Origin: an uncultured Eubacteriales bacterium
GTDB taxonomy: Bacteria > Bacillota > Clostridia > RGIG6154
NCBI GenBank assembly: GCA_964568815.1
Contig: CAZMRY010000001.1
Location: forward strand, 14,055-78,054
Length of the DNA: 64,000 nucleotides
Reading direction: 5' to 3'
The position numbers and the translations under genes are program-made. Shown piece after piece: positions 1 to 64,000 of the stretch. Below the pieces are notes generated by a model. The model worked only from the letters and a program-made list of their open reading frames with translations. It searched no databases and had not been told where the DNA came from. Within the stretch, counting starts at the first letter, position 1; the number at the start of each line of letters is the position of its first letter.

Positions 1-696
1 TCATACCGTTTACCATTGCGAGCATAAGAACTGTTTTTATCACAGGTGAAAGCATAGGGATTGTTATTTTGAAAAATATCTGAAAAGCGTTTGCTCCATC
101 AATCTTTGCCGCTTCAAGGCAATCATCCGGAATGCCGCTTATACCTGACATAAAATAAAGCGTATTAATACAAAAACCTACCCATACACTTCTTAGCATA
201 ATAACAACAAAAGAACCATTGCTTGTACCGAGCCAGTTAACAGGTGCATCAATAATTCCTAAGCTCATAAGGATATTATTTACAGGACCGTTGAAGGTTG
301 CAAATATAAACGAAAAAATCATACAGTTTACGGCAATACCTGTCATCTTTGGAAGATAGAATCCAACCATAAAAAATCTTTTAAACTTAGCATATCCGCT
401 GGTAAGTGCAACTGCAACCAGAAAAGCAAGCGGTATTTCTAATAATAGCTTACCATACGCAATGATAAAGGTATTAACAACAGATCTCCAATATTGCGCA
501 TCTCTGAACGCACGAGTAAAGTTGTCAAGCCCTGACCACACAGCCGTAACACCGTCATAATCATAGAAGCCGTATCTAAATACCCATAAAATCGGATATA
601 TGCTAAATACTAAAAAGCCAATAATCTGAGGTGCTATCAAAGCATAAGATTGCAATGCCTTGCTCCTCTTGCTTGACAATTTAATTTTTCTCATAA
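1..696 (-). CDS. carbohydrate ABC transporter permease (MalF/UgpA-type), 5' part only; the gene runs off the window start
   Basis: Reverse complement of 667-696 reads ATG AGA AAA ATT AAA (MRKIKLSSKR). The hydrophobic TM protein contains the EAA-loop motif EAAKIDGANAFQIF typical of sugar ABC permeases. It is absent from the ORF track because it is truncated by the window edge. Confidence 0.7.
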
Positions 697-729
697 TAAT
701 CATCCCCTCTTTGTTTTAAATATAGATAT

Positions 730-2733
730 TCAATCAGTTACCATCCATACTGCCATTTTTGATTCTTCATTCCATAATTTACCAGCTGACGAATAGTCAG
801 TTAGCATAATCTTCTTCCCATTTTTTAAAGGAACATTTACAGCTACAATGTAATCATATGGAATATTTTCATCAGTCAGAGTAACATCCACATACCCGGC
901 TTCGTTAACTTCTATATCTATAGGCTCCATAATATCATATCCCAGACGGTTTTCCTGAGCGAGCATTATAGGTCCTCTTCTTAAAGCCACATGCTTTTTT
1001 GCAAGTTCGTCTTCTTTGTCATATGTAGGAATTACACAATTATGTCCCCATATAACTGTATTCATTAAAATCTGAGTACCATAAGGTATAGGATAAATTG
1101 CCTCTGTTCTCATATCAAGCTCTATTTCAATAATATCTCCATCTGACCAGATTCTTTTAATTGATGTATAACCATTTTCAACTTCTATTGAAGACGAATT
1201 CACATATATCTTATTTTTGTGACTCCACTCTGGAATTCTAATTGAAATTTCAAATTCTTCTATATTTTCAAGATGAATTTTAGTAGATATTTTACCATTC
1301 TTGGGGTATTCAGTATCAGTTTGAAAAGTAATTCTGTTATTTTGCGGAGTTTTTGTTGTTACAGTACCATTAATAAATAAGTTAAATACAAAACCCTCTT
1401 TAGAAGTAAGTAACTGAATTTTTGGTATTAATCCTACACCCAGAGCACCGATGCAAGCACAACAACCATAATAATGATTGTCAGACATAACCTTAAGTCC
1501 TCCGACTCCAGTTCCTCTTGTAGCCGCAGTAAGAGGACTGTAACTATCAAAGGTTAACGGCTCGATTACTAATTCAGGATACTTTTCTGTTAAGTATACC
1601 AACTTTTCAGCATTTGGATCTTCCAGCAAAATTGATGGTTTTGAAATATTTTCTGTATTTACAGAGCCTAAGTATGCGTTATACAAAGACCTTTCAAAGG
1701 CATCAACATATTTTGGATTACCCGTGAGAAGTGTTAACTGATAAAAGAATTTCATTAAAGTTACAGTTACGCAGGTTTCCTGCATATTTTTCCCGTTTGT
1801 TGTATTTGCTTGTCTGACAGTCGAGTGGTCAAACAATTCATGAGTGCAGCCACAGCATCCAATAACTGTAAAATCTGTTTCCAAAATCCTATCAGCAAAA
1901 TTTATAATGGCCGTTTTGTACTTCTCTACTTCCGTAATTCTATAATATTCCAAAAGACCTTCAAAGCAGGATGTCATTTCATAAGCCTTTGTTACAGGAT
2001 ACTGATACGGATATAGCTCATTTTTAAAAGCTAATTCAAAAATGTTTACAATATCTGCACCGCCTGTATTTACTATGTATGTTGCAAAATCTAAATATTT
2101 CTTTTCTTTTGTTATATTGTATAATCTGACAATAGGTTCTAGTATTGAAGAAGAATTCACTCCTCTCCAATGTCTCGTTGCAGAAGTAATGGGTTTCTTC
2201 CCCTCACCGTCACCGATTTTTTCAATTATGTAATCTACTTGTCTGCACATAGAAGCAATTATTTTTTTATTCAGCATTTCGTCTTTGGAAATTTCGAGAA
2301 AATATTGCATTCCAAGTAAAACATATTTTCTGCCCCAAATATCCCAGCCGTCAAACTCATGAGAAACGCTATAACTGCTTATACGCCCATCCGAACCTTG
2401 AACATCAAGCATATCACAAACTGTTTGAAGTAAAACATCATACAATTCATCATTTTTTGTATAAGAATATACAAAGCAGGCACCTCGCATCATTTTACCC
2501 CAGTATTCTCCACGCCATCCTGCATCACTATCGGCATCCTCACAAAACTGATTAACAAATCTTTTCCACAAAGTAGCATTTAGAAGTTGATTTTTTTCAA
2601 CAAAGCGTATGCTCTTCTCTAAAAAGCCATTGTATTCATACTCGTTTTCGCGATCAGCAAAATAAATATCTGTTTTTAGTTTTGGACTATCCGCTGAATT
2701 TACGCTGATTAAATATTTAAAATAACTATTCAT
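730..2733 (-). CDS. glycoside hydrolase family 127-like (DUF1680 / beta-L-arabinofuranosidase-like) protein
   Basis: 667 aa with an N-terminal WRGEYWGKMMRG-type motif and a Cys-rich segment (GCCGCTHELFDHS, YGCCACIGALG) resembling the GH127 fold. The family assignment is from memory of its motifs. Confidence 0.55.
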   Translation of the reverse strand: MNSYFKYLISVNSADSPKLKTDIYFADRENEYEYNGFLEKSIRFVEKNQLLNATLWKRFVNQFCEDADSDAGWRGEYWGKMMRGACFVYSYTKNDELYDVLLQTVCDMLDVQGSDGRISSYSVSHEFDGWDIWGRKYVLLGMQYFLEISKDEMLNKKIIASMCRQVDYIIEKIGDGEGKKPITSATRHWRGVNSSSILEPIVRLYNITKEKKYLDFATYIVNTGGADIVNIFELAFKNELYPYQYPVTKAYEMTSCFEGLLEYYRITEVEKYKTAIINFADRILETDFTVIGCCGCTHELFDHSTVRQANTTNGKNMQETCVTVTLMKFFYQLTLLTGNPKYVDAFERSLYNAYLGSVNTENISKPSILLEDPNAEKLVYLTEKYPELVIEPLTFDSYSPLTAATRGTGVGGLKVMSDNHYYGCCACIGALGVGLIPKIQLLTSKEGFVFNLFINGTVTTKTPQNNRITFQTDTEYPKNGKISTKIHLENIEEFEISIRIPEWSHKNKIYVNSSSIEVENGYTSIKRIWSDGDIIEIELDMRTEAIYPIPYGTQILMNTVIWGHNCVIPTYDKEDELAKKHVALRRGPIMLAQENRLGYDIMEPIDIEVNEAGYVDVTLTDENIPYDYIVAVNVPLKNGKKIMLTDYSSAGKLWNEESKMAVWMVTD

Positions 2734-2869
2734 TCAAGCATCCTTCCTGAAATAATATTAAATATATATCCTACGCTATCACTAGAAATATTTTAATATT
2801 TTTTCGTATTCTTTGCATTGATTCTTTATACCATTTCAGTTAAATTTTTCTTGCTATCTATCTTTTGAT

Positions 2870-4081
2870 TTATTCGTTTGGTCCTTCACCACAGTCAGGA
2901 ACATCCATAGGTACTCCACCCTGTTTTGCAGACTCTATGGCAACAAGTCCAGGGATTGTATATCTTGCTGCTTTCCATACATTAAGAATCGGTTGCTTAT
3001 TGTTATAAACTGCCTTACAGAAATCATCAATAAGGAATTTATGACTTCCCATATGACCATTTGGAAGACCATCATACTCTTTTGGAAGTCTGTCTACCTC
3101 TTTTTGCTGAACAGGAGAAAATACATCCCACTGCCATTCGTGATTTGCTGCCTTTGTTTTAAATTCAGGATCATTTTTGTTTGCAGTCATCTCGCCTGAA
3201 TTAACATATTCGCTCACATCTGTCAGTTTCATTTTTTCAGCTTCACCAGGTTTTGATATTCTTTGAATTAAAATATGCTGAGCATTACTGAACTCATAAC
3301 TGCCATCCACGCCATAAAATCCTGATATATATGAGCTTGGACTTTTATATCCTATTCTTCTGGCTTCAGTTACTCTTGCGATACCGCCATTTGAAAGCTC
3401 CATAAGCACATACTGATTGGAAAATTCGTTGTCCCATTCATTTGTTCCCTTACCAAATCTACCATCGTTAACTGTATCCTTGTAACCCATACATACAACT
3501 TTTTTTGCATAAGAATTTGTAGCCGACAGTATCATACCTGTAGAGTGTGTTGGATAGAACAAAGGTGGCATACCTGCTTCATTTGGAGTTTTCCCATATC
3601 CGATAGCATCAATATCGTGAAAATACTGGCTGTCGCCGTGTACAAATGTACCAAACTTTCCTTCTTGATATGCCGCTCTGCAGAACATAGCACATGGATA
3701 ATAATAGCATGTTTCACCCATCATATATATTTTTCCTGTTTGTCTTACAAGCTCTACAATTTCCTGACAATCTTCAACAGATGTAGCCATAGGAACAGCA
3801 CTATACAAATTTTTCCCTGCTTTGAGTGCCCGAATAACGATATCTCCATGTAAATGTCTTTGCGTGAAGTTAGCAATACAGTTAATATCAGGATTTGCCA
3901 GTGCATCCTCGTAGGTATCTATAATTTCTACATCAAATCTGGTTTTATAATCCTCCGCTTTTTCTCTGATCAGGTCGCACACATAAACTTTTTCAACATA
4001 AGGATGTGCTTTAAATAATGGAACAAAAAATTGTGCAAACCTACCGCAGCCGATAATAGCGACTGTTAATTTTTCATTCAT
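2870..4081 (-). CDS. Gfo/Idh/MocA family oxidoreductase
   Basis: N-terminal Rossmann motif VAIIGCGRFAQ at 403 aa, the typical length for NAD(P)-dependent sugar dehydrogenases of this family. Confidence 0.8.
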   Translation of the reverse strand: MNEKLTVAIIGCGRFAQFFVPLFKAHPYVEKVYVCDLIREKAEDYKTRFDVEIIDTYEDALANPDINCIANFTQRHLHGDIVIRALKAGKNLYSAVPMATSVEDCQEIVELVRQTGKIYMMGETCYYYPCAMFCRAAYQEGKFGTFVHGDSQYFHDIDAIGYGKTPNEAGMPPLFYPTHSTGMILSATNSYAKKVVCMGYKDTVNDGRFGKGTNEWDNEFSNQYVLMELSNGGIARVTEARRIGYKSPSSYISGFYGVDGSYEFSNAQHILIQRISKPGEAEKMKLTDVSEYVNSGEMTANKNDPEFKTKAANHEWQWDVFSPVQQKEVDRLPKEYDGLPNGHMGSHKFLIDDFCKAVYNNKQPILNVWKAARYTIPGLVAIESAKQGGVPMDVPDCGEGPNE

Positions 4082-4095
4082 CAGAATTCCTCCTG

Positions 4096-5106
4096 TTATA
4101 AATTAACCAAAACACCTTCGTCGGCAGATTTGTGAATGGACTGCATAATTTCTGTGAGGTGTCTTGCATAATCAAGTGTTACAATGTATGGTTTACCCTT
4201 TAAAGTTTCCGCAATCATTGAATAAATAGAATAGTGGTCACCAAAAATTTTACCCTCAAGAGTAATATTTGTTTTTTCTGTGTGAGTTACACTTCTATAA
4301 ACAGTTGGGTCATCTGCTCCAGGATATGAAATTTCATGGATTTCCATTTCGTTGCCCTTAACATAAATAGTACCCTTATCACCCTGCACAACCCAATTAG
4401 GAAGATAGTCAGATATAATATTGTGATCAACCTGCACTATTATACCGCTCTCTGTAACCATAGTTGAACAGAACATATCATCAGCATCGCCCGGATTGAT
4501 AATCTGTCTTTTTTGTGCATAAACTGACTTAATCGGCTCGCCAACCAGACACATAGCCTGTTCTACAATATGAGGACCCCAGTTGTTAAGGTATCCGCCT
4601 GCATAAGCCTTAAGAGTCTGCCAGTCGCTTCTTTTACCAAAAGTCATCTGGGCACGGTAAACACGAAATACTTTACCAATTTTACCTTCTTTGATTACTT
4701 CTTTAAGCTTAACAACATCAGCACCATCATGACAAGGAATGAAAGGCATAACAACTACATTATTTTTAGCAGCTTCACTTATAATTGAGTCTGCTTCATC
4801 TGTAGTAATAGCCCATGGCTTTGTAATAAGTACATTTTTTCCTGCACGAATAAAATCAAGTGCCATTGCAGTGTGCATAAAGCTGTATGTAAGAATGATT
4901 GCAAAATCATACTCATCGCTATTTAAAATTGTATGGTAATCAGTAACCTTTCTCGCATCAGGAAATCTTTCTGAATACTTGTCGAGAGCCTCCTGATTTA
5001 CATCACATATAACCTTAACCTCAAATTCAGGGTGTTTTTCAAGTACCGGTCCATGAAGTTCATTTGCAGTACGACCGCAACCTATAATCGCTGTTCTTAT
5101 TGCCAT
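4096..5106 (-). CDS. Gfo/Idh/MocA family oxidoreductase
   Basis: IRTAIIGCGRTANELHG Rossmann motif at 336 aa. Confidence 0.8.
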   Translation of the reverse strand: MAIRTAIIGCGRTANELHGPVLEKHPEFEVKVICDVNQEALDKYSERFPDARKVTDYHTILNSDEYDFAIILTYSFMHTAMALDFIRAGKNVLITKPWAITTDEADSIISEAAKNNVVVMPFIPCHDGADVVKLKEVIKEGKIGKVFRVYRAQMTFGKRSDWQTLKAYAGGYLNNWGPHIVEQAMCLVGEPIKSVYAQKRQIINPGDADDMFCSTMVTESGIIVQVDHNIISDYLPNWVVQGDKGTIYVKGNEMEIHEISYPGADDPTVYRSVTHTEKTNITLEGKIFGDHYSIYSMIAETLKGKPYIVTLDYARHLTEIMQSIHKSADEGVLVNL

Positions 5107-5120
5107 AATAAATTACTCCT

Positions 5121-5927
5121 TTATTTATAATTATTTATTGTATTCTTTAACATTGCGAGTGCTTTTTTCATACTTTCCAAGCCTTCGCCGTTTTTTGTTT
5201 CAAATGAAATTGTTCCGTCATAATTAATGTATACAAGATTATCAAGCACTTTTTTCACATAATCGCTGTAACCGTCTTCAGGCAGCATACGCTCCATCTC
5301 AGCTATATGAACATGCTTTAGGCTGTCCTTGTATTTAACAACATCATCTGCATTATCATCATTTGCTATCATATGAATAGTATCACAAAGAAGTTGAATT
5401 CTTGGGTTATTTACATCATTTACAACTCTCATACCATCTGCTAAAGTATTGATAAAGTTACAAGCAGACGCACGAAGAGGCTCCATAACCACTGTAATAT
5501 CATATTTTTCACAAGCAGGAACAATTATATCCTTACAGATTTTTGCTATTTGTTCATAGCCCATATCCTGTGTAGTTTTTTCGTCAAGAGCTCTTGCAGG
5601 TGCACTGCCAAACACAACTTTTTTAACTCCAAGTTTTTTTAAACGACCAAAGGTTTTTTCTATATAGTCAGAAATAGCCTTTTCATTAACTTCACTTCCT
5701 GTAACCCTTATTGTTCTTGGGAAAAGTGCACAACTACATTCACATCCAAGTTCAATTTCCTTAAGAACATTGCATAGCTTATCAAATTCTTCATCTGGTA
5801 CTGATTCAACAAGCATTGCTCTCATTTCTACGTAATCAAATCCTGCTTCCTTAATCATTTTTATAAGCTCATAGTCTATCTCCGTTTTCATTGGTGTTGA
5901 AAACTCTTTACAAAAACCATACTTCAC
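5121..5927 (-). CDS. sugar phosphate isomerase/epimerase (xylose-isomerase-like TIM barrel)
   Basis: 268 aa with size and composition typical of the AP-endonuclease-2 / xylose-isomerase-like TIM-barrel family. It sits within the sugar locus. Confidence 0.65.
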   Translation of the reverse strand: MKYGFCKEFSTPMKTEIDYELIKMIKEAGFDYVEMRAMLVESVPDEEFDKLCNVLKEIELGCECSCALFPRTIRVTGSEVNEKAISDYIEKTFGRLKKLGVKKVVFGSAPARALDEKTTQDMGYEQIAKICKDIIVPACEKYDITVVMEPLRASACNFINTLADGMRVVNDVNNPRIQLLCDTIHMIANDDNADDVVKYKDSLKHVHIAEMERMLPEDGYSDYVKKVLDNLVYINYDGTISFETKNGEGLESMKKALAMLKNTINNYK

Positions 5928-5930
5928 TTT

Positions 5931-6971
5931 CTAATCCTCCTTCGGTCCATAGAACCTTATAAGTTTCAATTTGCCTTTAATATCAAAATTTTCACAAACT
6001 GCAGAAATAAAATACTGACTACCTGGTTTTAGTTTTTCACCATTCAGCTCTCCGCAGCCTTCAAGGACATAAATACCACTAAACACACCGTTGCTCTTAA
6101 AGGTTTTTACTCCGTTAATATCAACCATATCAAGAGAAAACATCGGCGTATTCTCATAATTTAGAATGCTTTCACCTCGTTTTTCAATTTTCCATCTGTT
6201 CTTTATTTGATTTTCAGAGTATCCTTCATAAGTGAAACAATCAAACATTTTATCAAAACCAAGTCCCTGATGACACATAAAGTCAGCAACCTTTAGACCT
6301 TTAGGTGTAACCCTTTCTGTCCTGATTGTATAATCAGTAGGCTCTTGTACCTCAATCAAAAAGCAACCTGTCCCTATCGCATGTGGAATACCTCCCTCTA
6401 TAAGAAAGGTATCACCTTTTTTTACCTCAAATTTGTGAAGACAATCAAGCATTTTAGGAATATCTTGTTTATCAAAAACTTCCTTCCAATACTCTCTGGT
6501 AATGCCCTCTTTAAACCCAAAGTAGATACAAGGCTTTTGTCCATCAATTTCTCTCCCGCCTAATATATGCCAACATTCCGTCTTTCCAAACTCTGAATTG
6601 AAGAGCTCTCTCGCCTTTTCCTTTGTGGGATGAACTTGTATTGTCAATCTTTCAGCAGAGTCAATGATTTTAACCAAAACACCAAGATTATTTCCAAAAC
6701 GTTCAATATGTCTTTTGCCAAGTGTGTGCTCTGGATTCTCATTTACCACATCTGCAAGAGTTATATCCGTTCCATTAACAAAACTAATTCCCTCAACAAT
6801 ATCTTCTCTGCCACTGTTTCTTGCTCTTACCGTTGACATTATCCATTCTTCTGGAAAATTTGTATCCTCTGCATCATTTATACCATGAAGTGCATCAATC
6901 AAGCTTCCGCCTGTATATGTACGCCATGCACCTGTTCTGCTGAGTTTTATAGGCTTTTTAAGGTCAATCAT
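5931..6971 (-). CDS. class I mannose-6-phosphate isomerase (type I phosphomannose isomerase)
   Basis: 346 aa with the cupin core motifs LTIQVHP and GKTECWHIL characteristic of Firmicutes type I phosphomannose isomerases. Confidence 0.7.
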   Translation of the reverse strand: MIDLKKPIKLSRTGAWRTYTGGSLIDALHGINDAEDTNFPEEWIMSTVRARNSGREDIVEGISFVNGTDITLADVVNENPEHTLGKRHIERFGNNLGVLVKIIDSAERLTIQVHPTKEKARELFNSEFGKTECWHILGGREIDGQKPCIYFGFKEGITREYWKEVFDKQDIPKMLDCLHKFEVKKGDTFLIEGGIPHAIGTGCFLIEVQEPTDYTIRTERVTPKGLKVADFMCHQGLGFDKMFDCFTYEGYSENQIKNRWKIEKRGESILNYENTPMFSLDMVDINGVKTFKSNGVFSGIYVLEGCGELNGEKLKPGSQYFISAVCENFDIKGKLKLIRFYGPKED

Positions 6972-7759
6972 CTTGTTTTATCCTCGTTTGCAAAGTCACG
7001 GACTGTACCTGTTGGTCTGTGACTGAAGTTGAGTCTTTTAAGTCCGGCTTCTTTATCAGGCATAAAGTCAACCCACATGTAGTGCATATGTCTATCTCCC
7101 GTCACTTCTGCTCCGTGATTTGAGCCAAGGGGAATATGGATAATCGCGTCACCCTTCATATTATACTTGCCATCGTCAATGATAACTTCCATATCATTTT
7201 CTGCAAAGCTGTAGAAGAACTGGTCAAGCATTGGGTGTGCATGTGGTCTTACTAAATCATAACCATAAGACTCAACACTGCCAATTGTAAATCTTGGTAT
7301 AATTTCATGAGGAATCATCATTCTGCTGATGGTTTTTTCACTCTTGTTAGGATCAATATACTGAATAGATTCCTGATAAGGTACAATAACAGGAAATTCT
7401 GTCTTATATTCCTTTAAGTCCTCAGCATCGCCTTCTTCTTCGTCCCATTGAATTTCAAGAACACGGGTTTCAGCAATTGCTTTAACAACAAGGTCTTTTT
7501 TAGGATCTGATACAAATGTTGTTCTGTCATTAAATTTGTATTCCTTTTCATCTGTTGCAAACACTGCGTTTCCTTCTAAAAGAATTAAAATATGATAATA
7601 TCCAACATTTGCATCAAATGTTACACTGTCTCCCTCTGCAATTTTATGATGAACAGGTCTCGCACCATTGATTTCACCTTTGCAAAGTTCTACTGAATGT
7701 GTTCCTTCTTTTTTTGTATCTACATACTGAAAATTTACTGTGTCTGACATAATTAACAC
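6968..7759 (-). CDS. hypothetical protein, possibly cupin-fold, co-transcribed between the glycyl radical enzyme and the isomerase
   Basis: 263-aa ORF overlapping both neighbours by a few nt in a translational-coupling arrangement. No recognisable catalytic motif. Confidence 0.45.
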   Translation of the reverse strand: MLIMSDTVNFQYVDTKKEGTHSVELCKGEINGARPVHHKIAEGDSVTFDANVGYYHILILLEGNAVFATDEKEYKFNDRTTFVSDPKKDLVVKAIAETRVLEIQWDEEEGDAEDLKEYKTEFPVIVPYQESIQYIDPNKSEKTISRMMIPHEIIPRFTIGSVESYGYDLVRPHAHPMLDQFFYSFAENDMEVIIDDGKYNMKGDAIIHIPLGSNHGAEVTGDRHMHYMWVDFMPDKEAGLKRLNFSHRPTGTVRDFANEDKTR

Positions 7760-9972
7760 TCCTCCGTCTTAATTTTATTTCCATTTACAGATGTTACCCT
7801 ATCCACAACAAGTTGCCTGAATTCCTCAGAAAGCATCGCGAAAAACGCTGTAAATCCTGTAACTCTAACTACAAGATCAGGATACTTAAACGGATCTTTG
7901 TGTGCCTCAAGGATTTTGTTGGCATCAATTATATTAATATTTAAAAGGGTATTCCCTGTGTTCATAATAGTTCGAATCATATCTGCCATTTTGTCAATTC
8001 CTTCTTCATCATTGACAATACCCGGATCAAACTCAAGTTGAACAGGAGCACAGTTTCCATAACCTGGCTGAATTGCGCCAATAGAGTTGCACATTGCAGA
8101 AACTGCTCCGTCTTTTCTAAAACCGCCATTCGGATTAGCACCATGATTTATCGCCTCGTAGGCTTTTCTGCCGTTTGGAGTAGCAGCAACAGTTTTGCCA
8201 AGACCAATTGTGTTTGACCAAGAAAAGAAACCGGGTATAAAGTTAATACCTGGATGCTGATTATTCAGGTCACGCACTAAGCTTGTGTAAATCTCGCTGA
8301 CTTTCTTTGCCCACACATCACCAAGAGTATCTCCTCCACAGTAACGCTCACTATGTTGCATCAGCTGACGAATGTATTCGCCATCTTTATCCTCATAGTT
8401 GTTTTTCATATGCTCTGTAAGTTCTTCAAAAGAGATTTTGCCCTCTTTTTCTATTCTTTGCTCAAGCGCCGCAAAGCTATCTGCTACAACTGCTATACCG
8501 CTGCCGTCAACACACATATTATAGTAGTTGGCACCGCCATCTGTAATATTAACACCTTTTTCAATCAGTCCGTGCTGGAAAAGATTTAATATAAGTTCAG
8601 GTTGTGTTTTTGACTGATACTTAAGATGATGCATAATTCCGTTTCCTGTTGCATCAACGGCAATTTTAAGATGTTTTTGATAAATTTCCCAAAGTTTGCT
8701 TACTGACTTTTCTTCAGACTCTTCCATCATTTCGTAATATGCAACTTCAAATGTCTTGAGTAAATTTATTTTAATTGTGTCATTCATTGTATATTCCATA
8801 CCCGGTATACACATCCAATGACATCCTGCTGCAACTCTTTTTCTGGCAAGCTCAAGTGGATATCCACATTTCATAAAACCTTCAGCAAGAGCTGTATCAG
8901 AAGAATATCTTGGCCACCCCTGTTTGTTTTTGAAAAGGTACGCAACTGATTTCTTAAAAAATTCTTCATCCAAATTGTCGTGAACACGAATTGTAAGGTT
9001 ACAAGCTATGTTTATTTTATCAGCTGCATCGAGGCAAAGGTAGGATATCTTTGATGTCATATCCTTTCCGTTTGCATCAGGTCCTCCAAGCTGAAAATAT
9101 CTGCTGTCCTGTAAGAAAAGACAAGCAAGATAGAACACAGCTTCCTCGTCAGTTAAAATGCCATCTTTAGTATCTTTCTCATAGTAGGGTCGAAGCATTT
9201 CATCAAGTTGACCTCCCGCGCTTCCCCTGTTGTATGTACGAGAAAGCATACTGAACCAACACATCCACTGAATTGCTTCTTTGAAAGTTTCAGGTGGCAC
9301 CGTTGCGATTTTCTTATTCATTTTTGCCATTTCATAGAGATTTTCCTTGAGCTGAGGATTATTTTCCTTATCTCCGAGTTCTTTAATCTCACTTGCCATT
9401 CTGTTCAAAAAACGGATAATTGCTTCTACAACTGCAATTTCGCTGTCATAAAACTCATAATGTGTTTCGTTGTGCAATTTTCTTTGTTCTTTAAGCTTAT
9501 CAAGTATGCCACCCCACCCAAGTTCAAAGCCTATCTGTAAGTCAGGCGTAAAGTGGTGGCAATTATCAATACCCGAAATTATATTATATTTGTCAAATAA
9601 CTTTTGTAGTTCATCAAACGGGTAAGCAGGATTCCACTTCTTATCAACTGGTCTCAATCTTTCTAAAAACAGAAATCCCTTGCCCACAAATGCATCTAAC
9701 GGCTCACAATAAAGCGGATGCTGATCCAATATGGAACAGTAATTTTCTGTCCACGCCTTATAACCATAAATAGAACCGTTTTCGTGATTTGGCTTTAACT
9801 TGTAATTAAATTCATTTTGAACAATCAGACCATAATCATCTTCATTTGCTCCACCATTTCTGGCTTTTTCTTCAGTTTGTGCCACCTTTCTTTTTCGAAG
9901 TAAGGCAATTCTTTCATCATAAGTAAAGGTTTTATCTGTTTCAAACTGATTTATAAATTTAATTTCACTCAC
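7753..9972 (-). CDS. glycyl radical enzyme (pyruvate formate-lyase fold) of unknown substrate
   Basis: 739 aa with a C-terminal glycyl-radical motif VVRVTGFTAFFAML (the RVxGY-type Gly loop, here with Phe replacing Tyr). A dedicated activase lies two genes upstream, and there is an internal Cys-containing loop AAGCHWMCIPG. Confidence 0.8.
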   Translation of the reverse strand: MSEIKFINQFETDKTFTYDERIALLRKRKVAQTEEKARNGGANEDDYGLIVQNEFNYKLKPNHENGSIYGYKAWTENYCSILDQHPLYCEPLDAFVGKGFLFLERLRPVDKKWNPAYPFDELQKLFDKYNIISGIDNCHHFTPDLQIGFELGWGGILDKLKEQRKLHNETHYEFYDSEIAVVEAIIRFLNRMASEIKELGDKENNPQLKENLYEMAKMNKKIATVPPETFKEAIQWMCWFSMLSRTYNRGSAGGQLDEMLRPYYEKDTKDGILTDEEAVFYLACLFLQDSRYFQLGGPDANGKDMTSKISYLCLDAADKINIACNLTIRVHDNLDEEFFKKSVAYLFKNKQGWPRYSSDTALAEGFMKCGYPLELARKRVAAGCHWMCIPGMEYTMNDTIKINLLKTFEVAYYEMMEESEEKSVSKLWEIYQKHLKIAVDATGNGIMHHLKYQSKTQPELILNLFQHGLIEKGVNITDGGANYYNMCVDGSGIAVVADSFAALEQRIEKEGKISFEELTEHMKNNYEDKDGEYIRQLMQHSERYCGGDTLGDVWAKKVSEIYTSLVRDLNNQHPGINFIPGFFSWSNTIGLGKTVAATPNGRKAYEAINHGANPNGGFRKDGAVSAMCNSIGAIQPGYGNCAPVQLEFDPGIVNDEEGIDKMADMIRTIMNTGNTLLNINIIDANKILEAHKDPFKYPDLVVRVTGFTAFFAMLSEEFRQLVVDRVTSVNGNKIKTEEC

Positions 9973-9991
9973 AATAATACCTCCTTAAAGA

Positions 9992-10843
9992 TTACACTCC
10001 ACTGTAGGCAGAAAATCCTCCGTCTACAGGTACTACAACACCATTTACAAATGTTGCACCTTCTGACAAAAGCCACAACAGTGTGCCTCTTAGTTCTTCA
10101 GGCGTACCAAAACGATTCATCGGAGTGCTGTTAATTATCTTTTGCGACCTTTCTGTGTAGTTCCCATTCTCATCAATAAGCAAAGCTTTATTTTGATTAG
10201 TTAAGAAAAAGCCAGGTGCTATTGCATTCACCCTGATTCCAACTTTTGAGAAATGTACAGCAAGCCACTGTGTAAAGTTTGATATTGCTGCTTTTGCACC
10301 ACTATATGCAGGTATTCTTGTTAATGGGCAAAAAGCATTCATAGATGAAATATTTATAATGTTTGCATCCTCTGATTCTATTAAATCAGGGGTAAAAACT
10401 TGAGTTGGTAATAATGTACCAAGAAAATTAAGATTAAAAACAAATTCAATTCCTTTTGGATCTAAATCAAAAAATGTTTTTATCTCTTCACAATTTTCAT
10501 CACCAATTTCATAATAATCCTTGGTAGTTGTTCCCTTTGAATTATTACCTCCCGCTCCATTTAACAGTATATCAATTTTTCCATATTTTTCATTGATAAT
10601 ACGCTTTGCATTAACAAGGCTTTGTTTTTCGAGTACATTTGTTGATATTGCAATCGCTTCTCCACCATCATTAACTATTTCATCTACAACTTTTTGTGCT
10701 GCTTCGCCATTTAAATCAAGCACCGCAACCTTTGAGCCACATTTTGCAATTACTTTTGCAAAGTCGGAACACAAAATGCCGCCACCACCGGTAACTACTG
10801 CAACTTTATCTTTTAAATCAATTTCAAAAGGTAATTTAATCAC
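9992..10843 (-). CDS. short-chain dehydrogenase/reductase (SDR), likely mannonate or other sugar-acid oxidoreductase
   Basis: VAVVTGGGGILCSDFAKVIAKCGSKVAVLD Rossmann motif and SDR length. It overlaps the start of uxuA by 4 nt. Confidence 0.8.
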   Translation of the reverse strand: MIKLPFEIDLKDKVAVVTGGGGILCSDFAKVIAKCGSKVAVLDLNGEAAQKVVDEIVNDGGEAIAISTNVLEKQSLVNAKRIINEKYGKIDILLNGAGGNNSKGTTTKDYYEIGDENCEEIKTFFDLDPKGIEFVFNLNFLGTLLPTQVFTPDLIESEDANIINISSMNAFCPLTRIPAYSGAKAAISNFTQWLAVHFSKVGIRVNAIAPGFFLTNQNKALLIDENGNYTERSQKIINSTPMNRFGTPEELRGTLLWLLSEGATFVNGVVVPVDGGFSAYSGV

Positions 10844-11889
10844 TTTTCGCTCCTATCCAAAGCTTCCCAAATGCCATTGATATAAACAGCACCTAAAGCT
10901 CTATCATACAAACCATATCCCGGTTTGCCGTTTTCTCCCCAAATCATTCTTCCATGGTCCGGACGAATGTATCCATCAAAACCATTATCGTGATATGCTT
11001 TAATAATAGCATAAATATCGAGTGAACCACATTCTGTCTTATGTGCTGCTTCTTCAAAGCATTTATCACCTGTTATCTTGATATTTCTAATATGTGCAAA
11101 GTGTATTCTATCACAGAATTTATTAATCATTTCTACTATATCATTCTCGGGGTCAACACCAAGCGAACCGCTGCAAAGTGTTAATCCATTGTATTTGCTA
11201 TCATACAATTTTAAAAATCTTTCAAGATTTTTTGCGTTAGTGATAATTCGCGGTAAACCAAAAATGCTCCATGGTGGGTCATCAGGATGAATTGCCATTT
11301 TGATTTTAACTTCTTCTGCAACCTTTATAACTTTATCTAAGAAATATTTTAAGTTATTCCATAAGTCCTCTTCTGTTATAGATTGATACTTTGTCATAAG
11401 CTCCTTCATTCCTTGCTTGGTATAACTTGAATCCCAACCTGGTAATGCCAAATTCCCTGTTAATGGATTCATATCGTGGACAGTTTCTTCACGATATATC
11501 AGTGCGTGAGACCCGTCTGACAATTCAAAATTCAAATCTGAACGAGTCCAATCAAAAACCGGCATAAAATTGTAGCATACGCAATCAACACCTGCTTTTG
11601 CAAGGTTTCTTAATGTTTCACAATAATTTTGTATGTATATATCTCTGTCCCCATCACCTGTTTTTATATCTTCATGTACGGGTACGCTTTCAATTACACT
11701 TAATTTAAGACCTTTCGCCTCAACATCGCTTTTTAATTTCAGTATTCTTTCAAGCGGCCAAACCTCTCCAACAGGAACATCATATACTGCTGATACAATT
11801 CCTGTAACACCCGGTATTTGTTTTATTTTATCAAGAGTAACCGGGTCATCGTGTCCATACCATCTAAATGTCATTTCCATAACAATCAC
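10840..11889 (-). CDS. uxuA: mannonate dehydratase
   Basis: MEMTFRWYGHDDPVTLDKIKQIPGVTGIVSA... closely parallels the UxuA N-terminus (MEQTWRWYGPNDPVSL...) and the ...ESVPVHEDIK motif, at 349 aa. Confidence 0.8.
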   Translation of the reverse strand: MIVMEMTFRWYGHDDPVTLDKIKQIPGVTGIVSAVYDVPVGEVWPLERILKLKSDVEAKGLKLSVIESVPVHEDIKTGDGDRDIYIQNYCETLRNLAKAGVDCVCYNFMPVFDWTRSDLNFELSDGSHALIYREETVHDMNPLTGNLALPGWDSSYTKQGMKELMTKYQSITEEDLWNNLKYFLDKVIKVAEEVKIKMAIHPDDPPWSIFGLPRIITNAKNLERFLKLYDSKYNGLTLCSGSLGVDPENDIVEMINKFCDRIHFAHIRNIKITGDKCFEEAAHKTECGSLDIYAIIKAYHDNGFDGYIRPDHGRMIWGENGKPGYGLYDRALGAVYINGIWEALDRSEK

Positions 11890-11890
11890 C

Positions 11891-12790
11891 CTATATAACC
11901 TTTACAGTTATACCTTTACTTTCTGCTATTTTTTTTAATTCTTCTAACTTCTCATCACAGAGAGGACTTTCTTTTACAAAGTCGTTTGCTTTGTTTAAAC
12001 TCTTATATTTGCCTTCGCCAAGTGGATTAAAGTTTAACATCTCATACCTTACAAGGTTCCTTAAATCCTTTATGTAATCAGCAATTTGCTCAATATTTTC
12101 TTTGTTGTCTGTCACACCAGGTATAAGTGGAGTTCTAATTATAAATGGAATATTAAGTTTATCTAATTTCTTAATATTGTCCAATACAACACTATTGGAT
12201 ACACCTGTGTATTTCTGATGTTTTTCATTATCAAAAATCTTAATATCGCACATTACCATATCCAAATTATCAATTAAACTCTGTGCATTTTCCAAAGGCA
12301 CAGATAAGTTCGTTTCTATTGCAATATTAATATCTTCAGTTTTGCAAGCTTTTGCAAGTTCCGTTGCAAATTCAATGTTGCAAAGCACCTCACCACCTGA
12401 AATTGTAACACCGCCATTGGAATTATTATAATATGCCTTATCCTGTAGTATCTGTTTCATAACATCATCTACTGTCATGGTTTTACCACACATTACAAGT
12501 GCTTCTGCATAACACACTTCTGCACATTTTCCGCAAGAAACACACAATTCTCTATCTATAACGTGCTTTTCATCAACAATTTTGTGTGCACCTTTAGGAC
12601 AAGCTTCAAAGCACTTGCCGCAACCTATGCACTTTGAATCATAGAACATAAGCTCAGACTTATTAGAAAGGGTTTCAGGATTATGACACCAAGTGCAGTG
12701 CATATTACATCCTTTTAGAAACACTGTCGTTCTTATTCCGGCACCATCACTTAATGAAAATCTTTGAATATCTGTAATTAATGTTTTCAT
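11891..12790 (-). CDS. glycyl-radical enzyme activating protein (radical SAM)
   Basis: CNMHCTWCHNPE radical-SAM CxxxCxxC motif plus two ferredoxin-like clusters (CIGCGKCFEACP, CVSCGKCAEVC). The 299-aa size is typical of non-PFL GRE activases. Confidence 0.85.
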   Translation of the reverse strand: MKTLITDIQRFSLSDGAGIRTTVFLKGCNMHCTWCHNPETLSNKSELMFYDSKCIGCGKCFEACPKGAHKIVDEKHVIDRELCVSCGKCAEVCYAEALVMCGKTMTVDDVMKQILQDKAYYNNSNGGVTISGGEVLCNIEFATELAKACKTEDINIAIETNLSVPLENAQSLIDNLDMVMCDIKIFDNEKHQKYTGVSNSVVLDNIKKLDKLNIPFIIRTPLIPGVTDNKENIEQIADYIKDLRNLVRYEMLNFNPLGEGKYKSLNKANDFVKESPLCDEKLEELKKIAESKGITVKVI

Positions 12791-12976
12791 ATTCTCCTCC
12801 TGTGATATTTCAGATAAAATTATATTGGTTTAATCATAATAACAATTAAAACTCTTCTAATATTTCACAAACATTTTTTCTGTGAGTTTCCTCAACGAGA
12901 CAATTATTATATATACAAAACCTATTACTGCTATAATATACTCATTGTCGGGAATATTTGCAGTTTTTAAATTTGC

Positions 12977-13903
12977 TCACGATATAACGACTTTTACAAT
13001 TGGTATAATTACAAGACTCATCAATGTTGAAATTGCAACCATAACAGCAGGATATTTATCATCTACCCCGTATTGTCTTGCAATAACAGTCTGACTTGCC
13101 ATAACTGGCATGAAAGCCTGAACAATAAACACATTCCTTGCAAGTGAGTCAACATTAAGCAGCATAATTCCAACAATGAAAACCAATGGTGAAATTATAA
13201 ATCTTGCAACAAGTCCAAGACATACGCTTTTATCGAGTCTTATATTTTTAAGACCAAATTGACCTAAAGCAAAGCCAGTAAATATCATAGAAAGTGGGGT
13301 TGTCATACCGGCTATGTATTTTATTGTATCATTTGCAAAATCAGGTAATCCAAAACTTGGATAAGCTTCCCTGACTAGTACGACTATAATCCCGAGTACA
13401 AGTCCATATAATGGTGTAGGAATTTTAAACTTACCAGTAATCTTTTTCCCTGCAATTACTCTTATACCAATACTCCAAAACAGAATTGTACTAGCAACAT
13501 AATAATATAAAATTATTGATGCATTTGCTTCCCCAAAAAGAGCAATACTTACAGGCATTCCCATAAACAATGTATTATTAAATGCTGTCAAAGCAATAAA
13601 CGAGCCTTTTTTTTCTTCATATATTTTGAAAGCTTTGGCAATAGCCCATGCAAAAATCATTGAAACAATTTGTGACAACATAATCACCGTAACATAAAGT
13701 GGAATATTTTTTAGTTCTTCACTTCCTAATGAGGTTGTTACAGTTTTAAAAACACTACAAGGTAAAGTAATATTTACTACAAAATAGGATAAAAAGCTGC
13801 CGATTGAATTTGTTATTTTCCCATTAACCTGTAAAACATAACCTATAAACACCAATAATACTATTGTAAATACCGACTGAAAAGCCGTAACTAGTTCACC
13901 CAT
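12977..13903 (-). CDS. AEC family (auxin efflux carrier-like) membrane transporter
   Basis: Polytopic membrane protein of ~308 aa. The ORF track starts at 13936, but the ATG at 13903 overlaps the upstream TGA by 8 nt (ATGGGTGA) and is preceded by GGAGG, so 13903 is the more likely start. Confidence 0.7.
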   Translation of the reverse strand: MGELVTAFQSVFTIVLLVFIGYVLQVNGKITNSIGSFLSYFVVNITLPCSVFKTVTTSLGSEELKNIPLYVTVIMLSQIVSMIFAWAIAKAFKIYEEKKGSFIALTAFNNTLFMGMPVSIALFGEANASIILYYYVASTILFWSIGIRVIAGKKITGKFKIPTPLYGLVLGIIVVLVREAYPSFGLPDFANDTIKYIAGMTTPLSMIFTGFALGQFGLKNIRLDKSVCLGLVARFIISPLVFIVGIMLLNVDSLARNVFIVQAFMPVMASQTVIARQYGVDDKYPAVMVAISTLMSLVIIPIVKVVIS

Positions 13904-14900
13904 TATTCCTCCACTCCACATTATCATAGATATCAAAAACTAGTTTCATTGTATCATAAGCGTCGTTTATATCCGTATAATGTTCCCCATTGCCATTAAG
14001 TGAATCATAGAAACTGCTAATAACTGTCAGATGACCGCTACCCCAATATGACTTTCCCACCTTAACACTTTTGTCAGAAGTTATATATTCTGCACCCTTT
14101 TCTCCAATTTTGTATAAACAATTATCTGCATAACGATAATGAGCCTTTTCAAACAAAAGATCTAAAATATACGGTTCATCAACCACATAACAATTGGAGG
14201 CATTAAATATTCCTCTTGCGCCATTTTCAAAGTACATTAAGACCTGAGCATTGTCTTCAACCTCAATATTTGAAATATGCCAGTGATTTATGCTCGCCTT
14301 AAAATCCTCCACTTTGCCGCCAAAATATAGCATCATATCAATCATATGCACCGTCTGGTTTATAAGCAAACCGCCACCCTCGGTAGCCCATTTGCCTCTC
14401 CATTCATCCTGATTGTAATATGCTTCGTCTCTTTTCCAAAAAACATTACCTATAATACCTTTGAGTTTACCCAAATCATTGTTCAATACAATTTCTTTTA
14501 ACTTTTCTATACATACATTTCGTCTATTTTGCAGCATAACGCAAAGTTTCTTTTTGTTTTCGTCACTGTTTACAAAAGCAACAAGTTCGTCCATTTCGTT
14601 TTTGTTGATTGCAACAGGCTTTTCCAAAACAACATCTTTTCCTGATTTTAAAGCCTTAATTGTCATATCTTTATGTAAATAATGAGGAGTGCATATATGT
14701 ACAACATCAATATTGCAGTCCTTTAACATTTCCTCAAAGTCATTATAAACAATGCAGTTATATTCATCAGCACATTGCCTTGCCCGGCTGTCATTAATAT
14801 CGCATACGGCATATAGTGTTACATTTTTAATTTTCTTTATTGCATTTGCATGAACAGGTCCTATAGCTCCGTATCCAACTATACAAATATTCAATTTCAT
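13896..14900 (-). CDS. Gfo/Idh/MocA family oxidoreductase
   Basis: MKLNICIVGYGAIGPVHANAI Rossmann motif at 334 aa. Confidence 0.8.
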   Translation of the reverse strand: MKLNICIVGYGAIGPVHANAIKKIKNVTLYAVCDINDSRARQCADEYNCIVYNDFEEMLKDCNIDVVHICTPHYLHKDMTIKALKSGKDVVLEKPVAINKNEMDELVAFVNSDENKKKLCVMLQNRRNVCIEKLKEIVLNNDLGKLKGIIGNVFWKRDEAYYNQDEWRGKWATEGGGLLINQTVHMIDMMLYFGGKVEDFKASINHWHISNIEVEDNAQVLMYFENGARGIFNASNCYVVDEPYILDLLFEKAHYRYADNCLYKIGEKGAEYITSDKSVKVGKSYWGSGHLTVISSFYDSLNGNGEHYTDINDAYDTMKLVFDIYDNVEWRNNG

Positions 14901-15095
14901 TCCTCCTGCCCAATAAATATATCCAATCTTTCATATTAAGTATAACACATTACAAAAATAATAAAATGGCAAAACAAAACTTATTATTGTGTTTTTTAAA
15001 CTTAGTGCTTTTAAAAAATTTAATTTATAATTGATTTTTTCTATTTTTTCTGTTAATATATCGTTGTATTTATTTTACTGTGATAAGAAAGAAAG

Positions 15096-15995
15096 GTGTT
15101 AATTTTGTACTTAAAAGATATTGATCCGTTTGTAAGACAATCTTTGATTACACATTTAAATCGCAATAATGAAAAAGATATATTTGTCAAACTAAAAACA
15201 TATGACCACCGTTTATTCTATATATTATCAGACAAAGGAAATATTATAATCAACGATAAACAATACCCCTTGGAGTATGGTTCTGTAATACTATTTCAGT
15301 CCGGCACCGAATATATGTGGCAATTAGAAAACGACAATGAATTAAAATTCATCGCCGTTAACTTTGATTATGCTCATGAGTTTTCGCACATAAAATCTTC
15401 TATGCATCCAATACATTCAAACAATTTCGACAGCAGAATGATACTTGAAAAAATAGAATTTGAAGATACAAAAATATTAAATGCTCCGATTATTATAAAT
15501 AAAATTTCTTCATTTGACAGAGATATAAGAAACCTATCCACGGAGTTTACAATAAAAGCTGAATACAGAGACGAGCTTCTATCAACTATAATGAAATCTT
15601 TAATAATTAAGATAATACGTTCAAAAGCTATAGGCACCGCAAATCCTAATAAGAATTATAAGTTTGTGAAAAAAATAATCGAATACATTCAAAACAACTA
15701 TACAAGTCCACTCACCAATGAATCAATAGCAGAACATTTTAAAATCCATCCTGTATATCTCAATAGAGTATTTAAGGAATATACTAACAAATCAATTCAT
15801 GCTTTTATTTTAAGCTACAGGCTTTCCGCTGCATGTATTTTACTTCGTTCAGAAGACTTACCCATAAATCTAATTGCATCTTCAGTAGGATACACTGATA
15901 CTATACAATTTTACAAAATGTTCAAAAAACACATAGGTGTAACTCCCAAACAATTCAGGATCAACGCACCTAACGAAAACTCTCAAGATATATAA
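15096..15995 (+). CDS. AraC family transcriptional regulator, divergent from the sugar locus
   Basis: C-terminal AraC HTH (ESIAEHFKIHPVYLNRVFKEYTNKSIHAF ... IASSVGYTDTIQFYKMFKKHIGVTPKQFR). The start is a GTG at 15096 immediately after AAAGG; a TTG at 15105 is an alternative. Confidence 0.8.
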   Translation: MLILYLKDIDPFVRQSLITHLNRNNEKDIFVKLKTYDHRLFYILSDKGNIIINDKQYPLEYGSVILFQSGTEYMWQLENDNELKFIAVNFDYAHEFSHIKSSMHPIHSNNFDSRMILEKIEFEDTKILNAPIIINKISSFDRDIRNLSTEFTIKAEYRDELLSTIMKSLIIKIIRSKAIGTANPNKNYKFVKKIIEYIQNNYTSPLTNESIAEHFKIHPVYLNRVFKEYTNKSIHAFILSYRLSAACILLRSEDLPINLIASSVGYTDTIQFYKMFKKHIGVTPKQFRINAPNENSQDI

Positions 15996-16010
15996 GGCCA
16001 GAAAAAAAAT

Positions 16011-16040
16011 AAAAAGGCAGTTCAATTCAAACGGCCTTTT
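16011..16040 (+). terminator. weak hairpin plus T-run after the AraC gene
   Basis: aaaaggc...gcctttt with a long loop, followed by cgtttatttt. This is marginal. Confidence 0.3.
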
Positions 16041-16716
16041 CGTTTATTTTAAATAAACATTGACTAATTCTAATATATATTGTGATATGCTAATAACAGA
16101 AATTACAATAAATGTTTTGGTTTTGTTATCAGGATGTACTTTTAATGTTATACAACTTCTGCATTCGATATAACTTTTGTCCATTATTTTGCAACCCCTC
16201 GTGAGTAAAAATTGCTTCTTATCAAAATTTATCGGCACTTTTTATCGGCGGTCTAGCACTTCCCGGAATAAGCAATTCCTTTGCAAAGTTTGTTTTCTGT
16301 TTATTTATATCAGTGCGATGATAGTTTTTCGTTTAACTTTTTTACACTCAAAACATCTCATTACCTATAACTACATTCCTACAAAATGCTTTGGCGACTT
16401 TTGTACTTTTTACCGCTTTTAATGTTATACCAAAAAGCATTTTTCCCACCCCTCCCTACTAGTGGGAAAAGTGGTATGAAAGTAAAATTTTTACAGTTCC
16501 CGAAAGTCGCTATATTACTGTGTTTGAAAGCTGTTGATATGTGGAGTTGTTTTCCATTTGGTGCTACTTTTGAAAAATTAACACCAAATGATATTTTTCC
16601 CAACCCCCTATGGAGCAAAAATCTCCTTATCATACATCTTGTTTTATAAAAAAAGCACACAAAAATAAATTCTTTCTTTTCTACAAAGCACATCTTACTG
16701 AATAATCTTTCACCTT

Positions 16717-18135
16717 TCAACCATTTGACTGATTTTTCATTATATCCGCAAACCCAACTAATGTTACATTACCCAATTCATCTGCTTTATCAACGCATCC
16801 TTTTGTAAAGCCTGATTTCGAAAATAAATAGTAATGCTTTGTTTTATATGAGAACAGATTACCACGTTTTATAAGTGTTTCTAAAACACCAAGGTCAACC
16901 TTTTCATTTGTCCATTTACATTCTGCAAATAGAGCTGTGTTTTTATCCTGTTCTCCCATAATATCTATTTCTGCTTGTGCTTTTTCTTTGGGATCGTTAC
17001 CCCACCAACGACCGAGTGAGGTAAACTCTATAGGACAGTTACCGGAAAGAAGTTGTTTCCAAAGATACTGTTTGCAGATTTCTTCAAAAACCTTACCCAT
17101 ATAGTTAGAAAAATGCGGTTCAATTCGTTTGTAAACTAAATCAGCAGCACCACGCGCAATGATTGAGTTGTTTTCAAGAACAAAGCGATACCAGAAACGG
17201 AACATATTGTCCTCAATGGAGTAAACCGACTTACGGGAAGCTTTTTCTCCATAAGGAGTTTCTTTCTGCACAATACCAAGATTAATTAAATTTTTAATAT
17301 AAGTTGCACATACATTCGTATCTTCTCCAACCTTGCTTGAAATCTCTGACATTCTTGATGAACCGGTTGCAATTGCTGTAATAATTGCTGTATAAATAGC
17401 CGGTTCACGCACTTCTTGTTTCAAAAGGTTAGTAGGTTCCTCGTACAAGAATGAAATTGGATTTAAGTATGTGTTTTTTATATTGTCTTCAACGCTTAAC
17501 TTATCATCCATCTGCAAAAGGTACTGGGGTGTGCCGCCTGCAACACCATAGATAAGTGCTTTATCCTCGTTAGACAGATTTTTAAAATATCTGCAGGTTT
17601 CCTCAAAGTCAAATGGTAAAAGTTTCATTTGCGCTGTCCTTCTGCCATAAAGAGGTGCTTTATATGCGAGCACATGGTCTTCCATATACGACATAGAAGA
17701 ACCACAGAGAATAAGCATCAATTTTGATGTATCTTTATATTTATCAATTAGAAGTTGCAAAGTAGATGCAAGGCTTTTTGATGAACGAGCCACATAAGGG
17801 TATTCATCAATAGCAAGAATAATTCTTTCGTTTTCCGCAAGTTTGAATACATACTCTAACGCCGCCTGGAACGAAAGGAAAGAGGATTCCGTTTCAATAC
17901 CGCTTGCAAACTCCATAATGCTTTTGGAGAAGTTTTCAAGATTCTGCTTTGCGTTGCTTTCAACACCCATAAAATAAATAGCTTTTTTATTATCTATAAA
18001 CTCATTTATGAGTGCAGTTTTACCAACACGGCGTCTGCCATAGATAACCGCAAATTCAAATTTATTTGATTTATAAAGCTTATTCAGAGCATCAAGCTCT
18101 CTTTCTCTGCCTATAAACATATACATGACCTCCAT
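16717..18135 (-). CDS. ATP-binding protein (archaeal-type AAA ATPase N-domain plus DUF234-like C-domain)
   Basis: MFIGRERELDALNKLY...FAVIYGRRRVGKTALINEF is the classic Arch_ATPase signature. 472 aa. Confidence 0.7.
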   Translation of the reverse strand: MEVMYMFIGRERELDALNKLYKSNKFEFAVIYGRRRVGKTALINEFIDNKKAIYFMGVESNAKQNLENFSKSIMEFASGIETESSFLSFQAALEYVFKLAENERIILAIDEYPYVARSSKSLASTLQLLIDKYKDTSKLMLILCGSSMSYMEDHVLAYKAPLYGRRTAQMKLLPFDFEETCRYFKNLSNEDKALIYGVAGGTPQYLLQMDDKLSVEDNIKNTYLNPISFLYEEPTNLLKQEVREPAIYTAIITAIATGSSRMSEISSKVGEDTNVCATYIKNLINLGIVQKETPYGEKASRKSVYSIEDNMFRFWYRFVLENNSIIARGAADLVYKRIEPHFSNYMGKVFEEICKQYLWKQLLSGNCPIEFTSLGRWWGNDPKEKAQAEIDIMGEQDKNTALFAECKWTNEKVDLGVLETLIKRGNLFSYKTKHYYLFSKSGFTKGCVDKADELGNVTLVGFADIMKNQSNG

Positions 18136-18211
18136 TTTAGGTTATCTACATAATAGCATACAAGCACAAATTAGTCAAGTACGATTTACTAATTTGTGTT
18201 TGAGTACAAAA

Positions 18212-18248
18212 AGAACATCCGTTTAAATTACGAATGTTCTTAAAATGT
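18212..18248 (-). terminator. rho-independent terminator of the SASP gene
   Basis: Plus strand aagaacat(ccgtttaaattacga)atgttctt forms an 8-bp perfect stem. On the minus strand it is followed by TTTTT. Confidence 0.6.
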
Positions 18249-18257
18249 TTTGCTTAT

Positions 18258-18512
18258 TCATAAGCCTGCTTGCATTGAGAATGTGATGTCTTGTTTATGT
18301 CCCATTTTATTGCGGTTTACGCGAGAAAATTTCCATTGTTGTTCCGGTGTCATCATATTAACCATCTGACCGCCAACGCTACCAGCCTGCTTAGATGTTA
18401 AGTCACCGTTGTAACCCTGTTTGAGGTTAACACCTACTTCGTTTGCAGCTTCCATTTTAAACTGTTCCATAGCAGCTTTTGCTTCAGGAACCATTGTGTT
18501 TCTTCTTGACAT
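18258..18512 (-). CDS. alpha/beta-type small acid-soluble spore protein (SASP)
   Basis: EAKAAMEQFKMEAANEVGVNL...AGSVGGQMV matches the two conserved SASP boxes (KxExAxEfGV and GxVGG). The ORF track extends to 18617, but the ATG at 18512 is preceded by AAGGAGTG at a 9-nt spacing, giving an 84-aa protein. Confidence 0.8.
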   Translation of the reverse strand: MSRRNTMVPEAKAAMEQFKMEAANEVGVNLKQGYNGDLTSKQAGSVGGQMVNMMTPEQQWKFSRVNRNKMGHKQDITFSMQAGL

Positions 18513-18722
18513 TTCTTTTACACTCCTTGAATATTTTTCGTGATAATAACTTAAAAAGATTTCTTTTTCAATCATCATCACGCTACTATTATTTGCATTG
18601 GACATTAAGGTATTCAAGTATGTTTTTCTAAAAATTGAAATATTTTCTATTCAAATAAAATTTATTATTTCCATTGAATTATTTAAAAAAGTATGATAAA
18701 ATTTATTAAAACATAAAGGAGA

Positions 18723-19880
18723 ATGAATATGCATATTACAAATGACATAAAATACATCGGTGTAAATGACCATAAAATCGACCTTTTTGAAGGTCAGTAT
18801 ATAGTTCCAAACGGGATGTCTTACAATTCTTATGCCATTATTGATGAAAAAATTGCTATAATGGATACAGTTGACATAAATTTTAAAGATGAATGGTTTG
18901 AAAATATAGAATATACTCTTTCAGGCAGAACACCTGACTACCTTATTATTCATCATATGGAACCTGACCATTCTGCAAACATATTTAATTTCACAGAAAA
19001 ATATCCAGAAGCAAAAATTGTTGCATCAGCAAAGGCTTTTGCTATGATGAAAAACTTTTTTGGAACAGATTTTGCTGAAAAACAAATTCAGGTAAGCGAA
19101 GGAAGTACACTTTGTCTTGGTGAACACAATCTTACCTTTGTTACAGCGCCTATGGTGCACTGGCCTGAGGTAATCGTTTCGTATGATGCAAAAGATAAAG
19201 TGCTCTTTTCTGCTGACGGTTTTGGAAAGTTCGGTGCTCTTGACGCCGAAGAAGACTGGGCATGTGAAGCAAGAAGATATTATATAGGTATAGTTGGAAA
19301 ATACGGTGCTCAGGTACAGGCACTATTAAAGAAGGCATCAGGTCTTGACATTGAAATAATCTGTCCTCTTCACGGACCTGTTCTTAATGAAAACCTTGGT
19401 TACTATATTAATCTTTATGATATATGGTCAGGTTACTCTGTTGAAGAAGACGGAATAGTAATTGCATACACATCTGTTTATGGCAATACTAAAAAGGCTG
19501 TTATGCTTCTTGAAGAAAAATTAAAAGAAAAAAACATCAAGGTAGTTGTAAATGACCTTGCAAGATGCGATATGGCTGAAGCTGTTGAGGATGCATTCAG
19601 ATACAGCAAACTTGTACTTGCAACTACAACATACAATACTGATATTTTCCCTTTTATGCATGAATTTATCAATCACCTCACCGAAAGGAACTATCAGAAC
19701 AGAACTGTTGCATTTATAGAAAACGGCAGTTGGTCACCAACAGCCACAAAAGTAATGAAGACTATGCTTGAAAACAGCAAAAATCTTTCTTACACAGAAA
19801 ATAATGTAAAAATCTTATCTGCATTAAACGATGATAGTATTAATGAAATAAATCTTCTTGCAGATGAGTTATGTAAATAA
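18723..19880 (+). CDS. flavodiiron protein (FprA / rubredoxin:oxygen oxidoreductase family)
   Basis: Metallo-beta-lactamase-like N-domain (HHMEPDHS) plus a flavodoxin-like C-domain at 385 aa. A rubredoxin gene follows immediately. The likely start is the second ATG at 18729, which has better SD spacing. Confidence 0.8.
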   Translation: MNMHITNDIKYIGVNDHKIDLFEGQYIVPNGMSYNSYAIIDEKIAIMDTVDINFKDEWFENIEYTLSGRTPDYLIIHHMEPDHSANIFNFTEKYPEAKIVASAKAFAMMKNFFGTDFAEKQIQVSEGSTLCLGEHNLTFVTAPMVHWPEVIVSYDAKDKVLFSADGFGKFGALDAEEDWACEARRYYIGIVGKYGAQVQALLKKASGLDIEIICPLHGPVLNENLGYYINLYDIWSGYSVEEDGIVIAYTSVYGNTKKAVMLLEEKLKEKNIKVVVNDLARCDMAEAVEDAFRYSKLVLATTTYNTDIFPFMHEFINHLTERNYQNRTVAFIENGSWSPTATKVMKTMLENSKNLSYTENNVKILSALNDDSINEINLLADELCK

Positions 19881-19895
19881 AAGGAGGAATTTAAA

Positions 19896-20054
19896 ATGAA
19901 AAAATATGTATGCGATGTATGCGGTTGGGTTTACGATGAAGCTGAAGGACTTCCTGAAAGCGGTATAGCACCTGGAACAAAATTTGAAGATTTACCTGAT
20001 GATTTTGCTTGTCCTCTTTGCTCTGTAGGCAAAGATATGTTCTCAGAAGAATAA
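19896..20054 (+). CDS. rubredoxin (52 aa)
   Basis: Translates to [52 protein letters not shown] with the two CxxC knuckles (CDVCG, CPLC). It is preceded by AAGGAGGAAT and is missing from the ORF track because it is under 60 aa. Confidence 0.85.
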
Positions 20055-20059
20055 TTATT

Positions 20060-20090
20060 ATTCCCGCCATAACAAGGCGGGAATATTTTA
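20060..20090 (+). terminator. rho-independent terminator
   Basis: attcccgcc(ataacaa)ggcgggaat is a 9-bp perfect stem followed by atttta. Confidence 0.7.
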
Positions 20091-20103
20091 AAAGGAGAAA
20101 TTT

Positions 20104-20856
20104 ATGAAGTTAGTATTACTTACTGCACTTGGCGTTGGCGGTGCAACATTAATAGGTTCAATTCTTGGATTTATTTTCAAATCGTTGTCTCACAAGTTTT
20201 CTGATATTGTTCTTTCCTTTGCAGCCGGTGTTATGCTTGCAGCTGCAGTTTTTGGACTTATTATGCCATCTGTGGAATATGGGGGCAAACTCGGACTGAT
20301 AACTACTGTGGCAGGTATCTTCGTTGGTGCATTGTCGTTAAATATAATTGATAAAATTGTTCCCCATTTACATAAGCTTATGGGAACAGAATATGAAGAA
20401 CATCACAACAAAAACTTAAGCAAGGTATTATTATTTGTTACTGCAATTGCAATTCACAATCTTCCCGAAGGTATTGCCGCAGGCGTTGGTTTTGGTTCAG
20501 GTGACACAAATCAGGCACTGCTGATTGCAGGTGGTATAGCTCTGCAGAACATTCCTGAAGGAATGGTGATTATCGGTCCTATGCTTGCATCAGGCGTTTC
20601 AACAAAGAAAACATTTATATGTGCAGCATTTACAGGCGTGGTTGAAGTTATAGGCACGCTGATTGGTTATTTTGCAGTAAGCATATCCCAGATAATACTC
20701 CCTTTTGCACTTGCTTTTGCAGGCGGAACAATGCTTTATGTAATAAGTGATGAAATGATTCCTGAAACACACTCTCACGGCAATCAAAGAGGTGCAACAT
20801 ATGCACTTTTAGTTGGTTTTTGTGTGATGCTTGTATCTGATGTTCTTTTAGGATGA
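20104..20856 (+). CDS. ZIP family metal (zinc) transporter
   Basis: HNLPEGIAAGVGF and LQNIPEGM motifs, 250 aa with 8 predicted TM helices, and SD AAAGGAGAAAT. Confidence 0.8.
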   Translation: MKLVLLTALGVGGATLIGSILGFIFKSLSHKFSDIVLSFAAGVMLAAAVFGLIMPSVEYGGKLGLITTVAGIFVGALSLNIIDKIVPHLHKLMGTEYEEHHNKNLSKVLLFVTAIAIHNLPEGIAAGVGFGSGDTNQALLIAGGIALQNIPEGMVIIGPMLASGVSTKKTFICAAFTGVVEVIGTLIGYFAVSISQIILPFALAFAGGTMLYVISDEMIPETHSHGNQRGATYALLVGFCVMLVSDVLLG

Positions 20857-20888
20857 AATCTCTTTAAATGTAATTTTTAAAAAAAATA

Positions 20889-20917
20889 TTGACAAATCAA
20901 TCTGAATGTGATAGAAT
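20889..20917 (+). promoter_or_regulatory. consensus sigmaA promoter for T-box leader 1
   Basis: TTGACA (20889-20894), a 17-nt spacer, then TAGAAT (20912-20917). Confidence 0.7.
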
Positions 20918-20924
20918 ATCTCCA

Positions 20925-21205
20925 ATTTAAACGCTGAGATGCGGAATAGTACGCAAAACACTTTCGCCTTGAGAGAGGTGCCGGTTGCTGCGAGGCATTG
21001 GGAAAGATTTGCAGAACTCACCGCGGAGCGGTTGCCGTGAACTAACAGTAGGGGCAAACGGGAACTCCCGTTACAGAGTTAAGATGTGTTAGCATCTAAG
21101 GTGCATTCTGAGCGAATGAAGAAGAGTGGTACCGCGGAAACGAAATTATAGCGTTTTCGTCTCTTTGAACCAACAGAGAGATGAAAGCGCTTTTTTGTTG
21201 GTTAT
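20925..21205 (+). promoter_or_regulatory. T-box riboswitch leader
   Basis: Conserved T-box sequence GAGTGGTACCGCGG at 21124-21137. The stem I elements cttGAGAGAGgtgccggttgctgcgaggca are shared with leader 2. An imperfect terminator (gcgttttcgtctctttg...caacagagagatgaaagcgc plus TTTTTT) ends at about 21200. Confidence 0.8.
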
Positions 21206-21239
21206 AGATATTACCTGTTATTTGAAAGGAGTTTTTAAA

Positions 21240-22628
21240 ATGAACAAAATTAACATTACAGACATTACCCTTAAAAAGCTTTCAGCAGAGCGTGAAGTAG
21301 CGCTTCTTTTCCGTGAAAAAACAGCAATTGCTGTTTGCGCTGATAAGCTTGGTGCAGATGCAATAGAGCTTGCTCCTGTGAAAAATCTTCGTGAAGATAC
21401 TATTATTTACAAAACTATTGCTCAAAATGTTGAAAATGCAACCGTTGCCATTCCTGTAGGCTTTAGTGCAGAGGAAGTTGCTGCAGCCTGGGAATGTGTC
21501 AAAGATGCTAAAAAACCTCGTCTTCAGATTGAGGTTCCTGTATCTACAGTTCAGATGGAATATACTTATCACATTAAAGCAGAAAAGATGCTTACCAAAA
21601 TTGGTGAACTTACAAAGTCTGCAAAAGATTTATGCAATGATGTAGAATTTTCTGCCCTTGATGCAACAAGAGCGGACATTGATTTTCTTATCAGTGCTGT
21701 AAAAGAAGCTGAGGCCAATGGTGCAAGCATTGTTACAATCTGCGATGACGCAGGTGCATCTCTCCCCGATTCTATTGCATCATTAGTTGAAAAAGTAAAA
21801 TCAGAAGTAAATATTCCTGTATATGTTCAGGTTTCTGATCGCATCAACATGGGTGTTGCATCAGCTATAGCATCTGTGCAGAAAGGTGCAGACGGTCTTA
21901 AATGTGCAATGGCAGGAAAAGATATTCTTTTAACAGGAGAAATTTCCGATGCAATTAAAGTATGTTTTGCAGAAACAGGTATTGAAACAAACCTCAACAC
22001 CACAAAAATTCACGCAAGCATTGATGAAATGCTTAGCCATATTAACCATGAAGCATACGAAAATGAAAACTCAGTAAGTGAAAAGAAAAAAATTCTTCTT
22101 GATGCTGACAGCACAATCGTTCAGGTTGCACAAGCTGCACAGGTTTTAGGTTACGAGCTTTCAGATTCAGATATTGGAAATGTTCATAAAGCACTTATTC
22201 GGATATGCCAGAAAAAAGATGCTGTCGGAGCAAAAGAACTTGAGGCTTTAATCGCAAGCTCTGCTATGCAGGCTCCTTCAACATATCATTTTGAAAGCTA
22301 TACAACAACAAGCAGTAATCTTACAAGCTCAATGTCACAGGTAACTTTAAAATGCAATGATGAAATTATTTGCGGTGTAAGTGCAGGTGACGGTCCTGTT
22401 GACTCCGCTTTCCGTGCTATCGAACAATGCATAGGACATCACTACGAGCTTGATGATTTCCAGGTTCAGTCTGTAACTGAAGGAAAAGAAGCTTTGGGTT
22501 CTGCAGTTGTAAGACTCAGAAATAATGGTAAGCTTTATTCAGGCAACGGTATTTCAACAGACATCGTTGCAGCAAGCATAAGAGCTTATGTAAACGCTCT
22601 TAACAAAATAGTATTTGAGGAGGCATAA
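21240..22628 (+). CDS. 2-isopropylmalate synthase homologue (LeuA/HMGL-like fold) with substituted catalytic motifs
   Basis: Collinear with LeuA: AAWECVKDAKKPRLQ vs AAWEAVKDAKNPRIH, and LCNDVEFSALDATR vs LCDDVEFSAEDATR. DTTLRDGEQ is replaced by TDITLKKLSAE, and the HxH metal site by QVS. The SD-supported start is 21240 (AAAGGAG+9), whereas the ORF track starts at 21126 inside the T-box terminator. Confidence 0.7.
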   Translation: MNKINITDITLKKLSAEREVALLFREKTAIAVCADKLGADAIELAPVKNLREDTIIYKTIAQNVENATVAIPVGFSAEEVAAAWECVKDAKKPRLQIEVPVSTVQMEYTYHIKAEKMLTKIGELTKSAKDLCNDVEFSALDATRADIDFLISAVKEAEANGASIVTICDDAGASLPDSIASLVEKVKSEVNIPVYVQVSDRINMGVASAIASVQKGADGLKCAMAGKDILLTGEISDAIKVCFAETGIETNLNTTKIHASIDEMLSHINHEAYENENSVSEKKKILLDADSTIVQVAQAAQVLGYELSDSDIGNVHKALIRICQKKDAVGAKELEALIASSAMQAPSTYHFESYTTTSSNLTSSMSQVTLKCNDEIICGVSAGDGPVDSAFRAIEQCIGHHYELDDFQVQSVTEGKEALGSAVVRLRNNGKLYSGNGISTDIVAASIRAYVNALNKIVFEEA

Positions 22629-22629
22629 A

Positions 22630-25089
22630 ATGAAAATTGTATTTTCAACCAAGAATGTAAATCGTGCATCTTTCCTTGATATATGCCGCTATGCTTACGA
22701 TTACGGATTTGAAGGCTTTGAAATACACGATGCAATAAAAGAACGCGGTCAGCATCACGACAGTATTTTGCGTCGTGACCGCACATCAGATGCTAAAAGA
22801 AAGCTTATAAACCGTAAACTTTCAGTTCCTGCACTTCGCATGCCTTATCCTGTTGAAAGTGCGGAAACTACATCAGAAATACTTGTAAAATATGTTGATA
22901 TGGCTGCAAATGCCGGAATCAGCAATATTATAGTGCGTGTAGAAGAAGAAACATCTTTTGATATATTAAACGAAAAGCTTGCAGATGCAGTTAAAGCAGC
23001 TGAAAAATCAGATGTTGGAATTTTATTTGAAACAGTTGGTTTTCTTTCAGACACAGAAAATGTTATAAAAATTATCAACCACTTCTCCTCTGCTGCAATC
23101 GGTGCATCATGGAATGTCAGAGGAACATATTTTGGTGCAGGTGAAACTGCAGAAACAACAATCAAAACACTTGGTGCATACATCAAATATGTCCGCCTTG
23201 GTGATATGAAAGACGGGAAAACAGTTTTAATCGGCGAAGGCGAACTTCCTGTTGAAAACTTAATCAATGCCCTTTCTTCACTTAACTTTGACGGATTTAT
23301 CTGTGCTGCATGGAATGAAGATATAAATGATGCGGATATTGTTTTAACACACTTTGCAAACTACATTTCTTCTCTTAAAAGAGAAAAGAAAACATATGAC
23401 CGTGCATATTACAACCGTTCAAAAACAGGTACTTATGTATGGAAAAAATATGATGTAATCGATGCAACTTTCTCTGATGTTCTTGACACTATGGTAGAGA
23501 ATTATCCTGACCAGTATGCATTTAAGTATCCTACCCTTGATTACACAAGAACCTATGAACAATTCCGTCGTGATGTTGACGAATGTGCTGCTGCACTCAT
23601 ATCACTCGGTGTAAAAGCAGGCGACCATGTTGCTGTATGGGCAACTAATGTTCCTGAATGGTACATTACTTTCTGGGCTACTACAAAAATCGGTGCTGTT
23701 CTTGTTACAGTAAATACTGCATACAAAATCCATGAAATAGAATATCTGTTAAAACAGTCAGACACTCATACTCTTGTTATGATTGAATACTGTAAGGATA
23801 TTAACTACAAAGAAATAATTCAGGAGCTCTGTCCTGAACTTGAAAATCTTACACCAGGTGAACCTCTCTATTCAAAAAATCTCCCATTCCTTCGCAATGT
23901 TGTAACAGCAGGCTTTTCAATGAATGGATGTCTCACATGGGAGCAGATGCTTTCGCGTTCTGCTTTAGTACCTCGTGAAGAAGTAAGAAGAAGAGCTTCA
24001 CTTGTTAAGCCTGACGATGTTTGCAATATGCAGTACACATCAGGTACAACAGGCTTTCCTAAAGGCGTTATGCTTACACATCGCAATATTGTAAATAACG
24101 GTAAAACTATCGGCGACAGAATGGATTTATCTACAGCTGACCGCATGATGATTCAGGTTCCTATGTTCCACTGTTTCGGCATGGTACTTTCTATGACCTC
24201 TATGATGACTCACGGCGGAACTCTCTGCCCTATCCCATATTTTTCACCGAAATCATCGCTCGCTTGCGTGAATGACGAAAAAATCACCTGTTTTAACGGT
24301 GTTCCTACTATGTTTATTGCTATGTTTAATCATCCTGATTTTGCAAAAACTGATTTCTCATATATGCGCACAGGTATTATGGCAGGTGCAAACTGCCCTG
24401 CTGACTTAATGCGTCGTGCTGCAGATGAAATGAATATGAAAGAAATTATATCTGTTTACGGTCAGACAGAGGCATCACCAGGATGCACAATGGGTGAAGT
24501 AAATGAAGACATCGACCATCGTGTTGAAACTGTTGGCAGTCCGTTTCCTGGTGTTGAATGTAAAGTTATTGACCCTGAAACAGGCGAAGAGCTTCCTGAT
24601 GGAGAGAGCGGTGAGTTTGTAGCCCGTGGCTTTAACATAATGAAAGGCTATTACAAAATGCCTGAAGCAACAGCACAGGCGATTGATGCTGACGGTTGGC
24701 TTCATTCAGGTGATATCTGTTGCAGAACTCCTGATGGTTATTACAAAGTAACAGGCAGACTTAAAGATATGATTATCCGTGGCGGTGAAAACCTCTATCC
24801 TCGTGAAATTGAAGAATTTTATCTGACAAATCCTAAGGTAAGAGATGTTCAGGTAGTTGGTGTACCTGATGAAAAATATGGTGAAGAATGTTGTGCATGG
24901 ATTATTCTTCACAAGGGTGAAACTGCTGACGAAAACGAAATGAAAGAATTTGGCAACGCATCAATTGCAAGACACAAGGTTCCTAAGTATTTCTTATTCG
25001 TTAAGGAATTCCCTATGAACGCTGCAGGTAAAATTTTAAAATATAAAATGCGTGACGAATCAACAGAAATTTTAGGTCTTAAAAAATAA
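22630..25089 (+). CDS. fusion protein: xylose-isomerase-like TIM-barrel domain plus AMP-dependent acyl-CoA synthetase/ligase (ANL superfamily)
   Basis: The N-terminal ~270 aa look like a sugar-phosphate isomerase/epimerase TIM barrel. The C-terminal part carries the AMP-binding motif YTSGTTGFPKGVMLTHRN and core motifs GQTE and GWLHSGD. The start ATG at 22630 sits after GGAGG and directly follows the upstream TAA at 22626-22628. Confidence 0.8.
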   Translation: MKIVFSTKNVNRASFLDICRYAYDYGFEGFEIHDAIKERGQHHDSILRRDRTSDAKRKLINRKLSVPALRMPYPVESAETTSEILVKYVDMAANAGISNIIVRVEEETSFDILNEKLADAVKAAEKSDVGILFETVGFLSDTENVIKIINHFSSAAIGASWNVRGTYFGAGETAETTIKTLGAYIKYVRLGDMKDGKTVLIGEGELPVENLINALSSLNFDGFICAAWNEDINDADIVLTHFANYISSLKREKKTYDRAYYNRSKTGTYVWKKYDVIDATFSDVLDTMVENYPDQYAFKYPTLDYTRTYEQFRRDVDECAAALISLGVKAGDHVAVWATNVPEWYITFWATTKIGAVLVTVNTAYKIHEIEYLLKQSDTHTLVMIEYCKDINYKEIIQELCPELENLTPGEPLYSKNLPFLRNVVTAGFSMNGCLTWEQMLSRSALVPREEVRRRASLVKPDDVCNMQYTSGTTGFPKGVMLTHRNIVNNGKTIGDRMDLSTADRMMIQVPMFHCFGMVLSMTSMMTHGGTLCPIPYFSPKSSLACVNDEKITCFNGVPTMFIAMFNHPDFAKTDFSYMRTGIMAGANCPADLMRRAADEMNMKEIISVYGQTEASPGCTMGEVNEDIDHRVETVGSPFPGVECKVIDPETGEELPDGESGEFVARGFNIMKGYYKMPEATAQAIDADGWLHSGDICCRTPDGYYKVTGRLKDMIIRGGENLYPREIEEFYLTNPKVRDVQVVGVPDEKYGEECCAWIILHKGETADENEMKEFGNASIARHKVPKYFLFVKEFPMNAAGKILKYKMRDESTEILGLKK

Positions 25090-25101
25090 TTAAAAAAAGT
25101 A

Positions 25102-25130
25102 TTGACAATTCAAAAGAACCGTTGTATAAT
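25102..25130 (+). promoter_or_regulatory. consensus sigmaA promoter for T-box leader 2
   Basis: TTGACA (25102-25107), a 17-nt spacer, then TATAAT (25125-25130). Confidence 0.7.
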
Positions 25131-25134
25131 AATC

Positions 25135-25420
25135 ACAAATTTGAATATCACAAAGAACGACTATGACGAAGACGGTCGGATTGTGAAGCCCTGAGAGAGT
25201 TGCCGGTTGGTGCGAGGCAAAGGTGAATCTTTCCAATGACCTATCACTTCTGAGTCGGAGGACCGAAAGGCAAAGCTGAGTAGACTCCTTCCGTAATGCT
25301 GCGTAAAAGCAAAGGACTTGATAGAGTCCGTAAAGTGACGGAATTTTTTCCGTAATTTGAGTGGTACCGCGGGTATAATAACTCGTCTCAAAAGAAATCT
25401 TTTTGAGACGGGTTTTTTGT
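25135..25420 (+). promoter_or_regulatory. T-box riboswitch leader
   Basis: TTTGAGTGGTACCGCGGG T-box sequence at about 25357-25374. The terminator cgtctcaaaag(aaatc)cttttgagacg plus GGTTTTTT spans 25384-25418. Stem I shares ccctGAGAGAGttgccggttggtgcgaggca with leader 1. Confidence 0.8.
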
Positions 25421-25463
25421 TTTATTCAAACCGTATCAACGGAAATGAAAGGAGACAAAAGAA

Positions 25464-27761
25464 ATGGATTACAATTTAAAAGAAGTTGCAGGAAGAATCA
25501 GAGACCTCAGAGAAGCAAAAGGCTATACACCTGATGAGCTTGCTAAGCTTACTGGCGTAACTGTTGAGGATTACAAAATTCTTGAAGAAGGCGAAACTGA
25601 TTTCAGCTTCACTTTTATCTACAAGTGTGCAAAAGCTTGTGGTGTTGAAGTAGTTGATATTTTAGAGGGAACAAGTTCAACTCTTACATCATTTGCTATC
25701 ACAAGAAAAGGCGAAGGTCTTAAAATTATCAAAAAGCAAGGTGTTGTTTACAACAACTTAGCTCCTAAATTCAAAGATAAGCTTGCTGAACCTTTCCTTG
25801 TTAAATTCCCCTACCTTGCAGAAGAACAGAACGCTCCTATAAAGCTTAATTCTCATAACGGACAGGAATTTGATGTTATCGTTAAAGGATCACTTAAGGT
25901 TCAGGTTGGAAACCATGTAGATATACTCAACGAAGGCGATTCTATTTTCTATAACAGTATCATCCCCCACGGTATGATTGCAGTTAGTGAAGGAGGATGT
26001 GAATTCCACGCTGTTGTACTCAACCCACAGGATGGTCAGGTAAGTGAAGAATATCCTGAAGCTCCGTTTATTGCTGCAAAAGCTGCAGTTGTTCAGAACA
26101 AAACTGAAACAGTTGCAGATAAATTTATTGAATCATCCTATGATGAAAATGGTGTATTTAACGGAATTACATTCAAAAATGAAGATAAATTCAACTTTGC
26201 ATTCGACTGTGTTGATGCAATCGCTGAAAAGAATCCTGATAAACTTGCAATGATGTGGGTCGCAAATGACAAAACTGACCGAAAGTTTACTTTCGGCGAT
26301 ATGAAAAAATATTCTGCAAAAACTGCAAACTATTTTGAATCACTTGGTATCAAAAAAGGCGATACAGTAATGCTCGTTTTAAAGAGACATTATCAGTTCT
26401 GGTTCTGTATGCTTGCACTTCATAAAATCGGTGCTATTGCAATCCCTGCAACAAACCAGCTTGTTGAACACGATTTCACATACAGATATAAGGCTGCAAA
26501 GGTTAAAGCTATAGTTTGCACAGCGGATGGTGATGTTTCAACAGAAGCAGAAAAGGCTGCATCTGAGTTCCCTGGAATGATAAAAGTTCTTGTTGGCGGA
26601 GAAAAAGAAGGCTGGAACAACTTCAATGTTGAAATGGAAAGATTCAGCACACACTACTTCCGTAATGAAAACACTCCTTGCGGTGACGACCCGATGCTTA
26701 TGCTCTTTACTTCAGGAACAACAGGATATCCTCGTATTGCAACACATTCTTATAAATATGCATTAGGACATTATCCTACAGCTAAACACTGGCATAATGT
26801 TAACCCTGACGGACTTCACTTTACAATTTCAGACACAGGCTGGGGTAAAGCTCTCTGGGGCAAACTCTATGGACAATGGCTTTGCGAAGCAGCACAATTC
26901 ACATACGACTTTGACCGTTTCCATTCAGAAGATATTTTGCCAATGTTTGCAAAATACAATATCACAACATTCTGTGCTCCACCGACAATGTACAGATTCT
27001 TTATCAAAGAAGATTTATCACAATATGACCTTTCATCAATTGAGTATGCAACAACAGCAGGTGAAGCACTTAATCCTGAAGTATTTAACCAGTTCAAAAA
27101 AGCTACAGGGCTTACAATTATGGAAGGCTTTGGACAGACAGAAACAACACTTTCTATCGCAAACTTTGTTGGTACTACACCAAAAATCGGTTCAATGGGC
27201 AGACCAAGTCCACTTTATGATGTAGTAGTTTTAGATCCTGACGGAAAGGAATGTAAAACAGGTGATGCAGGTGAAATCTGTATCCGTACAAAAGAAGGTA
27301 CACCTTGCGGTCTCTTTATCGGCTATTACTTAGACGATGAGAAAACAAAGGAAGTATGGCACGACGGATACTACCACACAGGCGACCAGGCTACAATGGA
27401 CGAAGACGGATATCTCTGGTATGTGGGAAGAATTGATGATGTTATCAAATCATCAGGCTACCGTATCGGACCTTTTGAAATTGAAAGTGTTATTATGGAA
27501 CTTCCTTATGTTCTTGAATGTGCAATCACTCCTGTTCCAGATGAAGTTCGCGGACAGATTGTAAAGGCCACAATCGTACTCACAAAGGGTAATGAAGGCA
27601 CAGACGAGCTTAAAAAGGAAATTCAGGAATATGTTAAGACACATACAGCACCTTACAAATACCCAAGAATTGTTGAATTCGTTGACGAACTTCCAAAAAC
27701 AATCAGCGGTAAAGTAAGAAGAGTTGAAATCCGTAACAAAGACCTTGAGAAAAACAAATAA
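25464..27761 (+). CDS. fusion protein: XRE-type HTH plus cupin sensor domain (PuuR-like) fused to AMP-dependent acyl-CoA synthetase/ligase
   Basis: N-terminal HTH (LREAKGYTPDELAKLTGVTVEDYKILEEGE) followed by a cupin (GDSIFYNSIIPHGM). The ANL domain then carries FTSGTTGYPR, GQTE, YYHTGDQ and a C-terminal PKTISGKVRR. It is a continuous 765-aa ORF. Confidence 0.8.
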   Translation: MDYNLKEVAGRIRDLREAKGYTPDELAKLTGVTVEDYKILEEGETDFSFTFIYKCAKACGVEVVDILEGTSSTLTSFAITRKGEGLKIIKKQGVVYNNLAPKFKDKLAEPFLVKFPYLAEEQNAPIKLNSHNGQEFDVIVKGSLKVQVGNHVDILNEGDSIFYNSIIPHGMIAVSEGGCEFHAVVLNPQDGQVSEEYPEAPFIAAKAAVVQNKTETVADKFIESSYDENGVFNGITFKNEDKFNFAFDCVDAIAEKNPDKLAMMWVANDKTDRKFTFGDMKKYSAKTANYFESLGIKKGDTVMLVLKRHYQFWFCMLALHKIGAIAIPATNQLVEHDFTYRYKAAKVKAIVCTADGDVSTEAEKAASEFPGMIKVLVGGEKEGWNNFNVEMERFSTHYFRNENTPCGDDPMLMLFTSGTTGYPRIATHSYKYALGHYPTAKHWHNVNPDGLHFTISDTGWGKALWGKLYGQWLCEAAQFTYDFDRFHSEDILPMFAKYNITTFCAPPTMYRFFIKEDLSQYDLSSIEYATTAGEALNPEVFNQFKKATGLTIMEGFGQTETTLSIANFVGTTPKIGSMGRPSPLYDVVVLDPDGKECKTGDAGEICIRTKEGTPCGLFIGYYLDDEKTKEVWHDGYYHTGDQATMDEDGYLWYVGRIDDVIKSSGYRIGPFEIESVIMELPYVLECAITPVPDEVRGQIVKATIVLTKGNEGTDELKKEIQEYVKTHTAPYKYPRIVEFVDELPKTISGKVRRVEIRNKDLEKNK

Positions 27762-27769
27762 ACAATTTA

Positions 27770-27795
27770 AACCCGAGCAAACGCTCGGGTTTAAT
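27770..27795 (+). terminator. rho-independent terminator after the ligase operon
   Basis: aacccgagc(aaac)gctcgggtt then taatgtt. Confidence 0.5.
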
Positions 27796-28029
27796 GTTAT
27801 AACAAAAGGCACACGCAAATTTGCTATTATGAAACATTAGCTGCAAACTCACTTCTTTTCATTTTTCCACTCCTTTCTAAAAGGGTTTTTATTCAGCAAT
27901 TACAAGAGACTCATTGAGCACCTTGCCACAATAGTTACACTTATTGCAATCCTTATCACACGATGTTGTATGTATCCAGAGATCTCCCGGTATTTTAGAA
28001 CTGTCGATTACATACGGTGCAAAAACTGA

Positions 28030-28305
28030 GATATTGCACTTGATATTATGTATGGCGGAAGAGGAACAGACGCTTACAATCAGGCAATGTCTACAAAAGT
28101 ATCTGAGTACAGCGATAAGGCACAAGGGACTGACCTTCTTGAAAAAGAGCTTGTTGCTGAATTTACAAGAACACAGCTTTCAAATGAGGGAGTTGTTGAA
28201 AGAATAGTTAAGGAAAACAGAAATGTTGCAACAAAAATCTACAATGCTCTTAAAAAAGCCTACACAAACATCAAAAATAAGCTTCAGGGAAAAGAAACTA
28301 GATAA
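28030..28305 (+). pseudogene. remnant (~92 codons) of a giant polyvalent-protein gene paralogous to 39859-49599
   Basis: DIALDIMYGGRGTDAYNQAMS...KELVAEFTRTQLSNEGVVERIVKENRNVATKIYNALKKAY aligns to the giant protein ...IAFDIMYGGENTDSYKEAYNT...KELVANFTMKRLDEKVINRIVMQNRNVAVRMFNALKAAY. It lies on the opposite strand from the giant gene, with in-frame stops on both sides. Confidence 0.7.
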
Positions 28306-28370
28306 GTGTATCGGTGAATTCAGAACACCCTAAAAACGGCACATATTTGATAAATTTAATATTAAACTAC

Positions 28371-28408
28371 ATAAAACCCTGCTTTGCTTGATGCAAAACA
28401 GGGTTTAT
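28371..28408 (-). terminator. bidirectional rho-independent terminator downstream of the catalase 3' segment
   Basis: ccctgctttgc(ttgat)gcaaaacaggg forms an 11-bp stem with one mismatch. It is flanked by an A-run on one side and a T-run on the other. Confidence 0.6.
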
Positions 28409-28451
28409 CGATGGTCTGAAATCCACTTCAAATTGAAGTAGATTTTATTGT

Positions 28452-28850
28452 CTAAAAATACTTCTTGCTATTCATCAAACACTGAATATTGTTTAATGTT
28501 TCACCAAAGCGTTGGAAGTGAATTACTTCACGCTGGCGGAGGAATTTAAGTGGTTCTAATACATCGTAGTCATCGCAGAGATCCATTAAATATTCGTAGG
28601 TTGCTCTTGCCTTTTGTTCTGCAGCCATATTTTCGGATAGATCGGTTATTGGGTCTGAGGTTACCTGAAGTGTTGCCGCAGAAAACGGATCGCCTGACGC
28701 AGACATTGGATATGCTCCGATACCATGGTCTACATAGGCATCTCCGTATGCGTTTTTGATTTGTTCCCTTGTTGCGCCCTTTAATAGCTGTCTTACCATT
28801 GTGCAAACAATTTCTTGATGTGCCAGTTCTTCCGTACCTACATCGTGTAT
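28452..28850 (-). CDS. manganese catalase / CotJC-like protein, 3' (C-terminal) segment of a split gene
   Basis: ...GTEELAHQEIVCTMV...GDPFSAATLQVTSDPITDLSENMAAEQKARATYEYLMDLCDDYDVLEPLKFLRQREVIHFQRFGE matches the CotJC/Mn-catalase family. Codons upstream of DVGTEE within ORF 28452..28928 are element-derived and not genuine. Confidence 0.8.
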   Translation of the reverse strand: MHDVGTEELAHQEIVCTMVRQLLKGATREQIKNAYGDAYVDHGIGAYPMSASGDPFSAATLQVTSDPITDLSENMAAEQKARATYEYLMDLCDDYDVLEPLKFLRQREVIHFQRFGETLNNIQCLMNSKKYF

Positions 28851-29082
28851 ATAATGCTCCTTTATATGAAAATGCCCTGAAACTCGCTCAAATACAGGTG
28901 TTTGAGCGTTGCCTGAAATATGGGACATGCCCTGAGTATGTAAGAAAAATCAAGGCAAAAGAACCTGAAATGATAGTAAATGTAAAGCTATCTGTAAATT
29001 GAAAATTAATTCAGACCAATTTGGGCGGAATTTAATTAGTCCCAATTTGGGACACATTTTTTTGCAGTATAAGAGGAACTAA

Positions 29083-29114
29083 CACCCGTCAATTGTGACG
29101 GGTGTTGTTTTTAT
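29083..29114 (+). terminator. perfect 12-bp hairpin plus T-run inside the element's left end
   Basis: caacacccgtca(attg)tgacgggtgttg followed by ttttt. It could insulate the cargo from read-through or act as a terminator-like protein site. Confidence 0.5.
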
Positions 29115-29247
29115 GCCGAAAAAGGTGTTTGTTTTAGCAAGCACGGCATTTGTACTCCCAAAAGCCACTTGTTTGTGGCTATGCCCCTAAAACCCCAACT
29201 TGATTTTGTTGAAAAACAATAAAAATGTTGAAATTCGCCATAAAATA

Positions 29248-29276
29248 TTGATTTTCATAATTGATTGTGCTATAAT
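29248..29276 (+). promoter_or_regulatory. sigmaA-type promoter of the controller/R-M operon
   Basis: TTGATT (29248-29253), a 17-nt spacer, then TATAAT (29271-29276). An upstream inverted repeat AGCCACttgtttGTGGCT at 29161-29182 is a candidate operator. Confidence 0.55.
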
Positions 29277-29326
29277 ATATAATAATGTATTGTAAATTAT
29301 TATTGTAGCCGAAAGGATGAATAAGA

Positions 29327-29527
29327 ATGGCAGTTACTTATAATAAATTGTGGCATCTTCTGCTTGACAGAGGTATGAAGAAAAAAGAGTTGCAGGAAAT
29401 GGCAGAGCTTACAAGCCATACAATGCTTAAACTTCGCAATAATCAGGATATTTCACTTGAAGCTATGCTGAAGATTTGTAAGTGCTTGGAATGCAATATG
29501 GAAGATATTATGGATGTAATCGAATAG
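29327..29527 (+). CDS. small XRE/Cro-type HTH protein, likely controller (C) protein of the R-M system
   Basis: 66 aa with KKELQEMAELTSHTMLKLRNNQDISLEAMLKICKCL as the HTH, and SD GGATGAATAAGAATG. It sits immediately upstream of hsdR. Confidence 0.6.
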   Translation: MAVTYNKLWHLLLDRGMKKKELQEMAELTSHTMLKLRNNQDISLEAMLKICKCLECNMEDIMDVIE

Positions 29528-29545
29528 TACGAAAGGAGGGGGCTT

Positions 29546-32071
29546 ATGAAAGCAAAAGAAGCTAAAGCTCGTTTGAAAATAAACAAACTACTCGAAGAAA
29601 CTGGTTGGCGTTTCTTTGACGATGAAAATGGAGCCGCAAATATTCAGGTTGAGCCGAATGTAAAAATAACAAAAACACAAATAGATTCATTAGGTGAAGA
29701 TTTTAATACAGTAAAAAACGGATTTGTAGATTTCTTGTTACTTGATGATAACGGAAAACCATTCGTAGTTCTTGAAGCTAAATCAGAAGATAAAGACCCA
29801 CTTGTAGGTAAAGAACAAGCAAGAGAATATGCAAAATCGTTGTATGTTAAATATGTAATTTTATCAAATGGAAATCAGCATTATTTTTGGAATATTACAA
29901 AAGGAAATCCTCAGATTATAACTGCTTTCCCGAGTTATGAGAGCTTAAAAGAAAGTAAGGCATTTACTGCCGATTCATCAAAATTGTATAAAGAAGAAAT
30001 CAGGAGCGACTATATAGCGGTCATTAAAAATCCTAATTATGAAGAAGCTCCCGAATATAAGAACGAAGAAACGAGACAGAAATTTATATTTGATAGCGGA
30101 TTGCGTTTTTTGAGACCCTATCAGGTTAATGCTTTGAAGAAATTACAAGCTTCTGTAAAAGACGGAAATCAACGATTCTTATTTGAAATGGCAACAGGCA
30201 CAGGAAAAACACTTACATCTGCTGCGGTTATCAGATTATTTTTAAGAAGCGGTAATGCAAATAGGGTTTTGTTTCTTGTTGATAGAATCGAACTTGAAAA
30301 TCAGGCAAAAAAGAATTTTCAAAACTATCTTTCCCCTGACTATCAAACAGTAATTTTTAAAGAGAATAAGGATGATTGGCGTAAGGCTGAAATTGTTGTT
30401 TCTACTGTGCAGACGCTTGTGGCAAACAATAAATATAAAAGATTTTTCAAGCCTACTGATTTTTCTTTGATTATAGCAGATGAAAGCCATCGCTCAATTA
30501 ACGGAAACAGCAGAGCAGTATTTGAATATTTCTTAGGATATAAGTTAGGACTTACAGCTACTCCGAAGGACTATATAAAAAATGTAGATATTGAAAAAAT
30601 GAAAAGTACAGACCCACGAGCTTGGGAAAAAAGACAGCTTCTTGACAGTTACAAAACTTTTGGATGTGAAAGCGGAGAGCCGACATTCAGATATTCGTTG
30701 CTTGACGGTGTTCGTGACGGTTATTTAATCAATCCTACAGTTGTTGATGCAAGAACTGAAATTACGACCAAACTGTTGGCAGAAGAAGGTTATGCGTTTA
30801 TAACAACAGGTGATGAGCAAGACGAAGAACAGGAAGAAACATTTTTCGCAAGAGATTTTGAACGTAAATTCTTTTCTGAAACTACCAATAAGGTTTTTGT
30901 AAAAACATTTATGGATAACGCATTAAGAGACCCAATAACAGGCGAAATCGGTAAGGGTATTATTTTCTGCGTAAGTCGCAGACACGCTGCAAAAATCACA
31001 CAGTTACTCAATGAATATGCAGATAAAATGTTTCCGGGCAAGTATTGTTCGGACTTTGCTATGCAGATAACATCAGATGTTATGAATGCACAGACTTATA
31101 CAACTAATTTCCAAAATAACAATTTAAGCGGTACTACTGTATTTTTGGATGGTTACAAATCGTCAAAAACAAGAATATGCGTAACAGTCGGTATGATGAC
31201 AACCGGATATGATTGTGAAGATTTGCTCAATATAGGCTTGTTAAGACCAATATTTTCGCCTACCGATTTTATTCAGATAAAAGGCAGGGGTACAAGAAAA
31301 GCAACTTTTGTTTATAGAGAAAAAATCAACGGAATTATTGAAGAACGCAAAGAAGAAAAAACTACCTTTAAGCTCTTTGATTTCTTTGGTAACTGTGAAT
31401 ATTTTGAAGAAAAATATAACTATGATGAAGTCATAAAGCTTCCGAGAACGCATACATCAGGTAATGGGACAGAGCTTCCAACACAATCTGAAGATTATGA
31501 GAATTTTAACCCTGACCCATTGGCTTCTATGACGGAAACAGCGATTGGGATTGAAGGTATGAAGATTGACAGAATGTTCTTCGATAAATTTGAAGAAACT
31601 GTCAAGGATGACCCGATTGCAAAGGAACAGTATGAGCAAGGCAATTATCAGGCTGTTATCAGCTATATAGATGAAAACATAATGAATAAGCCTAATGAAT
31701 ATTATACTTGGGACAAGCTGCGCAGAGCGATTGGAAGCGACAGACGAATCACTGCAAGAGAAATTCTTGATAAGATATTTGGTGTTTTGCCATTCTTTAA
31801 AAGTAAGAAACAGCTTGTTGATGATGAATTTGAGTCATTTATGCTTACAAGCAAAGTTCCGCAGGAAAAATATTGGGATATAAAGCATTTCTTTGAAACA
31901 TACATAACAGACAAAGATGTAAGACGGGCGATTGAGGACGGGACTTACCAGCTTTTGGGTACAGAAATCAGCACATATACAATGTCCGATTTGAAAAAGC
32001 TCGGTAAGGACTCAATGTTGCACATCGTAGATTATGTTAATGACAATGTGAATGTTTCAAGATTTATGTAG
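29546..32071 (+). CDS. hsdR: Type I restriction enzyme R subunit-like protein (PD-(D/E)xK nuclease N-domain plus SF2 DEAH helicase)
   Basis: N-terminal HsdR_N-type nuclease motif (VDFLLLDDNGKPFVVLEAK), Walker A MATGTGKTLT, DESH box IIADESHRS, and motif VI QIKGRGTR. At 841 aa it is shorter than canonical HsdR. Confidence 0.7.
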   Translation: MKAKEAKARLKINKLLEETGWRFFDDENGAANIQVEPNVKITKTQIDSLGEDFNTVKNGFVDFLLLDDNGKPFVVLEAKSEDKDPLVGKEQAREYAKSLYVKYVILSNGNQHYFWNITKGNPQIITAFPSYESLKESKAFTADSSKLYKEEIRSDYIAVIKNPNYEEAPEYKNEETRQKFIFDSGLRFLRPYQVNALKKLQASVKDGNQRFLFEMATGTGKTLTSAAVIRLFLRSGNANRVLFLVDRIELENQAKKNFQNYLSPDYQTVIFKENKDDWRKAEIVVSTVQTLVANNKYKRFFKPTDFSLIIADESHRSINGNSRAVFEYFLGYKLGLTATPKDYIKNVDIEKMKSTDPRAWEKRQLLDSYKTFGCESGEPTFRYSLLDGVRDGYLINPTVVDARTEITTKLLAEEGYAFITTGDEQDEEQEETFFARDFERKFFSETTNKVFVKTFMDNALRDPITGEIGKGIIFCVSRRHAAKITQLLNEYADKMFPGKYCSDFAMQITSDVMNAQTYTTNFQNNNLSGTTVFLDGYKSSKTRICVTVGMMTTGYDCEDLLNIGLLRPIFSPTDFIQIKGRGTRKATFVYREKINGIIEERKEEKTTFKLFDFFGNCEYFEEKYNYDEVIKLPRTHTSGNGTELPTQSEDYENFNPDPLASMTETAIGIEGMKIDRMFFDKFEETVKDDPIAKEQYEQGNYQAVISYIDENIMNKPNEYYTWDKLRRAIGSDRRITAREILDKIFGVLPFFKSKKQLVDDEFESFMLTSKVPQEKYWDIKHFFETYITDKDVRRAIEDGTYQLLGTEISTYTMSDLKKLGKDSMLHIVDYVNDNVNVSRFM

Positions 32072-32080
32072 GAGGAAGCT

Positions 32081-34600
32081 ATGTTAAAGTTTGATGTAAA
32101 AAGAAAAATCAATACCTTGCGGGATATTTTGGTTGGCAAAGTACCTGACCCGAAGGCACAGGTTGAACAAATTACCATTGCAATGATTTATAAATTTATG
32201 GATGATATGGATATTGAAGCAATGGAATTTGGTGGTGAACGTGTATTCTTTAAAGGCGAATACGAAAAATATGCGTGGTCAAATCTTATGAGTCCTGAAA
32301 ATAGCGGACAGAAAAGAGCAATGATTTATGCTGAGGGTATTGAAAAAATGGTAATGAATCAGAATATACCCCAGCTATTCAGAGATATATTCAGAGGTGC
32401 ATATATACCATACAGAGACCCCGAAACTCTTAATATGTTTTTAAAAGAAATCAGCGATTTTTCTTATGATAACAGCGAGGATTTGGGGAATGCCTTTGAG
32501 TATTTGCTTTTAATAATGGGTAGTCAGGGCGATGCAGGGCAGTTCAGAACACCGAGACACATTATTGATATGATGGTTGAAATTGTTGACCCGAAGAAAA
32601 ATGATACAATTCTTGATCCGGCGTGCGGAACAGCAGGATTTTTGATAAGTGCTTATAAGCATATCAAAAATACAAATGTGGACGAGAACGGAAATTCAAC
32701 CCTGACACCTGATGACAGAAGACGATTAACCGATAATTTTGCAGGATATGATATTTCTCCCGATATGGTTAGATTATCAAGAGTTAATATGTATTTACAC
32801 AATTTTACTAAACCTAACATAAGTGAATACGATACTCTTACAAGCGAGGAAAAATGGGATGATAATTATGATGTGATTCTTGCAAATCCTCCGTTTATGA
32901 CACCAAAAGGCGGTATTATGCCTCATAGACGATATATCACAGAAGCAAAACGCTCAGAAGTGTTATTTGTAGATTATATTGTTCAGCATTTGAATACAAA
33001 CGGAAAGGCTGCCATTATTGTTCCTGAAGGTATAGTTTTTCAGTCACAGTCTGCATATAAAAAGATTCGCCAAATACTTGTAGATGATGATTTTCTTTAT
33101 GGTGTTATTTCCTTGCCTGCCGGAGTTTTTAACCCTTATAGTGGTGTAAAAACAAGCATTTTGTTAATTGACAAAACACTAGCAAAGCAGAAAGATGATA
33201 TTCTTTTTATTAAAATGAATAATGATGGATTTGATTTAGGGGCACAACGCAGAGAAATAAAGAAAAATGATATTCCTGACATTGTTAATATCGTTAAGGC
33301 ATATCAAGAGAGTGAAGATGTCAGCGACAATCCGATTGTTACTTTGGCTGATAAGAAAAGGATTTGCGAGCAGGATTATATCCTTGTTGGAGAACGATAT
33401 AAACAAGATAGAATGATTGATAGCAAGTGGGAAATGGTCAAATTAGGCGACTTGTGTGATTTGCAAAATGGTTATGCATTTAAATCTTCTGATTATATTG
33501 ATTGCTCAAACACTTTAAATTTTAGAATGAGTAATATTAGACCGGATGGAAACGTGGATTTAGAATATGCAAAAAAACATCTTCCAAATGAGTATGCTGA
33601 AAAATTTCCAGAATATATCTTGTCATCAGGGGATGTTGTAATAGCGATGACCGATATGGCTAATGACCCCCAAATATTAGGAGTTCCAACTATTATCCCA
33701 GAACATTATGGTACATTACTTTTGAATCAGCGTGTAGGTAAATTCATAAATATCAATTGTGAAAAGTTGTATGTGCCATTTTTAAAACATGTACTTAATT
33801 GTGATACGGTGAAAAATTATTATAAATCACTCAGTGGCGGAGGATTGCAAATTAATTTAAGCAAAAAAGACTTATTACAACTACAAATTCCTGTTCCTCC
33901 ACTATCAATTCAGAGAGAAATTGTTGATGAAATAGAAAGTTATCAAAAAATTATTGACGGTGCAAGGCAAATTGTGAATAATTATAAGCCAACTATCAAG
34001 ATTAACCCTGAATGGGAAAATGTTGAAATTGGAAGTATGTATGATATTAGTTATGGTGTTACCATTTCTATTCCGCAAAATGAAGATGAAAACGGAATCA
34101 AAATTATATCTACTGCTGAGGTTGGTTTAGATGGACAGCTTGATTTGTCAAATATAAGAAAAGTACATTACGATAAAAAGTATGAAAAATTTGTTTTAGA
34201 GCCTGATACATTGCTATTTAATTGGAGAAATGCTCCAAAACACGTTGGTAAAACAGCTTGGTTTTTACAGGAGGACGATAAATATATAAGTGCCTCATTC
34301 TTGTTATCGTTGAAAAATAAAAATCCTAAATGTTACGATAATGGGTTTGTGTGGTGTGCTTTAAACAACCTTCGTGAAACCGGTTATTTTATGAGAAATG
34401 CAAGACAGGCTGTAAATCAAACGAATTTCAACGGGGACCAGCTTTCAAAAACAAAAATAGCTATACCAAATATAGAGGAACAACAGCATATTATGAAAGG
34501 CATATATGAGGAAATGGTTATTGTTGAAAAAAATAAGAGGTTGATTGAAATTTTTGAACAAAAAATAAAGGATAAAATTTCAGAAGTTTGGGGTGATTAA
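32081..34600 (+). CDS. fused Type I R-M methyltransferase-specificity protein (HsdM N-6 adenine MTase domain plus two HsdS-like target-recognition domains)
   Basis: SAM-binding motif I LDPACGTAGFL and motif IV VILANPPF. C-terminal tandem TRD-like segments (KLGDLCDLQNGYAFKS... and VEIGSMYDISYGVTIS...) each show HsdS conserved spacing. 839 aa. Confidence 0.75.
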   Translation: MLKFDVKRKINTLRDILVGKVPDPKAQVEQITIAMIYKFMDDMDIEAMEFGGERVFFKGEYEKYAWSNLMSPENSGQKRAMIYAEGIEKMVMNQNIPQLFRDIFRGAYIPYRDPETLNMFLKEISDFSYDNSEDLGNAFEYLLLIMGSQGDAGQFRTPRHIIDMMVEIVDPKKNDTILDPACGTAGFLISAYKHIKNTNVDENGNSTLTPDDRRRLTDNFAGYDISPDMVRLSRVNMYLHNFTKPNISEYDTLTSEEKWDDNYDVILANPPFMTPKGGIMPHRRYITEAKRSEVLFVDYIVQHLNTNGKAAIIVPEGIVFQSQSAYKKIRQILVDDDFLYGVISLPAGVFNPYSGVKTSILLIDKTLAKQKDDILFIKMNNDGFDLGAQRREIKKNDIPDIVNIVKAYQESEDVSDNPIVTLADKKRICEQDYILVGERYKQDRMIDSKWEMVKLGDLCDLQNGYAFKSSDYIDCSNTLNFRMSNIRPDGNVDLEYAKKHLPNEYAEKFPEYILSSGDVVIAMTDMANDPQILGVPTIIPEHYGTLLLNQRVGKFININCEKLYVPFLKHVLNCDTVKNYYKSLSGGGLQINLSKKDLLQLQIPVPPLSIQREIVDEIESYQKIIDGARQIVNNYKPTIKINPEWENVEIGSMYDISYGVTISIPQNEDENGIKIISTAEVGLDGQLDLSNIRKVHYDKKYEKFVLEPDTLLFNWRNAPKHVGKTAWFLQEDDKYISASFLLSLKNKNPKCYDNGFVWCALNNLRETGYFMRNARQAVNQTNFNGDQLSKTKIAIPNIEEQQHIMKGIYEEMVIVEKNKRLIEIFEQKIKDKISEVWGD

Positions 34601-35789
34601 TTTGGGAGCTGATGAGATCCGCAAAAATCTTGGCGAAGCATTATCTATATTTGCAAAAACAGTAGAAAATGTAACAAATTCAATGGATGTAGAAGCAACA
34701 GTAGCGTACAGAGATTTTGTAGATGATTTGATGTCATATTTTCCAATGACCAAAGTAAATACTCAAGCAGGTACTTATGACCAATACCTACAAGATTTAA
34801 GAAAAACTGTTGTCGATAATTATGATAAAAATAATTATCAGGTAGCATATTTTTATGCCCACTTGATTTTTATGAGTTATATTTATTACTCGGTTGAATT
34901 AGCTTATAGATTTTTGCCGCAAAAGACAAAAGACCAATACGATATGATAAATGCTTATAGTGGAAATAATAAACCTAATATCGCAGACACTCCCAATGTT
35001 TATTCGTTCAGTAAAATACCCGAAAAAGAAATTTTTAAAGTGTTTTATGCTATTGGCATGGATGTGCAATACATTCAACAGCTTTCATCGTATGTTAAGG
35101 AACGTGATGACTATGCACATGCTACGGGAAAAGGAAATATAGATGATGATGCTTTTAAAACTAACATTAAAACTGTAAAAAGAAATATGGGTACAGTTCA
35201 TAAATTGTTTCAACCATACATCAAAGATAAATATATTGCTTTTTTAATAGATAAGTGTGAATTGTCTCACGAAACAGTTGAAATGGCAATTTCTGATTAT
35301 ATTGTTGATGAAAATTTTTCATATCAGGATATTGATTACCTATGTAATTTAGGAATTAGCAATATAAGAAACGAAAACGATATATTTAAAAGTAAATATA
35401 GTTTGGTAAGAAAAGTTCATTGTGCTTTTATTGAACATTGCATAGAAACTTATGGTATTTCCGAGCCAACCAATTTAGGTAATCTAAGAAACGATACATA
35501 TTTATATTTTAAATACAAAGACAATGCAGAGAAATACATTGAAAGAGAACTCGGAATAAATGGCTACGAATGTGTTAAAAACGGCGGAGAGTTCCCATTG
35601 TATGAGTGTCCTGAATGTGGCGAGGAGCAGTTGGCTCACAATGTAGAAAACGGCAAATTCCATTGTTTTCATTGTGATGAGGATTACACTTCTGAAACAT
35701 TGACATTTTGTTCTCGTTGCGGAGCATTGACAGGAAAAAATGAAATGGATATATGTAAAAACTGTATTGAGGATATGGTGGAAGAATAA
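34593..35789 (+). CDS. hypothetical protein with C-terminal tandem Zn-ribbons, translationally coupled to the R-M methyltransferase gene
   Basis: The start overlaps the hsdMS stop by 8 nt. The C-terminus reads YECPECGEEQLAHNVENGKFHCFHCDEDYTSETLTFCSRCGALTGKNEMDICKNCIE, four CxxC pairs. There is no recognisable catalytic motif in 398 aa. Confidence 0.5.
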   Translation: MINLGADEIRKNLGEALSIFAKTVENVTNSMDVEATVAYRDFVDDLMSYFPMTKVNTQAGTYDQYLQDLRKTVVDNYDKNNYQVAYFYAHLIFMSYIYYSVELAYRFLPQKTKDQYDMINAYSGNNKPNIADTPNVYSFSKIPEKEIFKVFYAIGMDVQYIQQLSSYVKERDDYAHATGKGNIDDDAFKTNIKTVKRNMGTVHKLFQPYIKDKYIAFLIDKCELSHETVEMAISDYIVDENFSYQDIDYLCNLGISNIRNENDIFKSKYSLVRKVHCAFIEHCIETYGISEPTNLGNLRNDTYLYFKYKDNAEKYIERELGINGYECVKNGGEFPLYECPECGEEQLAHNVENGKFHCFHCDEDYTSETLTFCSRCGALTGKNEMDICKNCIEDMVEE

Positions 35790-35790
35790 C

Positions 35791-35829
35791 AAAAAATCTG
35801 CATCTCTATTAAAGAAATGCAGATTTTTT
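35791..35829. terminator. bidirectional terminator between convergent genes
   Basis: aaatctgcat(ctctattaaaga)atgcagattt with T/A runs on both sides. Confidence 0.55.
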
Positions 35830-36475
35830 ATTTCAAAGGATTTTCAAGTATATCTTCAATATTACAACCGAGAATACGGGAGAGTTTATAAAGGGTTTGA
35901 GCTTGTGCTTTGTCAATATCGTTGACTTTTTGTTCATACATTTGGATTGAACGGAGCTTAACGCCTGACATTTCTGCAAGCTCGGACTGAGATATTCCTC
36001 TGCTTTCACGGATGCGTTTTAGCTTTGTTTCAAGCTCGGCTTTGTTATAAAAGCTCTCCATACTGTCTATAAATTGAGTTATATCCATTTCGTGATAAAC
36101 CGAGTACATAGAAATAATTTCAGATAGCGGAATACGTTCAAAAATATCTTTGAAGCGATGTCCCGATGCCCACTGATATTCAGCGAGTGCCCAGCCTGCC
36201 CAATACTCGGGCGAGGCTCCTTCGCTATTTGTTGCAGGGGGTATTTTTTTATCCTTATACGCTTTTTTTATTATTTCACGTGCAAGCTCAACACCCGACA
36301 TTCCTGAAATTACAGCCGGATTTCCACTTTCAAATTTTTGTGCATATCCCGTTGTAACAAAGAGCGAAGCAATCCAATTTGCTTTAAACCCGCAGTCGTT
36401 TATGGCATAGTCAAGCATATCTGCAAGACATTCCTTTGCATCATTCAAATATAATCCGCTGTATGCGTGAGTCAT
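35828..36475 (-). CDS. hypothetical protein with C-terminal XRE HTH
   Basis: 215 aa whose C-terminus ESRGISQSELAEMSGVKLRSIQMYEQ...LYKLSRILGCNIEDIL is an XRE-type HTH. It overlaps the upstream gene by 35 nt. Confidence 0.5.
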   Translation of the reverse strand: MTHAYSGLYLNDAKECLADMLDYAINDCGFKANWIASLFVTTGYAQKFESGNPAVISGMSGVELAREIIKKAYKDKKIPPATNSEGASPEYWAGWALAEYQWASGHRFKDIFERIPLSEIISMYSVYHEMDITQFIDSMESFYNKAELETKLKRIRESRGISQSELAEMSGVKLRSIQMYEQKVNDIDKAQAQTLYKLSRILGCNIEDILENPLK

Positions 36476-37139
36476 CGTTTTTCAGCTCCTCTCTCAGAAT
36501 ATCCATTACAAAAATGTCATCTCGGTAGGATTTACTCTTTTTTATTTCCTGACGGTATGTTTTTCTTGCTGTTGTATCTCTGTCAAGAAATTTTGGATAA
36601 TAGATGCTTTTGTCAACTGGTGATGCATCTATAAATTTAATTTGTTCAAATGCTTTTTGTGATACCAAAACAGTCTGTTCTCCGAGCTTACCGAGCTTTA
36701 ATGCCTGATTTAAGCTGCGAAGCGGAAGTCCGTTTGACACAAAGCTTTCTGCATATCGAAAATATGAATCATCAGCACGATAGCCGACAATCACATCATA
36801 GCTTGATGTATCAATAGAATAATGCTCTATGATATATTCTCTTGCATCAACGGCTATTTCAGAACTCAGCTTGAATGTGCGATATTTAAGGAGTATGGCA
36901 ATCCAATTCAAAACAGTATGATTTCCGTCCATTAAATTTAAGGTTTTAAGTCCGTCAGTATTTAATGTATAACGGTTTATAAATCCGTCTGTGTTCTGCT
37001 TGCAAGCCCATTCCTTTGCCATTTCCTCTGAGCGTGTGCAGTAAAAGCCTTTTCCGTAATCATTATGCTCATTTCCTATATTTATATCTGGTATCTCTAT
37101 AATGTGGTCTGTTCCGTGAAGTAAAGTTATTGTATTCAT
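36441..37139 (-). CDS. hypothetical protein, DUF3990-like (N-terminal LLHGTD...DYGKGFYCT motif)
   Basis: 232 aa. The motif is reminiscent of the DUF3990 family, which co-occurs with small partner proteins on mobile elements. That assignment is from memory only. Confidence 0.4.
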   Translation of the reverse strand: MNTITLLHGTDHIIEIPDINIGNEHNDYGKGFYCTRSEEMAKEWACKQNTDGFINRYTLNTDGLKTLNLMDGNHTVLNWIAILLKYRTFKLSSEIAVDAREYIIEHYSIDTSSYDVIVGYRADDSYFRYAESFVSNGLPLRSLNQALKLGKLGEQTVLVSQKAFEQIKFIDASPVDKSIYYPKFLDRDTTARKTYRQEIKKSKSYRDDIFVMDILREELKNDDSRIQRIIFE

Positions 37140-37319
37140 ATATACCTCCTATATCATTACAATGTTACAATGTTATTATATCATCACAATGATAGTTTGT
37201 CAATCCTTTTAATAAAATTTTTATGTCAGGTCAGATTTTGGTATGCAATGTGCTTTAATAGAAGTAGCATAGTACAAGCGATGATTTGCATAAAATGTCA
37301 GGAGGGGCGGTGTTGTTTG

Positions 37320-37493
37320 ATGAGTAAAGAACTTGTTGTAACTTGCAGTGAAAATAATCTCGATGAAAACAAAGAGTTTATTCTTAATATTCAAAAAGCA
37401 ATGCTTGCTACTCTTTTTGAGGGTGGAAAAATTGATATGGGGCAATATGAAGATGCTATAAGATTACTCGGAAAAAATTTTTCTAAACAATAA
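37320..37493 (+). CDS. small hypothetical protein (57 aa) immediately upstream of the serine recombinase, a candidate recombination directionality factor
   Basis: MSKELVVTCSENNLDENKEFILNIQKAMLATLFEGGKIDMGQYEDAIRLLGKNFSKQ. A GGAGGGG SD lies 14 nt upstream, and an in-frame TTG at 37317 gives better spacing. The ORF track's longer 37170 start lacks an SD. Confidence 0.35.
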   Translation: MSKELVVTCSENNLDENKEFILNIQKAMLATLFEGGKIDMGQYEDAIRLLGKNFSKQ

Positions 37494-37548
37494 TTTTTTG
37501 CAAGTCTTTATATTATGCGATAAAATTTAGAGGAAAGGAGATGATGAA

Positions 37549-39174
37549 ATGATTTATGTAGCGGCATATTGCAGAGTTTCAACGGACAAGGACGACCAAG
37601 CCAACAGCTTTGAAAGTCAAAAATCGTATTTTGAGGAGTACATAAAACGAAATCCCGATTGGGAGTTATACGAAATTTACGCAGATGAGGGCTTGTCAGG
37701 CACAAACACCAAAAAGCGTGCTGCCTTTAATAAAATGATTGCAGACGCACATTTGGGTAAATTCAACCTAATACTTACAAAGGAAGTAAGCAGATTTGCA
37801 AGAAATACAGTTGATACTTTGCAATACACAAGGGAGCTGAAAGCACTTAATATCAGTGTTTATTTTGCACTTGATAATATTGATACCCTTGCACCTGACG
37901 GAGAACTTAGACTAACCATCATGGCATCACTTGCTCAGGAAGAAAGCCGAAAGACCTCTGAGCGTGTAAAATGGGGACAAAAAAGACAAATGGAAAAAGG
38001 TGTGGTATTCGGTCGTGATATGCTCGGATATGATGTGAGAAACGGCGTTTTGCATATCAACGAAAACGGTGCGGAAATTGTAAGGCTTATTTACCACAAA
38101 TTTGTATATGAGAAAAAAGGCACATACACTATTGCAAGAGAATTGAGAGAAGCGGGTTATAAAACCATAACAGGCAATGCAATATGGTCAAATACTGTTA
38201 TTTTGAAAGTGTTGCGTAATGAAAAGTATTGCGGTGATTTAACACAAAAGAAAACCTATACACCCGATTATCTTTCGCATAAAAAGAAATATAATCACGG
38301 AGAAGAAGAATTTGTAACTTTGACAGACCATCACGAGCCTATCGTTTCAAGAGAGACTTGGGATATGGCACAGCTTGAGCTTGACAGACGTTCTCCTGAT
38401 GATTCAATCAAGTTAAGGCACAGTAACCGTTACCCATTGTCGGGCAAAATCCAATGCGGAGTATGCGGAAACCGATTTGTTTCAAGAACTAAAAAAAGAA
38501 AAGACGGAAGCAGATACAAAGCGTGGAGATGCTGTGAAGCAACACAGCACGGATTGCCCAAGATTGACAAAGCCGAAAATCATATCGGTTGCTCGGTTAA
38601 TTCACAAATTCGTGATGAATATTTTATGCTTGTCATTCAAAAGGTTATAGAAAGCCTGAATGTAAATAAAAAAGCAGTTTTGGACGGTGTTTTAAGTGTA
38701 TTAAAAACTGTATTTTCCACGAGTAAAAATTCTCCTGAAGATACAGACGGTATAAAAAAGAAAATAGAAAATCTTACATCAAAAACTAAGCGTCTTTTGG
38801 ATTTGTATTTGAGTGAGGATATAACAAAAGAAGAATATCGCACAAAAAAAGAAAACTGCGAAAATGAAATTTCGCAGTTAAATGAAAAAATGAAAGCTAT
38901 CCAAAAAGAAACACATTATATGTATGACAGTAATAATGCAATAACTGAAATCAGGGAATATCTTTCAGATATACTTTATGCAAAAAAACAGGACGAAATA
39001 TTTTATAAAAACATAATTGACAAGATTGTAGTTTTTGACAGAGAGCATTTAGATGTTTATTTAAATTTGCTCCCGCACAGATGGAAAACGGTGTTAAATT
39101 CAGCGTTGAGAGCTGATGACCTGTGTGGGAGCAATAAGCCCACGATTTACCTATATCGGTTAAGACTCCCTTAG
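37549..39174 (+). CDS. large serine recombinase (resolvase/invertase N-domain, recombinase domain, zinc ribbon, coiled-coil)
   Basis: MIYVAAYCRVSTDKDDQ carries the catalytic Ser in an RVS context. A CGVCGNRF...WRCC zinc ribbon and a C-terminal coiled-coil complete the 541 aa. SD GGAAAGGAG. The 3' end overlaps the att core and runs antisense into the catalase 5' segment. Confidence 0.9.
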   Translation: MIYVAAYCRVSTDKDDQANSFESQKSYFEEYIKRNPDWELYEIYADEGLSGTNTKKRAAFNKMIADAHLGKFNLILTKEVSRFARNTVDTLQYTRELKALNISVYFALDNIDTLAPDGELRLTIMASLAQEESRKTSERVKWGQKRQMEKGVVFGRDMLGYDVRNGVLHINENGAEIVRLIYHKFVYEKKGTYTIARELREAGYKTITGNAIWSNTVILKVLRNEKYCGDLTQKKTYTPDYLSHKKKYNHGEEEFVTLTDHHEPIVSRETWDMAQLELDRRSPDDSIKLRHSNRYPLSGKIQCGVCGNRFVSRTKKRKDGSRYKAWRCCEATQHGLPKIDKAENHIGCSVNSQIRDEYFMLVIQKVIESLNVNKKAVLDGVLSVLKTVFSTSKNSPEDTDGIKKKIENLTSKTKRLLDLYLSEDITKEEYRTKKENCENEISQLNEKMKAIQKETHYMYDSNNAITEIREYLSDILYAKKQDEIFYKNIIDKIVVFDREHLDVYLNLLPHRWKTVLNSALRADDLCGSNKPTIYLYRLRLP

Positions 39175-39256
39175 CTTCGTCGGTTGGCATGGTGTATCTT
39201 TGAGAAAGATAGCGGACTGATGCACCAAGTTCACCGTCCGGTCCGCCATACTCCAT
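39148..39256 (-). CDS. manganese catalase / CotJC-like protein, 5' (N-terminal) segment of the split gene
   Basis: MEYGGPDGELGASVRYLSQRYTMPTDEAKGVLTDIG matches the CotJC N-region (EQYGGADGELAAALRYLNQRYT...LLTDIG). Residues after DIG within ORF 38951..39256 are antisense to the recombinase gene and not genuine. No SD precedes the ATG. Confidence 0.75.
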
Positions 39257-39356
39257 TTGATATAATTAATAAATTTGTCGAAAATGTGAAAAGCATCACA
39301 TAAAGACATGCTTCTTTAATTGGTAAAATTTACTAAATTTTATCAAGGAGCGCATT

Positions 39357-39614
39357 ATGTTAAACTTAATCAAAAGAGCAGTTGGAGACACATTGTATCA
39401 AACAAGAATACAAAATGGACTATCGCAAGAGAAAATGGCCGAAAGGTGCTTTATGTCTTACAGGCAATACAATGACCTAGAAAACGCCAAACGTTTACCC
39501 ACACTTAATTCTTTTATAGATATTGTAATTGCTTTTGATATAAATGTCAACTCAATAATTAAATTAATCAAGGAAAGGGGGTACTTTCCCAATGATGACA
39601 AAAACTCGGCATAA
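39357..39614 (+). CDS. XRE-family HTH protein
   Basis: 85 aa with QTRIQNGLSQEKMAERCFMSYRQYNDLENAKRLPTLNSFIDIVIAF as the HTH, and SD CAAGGAGCG. Confidence 0.5.
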   Translation: MLNLIKRAVGDTLYQTRIQNGLSQEKMAERCFMSYRQYNDLENAKRLPTLNSFIDIVIAFDINVNSIIKLIKERGYFPNDDKNSA

Positions 39615-39828
39615 ATACAAATACACTTACCGCAAAGAGTTTCATAGCGATTTAAACGGCTATGTTGCTTATGGTATTGAACTTACATCAGGTAATTATC
39701 TTCTTGGTTATTTTCCCGATGTCTTTCTTGAAGAACAGAAGGCAAAGGATTTTGTAAATATGTGCACTAAAGAACAGATTGAACCAGGGCAAATGCAGGA
39801 TGCTATAGAAGAAGCTTTACTATGCTAA
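39592..39828 (+). CDS. hypothetical protein (78 aa)
   Basis: Overlaps the upstream gene by 23 nt. It has no recognisable motif. Confidence 0.35.
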   Translation: MMTKTRHKYKYTYRKEFHSDLNGYVAYGIELTSGNYLLGYFPDVFLEEQKAKDFVNMCTKEQIEPGQMQDAIEEALLC

Positions 39829-39833
39829 AAACA

Positions 39834-39860
39834 AGAGGAGCATTTCCGCTCCTCTGTTTT
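39834..39860. terminator. bidirectional rho-independent terminator
   Basis: agaggagc(atttcc)gctcctct is an 8-bp perfect stem with a T-run on the plus strand and an A-run upstream. It abuts the giant gene's stop codon. Confidence 0.65.
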
Positions 39861-42800
39861 AGTTTAGAAGGTTATATATTCTGTTAGCTCGGTTGAGTGG
39901 TACTCCGATTTTGCGAAGTCTTGATATTTTATCTACCTTCTTACTTCCCTTTCCATCCTTTTGACTATTCATAACCTTAGTCACATAATAGAAAGTTCTT
40001 GCATTCATAGAATTCTCACCATAGTTTTGAATATATGCGTCATATCCTGCCTGCTGATTTTCTGTAAGACTTGAGTAATAATATCCATCCACACTGCTAA
40101 AATCATATTGTGTTTTTGTTTCCCCAAACAACGCTATATTTACTTCTTGTTTTTCTTCAGGTGAAAGACTGTTGTCATTCGCAAGTGCTTCTCTCTTTAT
40201 AACTGAAAGTTCAGGCTCATATTCCCATTTTTCGTATACTTTTTTTGTTCTGCCATCTGTCATTGCGAAAAACTTTTCATATTTAGTTTCTTTGCTCACA
40301 TCATCATGCACATCATAATCATAATACAGTTTAGCAACCTTTTCAGGTGCAATACCAAAATCAATTAAATCCTGTGCTTTTTCTCTTTTACCTTTTTTGC
40401 CATCTTCACCTTTTGAGTAAAAGCTGATTTCTACTTCCGCCTTTTGTGATGGTGTAAGACCTTTGGTGCTTTCAAGTGTTTCGTGCCTTACCTGAGTTGA
40501 TGTTTTTGATTTGTCGCCGTCTTTTACGCTTTTAGCTTTGCTTGCAGCATTAATTGCATTGTATACATCAGTACGGCTTGTTTTTTTATCTTCTATAATT
40601 CTTTGATAAAGCTCTGTCTGTTCTGATGTCAGACTTCCAAAACCTTCCTCAACCCAACCACGAGAACCTTTTGTAGAACTTTTACCCCAAACTGTAGTTT
40701 TAATTGCATTACCAATGTTTTTGTCTATTGGATATTGCAGTTCTTCTTCACCTTTGTTATTAATTTTATAACTTCCACCTTTGTTGTATGCGTTAATACC
40801 TTCAACTGTCTTTTTGAGCTGTCCTGCTCCCGCCGGTAGAGTTCGATATGATAGAGGTACTACAAACTCGTTAAGAATAATATCCATTTTCTTTTTATTA
40901 CTAACCTTTTTAGGGTCACTAAATATTTTCACAAGCTCTGTTACATCGAACATGCCTGCAGATGCAGGGATTCTGCCGTCAGTTATAATTGATGTGAATG
41001 GTAAATCTTCCAAAACATTTACAACAGAATTTCCAATTGCAACAGCTGGATCTTCTGCTTCATCTTCAAGTTCAATCGCTCCTTCTTCAATTAACATTTC
41101 AATTGCATCAAAAGCATTAGGTACTCTAAGTTTTGTAAAATCATCAATTCCATCAAGAACAATACCAAGAGGGCTTTGTATTCCGTCATTACCAAACCAC
41201 TTTTCAAACAAATCAGCGAGCAATTCTGCAGCTAAACTATATTTGATAAATCTCCACGATGCTCTAACAATCGCTTCCGCCACTCCTTTAGAATCTTTCT
41301 TTGCATATCTGCTTAAATCTTTTGTGATGTTAGATATAAGATTGTTTGTTTCAAGCATATACTGTGTAATTACTTTACCGCTTTTCGAGTAAAAAAGGGT
41401 TGGCATACTTCCATAGCTTCGTCCACCTATAAGCTTTTTTGTATATGCATCCGCCTCTCTTATAGCCTCCTCACTTGGCATATTTCTTTTTACTATATTT
41501 TGATGATATCTTGCTCTCCAAATTAAGCCAGATGTTAGTGCATCTGTAAATTCAAGCGGTTTTCCTATTGCATCCAGAAAATGCTTTGGCTTAGACATCG
41601 TTTTAACTCTATCAGGATTTCCAACCTTAACTCTGTTAGTCAAGAATGTGCTCTTATCATCGAATCCGTCAGGTGTTTTTATATTCTTTAATGTGTGAAA
41701 TATACCATAAGCTAAATCAACGTATGAGAGTTCTTTTCTTGCTTGTGGAATAGTGGCAAAGTTCATAAACGGTGTTTTTGCATTTCCAACAATCATATTC
41801 GCTCCAATCTTACCTTGGAATCTGCTCCAATTTCTCAAAGTTCTTCGACCAAGATTATCTTCAACTACTCTATCCAAAAATCCTACTTGCTTACCTGCTA
41901 ATACATTTGCATATTTATCAAGATTAACAGCGTAGTTTCCAAGCTTATTTTTGTACCCTTCCTGAAGCTTTTCACTTATCTGTTTCAGTTTATCTTCATC
42001 TGTTAAAGTGTCATTCTCACCTATTTCTGCGATTTTCTCTTTAACACCGTCATCTGAATACTTGTATCTTATAGCGTTAGAAAAAGCTCGTACATTCTGA
42101 ATATCATCAGTATGGAAAATAACATCACAAACACCTGTAACATATTTTGCAAAGCCATCTATAGCATCATAGTCTGTAATACTATCTTTACTTCTATGAA
42201 GTGCATTTGCAAGCCATTTAATGCCGGGTTTTCGGTCTGCTGTTCTTCCCATTATTTCTGTAGGTAGACTTGTTACAGTATCAGACATAAAGAATTTATT
42301 CTCCAAATCAAAACCGAAAGCTCGTCCAAGTTCATTTAAGAATGAATCGCCTTTATTTTCAACAAAGTGTGGAAAATAATTTTTTCTGTATTCAACAGGT
42401 GCATATCCGTTCCTGATGCGAGCTTCATTCATCATTTCAAAAAGCTCGTTGTAAATCTTTCTGAATTCACCGATACACTTATCTATCTTGCCATAATCAA
42501 GCTTAGGATTTGCATCAATAAAAACATCTGCATCCCTTTTGAGCTGTGCAAGCTTCTCCCTGTCCTTCTCTATCCAGGATTTCTTACTGTTGACATTCTC
42601 TGCTTTTTGTGATACATTATCAGTGTGAACATCGTTATTCCAAACGTCTTGGACGTACATCTGAGGGACTTTACTGTCATTTAGAGCGGAATCGATGTTC
42701 CATTTTTTATTTATTGCATCTTTCAAGCCTGGAATATCCGGTATTGTTCCTGTAGAGACCTTTATCATTTGCTTATTTGAGAGAATTTTTCCTTTGTCGC

Positions 42801-45800
42801 TTATTGACTCCAAATAATATGTTACTCCATTATGTCTTTTAACATAATATATTCCTTCTTTACCATCAGGTCTCTTGAGATACAAAACGTCATCATAATT
42901 TTCTATAATATCCGGTATTTGTTTTTGGTCTTCAGCTGTAATCGGATATTTCTCCTTCGTAAGCTCTCCGTGTGAATTTTTAATATGCCTTATATCATTA
43001 TCATTCAAAGCATGAAATACATTTGAAACATCAATGCCATACTCTTTTTTTAAATCATTAATCAAACGTTTATTTACTTTTCCTATAATGATTTGTGCTT
43101 TTTGTTTAGGAAACAGATTATTATGTTTTACATTTGTTTCATGCGAATATCTATACGCATAATCGACATAAGATTCTATTTCTTCTTTAGTAGCAATATT
43201 TTTTCTTGTTCCGATGGTTTTATCAAATATTCCCTGTGCTTTTGTATCTTCTTGAATGTCCACTATCTCTCCATTGTCATACTTCGCAAGCTTTTCTTCA
43301 AGATATTCTATTTCGCCCTGCGTTTCTCCGAGAAACTGTACTGCATAAGCTTCACTGTGTTTGTTACCTTTTGCTACCTTTTGGCTAATTTCAAGTTTAT
43401 CAATATCATCAAGAAGCTTGTTTTTATATCTGTTGCTTTCAGCCTCATGAATGTCTATAGGTTCAAAAATCGCCTCTTTAATTGCATCCGCTTCTTCAGG
43501 ATTTGTTGTTATATCTTCTATATTTCTCTCCTGTGTTTCTGTAGCATAGCGAATACCTCCAAAAACTTTTTTGTCTTTCCAATTATCTGAATTTTCAAGA
43601 AGCTTTGTAATTCTTCCAATTCTTTCCGCTCTAACTTTTGTGTTTTCTTTTTTTATTTCTTTTTCAAGGGTTCTCACAGTTCCGTATGCTTCTATGTACT
43701 TATTTATGGCATCTGTATTTAAACCTAATGATTTAATCTTTTCAGACCTTATTGCTCCTGAAATAACCTTTTCCGCAATTTCTTTTTCTTCTTCGGTTAT
43801 GAGCAATTTTCCCATAATCTTTTCTGCGTTCTTTCTTGCTGAAGAAAGTTCACTATATGCGTTTCTAAGATATGCAACCTGTTCTTTTTCATTTCTTTCA
43901 ATCTCAACAGTTGGTTTTTCATCTGCAAGCGAATCATTAAAGTGCTTTACTTCATACAGATGGTCTTTGAATTCATATACTGCCTTTTCAAATTCGTGCT
44001 TTAAGTGTCCCTTTGCTTCATCTGTGTTATAATATGCATCAAGAGTTATTTCTTCTTTTCTTAAGCTGTCCGATACTTCCATTATCTTAAGCATACGGTC
44101 AGATGATGAAAGAATATCATCAGGGAACAGACTTGGGTGCATTTCGTTTAATTCCTGATATATACTGTCAACAGATGTTCCGCTTGTTGAAGAAACAGAA
44201 AGTCTTCCCATATATCTTCTTATGTCCTTAAAGAAATCAGGAATGTCAGCTGCAGACTCGCTGTCAAAGTAAATTTTGGTATTTCTTAGATAGTTTCTTA
44301 AATCTGCATATCCTTTATATGCTTCATCATTTACTATTTTACCGTTTTTATATGCTTCTTCAAAAAGTCTGTCAATGGTTTCCTGTGAAAGCTTGCCTGT
44401 CTTCATATACTCTGTTGACATTTCCTGAATTATAGGCTTTAAAAACTCTCTTGCAGTTCCAAGACGAACAGACATTGCATCTGCTACTTTTCTTACAGCA
44501 TCATTCTCATATCTTTCAAGTCTTGTTCTTGATTTAGCTGTTGACTGATATTCAGGTGCTGTTGTTTCGTTTTCTTCTGATATTACTGCTCCGAGTAAAT
44601 ATTTTTTGTCCTCTTGCATAGAATAATCATTGACAGTTTCCATAGACTGTGGTATATTGTCTATAGAGGTTGACTCATTTATATCTGAAGCACTATTTTC
44701 AGTGTGAGGTAGGTACGAGTCAACCTCTAAATTTATATCATAGAATACATTCCCAAATTTTGCTTTTCCAACTCTAACTACAGAATTAAAAATAACATTG
44801 TCAATTCTCACCTTCCCTCTATAATTCTCAAATCCGTTTTGTTTGAACAACTTATGATTTTTATGGTCTGGGCTTTGCCAATTCGCATTAGCATTCATAA
44901 GAAGGTCTTGAAGGCTGGGGACAAGACGCATTTTTTGATTAAACATTTCAGGATTGTTTTTAAGTAGCTCCGCACTTTCTTCACTGTGTGTAAACTCTTC
45001 TGCACTTAGTCGAATAAAAACAATTTCCTTTCCATTGTTATCTTTCACGGTAACTTTGTTATCACGATTTGCAATCAAATATGAATAAGCTGCATCTCTA
45101 TATTCCTCAGGTGTATTCAAACCTTTAAAAATATCTTTACCGGTCTCAACTATCCAAATGTCATTACCCTTATTGTCTTTCCCCTTATAAGCAGAATAGT
45201 TATCATCCGCAAACACCGTATCATCTCCACCGATATAAGGAACTGTCTTTTTAAGATATTCTTTATCCATTCCTTTTCTGTGAACAACTTCTCTGGCTTC
45301 AATCTCCCCGGCAGTCTTTTCATATAACCCCTGTGCAGTCATAGGTGTGTTATCATCAAGAAGAATAGATTCCTCAAATAAAGAATTGTCATATTCCATA
45401 AATAATAATCCGTAATCTTTATCCTCTGCAAGTTCATCATACAGTCTGTCAATTGTTTCAGGCTTTAGATTTCCGTTGCGTTGTGAATTGTAGTAATTTG
45501 AAACAAGTATTCTAAATCTGTCATCCATTCCTTCGTAAGCTTCTTTTCTCTGCTGTCTTAGTTCTAAAATTCTTCTTTCGTATTTACCTATCTTTCCTTC
45601 TTCTCTTAACTTGTTCTCCCAATAAGCAACACTTGAACCTCTTGCAAACCCTTCTATATCCTGAACTGCATGTTGCACTTCGTGTAGTAATGTATATAAA
45701 GTAAAGCTGTTATCCATTCCGTCTCTAATTGTTATAGTCTTGTTTTTTCTGTCATAGCTTCCGTATTCAGAAATATCTTTCTTAAACACAATTCTTAAAT

Positions 45801-48800
45801 CTTTCAACTGCGGATATGCCTCATAAAGTTCAGGATGGTCAAAATATGCTTCAAGCCTGTCCTGTGTACCTGCGTCAGGTGTTACCTTGCCATTTTGTGT
45901 GAAAGTATTACTCCAGATATTTTTAAGCTTTTCATATTCTTTCTTTTCTGCTTCAGTAAGCTCTCTTCCACCTTCCATTTCAAGAATGTATCTGTTCTGA
46001 ATATCAAGAAGCTCTCTGTATCTCGCATAATCAGGATGGTCTTTCTTAAATACAAGGTCGCCTTTTCTTACAAATCTTGCATTATCATCAGGAATTTCAT
46101 ATCTCCACCTTTTGTCTATTCCTTTATACCAACCTGTCTTTTTGAAGATTTCAGACTGCGGTTCGCCTTTAAGGTTCATTCGCCTTGCCTCTGCCAATGT
46201 CTTATTATTTGCTACAACAGAAGTCTCCCCGCCTAAAAGATGTTGTTTCCCATTACTTCCCTGTGCATCATTCTGACCTTTTTGCATATTATTAGTATTG
46301 ACATTTCCATTAGGATATGTTATTCTTTTTATAGAACCATAGTTGGTTACACCAAACGGCAATTGCAGCCTAGTCCGTGTAAGCCAATTATTGGTTCTTT
46401 TTATATTAGGCTCAACATAAAGAATATCGCTTGTATCTATAATGCTCTGCGTTTGTACAACACTATTAGGGTTATTATTTTTCCTACTATGAGTACTTAC
46501 AACCTTAATTTCATCAAGTACAACACCACTCTTGTCTTTTAATGGCAACAATTCCAAAACAGCCATTATTGGCAGTCCATCAGAATCATAAACCTCTCCA
46601 AACATAGTTATCCTGCTATCAAAACCTTTTGACTGCATAACAATTATTGGCTTCTCTAAAATCTCAGGCACCTGTTTAAGAATATCATCAGTCAAATAGC
46701 TATGTTTTTTTAATGATGTATTGATTTTGTTTGTGTCCCAGGTAATTTTTTGGTCTTTCACTCCAATGCTCTGCAATGCTGAAGATGTCGTTCCTATATT
46801 CAAAGACTGTCTATCAGGTCTCCCATTAGCAACCCAATTATCATAATCATTTACAAAGTTTTCATTAAGCAAATACCTCTTTTCTCCGCTCCCTTCTTTC
46901 GAAAATCTTACATTCCCCTCTTCGTCAACAAAAGGTGTTGCGTTTGAGTTGTCAATTGTTTTTCTTCTTTCTTTTAAGGCTCTGTCAAAGATATCAAGTG
47001 CTCTTTCGATATCACTTAAATCCTGTTCTGTACCTGTTATCGCGCTTTTAACCTTGTTATAAGCAGCTTTAAGAGCATTAAACATTCTTACTGCAACATT
47101 TCTGTTCTGCATTACAATTCTGTTTATGACCTTTTCATCAAGTCTTTTCATAGTAAAGTTGGCAACAAGCTCTTTGTCAATATCTTCTTTACCGCTGACT
47201 TTGTCGCCATATCTTTCAGCTATTGTGTTATATGCTTCTTTGTAGCTGTCTGTGTTTTCACCGCCATACATAATATCAAATGCAATCTTTTTATATGCAC
47301 TATACAAATCACTGTTTTCAATGTTATGTGTTACCTCGTGAAGTGCAACCATCGCACCGAGTCTTGTTTTAGCGTTTGCACTGTTTATGTGAATTACTCC
47401 GTCCTGTACAAATCCCATATTGTCAACAAGCTTTTTATTGCCCATTTCGTCTGTAACTTCAACCGCATCCAAATCTTCAATAACGATTTTTGAATTTGAA
47501 AGCTTTGCAAGACCTTCTATTACTTTAACAGGTGCAGAGTCAGGACTTAAAACCCAATCCTTTGAATATACTGTCACAAGTCCGCTTTTGCTTTGTTCAA
47601 GCTTAAGCCCTTTTTCAACATATCCGCCTGTTATTTCAAAAGGATTATGATTTTCAGACACAACCGAATGTTTAATAATCATACCCGCTTCTTCGTCTGT
47701 CAAAACTTTGCCATTTTCCATTTTCTGTTCAATACGATTAGCAAAATCAACAATTTCCGTATTTGTGCTATTCTTACAATATGTTACCGCATCCGCAATG
47801 TATTCATCAAATAGCTTAGCCTGTTTTACCGTTTTTCCTAACTCTGATGTGTTGACTGTGTCAACAGCATCTCTGTAGCTTGCAATTGCAGATTTAACTG
47901 TACCTGTGCTTCCTGCAGAAATGATAAATCCTGCAAGTGCTGATGATTTCATTTGTGCGAAATCTTCCTTTGTGTATGAAGCAAAATCAAAAGTTTCTTT
48001 CAAAAGTTCAATCGCAGATACTGTTTCACCTCTCTCTGCATGTTTGCCCGCAACAATTTCAGTTCCTGTTTGAAGGAATTCTTCCGCTCCTTCCCCAACA
48101 CCTTCTATTGCTTGTTTGCCTAAAAACTTCATACTGTTTACTGCAATCTGAGCACCTTTTTCGCTCATTTTTCCTTTTCTGAGAATTGCCATTATTCCGT
48201 CTTCGAGTTTTTCAGCCCCTATTTTTTTACTTACGGTTTTCCCTCCAAAGATAAGCTTATCCGCAATATAACTTATTCCAAACTCAAGTGTCGCTTCAAC
48301 AAGTGCTGTGTTTGTTGCAAGTGCTTTTATATCTTCTTCCGACATATCGCTATTTTGAAGAAGTTCTACATATTGACTTCCAACTGTTCTTCTGAACATA
48401 TCAGCTGACGACGCAGCTGCACCTCCTATTCTTGCTCCCGTTAACGGATTACCCATAAAGACACCCAGTGTCGCTCCTGCAAGCTGTCCCACTGCCTGTG
48501 CCTTTGATTGATTTATAAACTGTGGAGCATAGTTTGAAAGTGTAGAAACAAAAGTATCAAAAGCATTATTATCCGTATATGCCTCTTTGTTGTTTTCTCT
48601 TAATCTCTTGTCTAATTGCTGATACACTTCCGCTGCCTCAATATCATCAGTTGCATATTCCCAAGAGTTCGCACCTGTATCCGCAATCTTTTCTCCTATT
48701 GTACCGCTTTTAAAATTTGCTCCTATTCTTCCAAACAAGCCGTCATCATATTCATTATCTTTATTTTCATCATAATACTTATACGCCTTGATTTTATCAT

Positions 48801-49599
48801 CAGCAAGAACTATTTTACCTTCCGTTTTCATATTTCTGTCATATCTTGCCTGTTCATCTCCTACTCTCGCTTCAGAAAGAATACTTATAGGGCTGAACGA
48901 ATAATCTTTTTTATAAAAATTCTGCACCACACCATATTCATTCTTTTCTCTTTGCGCCTCAGATATTCCGCTCCTTGTGTCAACTTCTCCCTTTTTATTA
49001 AGATGCACGCCTTTCGTTTCATTTGCATTTAATATTCCAAGCACAGCATTATATTCTGCCGAAAGTGCATTAAGTCTGTTTCTTTTCCTGTCAAGTGTGC
49101 TGTAATAATTATAGGCTATTTTCTGTTCATCAGTTCCGTATCTCAACACATCAGGATTTGTTTTATATAGATTATATCCACTTTCTTCAACCCCTGTAAG
49201 CTGAGGTAATTGTGCAGTTTCTCTTTGTATCTGTGTAGCAAGCTCATTTTTTCTGTTAATAAAGAAATTCTTACTTCCGTAAGCAGGAATAGAACTGTCC
49301 CTTGTGCTTCTTCTCCAATTATACGCATCTTCATCTATAAAGCTTGATTTAAAGCCGTTATATATAACTTCGTTGTTATCTTTTTGATACTGTGCTTCTC
49401 TTTCTTTTTGTCTATTGTATGCTATGGCTTCAAGTGTTGTAGTTTGTTTCCTTTCAGTTTCAGGCACATAGGCAGTACCTGTTAGCTTTTGAAGATTTAT
49501 TGAATTTCCTTTTACAGGATTATTATAATTTATAACCGCTCCCTGATTTTTCTTCTCTATCTCTTTATTATATTTTAATACATCTGTCAGTTTCTTCAT
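39859..49599 (-). CDS. giant (3246-aa) phage/mobile-element polyvalent-type protein with two zincin-like HExxH motifs
   Basis: Uninterrupted 9.7-kb ORF containing AMVALHEVTHNIENSD and TLLHEVQHAVQDIEG (HExxH). It has long coiled-coil-rich linkers and lies in the same operon as the lysis and virion genes. Confidence 0.75.
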   Translation of the reverse strand: MKKLTDVLKYNKEIEKKNQGAVINYNNPVKGNSINLQKLTGTAYVPETERKQTTTLEAIAYNRQKEREAQYQKDNNEVIYNGFKSSFIDEDAYNWRRSTRDSSIPAYGSKNFFINRKNELATQIQRETAQLPQLTGVEESGYNLYKTNPDVLRYGTDEQKIAYNYYSTLDRKRNRLNALSAEYNAVLGILNANETKGVHLNKKGEVDTRSGISEAQREKNEYGVVQNFYKKDYSFSPISILSEARVGDEQARYDRNMKTEGKIVLADDKIKAYKYYDENKDNEYDDGLFGRIGANFKSGTIGEKIADTGANSWEYATDDIEAAEVYQQLDKRLRENNKEAYTDNNAFDTFVSTLSNYAPQFINQSKAQAVGQLAGATLGVFMGNPLTGARIGGAAASSADMFRRTVGSQYVELLQNSDMSEEDIKALATNTALVEATLEFGISYIADKLIFGGKTVSKKIGAEKLEDGIMAILRKGKMSEKGAQIAVNSMKFLGKQAIEGVGEGAEEFLQTGTEIVAGKHAERGETVSAIELLKETFDFASYTKEDFAQMKSSALAGFIISAGSTGTVKSAIASYRDAVDTVNTSELGKTVKQAKLFDEYIADAVTYCKNSTNTEIVDFANRIEQKMENGKVLTDEEAGMIIKHSVVSENHNPFEITGGYVEKGLKLEQSKSGLVTVYSKDWVLSPDSAPVKVIEGLAKLSNSKIVIEDLDAVEVTDEMGNKKLVDNMGFVQDGVIHINSANAKTRLGAMVALHEVTHNIENSDLYSAYKKIAFDIMYGGENTDSYKEAYNTIAERYGDKVSGKEDIDKELVANFTMKRLDEKVINRIVMQNRNVAVRMFNALKAAYNKVKSAITGTEQDLSDIERALDIFDRALKERRKTIDNSNATPFVDEEGNVRFSKEGSGEKRYLLNENFVNDYDNWVANGRPDRQSLNIGTTSSALQSIGVKDQKITWDTNKINTSLKKHSYLTDDILKQVPEILEKPIIVMQSKGFDSRITMFGEVYDSDGLPIMAVLELLPLKDKSGVVLDEIKVVSTHSRKNNNPNSVVQTQSIIDTSDILYVEPNIKRTNNWLTRTRLQLPFGVTNYGSIKRITYPNGNVNTNNMQKGQNDAQGSNGKQHLLGGETSVVANNKTLAEARRMNLKGEPQSEIFKKTGWYKGIDKRWRYEIPDDNARFVRKGDLVFKKDHPDYARYRELLDIQNRYILEMEGGRELTEAEKKEYEKLKNIWSNTFTQNGKVTPDAGTQDRLEAYFDHPELYEAYPQLKDLRIVFKKDISEYGSYDRKNKTITIRDGMDNSFTLYTLLHEVQHAVQDIEGFARGSSVAYWENKLREEGKIGKYERRILELRQQRKEAYEGMDDRFRILVSNYYNSQRNGNLKPETIDRLYDELAEDKDYGLLFMEYDNSLFEESILLDDNTPMTAQGLYEKTAGEIEAREVVHRKGMDKEYLKKTVPYIGGDDTVFADDNYSAYKGKDNKGNDIWIVETGKDIFKGLNTPEEYRDAAYSYLIANRDNKVTVKDNNGKEIVFIRLSAEEFTHSEESAELLKNNPEMFNQKMRLVPSLQDLLMNANANWQSPDHKNHKLFKQNGFENYRGKVRIDNVIFNSVVRVGKAKFGNVFYDINLEVDSYLPHTENSASDINESTSIDNIPQSMETVNDYSMQEDKKYLLGAVISEENETTAPEYQSTAKSRTRLERYENDAVRKVADAMSVRLGTAREFLKPIIQEMSTEYMKTGKLSQETIDRLFEEAYKNGKIVNDEAYKGYADLRNYLRNTKIYFDSESAADIPDFFKDIRRYMGRLSVSSTSGTSVDSIYQELNEMHPSLFPDDILSSSDRMLKIMEVSDSLRKEEITLDAYYNTDEAKGHLKHEFEKAVYEFKDHLYEVKHFNDSLADEKPTVEIERNEKEQVAYLRNAYSELSSARKNAEKIMGKLLITEEEKEIAEKVISGAIRSEKIKSLGLNTDAINKYIEAYGTVRTLEKEIKKENTKVRAERIGRITKLLENSDNWKDKKVFGGIRYATETQERNIEDITTNPEEADAIKEAIFEPIDIHEAESNRYKNKLLDDIDKLEISQKVAKGNKHSEAYAVQFLGETQGEIEYLEEKLAKYDNGEIVDIQEDTKAQGIFDKTIGTRKNIATKEEIESYVDYAYRYSHETNVKHNNLFPKQKAQIIIGKVNKRLINDLKKEYGIDVSNVFHALNDNDIRHIKNSHGELTKEKYPITAEDQKQIPDIIENYDDVLYLKRPDGKEGIYYVKRHNGVTYYLESISDKGKILSNKQMIKVSTGTIPDIPGLKDAINKKWNIDSALNDSKVPQMYVQDVWNNDVHTDNVSQKAENVNSKKSWIEKDREKLAQLKRDADVFIDANPKLDYGKIDKCIGEFRKIYNELFEMMNEARIRNGYAPVEYRKNYFPHFVENKGDSFLNELGRAFGFDLENKFFMSDTVTSLPTEIMGRTADRKPGIKWLANALHRSKDSITDYDAIDGFAKYVTGVCDVIFHTDDIQNVRAFSNAIRYKYSDDGVKEKIAEIGENDTLTDEDKLKQISEKLQEGYKNKLGNYAVNLDKYANVLAGKQVGFLDRVVEDNLGRRTLRNWSRFQGKIGANMIVGNAKTPFMNFATIPQARKELSYVDLAYGIFHTLKNIKTPDGFDDKSTFLTNRVKVGNPDRVKTMSKPKHFLDAIGKPLEFTDALTSGLIWRARYHQNIVKRNMPSEEAIREADAYTKKLIGGRSYGSMPTLFYSKSGKVITQYMLETNNLISNITKDLSRYAKKDSKGVAEAIVRASWRFIKYSLAAELLADLFEKWFGNDGIQSPLGIVLDGIDDFTKLRVPNAFDAIEMLIEEGAIELEDEAEDPAVAIGNSVVNVLEDLPFTSIITDGRIPASAGMFDVTELVKIFSDPKKVSNKKKMDIILNEFVVPLSYRTLPAGAGQLKKTVEGINAYNKGGSYKINNKGEEELQYPIDKNIGNAIKTTVWGKSSTKGSRGWVEEGFGSLTSEQTELYQRIIEDKKTSRTDVYNAINAASKAKSVKDGDKSKTSTQVRHETLESTKGLTPSQKAEVEISFYSKGEDGKKGKREKAQDLIDFGIAPEKVAKLYYDYDVHDDVSKETKYEKFFAMTDGRTKKVYEKWEYEPELSVIKREALANDNSLSPEEKQEVNIALFGETKTQYDFSSVDGYYYSSLTENQQAGYDAYIQNYGENSMNARTFYYVTKVMNSQKDGKGSKKVDKISRLRKIGVPLNRANRIYNLLN

Positions 49600-49640
49600 A
49601 AAAGCATAGCGGTACTTTAAACAGTACCGCCGCCTCCTTT

Positions 49641-50675
49641 CTATAATATAAAGTCTTCTGTGCCGTCATTTCCCTCCGGATTGGCACTTGGTCCGGAGGA
49701 ATTCTTAAAATTTACTGCAAGCTTGGAATCTTTCAGGAAATCAAAATACATCTGACTCGCCCTTTCAGGCGTAACTCCCCAAATCTGTGCAAGTCTTGTG
49801 AAATTCCCCATGCTTGCATCTTTCAACGCCTGCTCATAAGCAAGCTGTGTCTGCTGGTCGTCATATACCTTTTCATTCCACTGTCTGTCATACATCGTAT
49901 CGGCTCTTGTATCTTCATAAGCCTTCTGCTGATATTCTTTCTGATAATCATTCATTCTTACATTTTCGTTAAAGTTCTGTGTATTAAGCCAAGCATTGTC
50001 AAGATATTGTCTCTGTGACATCTCAAAGTCCCTGTCTGAAAGCATCTTTTCATAGGCAAGTCTTGCAATATCATTTTCCGCATTGGCTTTATTTCTTTCA
50101 GCATCAGCAAGTGCTCCTGCCTTTTGTGCCTCAAGGTCAGCCATTGACTGATTTTTCTGTATCTGTGCCTGATTAAGATTGCTTAAATAGTTATTACCAA
50201 GCTCAATCAACGAGCTTTCCGCAGCTCCCCCTGTTATGCCAAGTGCCGCAAGCTGTTGAGGAAGTGCTTTTTTCTCTTTAAGATACTGATTATAATATGC
50301 TTTAGCTGCGTCCTTATAAGAATTGTCAACCGCAAGCTTGCCTGCCTCATACTGTGAATTTGCTGCAGAGATGGCAGAATTCTGTACAGAGTCTACATTT
50401 TTCTTATATGTATCAACATAACTGTCATAATAAGCATTCGCTTTATCATTATTAACGCCATAGCTTTTTGAATAATCAAACGCAGACTTTTCATCCGCTC
50501 CCTTTAAATAGTTTGCTTCAGTTCCGTAGCCATTCAAAACAAGATTATCATAATACTTTTTCGCGCTATCCTGAGCAAACTGCATTCCTGACGCATCATT
50601 CTTTCTTTTGTAGTTGTTATATTCTCTTTTCCAGTACGCAACTTCGTTTATATCTGATTTAGGATTGTATGCCAT
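49641..50675 (-). CDS. hypothetical phage protein (coiled-coil, Ala/Asn/Gln/Tyr-rich)
   Basis: 344 aa of low-complexity sequence, encoded between the holin gene and the giant gene. Confidence 0.5.
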   Translation of the reverse strand: MAYNPKSDINEVAYWKREYNNYKRKNDASGMQFAQDSAKKYYDNLVLNGYGTEANYLKGADEKSAFDYSKSYGVNNDKANAYYDSYVDTYKKNVDSVQNSAISAANSQYEAGKLAVDNSYKDAAKAYYNQYLKEKKALPQQLAALGITGGAAESSLIELGNNYLSNLNQAQIQKNQSMADLEAQKAGALADAERNKANAENDIARLAYEKMLSDRDFEMSQRQYLDNAWLNTQNFNENVRMNDYQKEYQQKAYEDTRADTMYDRQWNEKVYDDQQTQLAYEQALKDASMGNFTRLAQIWGVTPERASQMYFDFLKDSKLAVNFKNSSGPSANPEGNDGTEDFIL

Positions 50676-50687
50676 ACAAACACCCCC

Positions 50688-51083
50688 TTATTTCTTATCA
50701 TCCTTAAGCTGTTCAAGAATGTCTTTTAATCTGGAAAGATAAGGCACATCCATTCTGCCCACATTTTCAAGGATTGATATACCTTCATTTGCTATGTAAA
50801 ATCCCATTATAAGACCTCTTATTGCATCCATACCTGTTACTCTGCCGATTTCAACCGCAAGAGCTACAACCATAAGCATTGCAAGCTTTTTGAGTATTCC
50901 CTTGAAGCCTACCCTTGAATTAAGCTTACCAAGATAAAATGCAGACATAAGCCCTGTTATGTAATCTGCTATTATGCAAAAGAGCAGTACCTGAAACATA
51001 ATATCAAAACCGCCGAATAAATAACCGATAACACTCATAACCGCTCCTGCTCCTCCTTTAATTCCCATTAAAATATATTTCAT
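50688..51083 (-). CDS. phage holin
   Basis: 131 aa with 3 TM helices and a charged C-terminus (LEQLKDDKK). It lies immediately downstream of the amidase gene. Confidence 0.65.
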   Translation of the reverse strand: MKYILMGIKGGAGAVMSVIGYLFGGFDIMFQVLLFCIIADYITGLMSAFYLGKLNSRVGFKGILKKLAMLMVVALAVEIGRVTGMDAIRGLIMGFYIANEGISILENVGRMDVPYLSRLKDILEQLKDDKK

Positions 51084-51103
51084 ATTCTTCTCCTTTCAAT
51101 GCA

Positions 51104-51859
51104 TTACGAATTGACTAATTTGTAATAAACCCAATAGAGCTTACTGTCTTTTTCTCTTGCTTCGTCAAGCTCTTTTATAAAAGCTTTTTCACCTTCGAGA
51201 GTGTCAAATGTGATGCCATACTTTGCTTTTAATACATAATCAATATCATTACCGCTTTCAATTTTTGGTTGTGTGACAGTTTCTTTTACTTCTTCAGTTT
51301 GTGTTGCAGTTAAGCCGAGATAATCGCATACACCCCCAAAAATAGCTTTCGCAAATTCATTCTGCTTGTCCTTTAAAAGCTCTGCATTTGCTGTATTTGA
51401 TATAAAAGCCGTCTCAACAAGTATTGCAGGCATATCTGTACTTCTTAATACCTTTGCGTTGTATTCCTTAACACCTCTGTCAGATGTATTAAAGGTTTCA
51501 ATCAGCTTTGCCTGTACTTTCTTTGCAAGCTTTTCAGCCTCACCGCCGAATTTATATACAAGAACCTCTGTTCCGTTTGATGATGCGTTGGTATGTGAAT
51601 TGCAATGTATGCTTATAAACAAGTCACACTTGCCTTCGTTTGCAATATCGCATCTTTCTTTAAGACTATCATCAGAGTTCAAGCCTAAATTCTGTGCAAG
51701 GTATGTTCTTGTCATTAACACTTCAATCCCTGCACCTTCAAGCATAGGCTTAAGCTTAGAGGCAATACCGAAAGTAATATCCTGTTCCCTTAAGCCGTTC
51801 CCCGTTGCACCTGTATCATAGCTTGAAAAGTTATGCCCTGCATCTATACATATCTTCAT
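51104..51859 (-). CDS. N-acetylmuramoyl-L-alanine amidase (Amidase_3-type endolysin)
   Basis: MKICIDAGHNFSSYDTGATGNGLREQD...LFISIHCNS is the Amidase_3 catalytic core. The C-terminal ~70 aa is a putative wall-binding domain. Confidence 0.85.
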   Translation of the reverse strand: MKICIDAGHNFSSYDTGATGNGLREQDITFGIASKLKPMLEGAGIEVLMTRTYLAQNLGLNSDDSLKERCDIANEGKCDLFISIHCNSHTNASSNGTEVLVYKFGGEAEKLAKKVQAKLIETFNTSDRGVKEYNAKVLRSTDMPAILVETAFISNTANAELLKDKQNEFAKAIFGGVCDYLGLTATQTEEVKETVTQPKIESGNDIDYVLKAKYGITFDTLEGEKAFIKELDEAREKDSKLYWVYYKLVNS

Positions 51860-52149
51860 TCCTCAATCACCTCTGCAGACTCAACAATATCATCTTCCCA
51901 ATCTTTGAATACTTCCTCTTTCGCCTTAACATACATCTGTTCATGCAGAGGTTTTTCTTTGTCTGCAATACAAGTAACAGAAACAATATCAAGCGGCTCC
52001 AAGGTCTCCGTCTGTTCTCTGCTCTGCTGAATGGCAAAATTTGCTGTTGCCTTATTTCCTTTTATATAAATACTGTCTATTTTTGCATAAGCTGTATCTA
52101 TTGTTATTCCTTTTTCTTCAATCTGATAATTAGTTGTTTTTAATCCCAT
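51856..52149 (-). CDS. hypothetical phage protein (97 aa)
   Basis: Overlaps the amidase start by 4 nt. Acidic. Confidence 0.4.
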   Translation of the reverse strand: MGLKTTNYQIEEKGITIDTAYAKIDSIYIKGNKATANFAIQQSREQTETLEPLDIVSVTCIADKEKPLHEQMYVKAKEEVFKDWEDDIVESAEVIEE

Positions 52150-52152
52150 AAA

Positions 52153-55140
52153 TTAATACACCCTTTCTGTTGATAATGTGCCGTCATCTGACACCTTAAG
52201 CATAAATTTATTTTTGTTTGGTGAAACAAGCACAAGCTTTGGAATTTCTACATAGCCCGTAGTCTGTCTGACAGTTAGAGCATTAAGCCTGATTGCATTT
52301 GTATCTGTATCATTATTACTTCCTGCACCTATAATAAGCATTGCACTAGAGTCTTCCTCATTACCGATACCAAGTATTATTTGTCTGTCTCTTGCAGTTT
52401 TGAGTCTTCTGCCGATACTCCAGCATTGTCTATCATCAGATTGAATATTAGTTCCTATACCTATACTGTAGGGAGCCTCTATTCGTACATTATTACCAAA
52501 CGCAAGGCTATCATTGGCAGATGCAGATATGTAATTACTTATACCACCGATAATCGAGCTTCTTTCACCCTCATTTTTATTTTGTTGTCCTGCAACAAAA
52601 GCACCATTTATTCCATTGTTTAGGTTACCTGCACCTATTACAGCTGAATTTTGACCCCCTAGACTATTCTGAGTGCCTGACATTAATCCCCAACGTCCTG
52701 TATTAGTGTTGCTTATACCACCTACTATTGAGGCAGTACCATCAACTACATTCTTTTGTCCGCCTACAATACAATGCTCTCCATTAACAATATTAAGAAG
52801 TCCTGTAACAAAAGAATAATCTCCAAAGCATTCATTTTTATTACCGCCTACAATACAATACTTTCCATCTGCAACAGTAAGCTGACCTAGAGCAACAGCA
52901 CCGAAGCCCGAAGCAATAACATTTCTTCCAAAGGCAAAGCTTGTATTACCCTTTGCAACCGACTGAAAGCCCCCTGCTACATCATAATAATCAAGTGCTT
53001 TACAATGGTCGCCGAACACGACTGATGCATAACCGAGAGCTTGTCCCCCTTCGTTAAATGCTATAGCATATCTGCCTGTAACTTTTCCGTTTAGACCAAA
53101 GCCGTTAGCTCCCACACCTCTTACAAGTATCCTTCTTCCAAGTGCTGTTGAACCGTCAGCAAGTACGATGTTTCTATAGCCGACAGAAAAGGTATCATCA
53201 CCTGATGCAACATTGTCTTCACCTGATGAAAAAGCGTTTTCGCCATCAGCAACTGCAAAATATGTGCCTTTATTAAACAAAGCTTCATACCTGAGTCCTC
53301 TGAGCATAAATTCTGAATCGTGCAATATACCATTTTCTTCATCTTCTAAAGATTTATCTTCTGTGAGTTCATAAACTTTACTTGTTCGTGGATTGCCATT
53401 TGCATCATTTGTGCTTCCGTCAGCTATGTCAGGCGTATAATTCTTATAAACTGTATAACACTTATTACCCCACAGGTCTGTGTATGTATAAAGCTTGTCA
53501 AGTAGTGTGTCAGTTGTATCATCTGTTGTGAATGTGAGGTTTTCAAATTTGTATACGGCGTTAACTTTCTGTAATGTATAGATACTGCTATATACAGGAT
53601 GATTATCGCCTATAGCTTCAGGAAATTCTGAAATAGCTTCGAAATATATATGTCCATAGTCGGTATACCCACTATTCACATAATTCCCTTGCTCATCGAT
53701 CTCTTCCCAATAGTCGGAATTCGATACACTTGTTATTCGTACGTAACCCGAAAACTCTTCTCCTTTACCGTATTTTATTGATGCGTCATACACGTTACCT
53801 ATAAGTAAGCATATATCGCCAACAGAAAACGAACTACTGACTGGGGTATAGTCAAACGTTCCATCAATATAACCAAAGCCCGCCATAACGCCATAATTAT
53901 ACCCTCTGCTCTCAGCTGGAGCATATTCATAATACTCATCCGCAATCGGTTTATAATATAAATCAACAGGTAATTTAAGTTTCTCAAACTTATTTCTTGT
54001 CGAACCGAAGATTGCTGAATTTTCACCTTCGCTCTTTTCACCGATACTCTTTTTACAAAAATCGGTTACTTCTGTAAAATCGGTAATCCACCCAAAAATT
54101 GATGCTTCATCATTCATTGCATCCCATTCTCTTTTGTATAGTTTCATATATGGACTGCTTATCTCAAGATATTGAGTATAACAGGTTGGAATACCATAAT
54201 TATACAACCCTGCTTCAACACCTATCGGACATTCTTCTGCTGTTATACCGAGAGCTTGAAGAAAAGCTTCGTTTGCTAAAAAATCAATCTTTCTTCCATT
54301 AAAATATTTGTCCTTCTCTTTAGTATCTAAAGGCTCTGCCTCAAACTCTAAAAAGTTTCCGTATGCTTCATTTAGCTCCTTGATACTGGTTATAGTTCCT
54401 AAGAATTTCGCATTCAAAATTACACCCTGATTAAGCTTTTTTATATTATCTGCATTTTCTTTTCCTTTATAACCTGAATAAGCATCCTTAACTCCCTCAC
54501 CAAGATTGATTTGCGGAGATACCTCTACCCATTTATCAAGCCATATATAACATTTGATGTTCTCTTCTTTTGCAATGTCAATATACAGAATACCCTCGGC
54601 AGGTTCTTCAGTTTCAAAAGTCTCAAAATTCCTAAAATTGGTATAGCCATATTCATTGTTAACAAACCCAATCCGTACGAGCTCTTTTATTTTAGCAAGT
54701 TTTCCCTTTTCCGCATCGGTGTAGTTATTATCTGTATGTACATACTCTTCATCTTGAACCACATTTGTAAGCCCTGCAAGCTTCTCTTTTTCTTCTGTGG
54801 TGTAGTCCTCTGTAGAAAGTCCCTTTCCATCAATTATGTCGACTTTACCGCCAAGCTCTGTATACATAGTAGTTGCAAAATTTGCATCGTTTCCCAGCGC
54901 ATCTGCAAGCTCTTTAAGTGTATCAAGTGCTTCAGGTGCAGAATTCACTATATTTGCAACCTCTTCAGCTATTGTTTTTTCAATATCATCAATAAGTTCT
55001 TCAATTTTCTTTCTTATCTCTTCCGGGAACGCATCAAACACCTGTTGATTCTCTTTAACATCACCTGACAACGGATTGGTTTTGTCCTGAACCCTTTTCC
55101 CCTTAAACTCTGACTCTTTAAAACTTGTCTTTATTTTCAT
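52153..55140 (-). CDS. phage tail fibre / receptor-binding protein with Gly/Asn-rich beta-helix repeats
   Basis: 995 aa. The C-terminal half has degenerate repeats (GGNKNECFG, GGQKNVVDG, GGISNTNTG, GGQNSAVIG, GGISNYISA) typical of tail-fibre beta-helices. The N-terminal part is acidic and coiled-coil. Confidence 0.6.
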   Translation of the reverse strand: MKIKTSFKESEFKGKRVQDKTNPLSGDVKENQQVFDAFPEEIRKKIEELIDDIEKTIAEEVANIVNSAPEALDTLKELADALGNDANFATTMYTELGGKVDIIDGKGLSTEDYTTEEKEKLAGLTNVVQDEEYVHTDNNYTDAEKGKLAKIKELVRIGFVNNEYGYTNFRNFETFETEEPAEGILYIDIAKEENIKCYIWLDKWVEVSPQINLGEGVKDAYSGYKGKENADNIKKLNQGVILNAKFLGTITSIKELNEAYGNFLEFEAEPLDTKEKDKYFNGRKIDFLANEAFLQALGITAEECPIGVEAGLYNYGIPTCYTQYLEISSPYMKLYKREWDAMNDEASIFGWITDFTEVTDFCKKSIGEKSEGENSAIFGSTRNKFEKLKLPVDLYYKPIADEYYEYAPAESRGYNYGVMAGFGYIDGTFDYTPVSSSFSVGDICLLIGNVYDASIKYGKGEEFSGYVRITSVSNSDYWEEIDEQGNYVNSGYTDYGHIYFEAISEFPEAIGDNHPVYSSIYTLQKVNAVYKFENLTFTTDDTTDTLLDKLYTYTDLWGNKCYTVYKNYTPDIADGSTNDANGNPRTSKVYELTEDKSLEDEENGILHDSEFMLRGLRYEALFNKGTYFAVADGENAFSSGEDNVASGDDTFSVGYRNIVLADGSTALGRRILVRGVGANGFGLNGKVTGRYAIAFNEGGQALGYASVVFGDHCKALDYYDVAGGFQSVAKGNTSFAFGRNVIASGFGAVALGQLTVADGKYCIVGGNKNECFGDYSFVTGLLNIVNGEHCIVGGQKNVVDGTASIVGGISNTNTGRWGLMSGTQNSLGGQNSAVIGAGNLNNGINGAFVAGQQNKNEGERSSIIGGISNYISASANDSLAFGNNVRIEAPYSIGIGTNIQSDDRQCWSIGRRLKTARDRQIILGIGNEEDSSAMLIIGAGSNNDTDTNAIRLNALTVRQTTGYVEIPKLVLVSPNKNKFMLKVSDDGTLSTERVY

Positions 55141-55151
55141 TTTTCCATCTC

Positions 55152-57896
55152 CTAATATTTCTTATAATTTCCAGTCTTATATCTCTTTTCAATGCCAAGC
55201 ACTCCCATTCCCTGAGAAGGCTCATTGTTTCTTACCATAAACTGCAGGGTTGAATATTTCTTAACCTTAGTATTAAGCGGAATAATTGTTGCAACATCTC
55301 TTGTGTTAAAAGATATAAGCGAAAAATCAAGGTCCGAAAAGTCAAGCATACCTGCTTTTGCAGTTTTTACAGGCTCTTTCTTTTCTTCCTTGTCTGTTAT
55401 TACATAAATCTCTGCAGATGAACGGGTATAAGGCTTAATCATAATACCGCAACCCCTTTTAACCATAGTCTTTAAAACCATAAAAGAGCCGTCATCATCA
55501 GCCTTAGTAGTAAACCATGCGTCAATTGGAACAGGCTTGTTATCTTTGTGCAATGTTTCATCATCGTCATCGTCGTTTTCATCAGTCTGAACTCCTAATA
55601 CTTGGTTGGTATACTCATTTGATATACTAACATCGTTATACTTTGACACATCTTTTATATCAGAATTGAATTTTGCTATAAAGCTTCCTTTTCCCGAAAC
55701 AGAATTATGATAAAAATACAACTCATCATTTATCAAAAAGAAATCAGTTGCCGGTATATTATCCCAAAAAGAAGCCTCATAATAATATGTTTTATAATAC
55801 CCTGCACCAATATCATCTGTATAAGTTTTTTGATTAATATTAAGTACATAAGCATGGTTATTTAATGCAATAATAATGTAATTTTTCCATCGGCACATTG
55901 CTGCATTTTCTTTTTTCTCTTCTGTTTCAAATTTATGATTTATAAATCCGCTCCTGTTTGCAACATTTCTTTCTTGTGATATAGAAATTGTTTGCAAAGC
56001 AAAAACTCCGTTGCTCGCAAGGAAAAGAGGTTCATCATCTGCATACGCAAACCCTTTGTTTGAAATTGCACCTACTCCCTGTATTCCTGATCTTACTTTA
56101 AACACGGTACCATCTTCAGCAACCTCACCTTTCACAAGAAAAATGTTGGTATCATCAGCAGTTTTTTCCTTCAAAGCTACAAGATAATCCTGAAACTTCA
56201 AAAAGCCAACAACTGCCGTATTATCATAACCTACTGTTATATAATTTAAGTCCGGAATATATAAAGGGTTTTGAAATTCCGAATACCAGACATAGTTCTT
56301 GTATTCATCATTTCCTGTCAGGAATATTCTGTCTTCTTCGGTTACGCCATATTTCGTAATGGTTTTACATTTTCTTATTTTGCTATATTTTTCCTCGAAG
56401 GATTCATCAGAAACTGTATATGTAACACGCACATTGTTTGTTATACCATCTGCAACATAAAGTGAGGGTATTCTTACACTGTTATAAAGCATGCCTCCAC
56501 TTTGTGCCTCGTAATAAAATATTTCATTTACAATTGCACATTTGTTTCCTTCGAATTCATCAATGTATATTTTGGTAGAAAGATTTGTAACACCTTCATA
56601 CAAATAATACCCCCCGCCTGTATATTTCATCATATCAGGAGCAATTGTATTAAAAAAGTAATCTGTTATATCAGTCCATTCATCAGGACCTGTAAGCATT
56701 TCAAGCTTTAAAAGTTTTGAGGCATCATTACTTGATAATGTCAGATAGTTTATTGCACTTCCGCTTCTTGTTGATATCTGCGTACCTCCCATCGCTGAAG
56801 GACCTACTGCAAATTCATCACATCTGACATTGCTTAACAAATTGATTTTTTCATTCTGTATACCTACATCTTCATATCGCACGCTTTTAGTATATTCCCA
56901 ATTCGCATTACCCTCATATTTGCAGAAAACATAATTTCTTTGAGTTGTAACAATTGGTGCATATGCCTTTGTACCTTTACATTCGTACACGCCTTTACCG
57001 TCGTACACAAAATATCCTGCAGAGTTCAAAATATATATTTTGCCATCATAAGAAACCATTTTAGACTCTCCACTCAAGAACTCTTTCTGCTTCGTTGTCT
57101 CTTCGTCCTGAAATTCAATTTTATAGAAGTTTTGATTGCCATTTTCCTCTATGCGTTTATAAAGTGTAACAACTATATCATCTCCGCTTGCTGTTGTTTC
57201 ATAATAATAAACTGTAGACCGACTCATCCCGGTAGCTTTTACCTTGTTAAAGTTAAGAAAATAAGCACCATATAGATATTTTTTTTCATCTTGAAAATAC
57301 ATTTCAGTACTTACGCTATTTGTTGTTATGCTATATGTCGGTTCAGTTTTCAGAACGAGCTTTTGTTTTCTTATAGTCATTGTCGCTCTATCCACACGAT
57401 AAAACTTCCCATCAACGGCTTCTCTTATTCCATTCACCAAAATCCCTCTGCTCCAATAAATAGGAGAAAGCAATTCTACAAACTCAAAATAATCATATGT
57501 CACAGTTTCTGCGCCTGCGAAAGTTATAGTAAACTTTTTATCTATATCAGATGGGTAACAGTATATTTGTTCTAAAACATATGGTTTTTCTGCCGTTTTG
57601 TCTTCCTTATACCTGTATAACTCTCTGCCTATCTGCAGTATTGTTTCTTTTCGATTATTAACATATCCTGTGCATATTCCTTCGACAGGTTCATCTATGT
57701 TTATAAGCTTGCGCCAGCCTATTCTTTTTTCAGGAAAGCCTGTTCCCTCTATAATTATGTTCTGTGCATCAGGAAACCTTGTTCTTTCGCAGGTTGTATC
57801 TTCTGCCCGATAATCCACCCCTTTAAAGTCATTATATCTTGTTGTATAAACAGCAGGTGCTGCAGGCACTGAAAATTTTCTTGCCATCAGTACCAC
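55152..57896 (-). CDS. phage structural protein (914 aa), possibly tail/adaptor
   Basis: Large ORF between the capsid-proximal genes and the tail fibre. No enzymatic motif recognised. Confidence 0.45.
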   Translation of the reverse strand: MVLMARKFSVPAAPAVYTTRYNDFKGVDYRAEDTTCERTRFPDAQNIIIEGTGFPEKRIGWRKLINIDEPVEGICTGYVNNRKETILQIGRELYRYKEDKTAEKPYVLEQIYCYPSDIDKKFTITFAGAETVTYDYFEFVELLSPIYWSRGILVNGIREAVDGKFYRVDRATMTIRKQKLVLKTEPTYSITTNSVSTEMYFQDEKKYLYGAYFLNFNKVKATGMSRSTVYYYETTASGDDIVVTLYKRIEENGNQNFYKIEFQDEETTKQKEFLSGESKMVSYDGKIYILNSAGYFVYDGKGVYECKGTKAYAPIVTTQRNYVFCKYEGNANWEYTKSVRYEDVGIQNEKINLLSNVRCDEFAVGPSAMGGTQISTRSGSAINYLTLSSNDASKLLKLEMLTGPDEWTDITDYFFNTIAPDMMKYTGGGYYLYEGVTNLSTKIYIDEFEGNKCAIVNEIFYYEAQSGGMLYNSVRIPSLYVADGITNNVRVTYTVSDESFEEKYSKIRKCKTITKYGVTEEDRIFLTGNDEYKNYVWYSEFQNPLYIPDLNYITVGYDNTAVVGFLKFQDYLVALKEKTADDTNIFLVKGEVAEDGTVFKVRSGIQGVGAISNKGFAYADDEPLFLASNGVFALQTISISQERNVANRSGFINHKFETEEKKENAAMCRWKNYIIIALNNHAYVLNINQKTYTDDIGAGYYKTYYYEASFWDNIPATDFFLINDELYFYHNSVSGKGSFIAKFNSDIKDVSKYNDVSISNEYTNQVLGVQTDENDDDDDETLHKDNKPVPIDAWFTTKADDDGSFMVLKTMVKRGCGIMIKPYTRSSAEIYVITDKEEKKEPVKTAKAGMLDFSDLDFSLISFNTRDVATIIPLNTKVKKYSTLQFMVRNNEPSQGMGVLGIEKRYKTGNYKKY

Positions 57897-58531
57897 CCCC
57901 TGCTTGATTCAAAGGTCTGTCCCGTTGAGCCACCTTTATTCGTGTAATGTTCTGCAAGTGCCTCTTTCTTCGCCTCGTAAAGATTAAGATATGATGTTGC
58001 AATAGACGCATCATCTTCTAAATACAGCCTGTATGCCATATAGTAGACAAGCGCAGAAAGAATTGCATCTTCAATATCAAGCTCCGTTGTAGTCTCAGTA
58101 TCTTCATCAACTATAATCGGCTTAACCTTAACTGCAACTGCAAAATCACCGTCACCTTCAAAGGTGATAACATCTTTCAAGAGATAGTCAAAAAGTATTG
58201 TCTTTTTATATCTGCTTTTTGAAGCATCATATTTAAAAACATCATCCGTTGTGCATATGTATCGGTTTTCCAGCCCTTCAGCTTTTTGCTTTTCGCTAAA
58301 ATTCTCTTTGATTTGGTACATCCCGCCTGCAACCGCTCCTGATATAAGCACAAATTCTCTCAGGTCAACTACAGTAGAATATAAATCATCAATTCCTGAG
58401 TTAAATGCGTGATGCATATTAAAGATATATTCCTTAACAGATGCGTCCGTAAGTCCAACCTTTGTATCTCCGGTGTTGTTTGAGAACATAAGCCCCAGCA
58501 CTTCATCATACACACTTCTCAAAGTCTTCAT
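57887..58531 (-). CDS. hypothetical phage structural protein (214 aa)
   Basis: Overlaps the downstream gene by 10 nt. Confidence 0.4.
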   Translation of the reverse strand: MKTLRSVYDEVLGLMFSNNTGDTKVGLTDASVKEYIFNMHHAFNSGIDDLYSTVVDLREFVLISGAVAGGMYQIKENFSEKQKAEGLENRYICTTDDVFKYDASKSRYKKTILFDYLLKDVITFEGDGDFAVAVKVKPIIVDEDTETTTELDIEDAILSALVYYMAYRLYLEDDASIATSYLNLYEAKKEALAEHYTNKGGSTGQTFESSRGWY

Positions 58532-58558
58532 CTAATCTCTCCTTTCTTCCAAAAAAGG

Positions 58559-58584
58559 GCGAAACACTTCGCCCTCTTTCTTAT
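58559..58584 (-). terminator. rho-independent terminator after the putative major capsid gene
   Basis: agggcgaa(acac)ttcgccct is an 8-bp perfect stem. On the minus strand it is followed by TTTTTT. Confidence 0.65.
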
Positions 58585-58594
58585 GTATTATTTA

Positions 58595-59605
58595 TCAAAG
58601 TGTTGTAGCTGCATCAGCTGACATACCACCGATAGCAAACGCTCTCCAGTCTTTAAAACCGCCTGAATATCTTTCTCTGCCCTTCCAGAGGTTATTGTCA
58701 TTTGTCTCATCAATAGAAGATTTAACACTGAGAGGAATTCTCTCATTTGCAATCGCACCATACGCATCTTTATTGTAATTTGAATCCATAACAATGAATG
58801 GTAATGGGTTATTAGAATTTACGATATACTGATTTAAGTATGACCAAATAATAATTTTCCATTTACCAAACTGATAGCTCATGGCATTGCTTCCTGCTTC
58901 GCTGATAGATTTTTCTGAGGCAACAGCAGCAAATGCAGCTTTTTTAGCATCAGCAACATTAGGTATAATAATTGTATCAGGTGTAATATCAAGAAGGTTG
59001 CCGTTATCGTCAACAAAATTCTGCATTGCAGTTTCAATCTTGCCGAGACCGTCTTCATCAAGACTGTTTGCAAACTTGTTTGACTGCTTAATCTTCTTAT
59101 CAACCTTTGCAATATGCTCCTTGTTAAAGAGTGAAACGCCGTCCTCTGAAGTAACATCATAATCCTTGCCAGCAAATTTTACAGTGCTTCCATAAGCTGA
59201 ACCGCCAAGGAGTGCTGCGAAGAACTTTTCTCTTGTTCTCTTTGAAGACTTTATGAGATTTTTTCCCAAGCCTTTCATATCAAGTATTTTGTTATCTTCA
59301 ACCATTTCCTGTGTTACAGGAAAACTGTTCTTCCATGTGTGAGGAAGTATGATTTTTTTATAACCTTCCTCAAAACCCGTCAACGGATATGCACCTGCTT
59401 CACCAACATCTTTAAAATCTCCGATAGCGGTTGTCCCTGTAAGAGCCAACGCAAAACCATCAGAATCAACTGTATTAAATATTTCTTTTGCAACGGAAAT
59501 TCTGTCCATTGCTTCTGCTGTTTCCTGCATTACCATAGCAATTGGTTCTGCACAATTGCCATATATAGATGCAGTAACCGCAGGGTCAATTTTAACTAAA
59601 CTCAT
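58595..59605 (-). CDS. putative major capsid protein
   Basis: 336 aa, positioned directly after the scaffold and small head gene and followed by a strong terminator, the typical major-capsid-protein context. No motif-level proof. Confidence 0.45.
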   Translation of the reverse strand: MSLVKIDPAVTASIYGNCAEPIAMVMQETAEAMDRISVAKEIFNTVDSDGFALALTGTTAIGDFKDVGEAGAYPLTGFEEGYKKIILPHTWKNSFPVTQEMVEDNKILDMKGLGKNLIKSSKRTREKFFAALLGGSAYGSTVKFAGKDYDVTSEDGVSLFNKEHIAKVDKKIKQSNKFANSLDEDGLGKIETAMQNFVDDNGNLLDITPDTIIIPNVADAKKAAFAAVASEKSISEAGSNAMSYQFGKWKIIIWSYLNQYIVNSNNPLPFIVMDSNYNKDAYGAIANERIPLSVKSSIDETNDNNLWKGRERYSGGFKDWRAFAIGGMSADAATTL

Positions 59606-59616
59606 AATATTCCTCC

Positions 59617-60006
59617 TTAAATTCTAACTTCTACTCTGCCGTTTTCCCCACTTTCAAGTATCGCTACAATTTCTGCACCATAATTGGTTGCTTTATTTGC
59701 TGTAACATTGATACCGTCTTCGGCAAACTTTAATCTGTCTCCCACATTAACAGCTGAAGTATCTGCACATTCACATTCATACACTTCTGTATCAGATACT
59801 CTTGCACATCTTATATAACCGCCTGCAACACCTGTTTTTGTTTCATAAGCAACATAAACAGCCTGCACATCACCAACAGCTTTAATTGCCGCTCCGTCCG
59901 ATAATGTAAGAGCCATTCCCCTTTCGTATTCAATTCCGTCTTTCATTGGAACATCCATTAAAGTGACAGTACTTCCCTTGTCACATCTGACTTTTTTCAT
60001 TTTCAT
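59617..60006 (-). CDS. small phage head protein (129 aa)
   Basis: Lies between the scaffold and capsid genes. Confidence 0.4.
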   Translation of the reverse strand: MKMKKVRCDKGSTVTLMDVPMKDGIEYERGMALTLSDGAAIKAVGDVQAVYVAYETKTGVAGGYIRCARVSDTEVYECECADTSAVNVGDRLKFAEDGINVTANKATNYGAEIVAILESGENGRVEVRI

Positions 60007-60025
60007 CTTCCTTTCTGTATTTGCT

Positions 60026-60790
60026 TTATTCCTTTTTCATCTTCTCATAATGAGCCTGATATTCTGCATCGGTCTTTCCGGGCATAAATTTTTTATACAT
60101 TGCAAGTGTTTCTCCTGGAATTGTTATTCCTGAAGAACCTGTTCCACTCTTATTTCCGTTTAAGTGGTCCTTTGAATTCATCTGATTAAGCGTTGACTGC
60201 TTTGCCTTTGATTCACGGGAAGCTATAATCGAATCTAAATTTGCAAGTTTAAATGCTTCAGATAAGGTCTTACCGCCGTTTTCGTATATCCTTCTCATTT
60301 CCTCAAAGGTATCAAGCTTCATAACATCATCAAAGCTCTTGATACTTGGGTCAATGGCTTTAATGATTTCAACTTCATCATTAAATGCTTTTTCAGATGC
60401 CTTCATTTCATTGTTTTTGATAATTTCCTGAGCTTTTTTAACATCAGGATTGTTTTTAACTATGTCATTAATAACTCCGAGAGCATCTTCAGCTCCCGTA
60501 CCAAACACCTCTTCAATTCTGGCGTTCAGTTTTGATGCATCCTCTTTTTCAAGTGATGCCTTGAAATCATCAACATTTTTGAAACCTCTTTTTTCGGCTA
60601 CACCTTTCCAGAAATCGTTTTCAGCTTTAAGCCTTGCTTCCGACTCTCTTCTTGCTGCAGCAAATCTGCTGTTATCAGCATCAGTCTGTGTGCCTTTTTC
60701 AGGTTCGGCGACCCCCTGACCGTTTCCGCCTTCAGTTCCAACAGGTTCAGCGACTTCCTGCCCTTTTACGCTTGTGTTTTCTTTTTCCAT
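60026..60790 (-). CDS. putative phage scaffolding protein
   Basis: 254 aa, acidic and alpha-helical/coiled-coil with a Gly-rich N-terminus, upstream of the capsid gene. SD GAAAGGAGAAAGTT. Confidence 0.5.
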   Translation of the reverse strand: MEKENTSVKGQEVAEPVGTEGGNGQGVAEPEKGTQTDADNSRFAAARRESEARLKAENDFWKGVAEKRGFKNVDDFKASLEKEDASKLNARIEEVFGTGAEDALGVINDIVKNNPDVKKAQEIIKNNEMKASEKAFNDEVEIIKAIDPSIKSFDDVMKLDTFEEMRRIYENGGKTLSEAFKLANLDSIIASRESKAKQSTLNQMNSKDHLNGNKSGTGSSGITIPGETLAMYKKFMPGKTDAEYQAHYEKMKKE

Positions 60791-60904
60791 AACTTTCTCC
60801 TTTCGATTTTTGCGCTATTCGTGCGAATTTGGTTTGTTGATTGTTCCTTCATCTTAGCCTTCGCCTTGAGGAGAAGGTGTCACCGCAGGTGACGGATGAG
60901 GTGG

Positions 60905-61024
60905 CTACTTTCCCGTTCTTAAGTCCTTGCCCTTTTTAACTTTGGGCTTGGCACCTGCCTTAGGCGGATTAATAGCATTTATAACGCCGTTACCGCTGTT
61001 TAAAGGCTTCATTCTTCTTGCCAT
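60905..61024 (-). CDS. small basic protein (39 aa), missing from the ORF track
   Basis: Minus-strand reading MARRMKPLNSGNGVINAINPPKAGAKPKVKKGKDLRTGK. It is preceded by AAAGGAGAG with a 7-nt spacer and flanked on both sides by palindromic repeat elements. Confidence 0.4.
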   Translation of the reverse strand: MARRMKPLNSGNGVINAINPPKAGAKPKVKKGKDLRTGK

Positions 61025-61293
61025 AAACAACTCTCCTTTCTAAATAATTCCTAACAGCCTTCCCCTCGAGGGGAAGGTGTTGAGCGAAGCGAAACGGATG
61101 AGGTGTCAACTCCTCACTCCAACCTTCTAACTGAATTTTACCGAAAATACCCTATCAGTTATCGCAGACTTTTGTAACAACTTTCACTTGTATTCGCATT
61201 GCTTACCAATGCTCATTATCGCTTGGTTGTTCCTCTTTCACAAAACCCACATTCTTGCCTTTTGTGCGGCTTCGTTTCACTCGCATATCAAAT

Positions 61294-61319
61294 AAAAAAA
61301 AGAAGCCCCACAGGACTTC
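61294..61319 (-). terminator. terminator after the SecB-like gene
   Basis: Minus strand gaagtcc(tgtg)gggcttc followed by T8. Confidence 0.5.
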
Positions 61320-61359
61320 CAAGATAACAAAGAGCACCCTTTCGGATGCTCCACAATTA

Positions 61360-61764
61360 TTATTTATCAACATTTTCTTTCAAAAGATTATTTATATTAA
61401 GAGGTGGAATAACCAATGGTGTAATACCGGGTTGAGTCGTTAATAAAGAAATCTGACTTCTTACATAAGGGAACATTATAGCAACTGTATTCACCTTTAA
61501 TATATCATCATTTTCATGACCACTTTCATTATTATACTCAAACACCCCAACCGTAGTCAAAGACAATTTATAAGTACCGCCTTCTTCGTTTATGTCTGTT
61601 TTTATTTGCACTTTATGCATATTTTTATTTTCTTCATTTGCAAAATAATCAACTTTAAATGATGTTGTCAGTTTCTTATCACCACTTTTCCTCTTTTGGA
61701 AAAATTCAAACTGTTCGTGATATAAATCTTTAATTTTCAATTGTGCTACTATATTTTTACTCAT
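61360..61764 (-). CDS. SecB-like chaperone (third component of a toxin-antitoxin-chaperone module)
   Basis: VAIMFPYVRSQISLLTTQPGITPLVIPPLNINNLL aligns with E. coli SecB [33 protein letters not shown]. The N-terminal IVAQLKIKDLYHEQFEF matches FQIQRIYTKDISFE. 134 aa. Confidence 0.75.
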   Translation of the reverse strand: MSKNIVAQLKIKDLYHEQFEFFQKRKSGDKKLTTSFKVDYFANEENKNMHKVQIKTDINEEGGTYKLSLTTVGVFEYNNESGHENDDILKVNTVAIMFPYVRSQISLLTTQPGITPLVIPPLNINNLLKENVDK

Positions 61765-62162
61765 ACCGTTCCTCCCGCATAGTTATAATTTACTTCTCCG
61801 AATTCTTTAACTAAAGACATCGACATGCTGATTTCAATACTAAAGTTTTCTGTCGCAATTTGTTTAAATTCGATCTGCCTTTCTCCACGTTCATATCTTT
61901 TAACCGAATATACTTTCTCTATTAAATCCGGATTTTCATACAACAACGCCAATAACACTTTTGCACAACTATTAACATTATTTCTGCCTTGTTCCCATTT
62001 TTCAACCGCCTTTTTAGTAACGCCAAGCATATTCGCAAGAGCAGTTTGTGTAAAATCAAAGTTTGCTCTAAATTTTTTTATAAACTCTCCATCTACAGCA
62101 CCAACATCCAATGTTTTTATTTCAACGTGTTTGGCATTCATCAATTTTTTAATATCAATCAT
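61761..62162 (-). CDS. HigA-like XRE-family antitoxin with a C-terminal extension (putative chaperone-addiction region)
   Basis: HTH FDFTQTALANMLGVTKKAVEKWEQGRNNVN followed by a ~50-aa tail. It overlaps the secB-like start by 4 nt. Confidence 0.65.
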   Translation of the reverse strand: MIDIKKLMNAKHVEIKTLDVGAVDGEFIKKFRANFDFTQTALANMLGVTKKAVEKWEQGRNNVNSCAKVLLALLYENPDLIEKVYSVKRYERGERQIEFKQIATENFSIEISMSMSLVKEFGEVNYNYAGGTV

Positions 62163-62192
62163 TTTTTCTCCTCCATCGCTTTCATAATAACA

Positions 62193-62615
62193 TTATTTAC
62201 CGATACTTTCATAATATTCATCTACTATCTTTCTTAATGAATTTTTTTCTTTGTGCGAAAGATTATCCTTTTTAGCATGAGTGTACACATGTAATATGAA
62301 TGCACAATTATTATATTTGTCAACAATTACTATGCATCTATATCCATTTGACTTACCTACATTTCTTTTTTCATCACCACACCTTATTTTGGCATATCCT
62401 ACAAAAAGTTTTGTTCCTATTTTGTATAATAATGCACATTCATTTCTACCAAAGCCGTGCATAATTTCTTCACCAACTGCCGTTTCTATCTTTTTAATTT
62501 GCGTTTCCGTTAAATCTCTTATATCATTTTTTAAATTATATGGTGATGTTTTAAATACTTCTTCTATTACTTCTGCATCACAAGAAACTACTATATTATT
62601 CAAAAATAACACCAC
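62193..62615 (-). CDS. HigB/RelE-superfamily toxin (COG4679 / Gp49-like 'phage-related protein' family)
   Basis: VGKSNGYRCIVIVDKYNNCAFILHVYTHAKKDNLSHKEKNSLRKIV matches the GKSGGYRVI...LLHVYxK...L signature of HigB-like toxins. It lies upstream of its HTH antitoxin (the hig gene order). Confidence 0.65.
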   Translation of the reverse strand: MVLFLNNIVVSCDAEVIEEVFKTSPYNLKNDIRDLTETQIKKIETAVGEEIMHGFGRNECALLYKIGTKLFVGYAKIRCGDEKRNVGKSNGYRCIVIVDKYNNCAFILHVYTHAKKDNLSHKEKNSLRKIVDEYYESIGK

Positions 62616-62785
62616 TCCATTCTCACCCTATTTAATAGGGCAAGATTATGATAACACACTTTTTTCATTTTGTAAAGACTTTTTTCACAGTATTCAGCAT
62701 CTACATTATACTATTCTTACAACTGACAAACAATGACATAAAAAAATAGAAGTGAGAATAACTCCTCACTCCTAACTTCTGACTC

Positions 62786-64000
62786 TTAATTCTGCATTGT
62801 GAATTCTGCATTTTGCATTTGCACATTCCCTTCAACCGCTCCTTTAAGCAACTGTTCCTGCTCCATTGCTGCAGCTGCTCTTTGTTGTGCCTCTATCTGC
62901 TCCTGTTTCTGTTTTTCTATTTGTTCTTCAAGCTGTTTCTTGATTCTGTTTGCTCCGGGATAATGAAGTGTCGCCATTAAGGTCCAGAACATCATAAGAG
63001 AATTAAAGTCAGTCGGGTCACCAAAACAGCCTTTTTCAAAATTCATTCTTGTTTCCTGCCACATTGCCTCTCTCGAAGATGCAAGACTTCCTGATGGGTC
63101 AGTTGCAAATAAATAATCAAGGTTGTAATAATATTCTCCTGCTTCGTCTATGTCAATAAAGTCATACTTTGAAAGTTCCTCGAATACAACATTTCCCTTT
63201 TCATCTTCGTTATAAACAGGTCTCGGTTCATCAGCAAAAGCAATATACATCTTTGCCATAATTTCAAAAACCTTGCCATAACAAGCATTTTTCATAATCT
63301 TCTTGCTTTCAAGTCTGCCTGCAGTCTGCTTTGCTGCAAACTCTTTAGCAGTTCCGCTTGTTGCCGTCGGGTCTCTTCTTCCCTGAAAAGAATCTGTTAT
63401 ACCTAAGAGATTTCTTGCAATCTGATAAAGCCTGTCACCCTGCTCATAATTTCTTGAAACATCAGCCTGTGCCGTATATGTATCTATCATAGCCTTCTCT
63501 GCAGCATTTTCAATTTCTACCACCTTAAAATTATCGTCTGTAGTTTTGGTTTTCATACCCTTTGGCACTGTAAAGAAGCTTCCGCCTGTCAAAAGCTTTT
63601 CAATGGTATCTGTATCAATCTTTTTCAGTTCATTCTGCATATCCTTTATAACTTCAACATCAGACTCACCTAAAAACGAGCCGTATTTTGAAGTGTTTCT
63701 TCTCAAAACCACAGGATATATGTCAGGCTTGTAGTATTTAACTTTTGTGCCCTTTTCAAGCACAAGGGTCGGCACTATACTTCCGTCTTCATTTTTCTCT
63801 TCTCTTAAAACAAGGTCGTCGTCAATGATTTCATATTCCTCTGTCACCATCTCAAACTTTTTACTTCCGCAGTTGCACACCTTATTCATGCAGACCTCTC
63901 CGCACTTTTTGCATCTTCTCAGTTTTCTTGCCTGGTAGTCGTCTAAAAATTCAAGAAGTGTGTCATTAACCCAGCTTAAACGGCCGATACATCCGTCCTT
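62786..64000 (-). CDS. phage structural protein (possible portal), partial; the ORF continues upstream beyond the window end
   Basis: In-frame coding continues 5' of the annotated ATG at 63889 (...RRCKKCGEVCMNKVCNCGSKKFE is a Cys-rich zinc-finger-like stretch) with no stop up to position 64000. The C-terminus is Gln/Glu-rich and coiled-coil. Confidence 0.35.
   Translation of the reverse strand, partial: KDGCIGRLSWVNDTLLEFLDDYQARKLRRCKKCGEVCMNKVCNCGSKKFEMVTEEYEIIDDDLVLREEKNEDGSIVPTLVLEKGTKVKYYKPDIYPVVLRRNTSKYGSFLGESDVEVIKDMQNELKKIDTDTIEKLLTGGSFFTVPKGMKTKTTDDNFKVVEIENAAEKAMIDTYTAQADVSRNYEQGDRLYQIARNLLGITDSFQGRRDPTATSGTAKEFAAKQTAGRLESKKIMKNACYGKVFEIMAKMYIAFADEPRPVYNEDEKGNVVFEELSKYDFIDIDEAGEYYYNLDYLFATDPSGSLASSREAMWQETRMNFEKGCFGDPTDFNSLMMFWTLMATLHYPGANRIKKQLEEQIEKQKQEQIEAQQRAAAAMEQEQLLKGAVEGNVQMQNAEFTMQN

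Follow-up and report, generated by a model that had tools for sequence, protein, structure and literature searches.

An uncharacterised glycyl radical enzyme and its bicupin partner from gut bacteria, with a probable, previously undescribed radical reaction on a sugar-like compound from plants

The iol genes of Bacillus encode the Gfo dehydrogenase IolG, the TIM barrels IolE and IolI and the bicupin isomerase IolB, and a variant of inositol catabolism in Thermotoga ends in IolO, UxuB and UxuA. The 1,5-anhydro-D-fructose pathway of Sinorhizobium morelense continues from mannose with a PMI step; we know of no description of an anaerobic glycyl radical enzyme (GRE) counterpart of this pathway. 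In the aerobic S. morelense route, AF reductase, a member of the Gfo family, makes 1,5-anhydromannitol, which is converted to mannose by an O2-dependent hydroxylation (PMC12441222). PflD and YbiW are described as the GRE “isomerases” of anhydroglycolysis, namely C-O lyases for 1,5-anhydromannitol-6-P and 1,5-anhydroglucitol-6-P (Ma et al. 2024, reviewed in PMC13450708). In gut anaerobes, these two enzymes open the ring of sugar-like cyclic polyols in a redox-neutral radical reaction, the product of which enters glycolysis, and so provide a precedent for the ring-opening of such polyols by a GRE. The first-pass annotation of the locus described here omitted these 1,5-anhydrohexitol-6-phosphate C-O lyases from its list of GREs and held that none of the listed substrates fits a hexuronate/mannonate setting; since the description of these sugar-acting GREs in 2024, the premise that GREs do not go with sugars is dated. 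The C-x-E motif is present in every known GRE eliminase or isomerase and is retained by the ring-opening isomerases for ketyl formation, and in glycerol dehydratase His164 is the general acid for the leaving group and Glu435 is catalytic (review PMC13450708).

The window analysed here, a stretch of 64,000 nucleotides, contains a minus-strand operon of gut Clostridia around a GRE gene, with the following features:

15096-15995, plus strand: divergent AraC-family regulator
13896-14900, minus strand: Gfo/Idh/MocA oxidoreductase, 334 aa; IolG is the closest family model, below cut-off
12977-13936, minus strand: transporter of the AEC family (Mem_trans), an accessory specific to the lineage
11891-12790, minus strand: GRE activase, radical SAM, 299 aa (TIGR02494, 341 bits)
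10840-11889, minus strand: UxuA (PF03786, 520 bits; NCBIfam mannonate dehydratase, 511 bits)
9992-10843, minus strand: UxuB-type SDR (PRK08277 “D-mannonate oxidoreductase”, 438 bits, cut-off 281)
10000-11888, minus strand: insertion with uxuA and the UxuB-type SDR gene, from collinear comparison with loci L049, L053 and L002
7753-9972, minus strand: GRE, 739 aa (Pfam PFL-like 328 bits, Gly_radical 58 bits)
8791-8826, minus strand: Cys loop of the GRE, G383-C384-H385-W386-M-C-I-P-G-M-E393-Y394, from the translation
7852-7866, minus strand: glycyl radical motif R703-V-T-G706-F (RVTGF), from the translation
6968-7750, minus strand: family-specific bicupin, 260 aa, with the metal motif H173-x-H175-x3-D179 ... 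H215
5931-6971, minus strand: PMI-like cupin isomerase, 346 aa (PF20511 and PF21621)
5121-5927, minus strand: xylose-isomerase-like TIM barrel, 268 aa (PF01261)
4096-5106, minus strand: Gfo/Idh/MocA oxidoreductase, 336 aa (Pfam/NCBIfam, synteny)
2870-4081, minus strand: Gfo/Idh/MocA oxidoreductase, 403 aa (Pfam/NCBIfam, synteny)
730-2733, minus strand: GH127-like glycoside hydrolase, a neighbour gene not conserved with the module
below position 700, minus strand: truncated ABC sugar permease with EAA motif

Gene content and minus-strand order are as first described, and Pfam and NCBIfam back every call. The only intergenic gaps above 100 bp in the operon are 12791-12976 and 2734-2869, in neither of which a consensus scan found a terminator-like site, and the spacing of the genes fits co-transcription.

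The AF2 model of the GRE (pLDDT 92) has the GRE fold. Sequence identity to the best solved relatives, PflD and glycerol dehydratase, is 19-24%, the best PDB match reaches 193 bits compared with 290-880 bits for relatives within its own clade, and no NCBIfam equivalog model scores near its cut-off. These scores support the earlier proposal that the GRE belongs to no characterised GRE clade. Across 50 GRE orthologues, neither the RVTGF motif nor the Cys-loop residues G, C, H, W, M, P, G, E and Y vary. The loop aligns without gaps with GCVELSIPG of PflD and GCVEPQKPG of glycerol dehydratase; the catalytic C384 is retained, while the Glu of C-x-E is replaced by Trp (W386), so that the loop reads G-C-H-W. 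His164 of glycerol dehydratase aligns with the invariant H140, and Glu435 with W386. The missing Glu argues for a chemistry other than that of the PflD/YbiW model that we borrow below. The GRE is part of a wider “C-x-W” clade of proteins of about 734 aa. Counted over 95 representatives, including 24 C-x-W and 59 C-x-E proteins, the signature of this clade consists of E393 (22/24 C-x-W versus 10/59 C-x-E), D398 (24/24 versus 12/59) and W585 (17/24 versus 3/59). E393 and D398 are the clade's own acidic residues, further along the Cys loop, and W585 is a second Trp; covariation, rather than structure, suggests that E393 or D398 may compensate for the missing Glu. Sister C-x-W GREs occupy minimal sugar-uptake operons. 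One encodes an RbsB/AraH-type ABC transporter, activase, GRE and a NagC-like regulator, a second a CUT1-type ABC transporter, two Gfo proteins, activase and GRE, and a third comes with an AraC regulator of sugar-sensing type. No PTS, sugar kinase or aldolase was found in the sister loci; their lone ROK protein has an HTH and is most similar to the regulators NagC/Mlc.

Public databases name the protein “formate acetyltransferase”, and the PFL-like Pfam domain would agree with a pyruvate or 2-ketoacid formate-lyase. We regard such a function as highly improbable: the score with the PFL equivalog TIGR01255 is 60 bits (cut-off 994), PFL structures are the weakest GRE matches (51 bits), and a loop with the sequence G-C-H-W lacks the two adjacent Cys residues of PFL. 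Furthermore, the activase contains two ferredoxin-like Cys motifs in addition to its CX3CX2C motif (CNMHCTWC, 12686-12709), whereas the PFL activase is not known to have such extra motifs.

The conserved surroundings of the GRE were defined in 62 genome loci with orthologues 58-97% identical, all from MAGs of the gut of ruminants, of other animals and of humans on high-fibre diets. The activase gene lies directly 5' of the GRE gene in 54 of 55 loci, the bicupin gene 3' of it in 53 of 53, and the PMI-like gene was found in 41 of 47. Conversely, in metagenomes the GRE gene is directly upstream of the bicupin gene in 15 of 19 informative loci, and the link persists in subfamilies with 41-47% GRE identity despite a changed order (bicupin, activase, GRE, PMI-like). 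Activase, GRE, bicupin and PMI-like protein thus form a tightly coupled conserved module. Its companions are a TIM-barrel epimerase/isomerase and NAD(P) Gfo/Idh/MocA oxidoreductases, present in 27/27 full-flank loci and fused into one 630-aa TIM-Gfo protein in 10 of these (23/62 loci overall). The Gfo/Idh/MocA protein at 4096-5106 is 75-94% identical across type-A loci, and an AraC gene occurs in 15/27 full-flank loci, divergent and upstream of the activase gene in type-A loci. Three features define the system, namely the C-H-W loop, the bicupin as an obligate partner and the pair of TIM and Gfo proteins, and none of them had been recognised as such in the first-pass annotation. It had listed a “small unknown protein”; this gene exists, but encodes the metal-binding bicupin of 260 aa. 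The true start codon of this gene is the ATG at 7750, 2 nt past the GRE stop and preceded by a GGAGG site.

No substrate-specific marker was found, no module partner scores above the cut-off of any NCBIfam equivalog model, and PDB and fold comparisons of the partners give generic matches. The PMI-like protein scores 99 bits with TIGR00218 (cut-off 116), and its conserved Q112, H114, E132 and H196 are assigned as putative type-I PMI zinc ligands. The TIM barrel resembles ketose 3-epimerases and IolO (NCBIfam psicose 3-epimerase 84 bits, IolO 78 bits, both under cut-off); its PDB matches are tagatose 3-epimerase and YcjR.

Relative to the collinear locus L049, uxuA and the SDR gene are a 1.89-kb insertion between the activase and GRE genes. 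They lie within the operon only in the window and L001 and adjoin it in L002-L004 and L058; 57 of the 62 loci have no uxuA within 10 kb. The synteny with uxuA is therefore sporadic, with two in-operon and four adjacent loci and absence within 10 kb elsewhere, and the hexuronate/mannonate framing given earlier, which rests on this lineage-limited pair, is weak. The link of the GRE operon to mannonate genes is a local add-on.

A reading close to that first interpretation assigns to the GRE a radical dehydration or C-O cleavage of a hexuronate, aldonate or deoxy-keto sugar acid. In this case the bicupin would be a KduI-like keto-deoxy-uronate ketol-isomerase, the PMI-like enzyme would isomerise a 6-carboxy sugar, e.g. 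mannuronate to fructuronate, and the pathway would end in fructuronate, mannonate and KDG. The two independent arrangements of uxuA and SDR, the AEC transporter in the window, L049, L053 and L010 (AEC transporters carry organic anions), and a bicupin of 30% identity whose locus encodes a PfkB kinase and alginate lyases but no GRE together point to keto-deoxy sugar acids over neutral cyclic polyols, and the retained H140 matches a leaving-group acid. However, the AEC gene occurs in only 2/27 full-flank loci, several loci have neutral-sugar CUT1 ABC permeases instead, and C-x-E, used by all known GRE dehydratases, is absent. Moreover, acidic alpha-protons let ordinary enzymes, UxuA itself among them, dehydrate sugar acids, so that a radical enzyme is not obviously needed. 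We consider this reading rather unlikely.

The neighbouring transporters and glycosidases differ by locus (AEC, CUT1 ABC, GH127, GH106, GH78, GH2, GH94), and the substrate might be neutral or charged; the GH127-like gene is absent from the other loci in the synteny comparison. The rhamnosidase (GH78, GH106-like), GH2, GH127-like and GH94 genes adjoining some loci would suit a deglycosylation of 3-keto-glycosides or C-glycosides by the Gfo and TIM proteins, as in DgpA/DgpBC, YcjQRS and BT2156-2160, with GRE and cupins acting on what is released from a plant glycoside, the unusual sugar or the aglycone. Weak partner matches include DgpA, the 3-keto-glucoside 4-epimerase YcjR, glycoside 3-dehydrogenase and levoglucosan dehydrogenase, and the top Foldseek match of the bicupin is quercetinase. 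Yet the partner matches are far under the family cut-offs and no better than those to IolG or ketose epimerases, each glycosidase neighbour is limited to one to three closely related loci, and the minimal sister operons have none. As 3-keto chemistry is ionic, a radical enzyme would be unnecessary, and this route seems improbable to us.

The GRE is in no characterised clade and its neighbourhood is of a conserved carbohydrate type; it was thus fair to predict that a sugar-like molecule undergoes an undescribed radical step here, and the first interpretation is partly supported overall. We propose that the operon probably serves a radical reaction without oxygen, as yet undescribed, on a sugar-like compound from plants. 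Tentatively, at somewhat less than even confidence, we favour a model in which the GRE, by radical chemistry, opens the ring of a sugar-like, unphosphorylated polyol or isomerises it, and enediol isomerases act next. The operon would be catabolic, for a compound of the plant diet that is imported unphosphorylated and resists ordinary acid-base chemistry. The G706 radical, put in place by the activase, would generate a thiyl radical at C384, which would take a hydrogen from a carbinol carbon of the cyclic polyol held between the two Trp side chains of the GRE. The substrate radical could then undergo beta-scission, with ring C-O cleavage as in PflD/YbiW if it is an anhydro-alditol, or ring C-C cleavage if it is a cyclitol such as an inositol, and C384-SH would give the hydrogen back to yield an open-chain keto or enediol sugar. 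Bicupin and PMI-like enzyme, which share the architecture of metal-dependent aldose-ketose isomerases, might tautomerise this product, and the TIM and Gfo enzymes might correct its stereochemistry by oxidation, epimerisation and reduction, before the carbon would enter mainstream hexose or hexuronate catabolism. In the lineage of the window, the inserted UxuB-type SDR and UxuA would add an outlet from fructuronate via mannonate to KDG, and the AEC transporter may likewise have been recruited. As the substrate, a cyclitol is rather unlikely and an anhydro-alditol still less likely; most of the expectation goes to another polyol or a sugar acid.

Among the known systems, inositol catabolism differs in that all scores are far under the equivalog cut-offs (355 and 300) and IolC, IolD, IolJ and IolA occur in no module locus; to our knowledge, GRE and PMI-like protein belong to no known inositol pathway. 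From the hexuronate/keto-deoxy-uronate pathway (KduI, KduD, UxuB, UxuA) the locus is set apart by the lineage-specific nature of its uxuA and SDR insertion, by a bicupin without a match to the KduI/IolB Pfam family and by the missing UxaC, KdgK and KdgA. With the S. morelense pathway it shares a Gfo-family reductase and a PMI-type isomerase flanking a step that functionalises an ether carbon, and AFR structures weakly match the TIM::Gfo fusion (2glx, 61 bits); the hard step there uses oxygen, and the GRE would have to replace it here. B12-independent glycerol/propanediol dehydratase and other GRE 1,2-eliminases are similar in fold and in an activase with two auxiliary clusters, and glycerol dehydratase also in the conserved His164 counterpart and in bit score (1r8w, 181 bits). 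They differ in the Glu435 position and largely lack E393, D398 and W585, while the module has no aldehyde dehydrogenase, alcohol dehydrogenase or microcompartment genes. PflD and YbiW share the fold and are the best sequence and structure matches (8yjo, 193 bits; Foldseek TMq 0.77-0.83). Compared with them, the GRE is 20-24% identical, about 40-70 residues shorter and carries C-H-W in place of C-x-E; a PTS or aldolase gene is found in no module locus, uptake is apparently unphosphorylated via AEC or ABC transporters, and the bicupin is an obligate partner alongside the PMI-like protein. Even beside the sugar-acting PflD and YbiW, this GRE family is distinct and still uncharacterised.

The minus-strand gene array that the first-pass annotation had described is present as reported. 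Gene identities were taken from ORF calls and Pfam/NCBIfam scans. At its centre stands a glycyl radical enzyme (GRE), and the "small unknown protein" listed after it, whose gene is indeed there, can now be identified as a bicupin.

Genes of the operon in transcription order, followed by flanking genes
13896-14900, minus: Gfo/Idh/MocA protein, first gene transcribed
12977-13936, minus: AEC transporter
11891-12790, minus: GRE activase (TIGR02494, 341 bits; CNMHCTWC; two ferredoxin-like Cys motifs)
10840-11889, minus: UxuA (mannonate dehydratase, 511 bits vs cut-off 191)
9992-10843, minus: UxuB-type SDR ("D-mannonate oxidoreductase", 438 bits vs cut-off 281)
7753-9972, minus: GRE, 739 aa
from 7750, minus: bicupin, 260 aa (ATG 2 nt past the GRE stop, preceded by a GGAGG site)
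5931-6971, minus: PMI-like protein, 346 aa
5121-5927, minus: xylose-isomerase-like TIM barrel
4096-5106 and 2870-4081, minus: two further Gfo/Idh/MocA proteins
730-2733, minus: GH127-like gene, further downstream
further downstream of the operon: truncated ABC sugar permease
15096-15995, divergent from the operon: AraC regulator

The window derives from a low-GC Clostridia genome, and its closest locus is found in a Ructibacterium sp. MAG (Oscillospiraceae) with 97% GRE protein identity. An Rfam scan revealed no riboswitch near the operon, and promoter and terminator scans of the operon gave nothing informative. Between the operon and the remaining window lie genes for an ATPase_2/DUF234 protein (16717-18135, minus) and an alpha/beta-type SASP (18258-18617, minus), the latter indicating a spore-forming host. 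Farther on, a T-box leader (20927-21167, plus; RF00230, 124 bits) precedes a LeuA/HMGL-like gene (21126-22628), which is followed by a gene (22615-25089) whose 824-aa product joins a xylose-isomerase-like TIM barrel to an AMP-binding (adenylate-forming) enzyme; this fusion together with a tRNA-sensing leader is an unusual pairing. A 765-aa protein (25464-27761, plus) with an HTH_3 DNA-binding domain, Cupin_2 and an AMP-binding enzyme could be a regulator-enzyme fusion. The next loci are a restriction-modification pair (29546-34600, plus) consisting of a ResIII/HSDR helicase-nuclease subunit (841 aa) and an N6-methylase::specificity fusion (839 aa), and a large serine recombinase (37549-39174, plus) that adjoins a 3246-aa polyvalent protein (39859-49599, minus) with MuF_C, LPD23, LPD3, PBECR3 nuclease and metallopeptidase-like domains. 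Past the latter, large ORFs without Pfam matches extend to about 58 kb, and the recombinase/polyvalent-protein region resembles an integrated mobile element or a prophage.

By its sequence, the GRE is best assigned to the PFL-like division of the GRE superfamily, outside every characterised class. The superfamily domains PF02901 (PFL-like) and PF01228 (glycine-radical) were detected with 328 and 58 bits, and both the R703-V-T-G706 stretch (motif RVTG706F) and Cys384 are invariant in 50 orthologues and 43 diverse GREs. The cognate radical-SAM activase with its CX3CX2C motif lies directly upstream in 54 of 55 loci. The AlphaFold/AF2 model (pLDDT 92, pTM 0.91) aligned to all solved GREs with TMq values of 0.72-0.83 at identities of just 16-24%, with PflD, glycerol dehydratase, propanediol dehydratase and CutC matching practically equally well; by sequence, the top solved relative is E. 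coli PflD (193 bits). None of the NCBIfam equivalog or subfamily cut-offs is approached (PFL2-3 subfamily 270 bits vs 678, HpsG 225 vs 1000, HypD 217 vs 1100, CutC 185 vs 1050). The database label "formate acetyltransferase" or PFL was rejected, as the G-C-H-W loop holds no Cys-Cys pair of the pyruvate/ketoacid formate-lyases and TIGR01255 scores 60 against a cut-off of 994. Genes for the small Fe-S subunits of X-succinate synthases and arylacetate decarboxylases were not found beside the GRE, BSS, MASS and HPAD are its weakest GRE matches (54-92 bits), and its conserved partner is the bicupin, which has no Cys-rich motif.

The most conspicuous deviation concerns the Cys loop, which in an ungapped alignment reads GCHWMCIPG in the GRE, GCVELSIPG in PflD and GCVEPQKPG in glycerol dehydratase. 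Trp386, invariant in 50 orthologues, thus occupies the position of the Glu of the C-x-E motif. According to a June 2026 review, C-x-E is kept by all C-O, C-N and C-S eliminases and by all three GRE isomerases, where the Glu hydrogen-bonds to a substrate hydroxyl or deprotonates it (PMC13450708). The GRE therefore departs from the motif defining the 1,2-eliminases and isomerases GD, PD, HypD, CutC, IslA, HpsG, HplG, YbiW and PflD, and this departure is a real warning that its chemistry may differ from that of PflD and YbiW. His140, likewise invariant in 50 orthologues, is found at the position of glycerol dehydratase His164, which serves leaving-group protonation (PMC13450708).

The altered loop marks a larger group of enzymes. 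In an exhaustive search of 1.84 billion representative proteins, 95 full-length matches were aligned, and C-x-W was found in 24 representatives, x being H, N, Q, F and occasionally P or G; their identity to the GRE is graded from 53% down to about 26%. Compared with 59 C-x-E representatives, the C-x-W proteins are shorter (median 734 vs 792 aa) and carry Glu at position 393 in 22/24 (C-x-E 10/59), an aromatic residue at 394 in 24/24 (26/59), Asp at 398 in 24/24 (12/59) and Trp at 585 in 17/24 (3/59). From these counts for Glu393 and Asp398, the catalytic carboxylate seems to be relocated in C-x-W GREs and not lost, while their two Trp residues, as far as the alignment indicates, would fall where other GREs have residues lining the active site. 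The signature C-x-W...PG-x-E-[YFW]...D in combination with the activase/GRE/bicupin/PMI-like module lets annotators drop the name "formate acetyltransferase".

The neighbourhood was compared by ORF clustering and tblastn in 62 genome loci with GRE orthologues of 58-97% identity, all from MAGs of ruminants, other animals and humans. Carriers include Oscillospiraceae, Lachnospiraceae, Christensenellales, one Spirochaetales MAG and Lentisphaeria. The family is widespread among the gut Clostridia of ruminants and humans, and its GRE is very strongly conserved, identities being 70-97% between Clostridia lineages and 58-79% for the MAGs from Spirochaetales and Lentisphaeria. The bicupin gene lies directly downstream of the GRE gene in 53/53 loci, a PMI-like gene follows within 2.5 kb downstream in 41/47, and a TIM-barrel gene plus a Gfo/Idh/MocA gene occur within 10 kb in 27/27. 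At 23 of the 62 loci, and at 10 of the 27 with full flanks, the separate TIM and Gfo genes are replaced by one for a 630-aa protein with an N-terminal xylose-isomerase-like TIM barrel and a C-terminal Gfo/Idh/MocA part (L021, L023-L025, L027, L029, L031, L033-L038, L040-L042, L044, L047, L048, L050, L051, L057 and L059; example L027:7155-9047), which argues that the two enzymes act in consecutive steps. Neither PTS nor aldolase genes were seen within 10 kb at the 62 loci among the recurrent neighbours and those others that were annotated, which include part of the single-locus neighbours. A PF12831 "FAD_oxidored" flavoprotein of ~400 aa recurs beside C-x-W GREs of two subfamilies (L063:3880-5094; cluster c13 in L021, L025, L027, L033, L037, L044, L048 and L051), and one Oscillospiraceae MAG has, a few kb before its C-x-W module on the upstream side, an additional GRE gene that is unrelated (24% identity) and accompanied by a separate activase gene (L024:1-5600).

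When the bicupin served as anchor in metagenome contigs, 15 of the 19 loci that were informative had a GRE directly upstream of it. Two distant subfamilies show the order bicupin, activase, GRE, with bicupins 30-31% and GREs 41-47% identical to those of the window, so that the association outlasts a change in gene order; where the contig extends further (L098), a PMI-like gene follows these three. A 30%-identical bicupin relative with no GRE nearby lies in a Bacteroidota-type alginate locus (L101:35-7747) together with PL17-like, PL7 and PL6-like lyases with T9SS tails, an Nramp-like transporter and a PfkB kinase. This relative hints at a descent of the bicupin family from enzymes handling keto-deoxy-uronates.

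The PMI-like protein scores 99 bits with the ManA model TIGR00218 (cut-off 116), and its motifs QVHP, KTE.W and PHA, which we take to contain the zinc ligands (Gln, His, Glu, His) of type-I PMI, are conserved in 34 orthologues. The TIM barrel is closest to ketose 3-epimerases, IolO and the 3-keto-glucoside 4-epimerase YcjR. The Gfo proteins gave generic matches only, including IolG, levoglucosan dehydrogenase, glycoside 3-dehydrogenases, DgpA and 1,5-anhydrofructose reductase. PDB sequence searches with the bicupin, the PMI-like protein, the TIM barrel, GfoB and the TIM::Gfo fusion likewise returned generic relatives only. Sulfoquinovose, considered on the premise that the Firmicutes sulfoquinovose isomerase SqvD is PMI-like, was dropped as a candidate substrate, because SqvD belongs to the FucI family (PMC9594981). 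Neighbouring GH127, GH106, GH78 and GH2 genes provide an anecdotal link to rhamnogalacturonan-II, each glycosidase being present in three or fewer related loci.

Sister C-x-W GREs, 40-53% identical to that of the window, are encoded within minimal sugar-type operons. The first comprises a ribose/arabinose-type ABC transporter, activase, GRE and a NagC-like regulator; the second a CUT1 ABC transporter, a PF12831 flavoprotein, a LacI regulator, two Gfo genes, activase and GRE; and the third a sugar-binding AraC regulator, GRE and activase. No PTS, sugar kinase or aldolase was found in these three loci, and their single ROK-family protein contains an HTH, its best matches being the regulators NagC and Mlc. 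This suggests that C-x-W substrates are imported, unphosphorylated and monosaccharide-like, and the simplest of the operons suggest that the GRE product is already a mainstream metabolite. The substrate-binding protein of one sister operon (L064) resembles ribose-binding proteins and nothing more specific. Among the distant C-x-W GREs, the gene contexts of P0128, P0131, P0133, P0145, P0162, P0124, P0129 and P0134 were short or uninformative; PfkA beside P0125 is a housekeeping 6-phosphofructokinase, probably there by coincidence, and was discarded as a substrate clue.

A radical enzyme is required only if no carbonyl or carboxylate activates the target bond, a condition that holds for polyols, cyclitols and ether-bridged (anhydro) alditols. 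Because the module combines the GRE with two enediol-isomerase-like metal enzymes, a ketose-epimerase-like TIM barrel and NAD(P) oxidoreductases, we propose that the GRE uses radical chemistry to ring-open or isomerise a cyclic sugar-like polyol, giving a keto or enediol sugar in open-chain form, which would then undergo tautomerisation, epimerisation and redox adjustment. Trp386 and Trp585 might stack on the substrate ring, the leaving or ring atom might be assisted by His140, and the function of the missing Glu could have passed to Glu393 or Asp398. What the data show directly is gene content, motif conservation and synteny; from these we infer the substrate type and the GRE chemistry.

The main rival to a cyclic polyol is a sugar-acid substrate, a glycoside-linked role of the module being less likely. 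The evidence on the sugar acid begins with uxuA and the SDR gene. Both proteins exceed their Mannonate (Uxu) family cut-offs, and both genes lie on a lineage-specific insertion: relative to the collinear locus L049 (GRE 96% identical), window positions 10000-11888 are inserted precisely between the activase stop and the GRE start. L001 carries the same insertion; in L002-L004 and L058 the pair is instead located upstream of the AraC gene. That uxuA/uxuB were recruited repeatedly, if sporadically, speaks for a sugar acid, as do the AEC transporter, present in 2/27 loci, and the bicupin relative in the alginate locus. UxuA is found within 10 kb at 5/62 loci, and membership in a hexuronate/mannonate pathway is thus not a general property of the system. 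Of the four-gene neighbourhood named in the first-pass annotation (GRE, activase, UxuA, SDR), the activase proved nearly constant and UxuA just occasional. The interpretation given there is partly supported: an undescribed radical step on a sugar-like compound stands as a prediction, with the GRE in no characterised class, whereas a general place in the hexuronate/mannonate pathway is not borne out.

A further and, in our judgement, unlikely reading is that C-x-W GREs form a new functional class whose members break or rearrange sugar carbon-carbon bonds. In one version, thiyl-initiated beta-scission would open an inositol ring directly to a hexose 1,2-enediol, which would reverse inositol synthesis without oxygen and in a redox-neutral way; the enediol would be resolved to fructose or mannose by the bicupin and the PMI-like protein. 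In the other, a branched sugar of plants, for example apiose, would be linearised by an acyl 1,2-shift. If true, either version would be a type of reaction so far unseen among GREs and would give plant cyclitols, which are abundant, or rare sugars a new route into gut fermentation.

GREs are the main means by which strict anaerobes carry out chemically hard steps. To our knowledge, every newly assigned GRE has revealed a gut-relevant pathway, as for choline to TMA, hydroxyproline, sulfonates to H2S and anhydroglucitol. The initial premise that GREs do not act on sugars is dated, because the sugar-acting YbiW and PflD were described in 2024, and whole GRE clades are still without assignment (PMC13450708). 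In the literature searched, which runs to August 2026, we found no description of a C-x-W GRE or a GRE-bicupin module. In anhydroglycolysis with YbiW or PflD, PTS uptake provides a 6-phosphate substrate and an aldolase acts on 1-deoxyfructose-6-P, whereas this PTS/aldolase context was not seen among the recurrent and annotated neighbours of the system described here. What is new in comparison is a GRE subclass whose catalytic loop is altered and whose obligate bicupin partner is likewise new. Without the Glu that defines eliminases and isomerases and with a dedicated bicupin, the C-x-W GRE family is a well-defined, tractable candidate for new radical carbohydrate chemistry and also for the use of an unrecognised dietary substrate.

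Follow-up and report, generated by a model that had tools for sequence, protein, structure and literature searches.

Why would riboswitches that respond to uncharged tRNA stand in front of genes for acyl-CoA ligases? The question is raised by a 64 kb stretch of DNA (the window) in which two T-box leaders precede such genes. The transcriptional T-boxes known from Firmicutes (RF00230; e.g., the B. subtilis tyrS, glyQS, and ilv-leu leaders) share with these two a K-turn stem I, a specifier loop, an AGAGA bulge, a distal loop, a UGGUACC bulge in the antiterminator, a competing intrinsic terminator, and the usual specifiers for Leu (CUC) and Ile (AUC). The controlled genes differ: here they encode AMP-forming acyl-CoA ligases, joined in relatives by a 2-oxoacid:ferredoxin oxidoreductase (VOR) and the transaminase IlvE, and not aminoacyl-tRNA synthetases, canonical ilv/leu enzymes, or transporters. 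Two surveys of T-box regulons (PMC2494555, PMC3766115) do not contain "CoA" anywhere in their text, and a literature search found no published description of T-box-controlled acid-salvage ligases. A preliminary description of this DNA proposed that the ligases salvage fatty acids for amino acid synthesis. It contrasted them with biosynthetic genes, which is misleading in that they would be the biosynthetic genes of an alternative route, and it named Ruminococcus; the host belongs to an uncultured hindgut/rumen Clostridia MAG clade.

Two T-box leaders and their control elements

When the whole 64 kb window was searched with Rfam cmscan at the gathering threshold, the sole matches were two RF00230 T-boxes on the + strand, so that both riboswitches of the preliminary description are called by the covariance model at full length: leader 1 at 20927–21167 (124.1 bits, E = 4.8e-27, model positions 1–219) and leader 2 at 25154–25393 (93.4 bits, with the gathering score at 93; E = 3.9e-19). 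The T-box and stem-I strings quoted earlier were located in both (GAGAGAGGTGCCGGTTGCTGCGAGGCA and AGAGTGGTACCGCGG in leader 1, GAGAGAGTTGCCGGTTGGTGCGAGGCA and TGAGTGGTACCGCGG in leader 2). The specifier codons, whose reading had been set beforehand as a test, are CUC (Leu; 21017–21019, followed by A21020) in leader 1 and AUC (Ile; 25243–25245, followed by A25246) in leader 2, and this outcome favors the salvage proposal. What fixes the register of the specifier is the lower helix of stem I: in 118 leaders it is 99.8% paired and has compensatory changes. Over stem I as a whole, 89.3% of cells in these leaders are paired, compared with 63.1% in shuffles and 34–41% on sliding the partners, and all but one of the 20 pairs (19) covary with changes on both sides.

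Each leader has the sigma promoter and the intrinsic terminator attributed to it earlier. The operon 1 promoter (TTGACA-17-TAGAAT; 20889–20917, + strand) matches at 11/12 positions and has an extended −10 TG and an upstream A-rich tract; this tract and the TTGACA are kept in 60 orthologous Leu leaders. The operon 2 promoter (TTGACA-17-TATAAT; 25102–25130, + strand) matches at 12/12 and is kept in 31 orthologous Ile leaders. Matches this good are unique among the 23 promoter-like sites in the 8.5 kb scanned. The leader 1 terminator (21150–21197, + strand) has an 18-pair hairpin (21150–21191) and then a T tract (−30.9 kcal/mol, z = −4.6), and that of leader 2 (25380–25420, + strand) likewise has a hairpin (25380–25414) and a T tract (−21.8 kcal/mol, z = −4.1). 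The antiterminators are weaker (−12.7 and −9.4 kcal/mol, respectively) and present the 7-nt UGGUACC bulge (21127–21133 and 25362–25368, + strand); in both leaders the terminator's 5′ arm and the antiterminator's 3′ strand share sequence, making the two alternative folds.

A further conserved element of operon 2, AAATTTGAATATCACAAA (25137–25154, + strand), separates the −10 hexamer from stem I. It is limited to ligase-2 leaders, occurring in most Ile leaders and no Leu leaders; Val leaders contain GAATAT. Candidate functions are an operator bound by the HTH domain described below and a 5′ RNA element. A palindromic, terminator-like hairpin directly 3′ of the ligase-2 stop codon (27767–27794) is the end of operon 2.

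Proteins encoded by the two operons

The first gene of operon 1 (21240–22628, + strand) encodes a 462-aa homologue of 2-isopropylmalate synthase, LeuA, with the same two domains, an HMGL-like barrel and a LeuA_dimer domain (the C-terminal leucine-binding regulatory domain). It had been called catalytically dead, and comparison of its motifs with those of LeuA bears this out, since none of the catalytic and metal residues is kept: TLKKLSAE stands in place of TLRDGEQ, Leu in place of the Glu of EFSCED, DDAG in place of DTVG, and QVSDR in place of HCHND. The protein passes no LeuA cut-off in NCBIfam, the best model giving 237 bits where 532 are required, and the active site is erased in every orthologue, distant ones included. 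Among 77 orthologues, mean column conservation is 0.67 in the barrel and 0.81 in the regulatory domain, where the motifs GDGPVD and ...DIVAASIRAYVNALNKI are kept. With a conserved regulatory domain of the leucine-binding type, dead LeuA may act as a leucine-sensing partner that regulates ligase 1. Unlike LeuA, it is always encoded immediately 5′ of a CoA ligase; the one-base gap between its stop codon and the ligase-1 start codon suggests translational coupling, and in the 80 genome loci considered below ligase 1 is paired with dead LeuA without exception.

Ligase 1 (22630–25089, + strand; 819 aa; AP_endonuc_2, AMP-binding, and AMP-binding_C) consists of an N-terminal xylose-isomerase-like TIM barrel (approximately residues 1–250) and, fused to it, an intact acyl-CoA ligase of the ANL family. 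The NCBIfam model that ligase 1 matches best is the generic "fatty acid CoA ligase family" (673 bits, under the cut-off of 832) and its best PDB relatives are feruloyl-, fatty-acyl-, and malonyl-CoA ligases, aligned over the C-terminal half only; no close characterized relative was found among the NCBIfam and PDB matches. Ligase 2 (25464–27761, + strand; 765 aa) has the architecture HTH_3, Cupin_2, AMP-binding, AMP-binding_C, and both fusions are thus as first described. The two ligases are predicted to be active, as they keep the ANL core motifs TSGTTGxP(K/R), GQTE, (H/Y)(S/T)GD, and GR-x-(K/D)D and the C-terminal catalytic Lys.

Sequence comparison places the ligase part of ligase 2 with the MACS/MbcS-type short branched-chain acyl-CoA synthetases. 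It aligns end to end with MacsMa of M. acetivorans (PDB 3ETC, 3etc_A; E = 6.6e-204), for which 2-methylbutyrate is the preferred substrate (PMC10455477), and its best NCBIfam model is MbcS, at 453 bits against an equivalog cut-off of 850. MbcS of S. aureus is selective for 2-methylbutyrate, the substrate favored by both known enzymes, and isobutyrate; it uses isovalerate poorly (PMC10026030), which fits a separate type of ligase for Leu. Unlike MacsMa and MbcS, ligase 2 carries a fused N-terminal HTH_3 and Cupin_2 module of ~200 aa, which may add ligand-dependent control and which is a separate adjacent gene in some relatives, and its gene lies under an Ile or Val T-box.

Specifiers and gene order in relatives

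In 160 related loci (80 genome loci and, as an independent second set, 80 loci from metagenomes), the specifier follows the class of the downstream gene. In the genome loci, operons for dead LeuA and ligase 1 have CUC (n = 61) or CUG (n = 2), and HTH-cupin::ligase-2 genes have AUC (n = 33) or GUA (n = 17); in the metagenome loci the counts are 18 AUC, 10 GUA, 4 CUC, and 1 CUG, with the gene correspondence unchanged. The pattern has a few exceptions among the leaders (CCC in L005 and L027, UGC in L010), and distant TIM::ligase fusions (42–46% identity) have neither T-box nor dead LeuA. Counting only loci with intact upstream DNA, 63 of 73 dead-LeuA operons and 47 of 51 HTH-cupin genes have a T-box in front. 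The ligases 2 linked to AUC (Ile) and GUA (Val) form separate paralogue clades (identity 0.59 between and ~0.70 within). PaaK-like ligases (TIGR02155, 533 bits), encoded beside an ACT protein, have the specifier UUC (Phe); the phenylacetate module suggested earlier is present in relatives, and the window has none.

In many relatives, ligase 2, a four-subunit VorB-type VOR, and IlvE lie in a single T-box operon, in the recurrent order T-box (Ile or Val), HTH-cupin::ligase 2, P-loop NTPase, delta (70 aa, 2x[4Fe-4S]), VorB alpha, beta, gamma, IlvE. The alpha subunit exceeds the NCBIfam VorB cut-off (541 vs. 399 bits), and IlvE passes its own NCBIfam cut-offs. At six genome loci, dead LeuA, ligase 1, IlvE, the P-loop NTPase, VOR, HTH-cupin, and ligase 2 form one cluster. 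No T-box was detected at these six, even with the search relaxed to E ≤ 1; in its place they carry a promoter, an Ile/Leu-rich leader peptide (MNMQSFFTANILLLIAIIILAITK...), and a terminator, an independent regulatory logic for the same salvage cluster. The arrangement resembles the branched-chain amino acid attenuators of E. coli ilv/leu and the leucine-rich S. aureus ilv-leu leader (PMC5794164) in its promoter, its short ORF with an Ile/Leu run, and its terminator; it differs in controlling the salvage cluster and not ilv/leu genes, and it is absent from the window. The 64 kb window also contains no VOR, IlvE, or amidohydrolase gene, so the downstream steps are assumed to be encoded elsewhere in the genome.

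A probable fatty acid assimilation route and its alternatives

The two operons probably constitute amino-acid-specific modules for assimilation of branched short-chain fatty acids, each induced through its T-box when the cognate tRNA is uncharged. In leader 1, CUC would pair with tRNA-Leu, which when uncharged would stabilize the antiterminator and let RNA polymerase enter the dead-LeuA and TIM::ligase-1 genes; ligase 1 would most likely convert isovalerate, ATP, and CoA to isovaleryl-CoA. In leader 2, pairing of AUC with tRNA-Ile would allow transcription of HTH-cupin::ligase 2, whose product is most likely 2-methylbutyryl-CoA. A ferredoxin-dependent VorB-type oxidoreductase would then reductively carboxylate these acyl-CoAs to 4-methyl-2-oxopentanoate and 3-methyl-2-oxopentanoate, which IlvE would transaminate to Leu and Ile, respectively. 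We infer which acids are the substrates, and which way the flux runs, from these genes and their neighbors; VOR and IlvE supply the two further steps of the reductive-carboxylation route and thereby support the salvage hypothesis.

Classical labelling by Allison, Bryant, and Robinson reportedly showed that rumen bacteria make amino acids from branched and aryl volatile fatty acids by reductive carboxylation, and an aryl-acid route of this type occurs in Methanococcus. The proposed modules share with that scheme the path from acid through acyl-CoA and, by a ferredoxin-dependent oxidoreductase, 2-oxo acid to amino acid, and they share its habitat; the classical work was physiological, whereas here each acid would have its own ligase gene and its own tRNA-sensing switch. 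A literature search found no bacterial gene-level or regulatory assignment of the route, and we know of none. Rumen methanogens use 2-methylbutyrate for Ile and isovalerate for Leu (summarized in PMC10658910).

The ligases might instead supply branched acyl-CoA primers for membrane branched-chain fatty acid synthesis, the T-box sensing loss of amino-acid-derived primers. MbcS, the best NCBIfam match of ligase 2, has exactly this role (PMC10026030), the window has the ligases without VOR or IlvE, and, acyl-CoA being a branch point, both uses could coexist. We nevertheless consider primer supply unlikely: the T-box operon of relatives extends into all four VOR subunits and IlvE, which primers do not need; neither FabH nor any other fatty acid synthesis gene is among the recurrent families adjoining the modules; a switch of its own for each of Leu, Ile, Val, and Phe matches amino acid demand; phenylacetate is not a lipid primer; and an Ile/Leu-codon-rich attenuator governs the full cluster at six loci. 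The role proposed for ligase 2, unlike that of MbcS, is amino acid synthesis.

It is also improbable that the true substrates are other carboxylates related to Leu or Ile (for example, 2-hydroxy or 2-oxo acids or N-acyl amino acids), with the TIM barrel, dead LeuA, and a recurrent Amidohydro_2 protein as enzymes of an unrecognized salvage route. Such a route would accommodate the lack of a characterized close relative of ligase 1, the Amidohydro_2 gene after ligase 1 in 29 loci, and the invariant residues of the TIM domain (AF2 model of low confidence, pLDDT 61). Yet the canonical E-D-H-E metal ligands of that domain appear as E134-N162-R189-E230, in which N162 and R189 do not vary, the LeuA active site is erased throughout, evolution has been faster in both accessory barrels than in the ligase domain (conservation 0.67 and 0.72 vs. 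0.92), and VOR best fits acyl-CoA carboxylation.

That the clusters are fermentative operons for branched-chain amino acid catabolism, with IlvE and VOR working oxidatively, as VOR and transaminases do in many gut anaerobes that ferment amino acids, and the ligases incidental or recycling acids, is very improbable, because T-boxes and leader-peptide attenuators induce at amino acid scarcity, the reverse of what catabolism calls for, AMP-forming ligases of the ANL family push the reaction from acid toward acyl-CoA and do not serve acid release with ATP gain, and no phosphotransacylase/kinase or ADP-forming synthetase is among the recurrent families adjoining the modules.

The assimilation of branched short-chain fatty acids into amino acids, as first proposed for this locus, is strongly supported, because the specifiers (matched to gene class in 160 loci), the synteny with VOR and IlvE in relatives, and the enzyme matches of ligase 2 agree, with the attenuator in addition. 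In the window, the Leu switch and the Ile switch each turn on a ligase whose most likely substrate is the corresponding branched short-chain fatty acid.

T-box leaders and their specifier codons

When the whole window was scanned with Rfam at the gathering threshold, only two matches were returned, both on the plus strand and both to the T-box family (RF00230; gathering score 93), each spanning model positions 1–219 of 219. Leader 1 (20927–21167) scores 124.1 bits (E = 4.8e-27); leader 2 (25154–25393) scores 93.4 bits (E = 3.9e-19), which is barely over the threshold, and orthologues of leader 2 reach 104.7 bits. The covariance model thus calls both leaders as full-length T-boxes, as a preliminary description of this DNA had claimed, and the sequence strings quoted in that description are present in the window. 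No tRNA gene was found within the window.

Two TTGACA-17 promoters had been described as well, and a consensus scan recovers both: promoter 1 (20889–20917) is TTGACA-17-TAGAAT with an extended −10 TG, and promoter 2 (25102–25130), TTGACA-17-TATAAT, is the only perfect match of the pair. They are the top two among 23 promoter-like sites in the region; the number of such sites is not above that in shuffled sequences, so only the quality and placement of these two are informative. The intrinsic terminators claimed for the leaders are also recovered, each as a hairpin with a T tract, at 21150–21191 in leader 1 (−30.9 kcal/mol, z −4.6) and at 25380–25414 in leader 2 (−21.8 kcal/mol, z −4.1). With the 3′ arm of the terminator withheld, canonical antiterminators form (−12.7 kcal/mol in leader 1, −9.4 kcal/mol in leader 2), both with a predicted 7-nt UGGUACC bulge that holds the conserved UGGN. 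The terminators use the 3′ strand of the antiterminator and are 12–18 kcal/mol more stable; this predicted arrangement, a weaker antiterminator that would need stabilization by tRNA, is the layout expected of a transcriptional T-box. Between the stop codon of the last gene behind leader 1 and promoter 2 (25089–25102) there is no terminator, so transcription reading through from the first operon would pass into leader 2 and come under its control.

The 3′ side of the specifier loop, taken from the Rfam alignment, reads GAA-CUC-A in leader 1, followed by the lower-stem strand CCGC, a G and the K-turn GAGC, and reads GACCU-AUC-A-CUUC-U-GAGU in leader 2. In each leader a GAA-like S-turn and a 3-nt specifier are thus followed by a single base, the lower stem and a GAG K-turn. 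The corresponding layout in the glyQS T-box is GAA-GGC-A-CUUC-GAGC. In the register of characterised T-boxes the specifiers are CUC at 21017–21019 and AUC at 25243–25245. An independent check of the register was made with a stem-I covariance model, to which 118 leaders were aligned, drawn from the window and from 80 related loci in genomes. In the helix that closes the specifier loop, 99.8% of cells are paired and all four pairs show compensatory changes; stem I as a whole pairs in 89.3% of cells vs. 63.1% in shuffles and 34–41% with the partners slid, the pairing percentages being somewhat inflated by the fit of the alignment to its own model. The amino acids, which the preliminary description had left to such a covariance-model reading, are accordingly leucine for leader 1 (CUC) and isoleucine for leader 2 (AUC).

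A LeuA-derived protein and two fused ligases

The first gene behind leader 1 (21240–22628) encodes an HMGL-like barrel with a LeuA_dimer domain (Pfam). Against the active site of isopropylmalate synthase, TLRDGEQ has become TLKKLSAE, EFSCED has become EFSALD, DTVG has become DDAG, and HCHND has become QVSDR, which replaces the R-D of the first motif, the Glu of the second, the Thr of the third and the H-x-H of the last. All LeuA NCBIfam cut-offs are failed (the best model gives 237 bits vs. a cut-off of 532). With every catalytic and metal position replaced and these cut-offs failed, the LeuA homologue is predicted to be catalytically dead, in keeping with the preliminary description. The loss of the catalytic and metal residues is conserved across 77 orthologues, and distant relatives are also dead. 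The regulatory domain is nearly complete (PF08502, E = 1.3e-32, profile positions 4–130 of 131), retains GDGPVD and C-terminal DIVAASIRAYVNALNKI-type motifs, and has the highest conservation in the protein across the 77 orthologues (0.81 vs. 0.67 for the barrel). With a regulatory domain of the leucine-binding type retained, dead LeuA may be a leucine-sensing partner of the ligase that follows it, possibly acting via the degenerate TIM barrel of that ligase.

Pfam domains place behind each leader the fusion that had been described there. Ligase 1 (22630–25089), whose start lies one base past the dead-LeuA stop, joins a xylose-isomerase-like TIM barrel to an ANL acyl-CoA ligase; ligase 2 (25464–27761) carries HTH_3 and Cupin_2 domains ahead of its acyl-CoA ligase. 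Both contain AMP-binding and AMP-binding_C domains (Pfam E = 1e-96 and 6.6e-58), and in both translations the ANL core motifs are intact (A3 TSGTTGxPK, A5 GQTE, A7 xxGD, A8 GRxxD and the A10 Lys), with R replacing K at the end of A3 in ligase 2. The best NCBIfam model for ligase 1 is a generic fatty-acid CoA ligase family (673 bits, under the cut-off of 832), and Pfam, NCBIfam and PDB sequence searches found no close characterised relative. Its TIM domain matches AP_endonuc_2 (xylose-isomerase-like; Pfam E = 5.1e-12) and evolves faster than the ligase domain (conservation 0.72 vs. 0.92). Searched by sequence against the PDB, this domain gave marginal matches only (E about 0.4). An AF2 model of pLDDT 61, a value owed to a shallow, near-identical alignment and suited to fold class, not active site, gave ketose 3-epimerase-type barrels as its top Foldseek matches (UlaE 3cqj and YcjR 6wn6, TM about 0.68–0.70). 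At the positions tentatively assigned, by strand position and a 4kw2 alignment, to the Asp and His of the E-D-H-E metal site, the domain has invariant N162 and R189, so it is probably not a metal enzyme.

The ligase domain of ligase 2 matches MacsMa of M. acetivorans (3ETC) along 521 residues (682 bits, E = 6.6e-204), an enzyme that prefers 2-methylbutyrate (PMC10455477). The best NCBIfam model for the protein is S. aureus MbcS (453 bits, under the equivalog cut-off of 850), which is selective for 2-methylbutyrate and isobutyrate and acts poorly on isovalerate (PMC10026030). The closest solved protein to the HTH-cupin module is the HTH_3-cupin regulator 1y9q (E = 1e-4), and the module may add ligand-dependent control of ligase 2. 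Between the −10 hexamer and stem I, most isoleucine leaders of the window and its relatives carry a conserved AAATTTGAATATCACAAA (25137–25154 in the window); GAATAT is found in the valine leaders also, and nothing comparable is found in the leucine leaders. This element may serve the fused HTH domain as an operator, or act as part of the 5′ RNA.

Other features of the window were recorded alongside these operons. Directly downstream of the ligase modules lies a restriction-modification cluster (29546–35789) with a helicase/nuclease R subunit, a fused N6 methylase and specificity protein, and a 398-aa ORF that has no Pfam match. What looks like a prophage or mobile region occupies 37549–64000 and includes a large serine recombinase (37549–39174), a 3246-aa polyvalent protein with MuF_C, LPD23, LPD3 and PBECR3 domains (39859–49599, minus strand) and a P22-like portal (62786–63889, minus strand). 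A GH127 β-L-arabinofuranosidase-like gene (730–2733, minus strand) and a glycyl-radical enzyme (PFL-like plus Gly_radical; 7753–9972, minus strand) are placed in a long minus-strand cluster at about 2.9–14.9 kb.

Related loci and their pathway neighbours

At least 593 genomes with a ligase-1 relative were found among GTDB species representatives, and 80 loci were taken for analysis. All are from uncultured Clostridia MAGs from the guts of ruminants, other herbivores and humans, with record names that include Ructibacterium, Ca. Egerieisoma, Acutalibacteraceae, Christensenellaceae and Oscillospiraceae. The pair of dead LeuA and TIM::ligase 1 is present in all 80 except a few in which the contig ends just upstream of ligase 1. 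A homologue search with ligase 1 was saturated by close relatives (≥89% identity), and the wider distribution was taken instead from a search of 50% representatives; at that level the TIM::ligase fusion is rare. Two distant fusions (P0122 and P0126), on contigs that start just upstream of the gene, have plain promoters, and neither a T-box nor dead LeuA was found there, so the arrangement of leucine T-box, dead LeuA and TIM::ligase is, as sampled here, specific to this clade.

Where the upstream DNA is intact, a T-box precedes 63 of 73 dead-LeuA/ligase-1 loci and 47 of 51 HTH-cupin genes, and across the 80 genome loci the specifier tracks the gene. Dead-LeuA operons read CUC (61), CUG (2) or CCC (2), and ligase 2 reads AUC (33) or GUA (17). 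Many genomes have two adjacent ligase-2 paralogues, one behind an AUC T-box and the other behind a GUA T-box, and a neighbour-joining tree sets the GUA-linked ligases apart, as a clade, from all those linked to AUC. A fourth module in some loci consists of a PaaK-type phenylacetate-CoA ligase (TIGR02155, 533 bits) and an ACT-pair protein behind a T-box, whose specifier is UUC (Phe) in L015 and L008; it adjoins the leucine module at 2102–4177 in L015, 2054–4154 in L008 and 2391–4151 in L005, where the PaaK-type ligase follows an amidohydrolase and a transaminase gene and lacks a T-box of its own. From the specifiers of each gene class, the GUA and AUC clades and the UUC module, four amino acids are read as corresponding to four ligase types or clades. 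The split between families, with Ile and Val in one and Leu in another, is as the biochemistry of MbcS predicts, and the Ile and Val specifiers on two ligase-2 clades are indirect support for a preference for 2-methylbutyrate and isobutyrate. A few specifiers are odd, each by a one-base change to the codon of another amino acid: CCC for CUC in the Leu-type leaders of two Ructibacterium loci (L005, 4300–4410; L027, 2586–2695) and UGC for UUC in one PaaK leader (L010, 2775–2886, minus strand).

The branched-chain transaminase IlvE is a neighbour in 17 loci, and the alpha subunit of a neighbouring 2-oxoacid:ferredoxin oxidoreductase is over the NCBIfam cut-off for VorB (541 vs. 399 bits; hereafter VOR). 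An Amidohydro_2 protein (PF04909) of about 266 aa, matched by no NCBIfam model, lies directly 3′ of TIM::ligase 1 or adjoins IlvE in 29 genome loci (for example L063, 8462–9292; L017, 8489–9292; L005, 421–1221). When metagenome contigs were scanned with this VorB, 80 further loci with 33 T-boxes were mapped. Their typical unit runs T-box, HTH-cupin::ligase 2, P-loop NTPase, the delta subunit of VOR (70 aa, 2×[4Fe-4S]), VorB alpha, beta, gamma, IlvE and sometimes Amidohydro_2, with AUC (18) or GUA (10) as specifier; an adjoining unit consists of a T-box (CUC 4, CUG 1), dead LeuA and TIM::ligase 1. Some contigs with VorB relatives, some of them with the surrounding ligase-2 operon, are from human-gut metagenomes. 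Since the T-box is followed by ligase 2, VOR and IlvE, one T-box transcript in those organisms would encode all three steps, from acid to acyl-CoA, to 2-oxo acid and to amino acid. None of VOR, IlvE and the amidohydrolase is encoded within the window, and in its genome the ligase modules would lie apart from the shared enzymes.

Two further proteins were seen at these loci. The P-loop NTPase (about 225 aa, with a weak ParA/NUBPL match; L038, 9552–10241; L086, 4090–4767) always has ligase 2 or IlvE on one side and the delta subunit of VOR on the other, and may be an Fe-S maturation factor for VOR. In L062, the gene for a 478-aa protein with ACT and metallo-β-lactamase-fold domains (11135–12571) separates the Ile ligase-2 unit from the Val unit.

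In six of the relatives (L031, L034, L037, L038, L043 and L057) dead LeuA, ligase 1, IlvE, the P-loop NTPase, VOR, the HTH-cupin protein (here a separate gene) and ligase 2 form one cluster, and no T-box is found in these loci even at Rfam E ≤ 1. A match to SQ2397 on the L038 leader at that threshold was rejected as chance-level. The leaders of the six have a TTGACA/TATACT promoter, a conserved short ORF and a GC-rich terminator with a T tract. The ORF, found by reading small ORFs, is MNMQSFFTANILLLIAIIILAITKPDKNSAVCRVFK, with Ile or Leu at 10 of 12 consecutive codons; in the six loci the promoter, the leader peptide (MNMQSFFTANILLLIAIIILAITK...) and the terminator (4339–4575 in L038) are ahead of dead LeuA, ligase 1, IlvE, VOR, the HTH-cupin gene and ligase 2. 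Compared with shuffled sequences the region is far more stably folded (z −5.9), and the control codons pair with downstream sequence, the predicted layout being that of a classical leader-peptide attenuator for branched-chain amino acids. This attenuator appears to have replaced the T-box in the six loci. Control by two unrelated devices that sense a shortage of charged tRNA argues strongly that the gene set makes branched-chain amino acids.

Proposed function and alternatives

Labelling work since the 1960s has shown that rumen and hindgut anaerobes make Leu, Ile, Val and Phe from isovalerate, 2-methylbutyrate, isobutyrate and phenylacetate, and branched-chain volatile fatty acids are added to feed to stimulate fibre digestion; bacterial genes for the pathway from acid to amino acid are not known to have been firmly assigned, and no such assignment was found in the literature. 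The preliminary description proposed that the T-box-controlled ligases are amino-acid-specific salvage modules for such acids. For the branched-chain acids this proposal holds up well, being consistent with the Leu and Ile specifiers, with VOR and IlvE in the operons of relatives and with the attenuator; the aromatic counterpart, the Phe/PaaK module, is met only in relatives. Ligase 1 would activate isovalerate and ligase 2 would activate 2-methylbutyrate, and the acyl-CoAs would then be reductively carboxylated by VOR and transaminated by IlvE.

A supply of primers for branched-chain lipids, the role of MbcS, is possible as a side use of these ligases; taken as their function, it does not explain why VOR and IlvE share the operon, and it accounts for neither the Phe/PaaK module nor the leader peptide. 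It is quite improbable that the TIM, dead-LeuA and Amidohydro_2 proteins are enzymes of an unrecognised route, a reading that gains from the absence of a characterised close relative of ligase 1 and loses from both barrels, which appear to have shed the catalytic residues of their families and evolve faster than the ligase domain. A catabolic role was rejected, as it conflicts with starvation-induced control and AMP-forming ligases.

Salvage of branched-chain acids into amino acids could be controlled at three stacked amino-acid-sensing layers, a reading that we hold to be rather unlikely in full: the T-box would sense tRNA charging, the LeuA pseudoenzyme would bind leucine, and HTH-cupin::ligase 2 would behave in the manner of BirA. 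Dead LeuA would bind ligase 1 at its degenerate TIM barrel, so that leucine would directly feedback-inhibit the activation of isovalerate; HTH-cupin::ligase 2 would be a bifunctional adenylating enzyme and repressor that binds AAATTTGAATATCACAAA in its own leader according to occupancy by ligand or acyl-adenylate.

The riboswitch class and the chemistry of the pathway are already known. No published description of the arrangement was found in literature on T-boxes or reductive carboxylation combined with the acids, ligases and VOR (a scope that excludes Vitreschak et al., 2008), and "CoA" does not occur in the text of two T-box regulon surveys (PMC2494555; PMC3766115). What appears to be new is the set of acid-activation modules labelled by amino acid, the fusion of an HTH-cupin module to a ligase, and a pseudoenzyme derived from LeuA. 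Since each ligase is in effect tagged by a specifier codon with the amino acid that is its product, the loci give an assignment of one acid, one ligase and one switch, and they link the ligases to a particular VOR and IlvE, so that the pathway becomes directly testable and can be searched for in metagenomes. They would also bring CoA ligases and ferredoxin oxidoreductases into the T-box regulon, and offer a candidate leucine-sensing pseudoenzyme of LeuA descent. If the three-layer reading is true, these layers, VOR and IlvE would jointly supply the genetic basis of the classical requirement for, and assimilation of, branched-chain volatile fatty acids in gut and rumen anaerobes.

Follow-up and report, generated by a model that had tools for sequence, protein, structure and literature searches.

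HisZ is an inactive paralogue of HisRS that acts as the regulatory subunit of the short-form ATP phosphoribosyltransferase HisG, and both the complex and its inhibition by histidine have been demonstrated experimentally. IlvN and IlvH are the small ACT-domain regulatory subunits of acetohydroxyacid synthase. It has been known since the 1960s that anaerobes of the rumen and gut form leucine from isovalerate; the genes involved and their control are poorly defined. In rumen bacteria, conversion of isovalerate to leucine by carboxylation is an established part of physiology (Allison 1962, 1966, cited in PMC7356843). As represented in that source, the classical work consists of physiology and labelling and names no LeuA-like protein, TIM-fused ligase or T-box. 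Our search of full-text literature covered LeuA pseudoenzymes, isovalerate ligases under T-box control and proteins described by an "isopropylmalate synthase regulatory domain", and it returned background on isovalerate carboxylation only.

Here we describe a LeuA-like gene from an uncultured Eubacteriales bacterium, found within a window of 64,000 nucleotides (the whole stretch of DNA that was analysed). Like HisZ, its product appears to be a dead paralogue of an enzyme that recognizes the pathway amino acid, is maintained by selection, is encoded with what would be the first committed enzyme and is proposed to mediate end-product feedback inhibition. It differs from HisZ in fold and ancestry, and its partner is an ANL-family ligase of a putative salvage route rather than a de novo enzyme; complex formation and inhibition, which are experimental facts for HisZ, are inferred here. 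It would resemble IlvN and IlvH in that feedback by a branched-chain amino acid is exerted through a distinct polypeptide, which binds the amino acid and regulates the catalytic partner encoded alongside, whereas those small proteins do not derive from a pathway enzyme and carry no dead catalytic barrel. The likeness to the rumen isovalerate pathway lies in the gut-anaerobe habitat (ruminant and other), in control by leucine starvation, and in the predicted steps, in which the acid is activated, reductively carboxylated by a 2-oxoacid:ferredoxin oxidoreductase and then transaminated.

Results

A LeuA-like protein encoded behind a leucine T-box

The open reading frame, as read from the sequence, runs on the plus strand from an ATG at 21240 to a stop codon at 22626-22628 and encodes 462 amino acids. 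An earlier note on this DNA had described it as a full-length gene with a good Shine-Dalgarno sequence, placed first after a T-box, and the signals found agree with that description (Table 1); the two peptides quoted there as collinear with LeuA, AAWECVKDAKKPRLQ and LCNDVEFSALDATR, are both present in the frame. A promoter-like site lies 10 nt upstream of the T-box.

Table 1 Features of the LeuA-like operon and of the adjacent isoleucine-type unit (positions within the window).
Feature	Position	Strand	Evidence or remark
Sigma-70-like promoter of the operon, TTGACA-17-TAGAAT with TG	20889..20917	+	11/12 consensus matches; consensus match only
T-box leader	20927..21167	+	Rfam RF00230, 124 bits (gathering threshold 93)
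T-box specifier CUC (Leu), followed by A	21017-21019	+	GAA-CUC-A, directly upstream of the Stem I base (3' strand)
T-box intrinsic terminator, 18-bp stem and T-run	21150..21197	+	Hairpin with T-run at 21150-21191; overlaps the antiterminator/T-box sequence
Shine-Dalgarno GAAAGGAG of the LeuA-like gene	21224..21231	+	Direct sequence reading
LeuA-like residues 1-262, HMGL-like TIM barrel lacking metal site and catalytic residues	21240..22025	+	
LeuA-like residues 263-330, shortened linker, LeuA AFAHxSGIHQ(D/H)G block (~35 residues) deleted	22026..22229	+	
LeuA-like residues 331-462 and stop, LeuA allosteric/dimerisation domain, best-conserved part	22230..22628	+	PF08502
Fusion gene residues 1-270, xylose-isomerase-like (ketose-3-epimerase-like) TIM barrel	22630..23439	+	PF01261, 5e-12
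Fusion gene residues 271-819, ANL-family acyl-CoA ligase, putative isovalerate-CoA ligase	23440..25089	+	
Ile unit promoter	25102-25130	+	Within the adjacent analogous unit 25102..25414
Ile unit T-box, specifier AUC (Ile) at 25243-25245	25154-25393	+	
Ile unit terminator	25380-25414	+	
HTH_3 + Cupin_2 + MbcS-like acyl-CoA synthetase	25464..27761	+	NF047394 (MbcS) 453 bits, cut-off 850

The architecture is that of type-I LeuA (E. coli b0074, N. meningitidis 3rmj), with an HMGL-like TIM barrel (PF00682, residues 4-227, 8e-29), a linker and a LeuA_dimer regulatory domain (PF08502, residues 331-457, 1.3e-32) that is about 40% identical to the domain of real LeuA. The protein is ~45 residues shorter than real LeuA, and none of the NCBIfam models for LeuA, CimA, NifV or HCS reaches its cut-off on it; those for LeuA, CimA and NifV fall far below, the best LeuA equivalog (NF002086) at 237 bits against a cut-off of 532. 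The AF2 model has a pLDDT of 85.8, with values above 90 in the barrel and below 50 at residues 271-283. With Foldseek the modelled barrel superposed on 3ewb and 3eeg, both LeuA catalytic domains, at an rmsd of ~2 A and a TM-score of 0.90 (target-normalised); full-length structures of M. tuberculosis LeuA, among them 3fig with bound Leu, were matched as well. Further fold matches included 4lrs and 1nvm, which we take to be aldolases of aldolase-dehydrogenase complexes from the HMGL-like superfamily; such aldolases channel intermediates to CoA-dependent partners. For mapping of the Leu pocket, the PDB was found to contain no type-I LeuA that is complete with its regulatory domain, nor a full-length one with leucine bound. 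The family profile reached the regulatory domain of L. interrogans citramalate synthase (3f6g) only weakly (49 residues, E 3e-4), and identity to M. tuberculosis LeuA was 13%.

The catalytic machinery of LeuA is lost throughout the family

Catalytic positions were assigned from three independent alignments, i.e., phmmer to 3rmj, 3ewb and 6e1j, MAFFT with 17 real LeuAs including that of E. coli, and the family profile, and the three were in agreement over the substitutions. The DTTLRDGEQ motif of LeuA corresponds to D8-I-T-L-K12-K13-L-S-A, with Lys13 in place of the metal-binding Asp, and the HxH metal pair reads Q197-V-S199 here; GERAGN is either substituted or deleted, and neither RDG nor HxH occurs in the corresponding strands. 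A deletion of ~35 residues, which the earlier note did not mention, takes out the AFAHxSGIHQ(D/H)G block (subdomain I).

The same losses extend over the family. The metal triad, the second metal-binding His, GERAGN and the AFAHxSGIHQ(D/H)G block are each absent from all 63 sampled members, the first His is kept in only 9, and the position of the metal-binding Asp is occupied by E, Q, K and others but never by Asp. Positions that bind metal and the 2-oxo acid in LeuA vary across the family, with no new fixed set. Six non-catalytic framework residues of LeuA (D8, T10, S102, D141, R144 and D169) are retained in the protein and near-invariant; the earlier claim that every motif is substituted is slightly overstated. 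The loss of catalytic residues itself was confirmed against 3rmj and the 17 real LeuAs. Conserved new residues occupy three former substrate-pocket sites, T166 (N167 in E. coli), C168 (P169) and K221 (E226), which may reflect a new site for a ligand or a new kind of chemistry. The protein is best explained as a non-catalytic paralogue of LeuA, predicted to lack synthase activity.

Purifying selection and inverted domain constraint

Relatives are encoded in 386 GTDB species genomes. The family is large, spans Clostridia and Synergistaceae and is monophyletic against real LeuAs, with 28-86% identity and lengths of ~455-495 aa. Of 8000 candidate proteins, 7115 matched the family profile at E<=1e-30, and the 120 best were all 458-485 aa long. 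Some source pipelines label relatives "2-isopropylmalate synthase". Short proteins that join LeuA_dimer to unrelated N-terminal MFS, MBOAT, TGT or Response_reg pieces were discarded as evidence because they look like assembly chimeras.

All 76 close homologues align without gaps over residues 1-461 and are free of frameshifts. Their dN/dS was ~0.1 overall (TIM barrel 0.11, linker 0.105, regulatory domain 0.042). The pattern of constraint among the domains is the reverse of that in real LeuA: mean pairwise identity in the family is 0.39 for the TIM barrel, 0.33 for the linker and 0.63 for the regulatory domain, whereas the corresponding values for real LeuA are 0.59, 0.53 and 0.43. Columns invariant in real LeuA are kept at 22 of 78 positions in the barrel, 4 of 15 in the linker and 11 of 15 in the regulatory domain. 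Among the last is G420 (Gly in 98% of the family), which aligns with G462 of E. coli LeuA; G462D is the allele used there for a feedback-dysregulated enzyme (PMC6345581). The catalytic loss across thousands of proteins, the 76 gap-free homologues and the low dN/dS bear out the earlier assessment of a pseudoenzyme rather than a decaying pseudogene, and they support a widely conserved gene kept by purifying selection whose product is predicted to be inactive.

The gene is paired with a TIM::acyl-CoA ligase fusion

The start codon of the downstream fusion gene lies 1 nt past the stop codon of the LeuA-like gene, and its Shine-Dalgarno sequence lies inside the upstream gene; stop and start codons of the two genes overlap in 32 of 67 loci. 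The pairing is essentially invariant. The LeuA-like gene is followed by the ligase fusion in every close GTDB species locus that extends beyond the gene and in 67 of the 68 diverse loci taken from metagenomes and assemblies, the lone exception showing a weak TIM start in a short downstream tail. The gene is never found in a leuABCD context, and real LeuAs turned up in the same searches had no ligase neighbour.

The ligase domain (AMP-binding plus AMP-binding_C; PRK12583-like, 673 bits) retains intact adenylation motifs, i.e., TSGTTG, GQTE, SGD, GRLKD and AGK with the catalytic Lys, and is 93-97% identical across 80 species. The N-terminal TIM domain of the fusion, modelled from database fragments, has a predicted structure with a pLDDT of 91 and UlaE (3cqj, TM 0.78) as best PDB match. 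In the clade of the window its metal ligands are degenerate, with FET/WNVRG/VRLGD/CAAW in place of the ET/WDxHH/VHxxD/SLEW found elsewhere (D to N, H to R, H to R and E to A), a feature that the earlier note did not mention; the E/D/H/E site is apparently intact in many other lineages. Loss of these ligands argues that the accessory TIM barrels are dispensable for catalysis in this clade. When the fusion TIM domain was used in a profile search, the only hits were pieces of the fusion at contig ends, which gave no evidence of a free-standing ancestor.

T-box specificity and operon context

A leucine T-box precedes the LeuA-like gene in most lineages. Among 74 close loci the specifier is CUC except in one with CUG (L060) and one with CCC (L040), and distant loci, Synergistaceae included, have CUC or CUG; a Leu codon is thus the specifier in every T-box read except L040. 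A number of distant loci have no T-box at the Rfam threshold. The leader at 20927..21167 is classed as a Leu T-box and is predicted to depend on tRNA-Leu.

Further pathway genes, which the earlier note did not mention, occur in diverse relatives. Of 73 diverse loci, 15 carry a branched-chain aminotransferase (BCAT; Aminotran_4) and 8 a PFOR-type 2-oxoacid:ferredoxin oxidoreductase, and the two share the operon in L083, L084, L085, L124 and other loci of distant lineages, which points to isovalerate-to-leucine salvage. No homologue of either was found within the window. The LeuA-like/ligase pair is joined in ~22 loci by an Amidohydro_2 gene whose metal site is intact.

The adjacent unit is analogous, under an isoleucine-type T-box (Table 1), and encodes a putative 2-methylbutyrate ligase for isoleucine salvage; this MbcS-like unit adjoins the LeuA-like operon in many of 80 loci, and neighbouring T-boxes with UUC specifiers control PaaK-like ligases. 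MbcS, the methylbutyryl-CoA synthetase of S. aureus (NF047394), and the PaaK phenylacetate-CoA ligases make CoA esters of short branched or aryl acids. Their homologues beside the LeuA-like operon are likewise under T-box control (Ile-type and UUC-type, respectively) but lack a LeuA-like partner, and the ligase of the Ile unit carries an N-terminal HTH-cupin module instead.

Discussion

We propose that the dead LeuA is the leucine-binding regulatory subunit of the ligase in an isovalerate-to-leucine salvage operon, a reading to which we assign a probability of roughly 0.45. Uncharged tRNA-Leu would turn the operon on through the T-box. The ligase would then convert isovalerate to isovaleryl-CoA, the PFOR-type oxidoreductase would reductively carboxylate this to 2-oxoisocaproate, and the branched-chain aminotransferase would yield leucine, which is the carboxylation route known classically from the rumen. 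The dead LeuA would most likely dimerise via its regulatory domains and dock on the ligase, plausibly at the N-terminal TIM domain of the latter. When bound to leucine it would inhibit the ligase, i.e., the first committed and ATP-consuming step, and so add a fast feedback to the transcriptional control exerted by the T-box, much like HisZ on HisG. That isovalerate is the ligase substrate we infer from the genomic context; the physical complex, the binding of leucine and the inhibition are likewise parts of the proposal. Indirect evidence for the complex comes from the invariant adjacency of the two genes and from stop and start codons that often overlap. The earlier note had suggested an amino-acid-sensing partner of the ligase. 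That suggestion is strengthened by the Leu specifiers and by a regulatory domain that is the most constrained part of the protein, and it stops short of proof.

Several observations speak against this reading. The barrel and linker, 330 residues together, are under purifying selection and are not obviously needed for sensing, and T166, C168 and K221 are conserved at former pocket positions of this LeuA-like barrel. The Amidohydro_2 neighbour has no role in a sensor model. The metal site of the fusion TIM domain appears intact in many lineages outside the clade of the window, and the window itself is without BCAT or PFOR. To these may be added the distant loci that fall short of a recognizable T-box.

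Some of the same features would fit a protein that is not only a sensor. The barrel may bind isovaleryl-CoA or 2-oxoisocaproate, or may have acquired a new metal-independent activity, so that it serves as a carrier or in channelling or proofreading between ligase, oxidoreductase and aminotransferase. We consider this less likely than the sensor. In its favour are the selection on a confidently folded barrel (dN/dS 0.11), the near-invariance of the six framework residues and the family-specific residues at former substrate-pocket sites. The channelling known from HMGL-like relatives (4lrs, 1nvm) and the hint of extra chemistry from the recurrent Amidohydro_2 neighbour point the same way. It fits less well with the variability of the metal and 2-oxo-acid positions, where no new fixed set has arisen, with the deletion of the HxSGIHQ(D/H)G subdomain, and with a barrel that is less conserved than the other half of the protein.

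A purely structural role, in which the LeuA dimerisation domain oligomerises the ligase or tethers it to PFOR with no sensing of leucine, seems to us rather improbable. The invariant gene pairing and frequent translational coupling are what a scaffold would show, LeuA_dimer is by definition a dimerisation module, and the two degenerate TIM barrels of the window clade could simply make an interface. However, a mean identity of 63% and a dN/dS of 0.04 in the regulatory domain go far beyond what dimerisation alone usually requires, most residues that are invariant in leucine-regulated LeuAs are kept, including the G462 equivalent, and the pathway is leucine-specific.

More of a long shot is the idea that the LeuA barrel, the fusion TIM domain and the Amidohydro_2 protein are enzymes rather than regulators, parts of an unrecognised route from a short branched acid to the leucine skeleton. 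The pocket formed by T166, C168 and K221 would then carry out metal-independent chemistry on isovaleryl-CoA or 2-oxoisocaproate, and the route might do without the ferredoxin oxidoreductase in part or altogether.

It is very improbable that the protein is a genuine and active synthase (LeuA, CimA or homocitrate synthase) in which the alignment has only put the catalytic residues out of register: both Pfam domains are significant and some pipelines give relatives the name of the synthase, but the agreement of three independent alignments, the missing 35-residue catalytic block, NCBIfam scores far below the LeuA, CimA and NifV cut-offs and the lack of a ligase neighbour beside real LeuAs all contradict it. 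A lineage-specific decaying pseudogene or annotation artefact has the loss of catalytic residues in its favour and nothing else, and is refuted by relatives in hundreds of species and thousands of profile-scored proteins that keep a constant length, free of frameshifts, at a dN/dS of ~0.1. A chance open reading frame was rejected together with these last two readings, for the reasons just given.

The locus supplies a specific and conserved candidate gene set on which leucine formation from isovalerate can be tested, consisting of a Leu T-box, a dead LeuA and a TIM::acyl-CoA ligase, to which some lineages add a BCAT and a PFOR-type oxidoreductase; hundreds of bacterial species from the guts of ruminants, termites and humans carry it. 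Our reading would correct annotations in those pipelines that call such proteins 2-isopropylmalate synthase, a correction that bears on whether metagenome-assembled genomes are predicted to be prototrophic for leucine. If the proposed leucine sensor is real, an allosteric domain would have outlived its own enzyme and been re-used on an unrelated enzyme that bypasses the same pathway, in parallel to HisZ.

Loss of the catalytic machinery within a retained LeuA fold

Catalytic positions of the LeuA-like protein were located in pairwise HMMER alignments to the LeuA catalytic domains 3rmj, 3ewb, and 6e1j and, by a second route, in a MAFFT alignment containing 17 genuine LeuAs, E. coli LeuA among them. 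The earlier note, whose quoted peptides were found in the translated ORF, had described the substrate/metal motif and the HxH metal site as replaced, and the two routes concordantly bear this out. DTTLRDGEQ of LeuA aligns with D8-I-T-L-K12-K13-L-S-A, which puts Lys13 in the place of the metal Asp. Q197 and S199 stand where LeuA has its HxH pair, and Leu140 where it has the conserved Glu of the EDA motif; a different, shorter loop takes the place of GERAGN. The note had not remarked on the deletion of a ~35-residue block, which reads NKAIVGxNAFAHESGIHQ(H/D)GVL...YEIMxPExxG in every real LeuA aligned and is replaced by a short variable loop; this explains the length of 462 aa versus ~510.

Pfam assigned an HMGL-like TIM barrel (residues 4–227) and a LeuA allosteric/dimerisation domain (residues 331–457), and the protein scored far under the curated cut-off of every NCBIfam LeuA, CimA, NifV, and homocitrate synthase model (best score 237 bits, cut-off 532). 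Its AlphaFold model had a pLDDT of 85.8 overall and >90 through the barrel, and the sole segment <50 (residues 271–283) was the loop replacing the deleted block. Foldseek placed the barrel on the LeuA catalytic domains 3ewb and 3eeg (target-normalised TM-score 0.90, rmsd ~2 Å) and matched the whole chain to M. tuberculosis LeuA, including the leucine-bound 3fig. Outside the deletion, the LeuA fold is otherwise intact in the model.

A large family separate from LeuA

More than 120 clusters (90% identity level), nearly all of 462 aa, were 78–100% identical to the window protein; nearly all derive from ruminant-gut Clostridia/Oscillospiraceae MAGs, in which they are labelled 'hypothetical protein'. 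Relatives were encoded in 386 stretches of GTDB species genomes, and 277 clusters matched at E ≤ 1e-30 among 1.8 billion 50%-identity representatives searched. Over 100 full-length representatives (453–497 aa, 28–49% identical) all lacked RDGEQ, HxH, and GERAGN, and true LeuAs in the same search (504–516 aa, motifs intact) appeared only from ~205 bits downward. Of 8000 candidates scored with a family profile, 7115 reached E ≤ 1e-30; they came from Clostridia, Bacillota, and Synergistaceae. Names among the matches listed were 'alpha-isopropylmalate synthase regulatory domain-containing protein', 'hypothetical protein', and '2-isopropylmalate synthase', the last of which is wrong for family members.

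A single split of a neighbour-joining tree parted 63 sampled family members from the 17 real LeuAs. The metal-Asp column of these 63 held E, Q, K, A, and others, never D (0/63), and His occupied the first His column in 9/63 and the second in 0/63. Across the alignment, the old catalytic positions are variable, not re-fixed. The curated family models and literature searched gave no account of this family or of its pairing with the ligase.

Two loci (L147 and L160) carried tandem LeuA-family genes. The first copy in L160 has partly degenerate motifs (DTTLSEGEK, SARCRDDLG), yet groups with real LeuAs, and its catalytic site may have eroded independently. Five short database proteins (P0240, P0245, P0246, P0256, and P0257) joined a LeuA_dimer domain 50–60% identical to that of the window protein to unrelated N-terminal fragments (MFS, TGT, Response_reg, MBOAT, and 7TMR-HDED); most probably these are assembly chimeras, and they were rejected as real architectures.

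Selection centred on the regulatory domain

All 76 close homologues aligned over residues 1–461 without gaps, and no frameshifts were seen. Nei-Gojobori dN/dS was 0.108 in the barrel, 0.105 in the linker, and 0.042 in the regulatory domain, values that are qualitative since dS was ~1.4. The earlier view that the gene is unlikely to be decaying is borne out by both these values and the family size; a pseudogene and an active LeuA are both effectively excluded.

Mean pairwise identity in the family was 0.39 (barrel), 0.33 (linker), and 0.63 (regulatory domain), versus 0.59, 0.53, and 0.43 in real LeuA. Columns invariant in real LeuA (≥94%) were kept (in ≥80% of the family) at 22/78, 4/15, and 11/15 positions, respectively, so that the family reverses the pattern of constraint found in real LeuA. 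The counterpart of E. coli LeuA G462 is G420 in the window protein, a position occupied by Gly in 98% of family members; G462D is the allele used for feedback-dysregulated LeuA (PMC6345581). Taken together, domain constraint and G420 conservation indicate that selection chiefly preserves the leucine-regulatory domain. A leucine-blind scaffold, set beside this pattern, seems improbable.

The barrel is still constrained, with family-specific residues at old pocket sites: T166, C168, and K221, where E. coli LeuA has N167, P169, and E226. These residues favour a remodelled barrel that binds or transforms a pathway intermediate, which is, with the scaffold, a main rival of the reading proposed below; we consider it less likely than that reading but likelier than the scaffold.

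Obligatory pairing with a TIM-ligase fusion

The LeuA-like gene and the ligase gene are obligatorily coupled. When the pairing was checked in related genomes, as had been proposed, the ligase fusion followed in all of the 80 close species loci in which the contig extended past the gene and in 67/68 diverse metagenome and assembly loci with ≥300 nt downstream; in the lone remaining locus, the start of a TIM domain was weakly recognisable within the 341 nt of tail. Stop and start codons overlapped in 32/67 loci, and in the window the Shine-Dalgarno sequence of the partner lies within the LeuA-like gene. A ligase neighbour was never seen beside real LeuAs from the same locus scan.

Partner residues 1–270 form a xylose-isomerase-like TIM barrel (AF2 pLDDT 91; nearest PDB structures UlaE and ketose 3-epimerases), and the C-terminal part is an intact ANL acyl-CoA ligase. 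The ligase domain was 93–97% identical across the 80 close species (L001–L080), whereas the LeuA-like protein and the TIM domain of the fusion were just 70–89% identical; the ligase domain was still 68–83% (mostly 70–78%) identical where the LeuA-like protein was 35–53% identical. Such constraint is unusually strong for a metabolic enzyme. Compared with L083, L085, L092, and other loci, the window clade has a degenerate form of the canonical Glu/Asp/His/Glu metal site of this TIM domain. It reads FET / WNVRG / VRLGD / CAAW (D to N, two H to R changes, and E to A), where many lineages apparently keep every ligand (ET / WDxHH / VHxxD / SLEW); in still other lineages the site is partly lost through different changes (E to K, E to V). 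The fused TIM domain looks like a second, lineage-dependent pseudo-domain.

T-boxes and operon context

The good Shine-Dalgarno sequence and the T-box noted earlier ahead of the LeuA-like gene were both recovered, the latter well over the Rfam gathering score (see table). Its CUC specifier, followed by A, lies directly before the 3' strand of the Stem I base, and predicts control of the operon by leucine starvation. CUC recurred in all but 2 of 74 close loci with a leader. The two departures are a synonymous CUG in L060 and a CCC (Pro) in L040; the latter may reflect an error in sequencing or assembly, or a genuine change of codon. At the same position, T-boxes of distant loci, one of them in a Synergistaceae genome, had CUC or CUG; in a number of distant loci none exceeded the Rfam threshold.

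In distant members (~42% identity) the operon extends to genes for a class IV (branched-chain) aminotransferase and a 1175-aa PFOR-type 2-oxoacid:ferredoxin oxidoreductase. The aminotransferase was adjacent in 15/73 diverse and five close loci, and the oxidoreductase in 8/73 diverse loci.

The neighbouring Ile unit controls a 765-aa HTH_3, Cupin_2, and MbcS-like acyl-CoA synthetase fusion, and may be a 2-methylbutyrate-to-isoleucine counterpart in which built-in sensor/regulator domains replace the LeuA-like partner. Near the operon in related loci, UUC (Phe)-type T-boxes precede 435-aa PaaK-like phenylacetate-CoA ligases, which suggests T-box-controlled phenylacetate-to-phenylalanine salvage. 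Further T-boxes close to the operon precede 508–516-aa membrane proteins resembling sodium:solute symporters. An Amidohydro_2 gene (PF04909; HxH/H/H/D metal motifs intact) lies directly beside the pair in ~22 loci, in some with stop/start codon overlap, and in three close loci overlaps the LeuA-like start in place of the T-box; the 64-kb window has no such gene.

Features of and around the LeuA-like operon in the window and in related loci (L numbers)
Feature	Location	Strand	Details
Promoter-like TTGACA-17-TAGAAT	20889-20917	+	upstream of LeuA-like gene
T-box leader, full-length	20927-21167	+	RF00230, 124 bits (gathering score 93)
CUC specifier	21017-21019	+	
Terminator hairpin	21150-21191	+	18 bp with T-run; upstream of LeuA-like gene
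Shine-Dalgarno, LeuA-like gene	21224-21231	+	GAAAGGAG
LeuA-like ORF	21240-22628	+	462 aa
Partner gene	22630-25089	+	819 aa; starts 1 nt past LeuA-like stop codon
Partner TIM domain	22630-23439	+	
Partner ligase domain	23440-25089	+	
Second promoter/T-box/terminator unit	25102-27761	+	AUC (Ile) specifier at 25243-25245
Single ORF	39859-49599	-	3246 aa
CCC T-box	L040 about 1816-2058		
UUC T-box/PaaK-like units	L006 5352-5602		ORF from 5778; also L011, L026-L029, L042, L054, L056, L063, L066
Amidohydro_2 upstream of pair	L077 7156-8004		also L068, L053, L134, L121
Amidohydro_2 downstream of pair			L018, L065, L107, L108, L070, L072, L048, L028, L040, L026, L073, L047, L045, L052, L062, L145, L097
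Symporter-like T-box	L002 13733-13526	-	
Symporter-like T-box	L005 9509-9307	-	
Symporter-like T-box	L032 16441-16235	-	
Tandem LeuA-family genes	L160 9995-13097		
Tandem LeuA-family genes	L147 9962-13097		

A putative leucine-sensing subunit

Carboxylation of isovalerate to leucine and of phenylacetate to phenylalanine is established physiology in rumen bacteria, according to Allison as cited in PMC7356843. Given this and the operon and T-box context, the most economical reading is that carboxylic-acid CoA ligases under amino-acid-specific T-boxes serve amino acid salvage by reductive carboxylation, with the window operon as the leucine/isovalerate unit and isovalerate as the putative ligase substrate. 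The Amidohydro_2 neighbour and the intact ligase-TIM metal site of other lineages leave room for unrecognised chemistry.

Purifying selection is strongest on the allosteric domain of a LeuA-fold protein without catalytic machinery. We propose that this new family comprises pseudoenzymes kept as accessory or regulatory subunits and, tentatively (probability about 0.45), that the dead protein is a leucine-sensing inhibitor predicted to complex with the ligase and to bind leucine. It would dimerise via its regulatory domains, bind leucine there as LeuA does, and dock on the ligase, perhaps through contact of its own barrel with the N-terminal TIM domain. When leucine is sufficient it would inhibit isovalerate activation, taking on the quick feedback role that LeuA has in de novo synthesis. 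In function it would most resemble HisZ, a catalytically inactive paralogue of HisRS through which histidine inhibits HisG. For a pathway known physiologically for 60 years, the LeuA-like operon supplies a concrete set of candidate genes.
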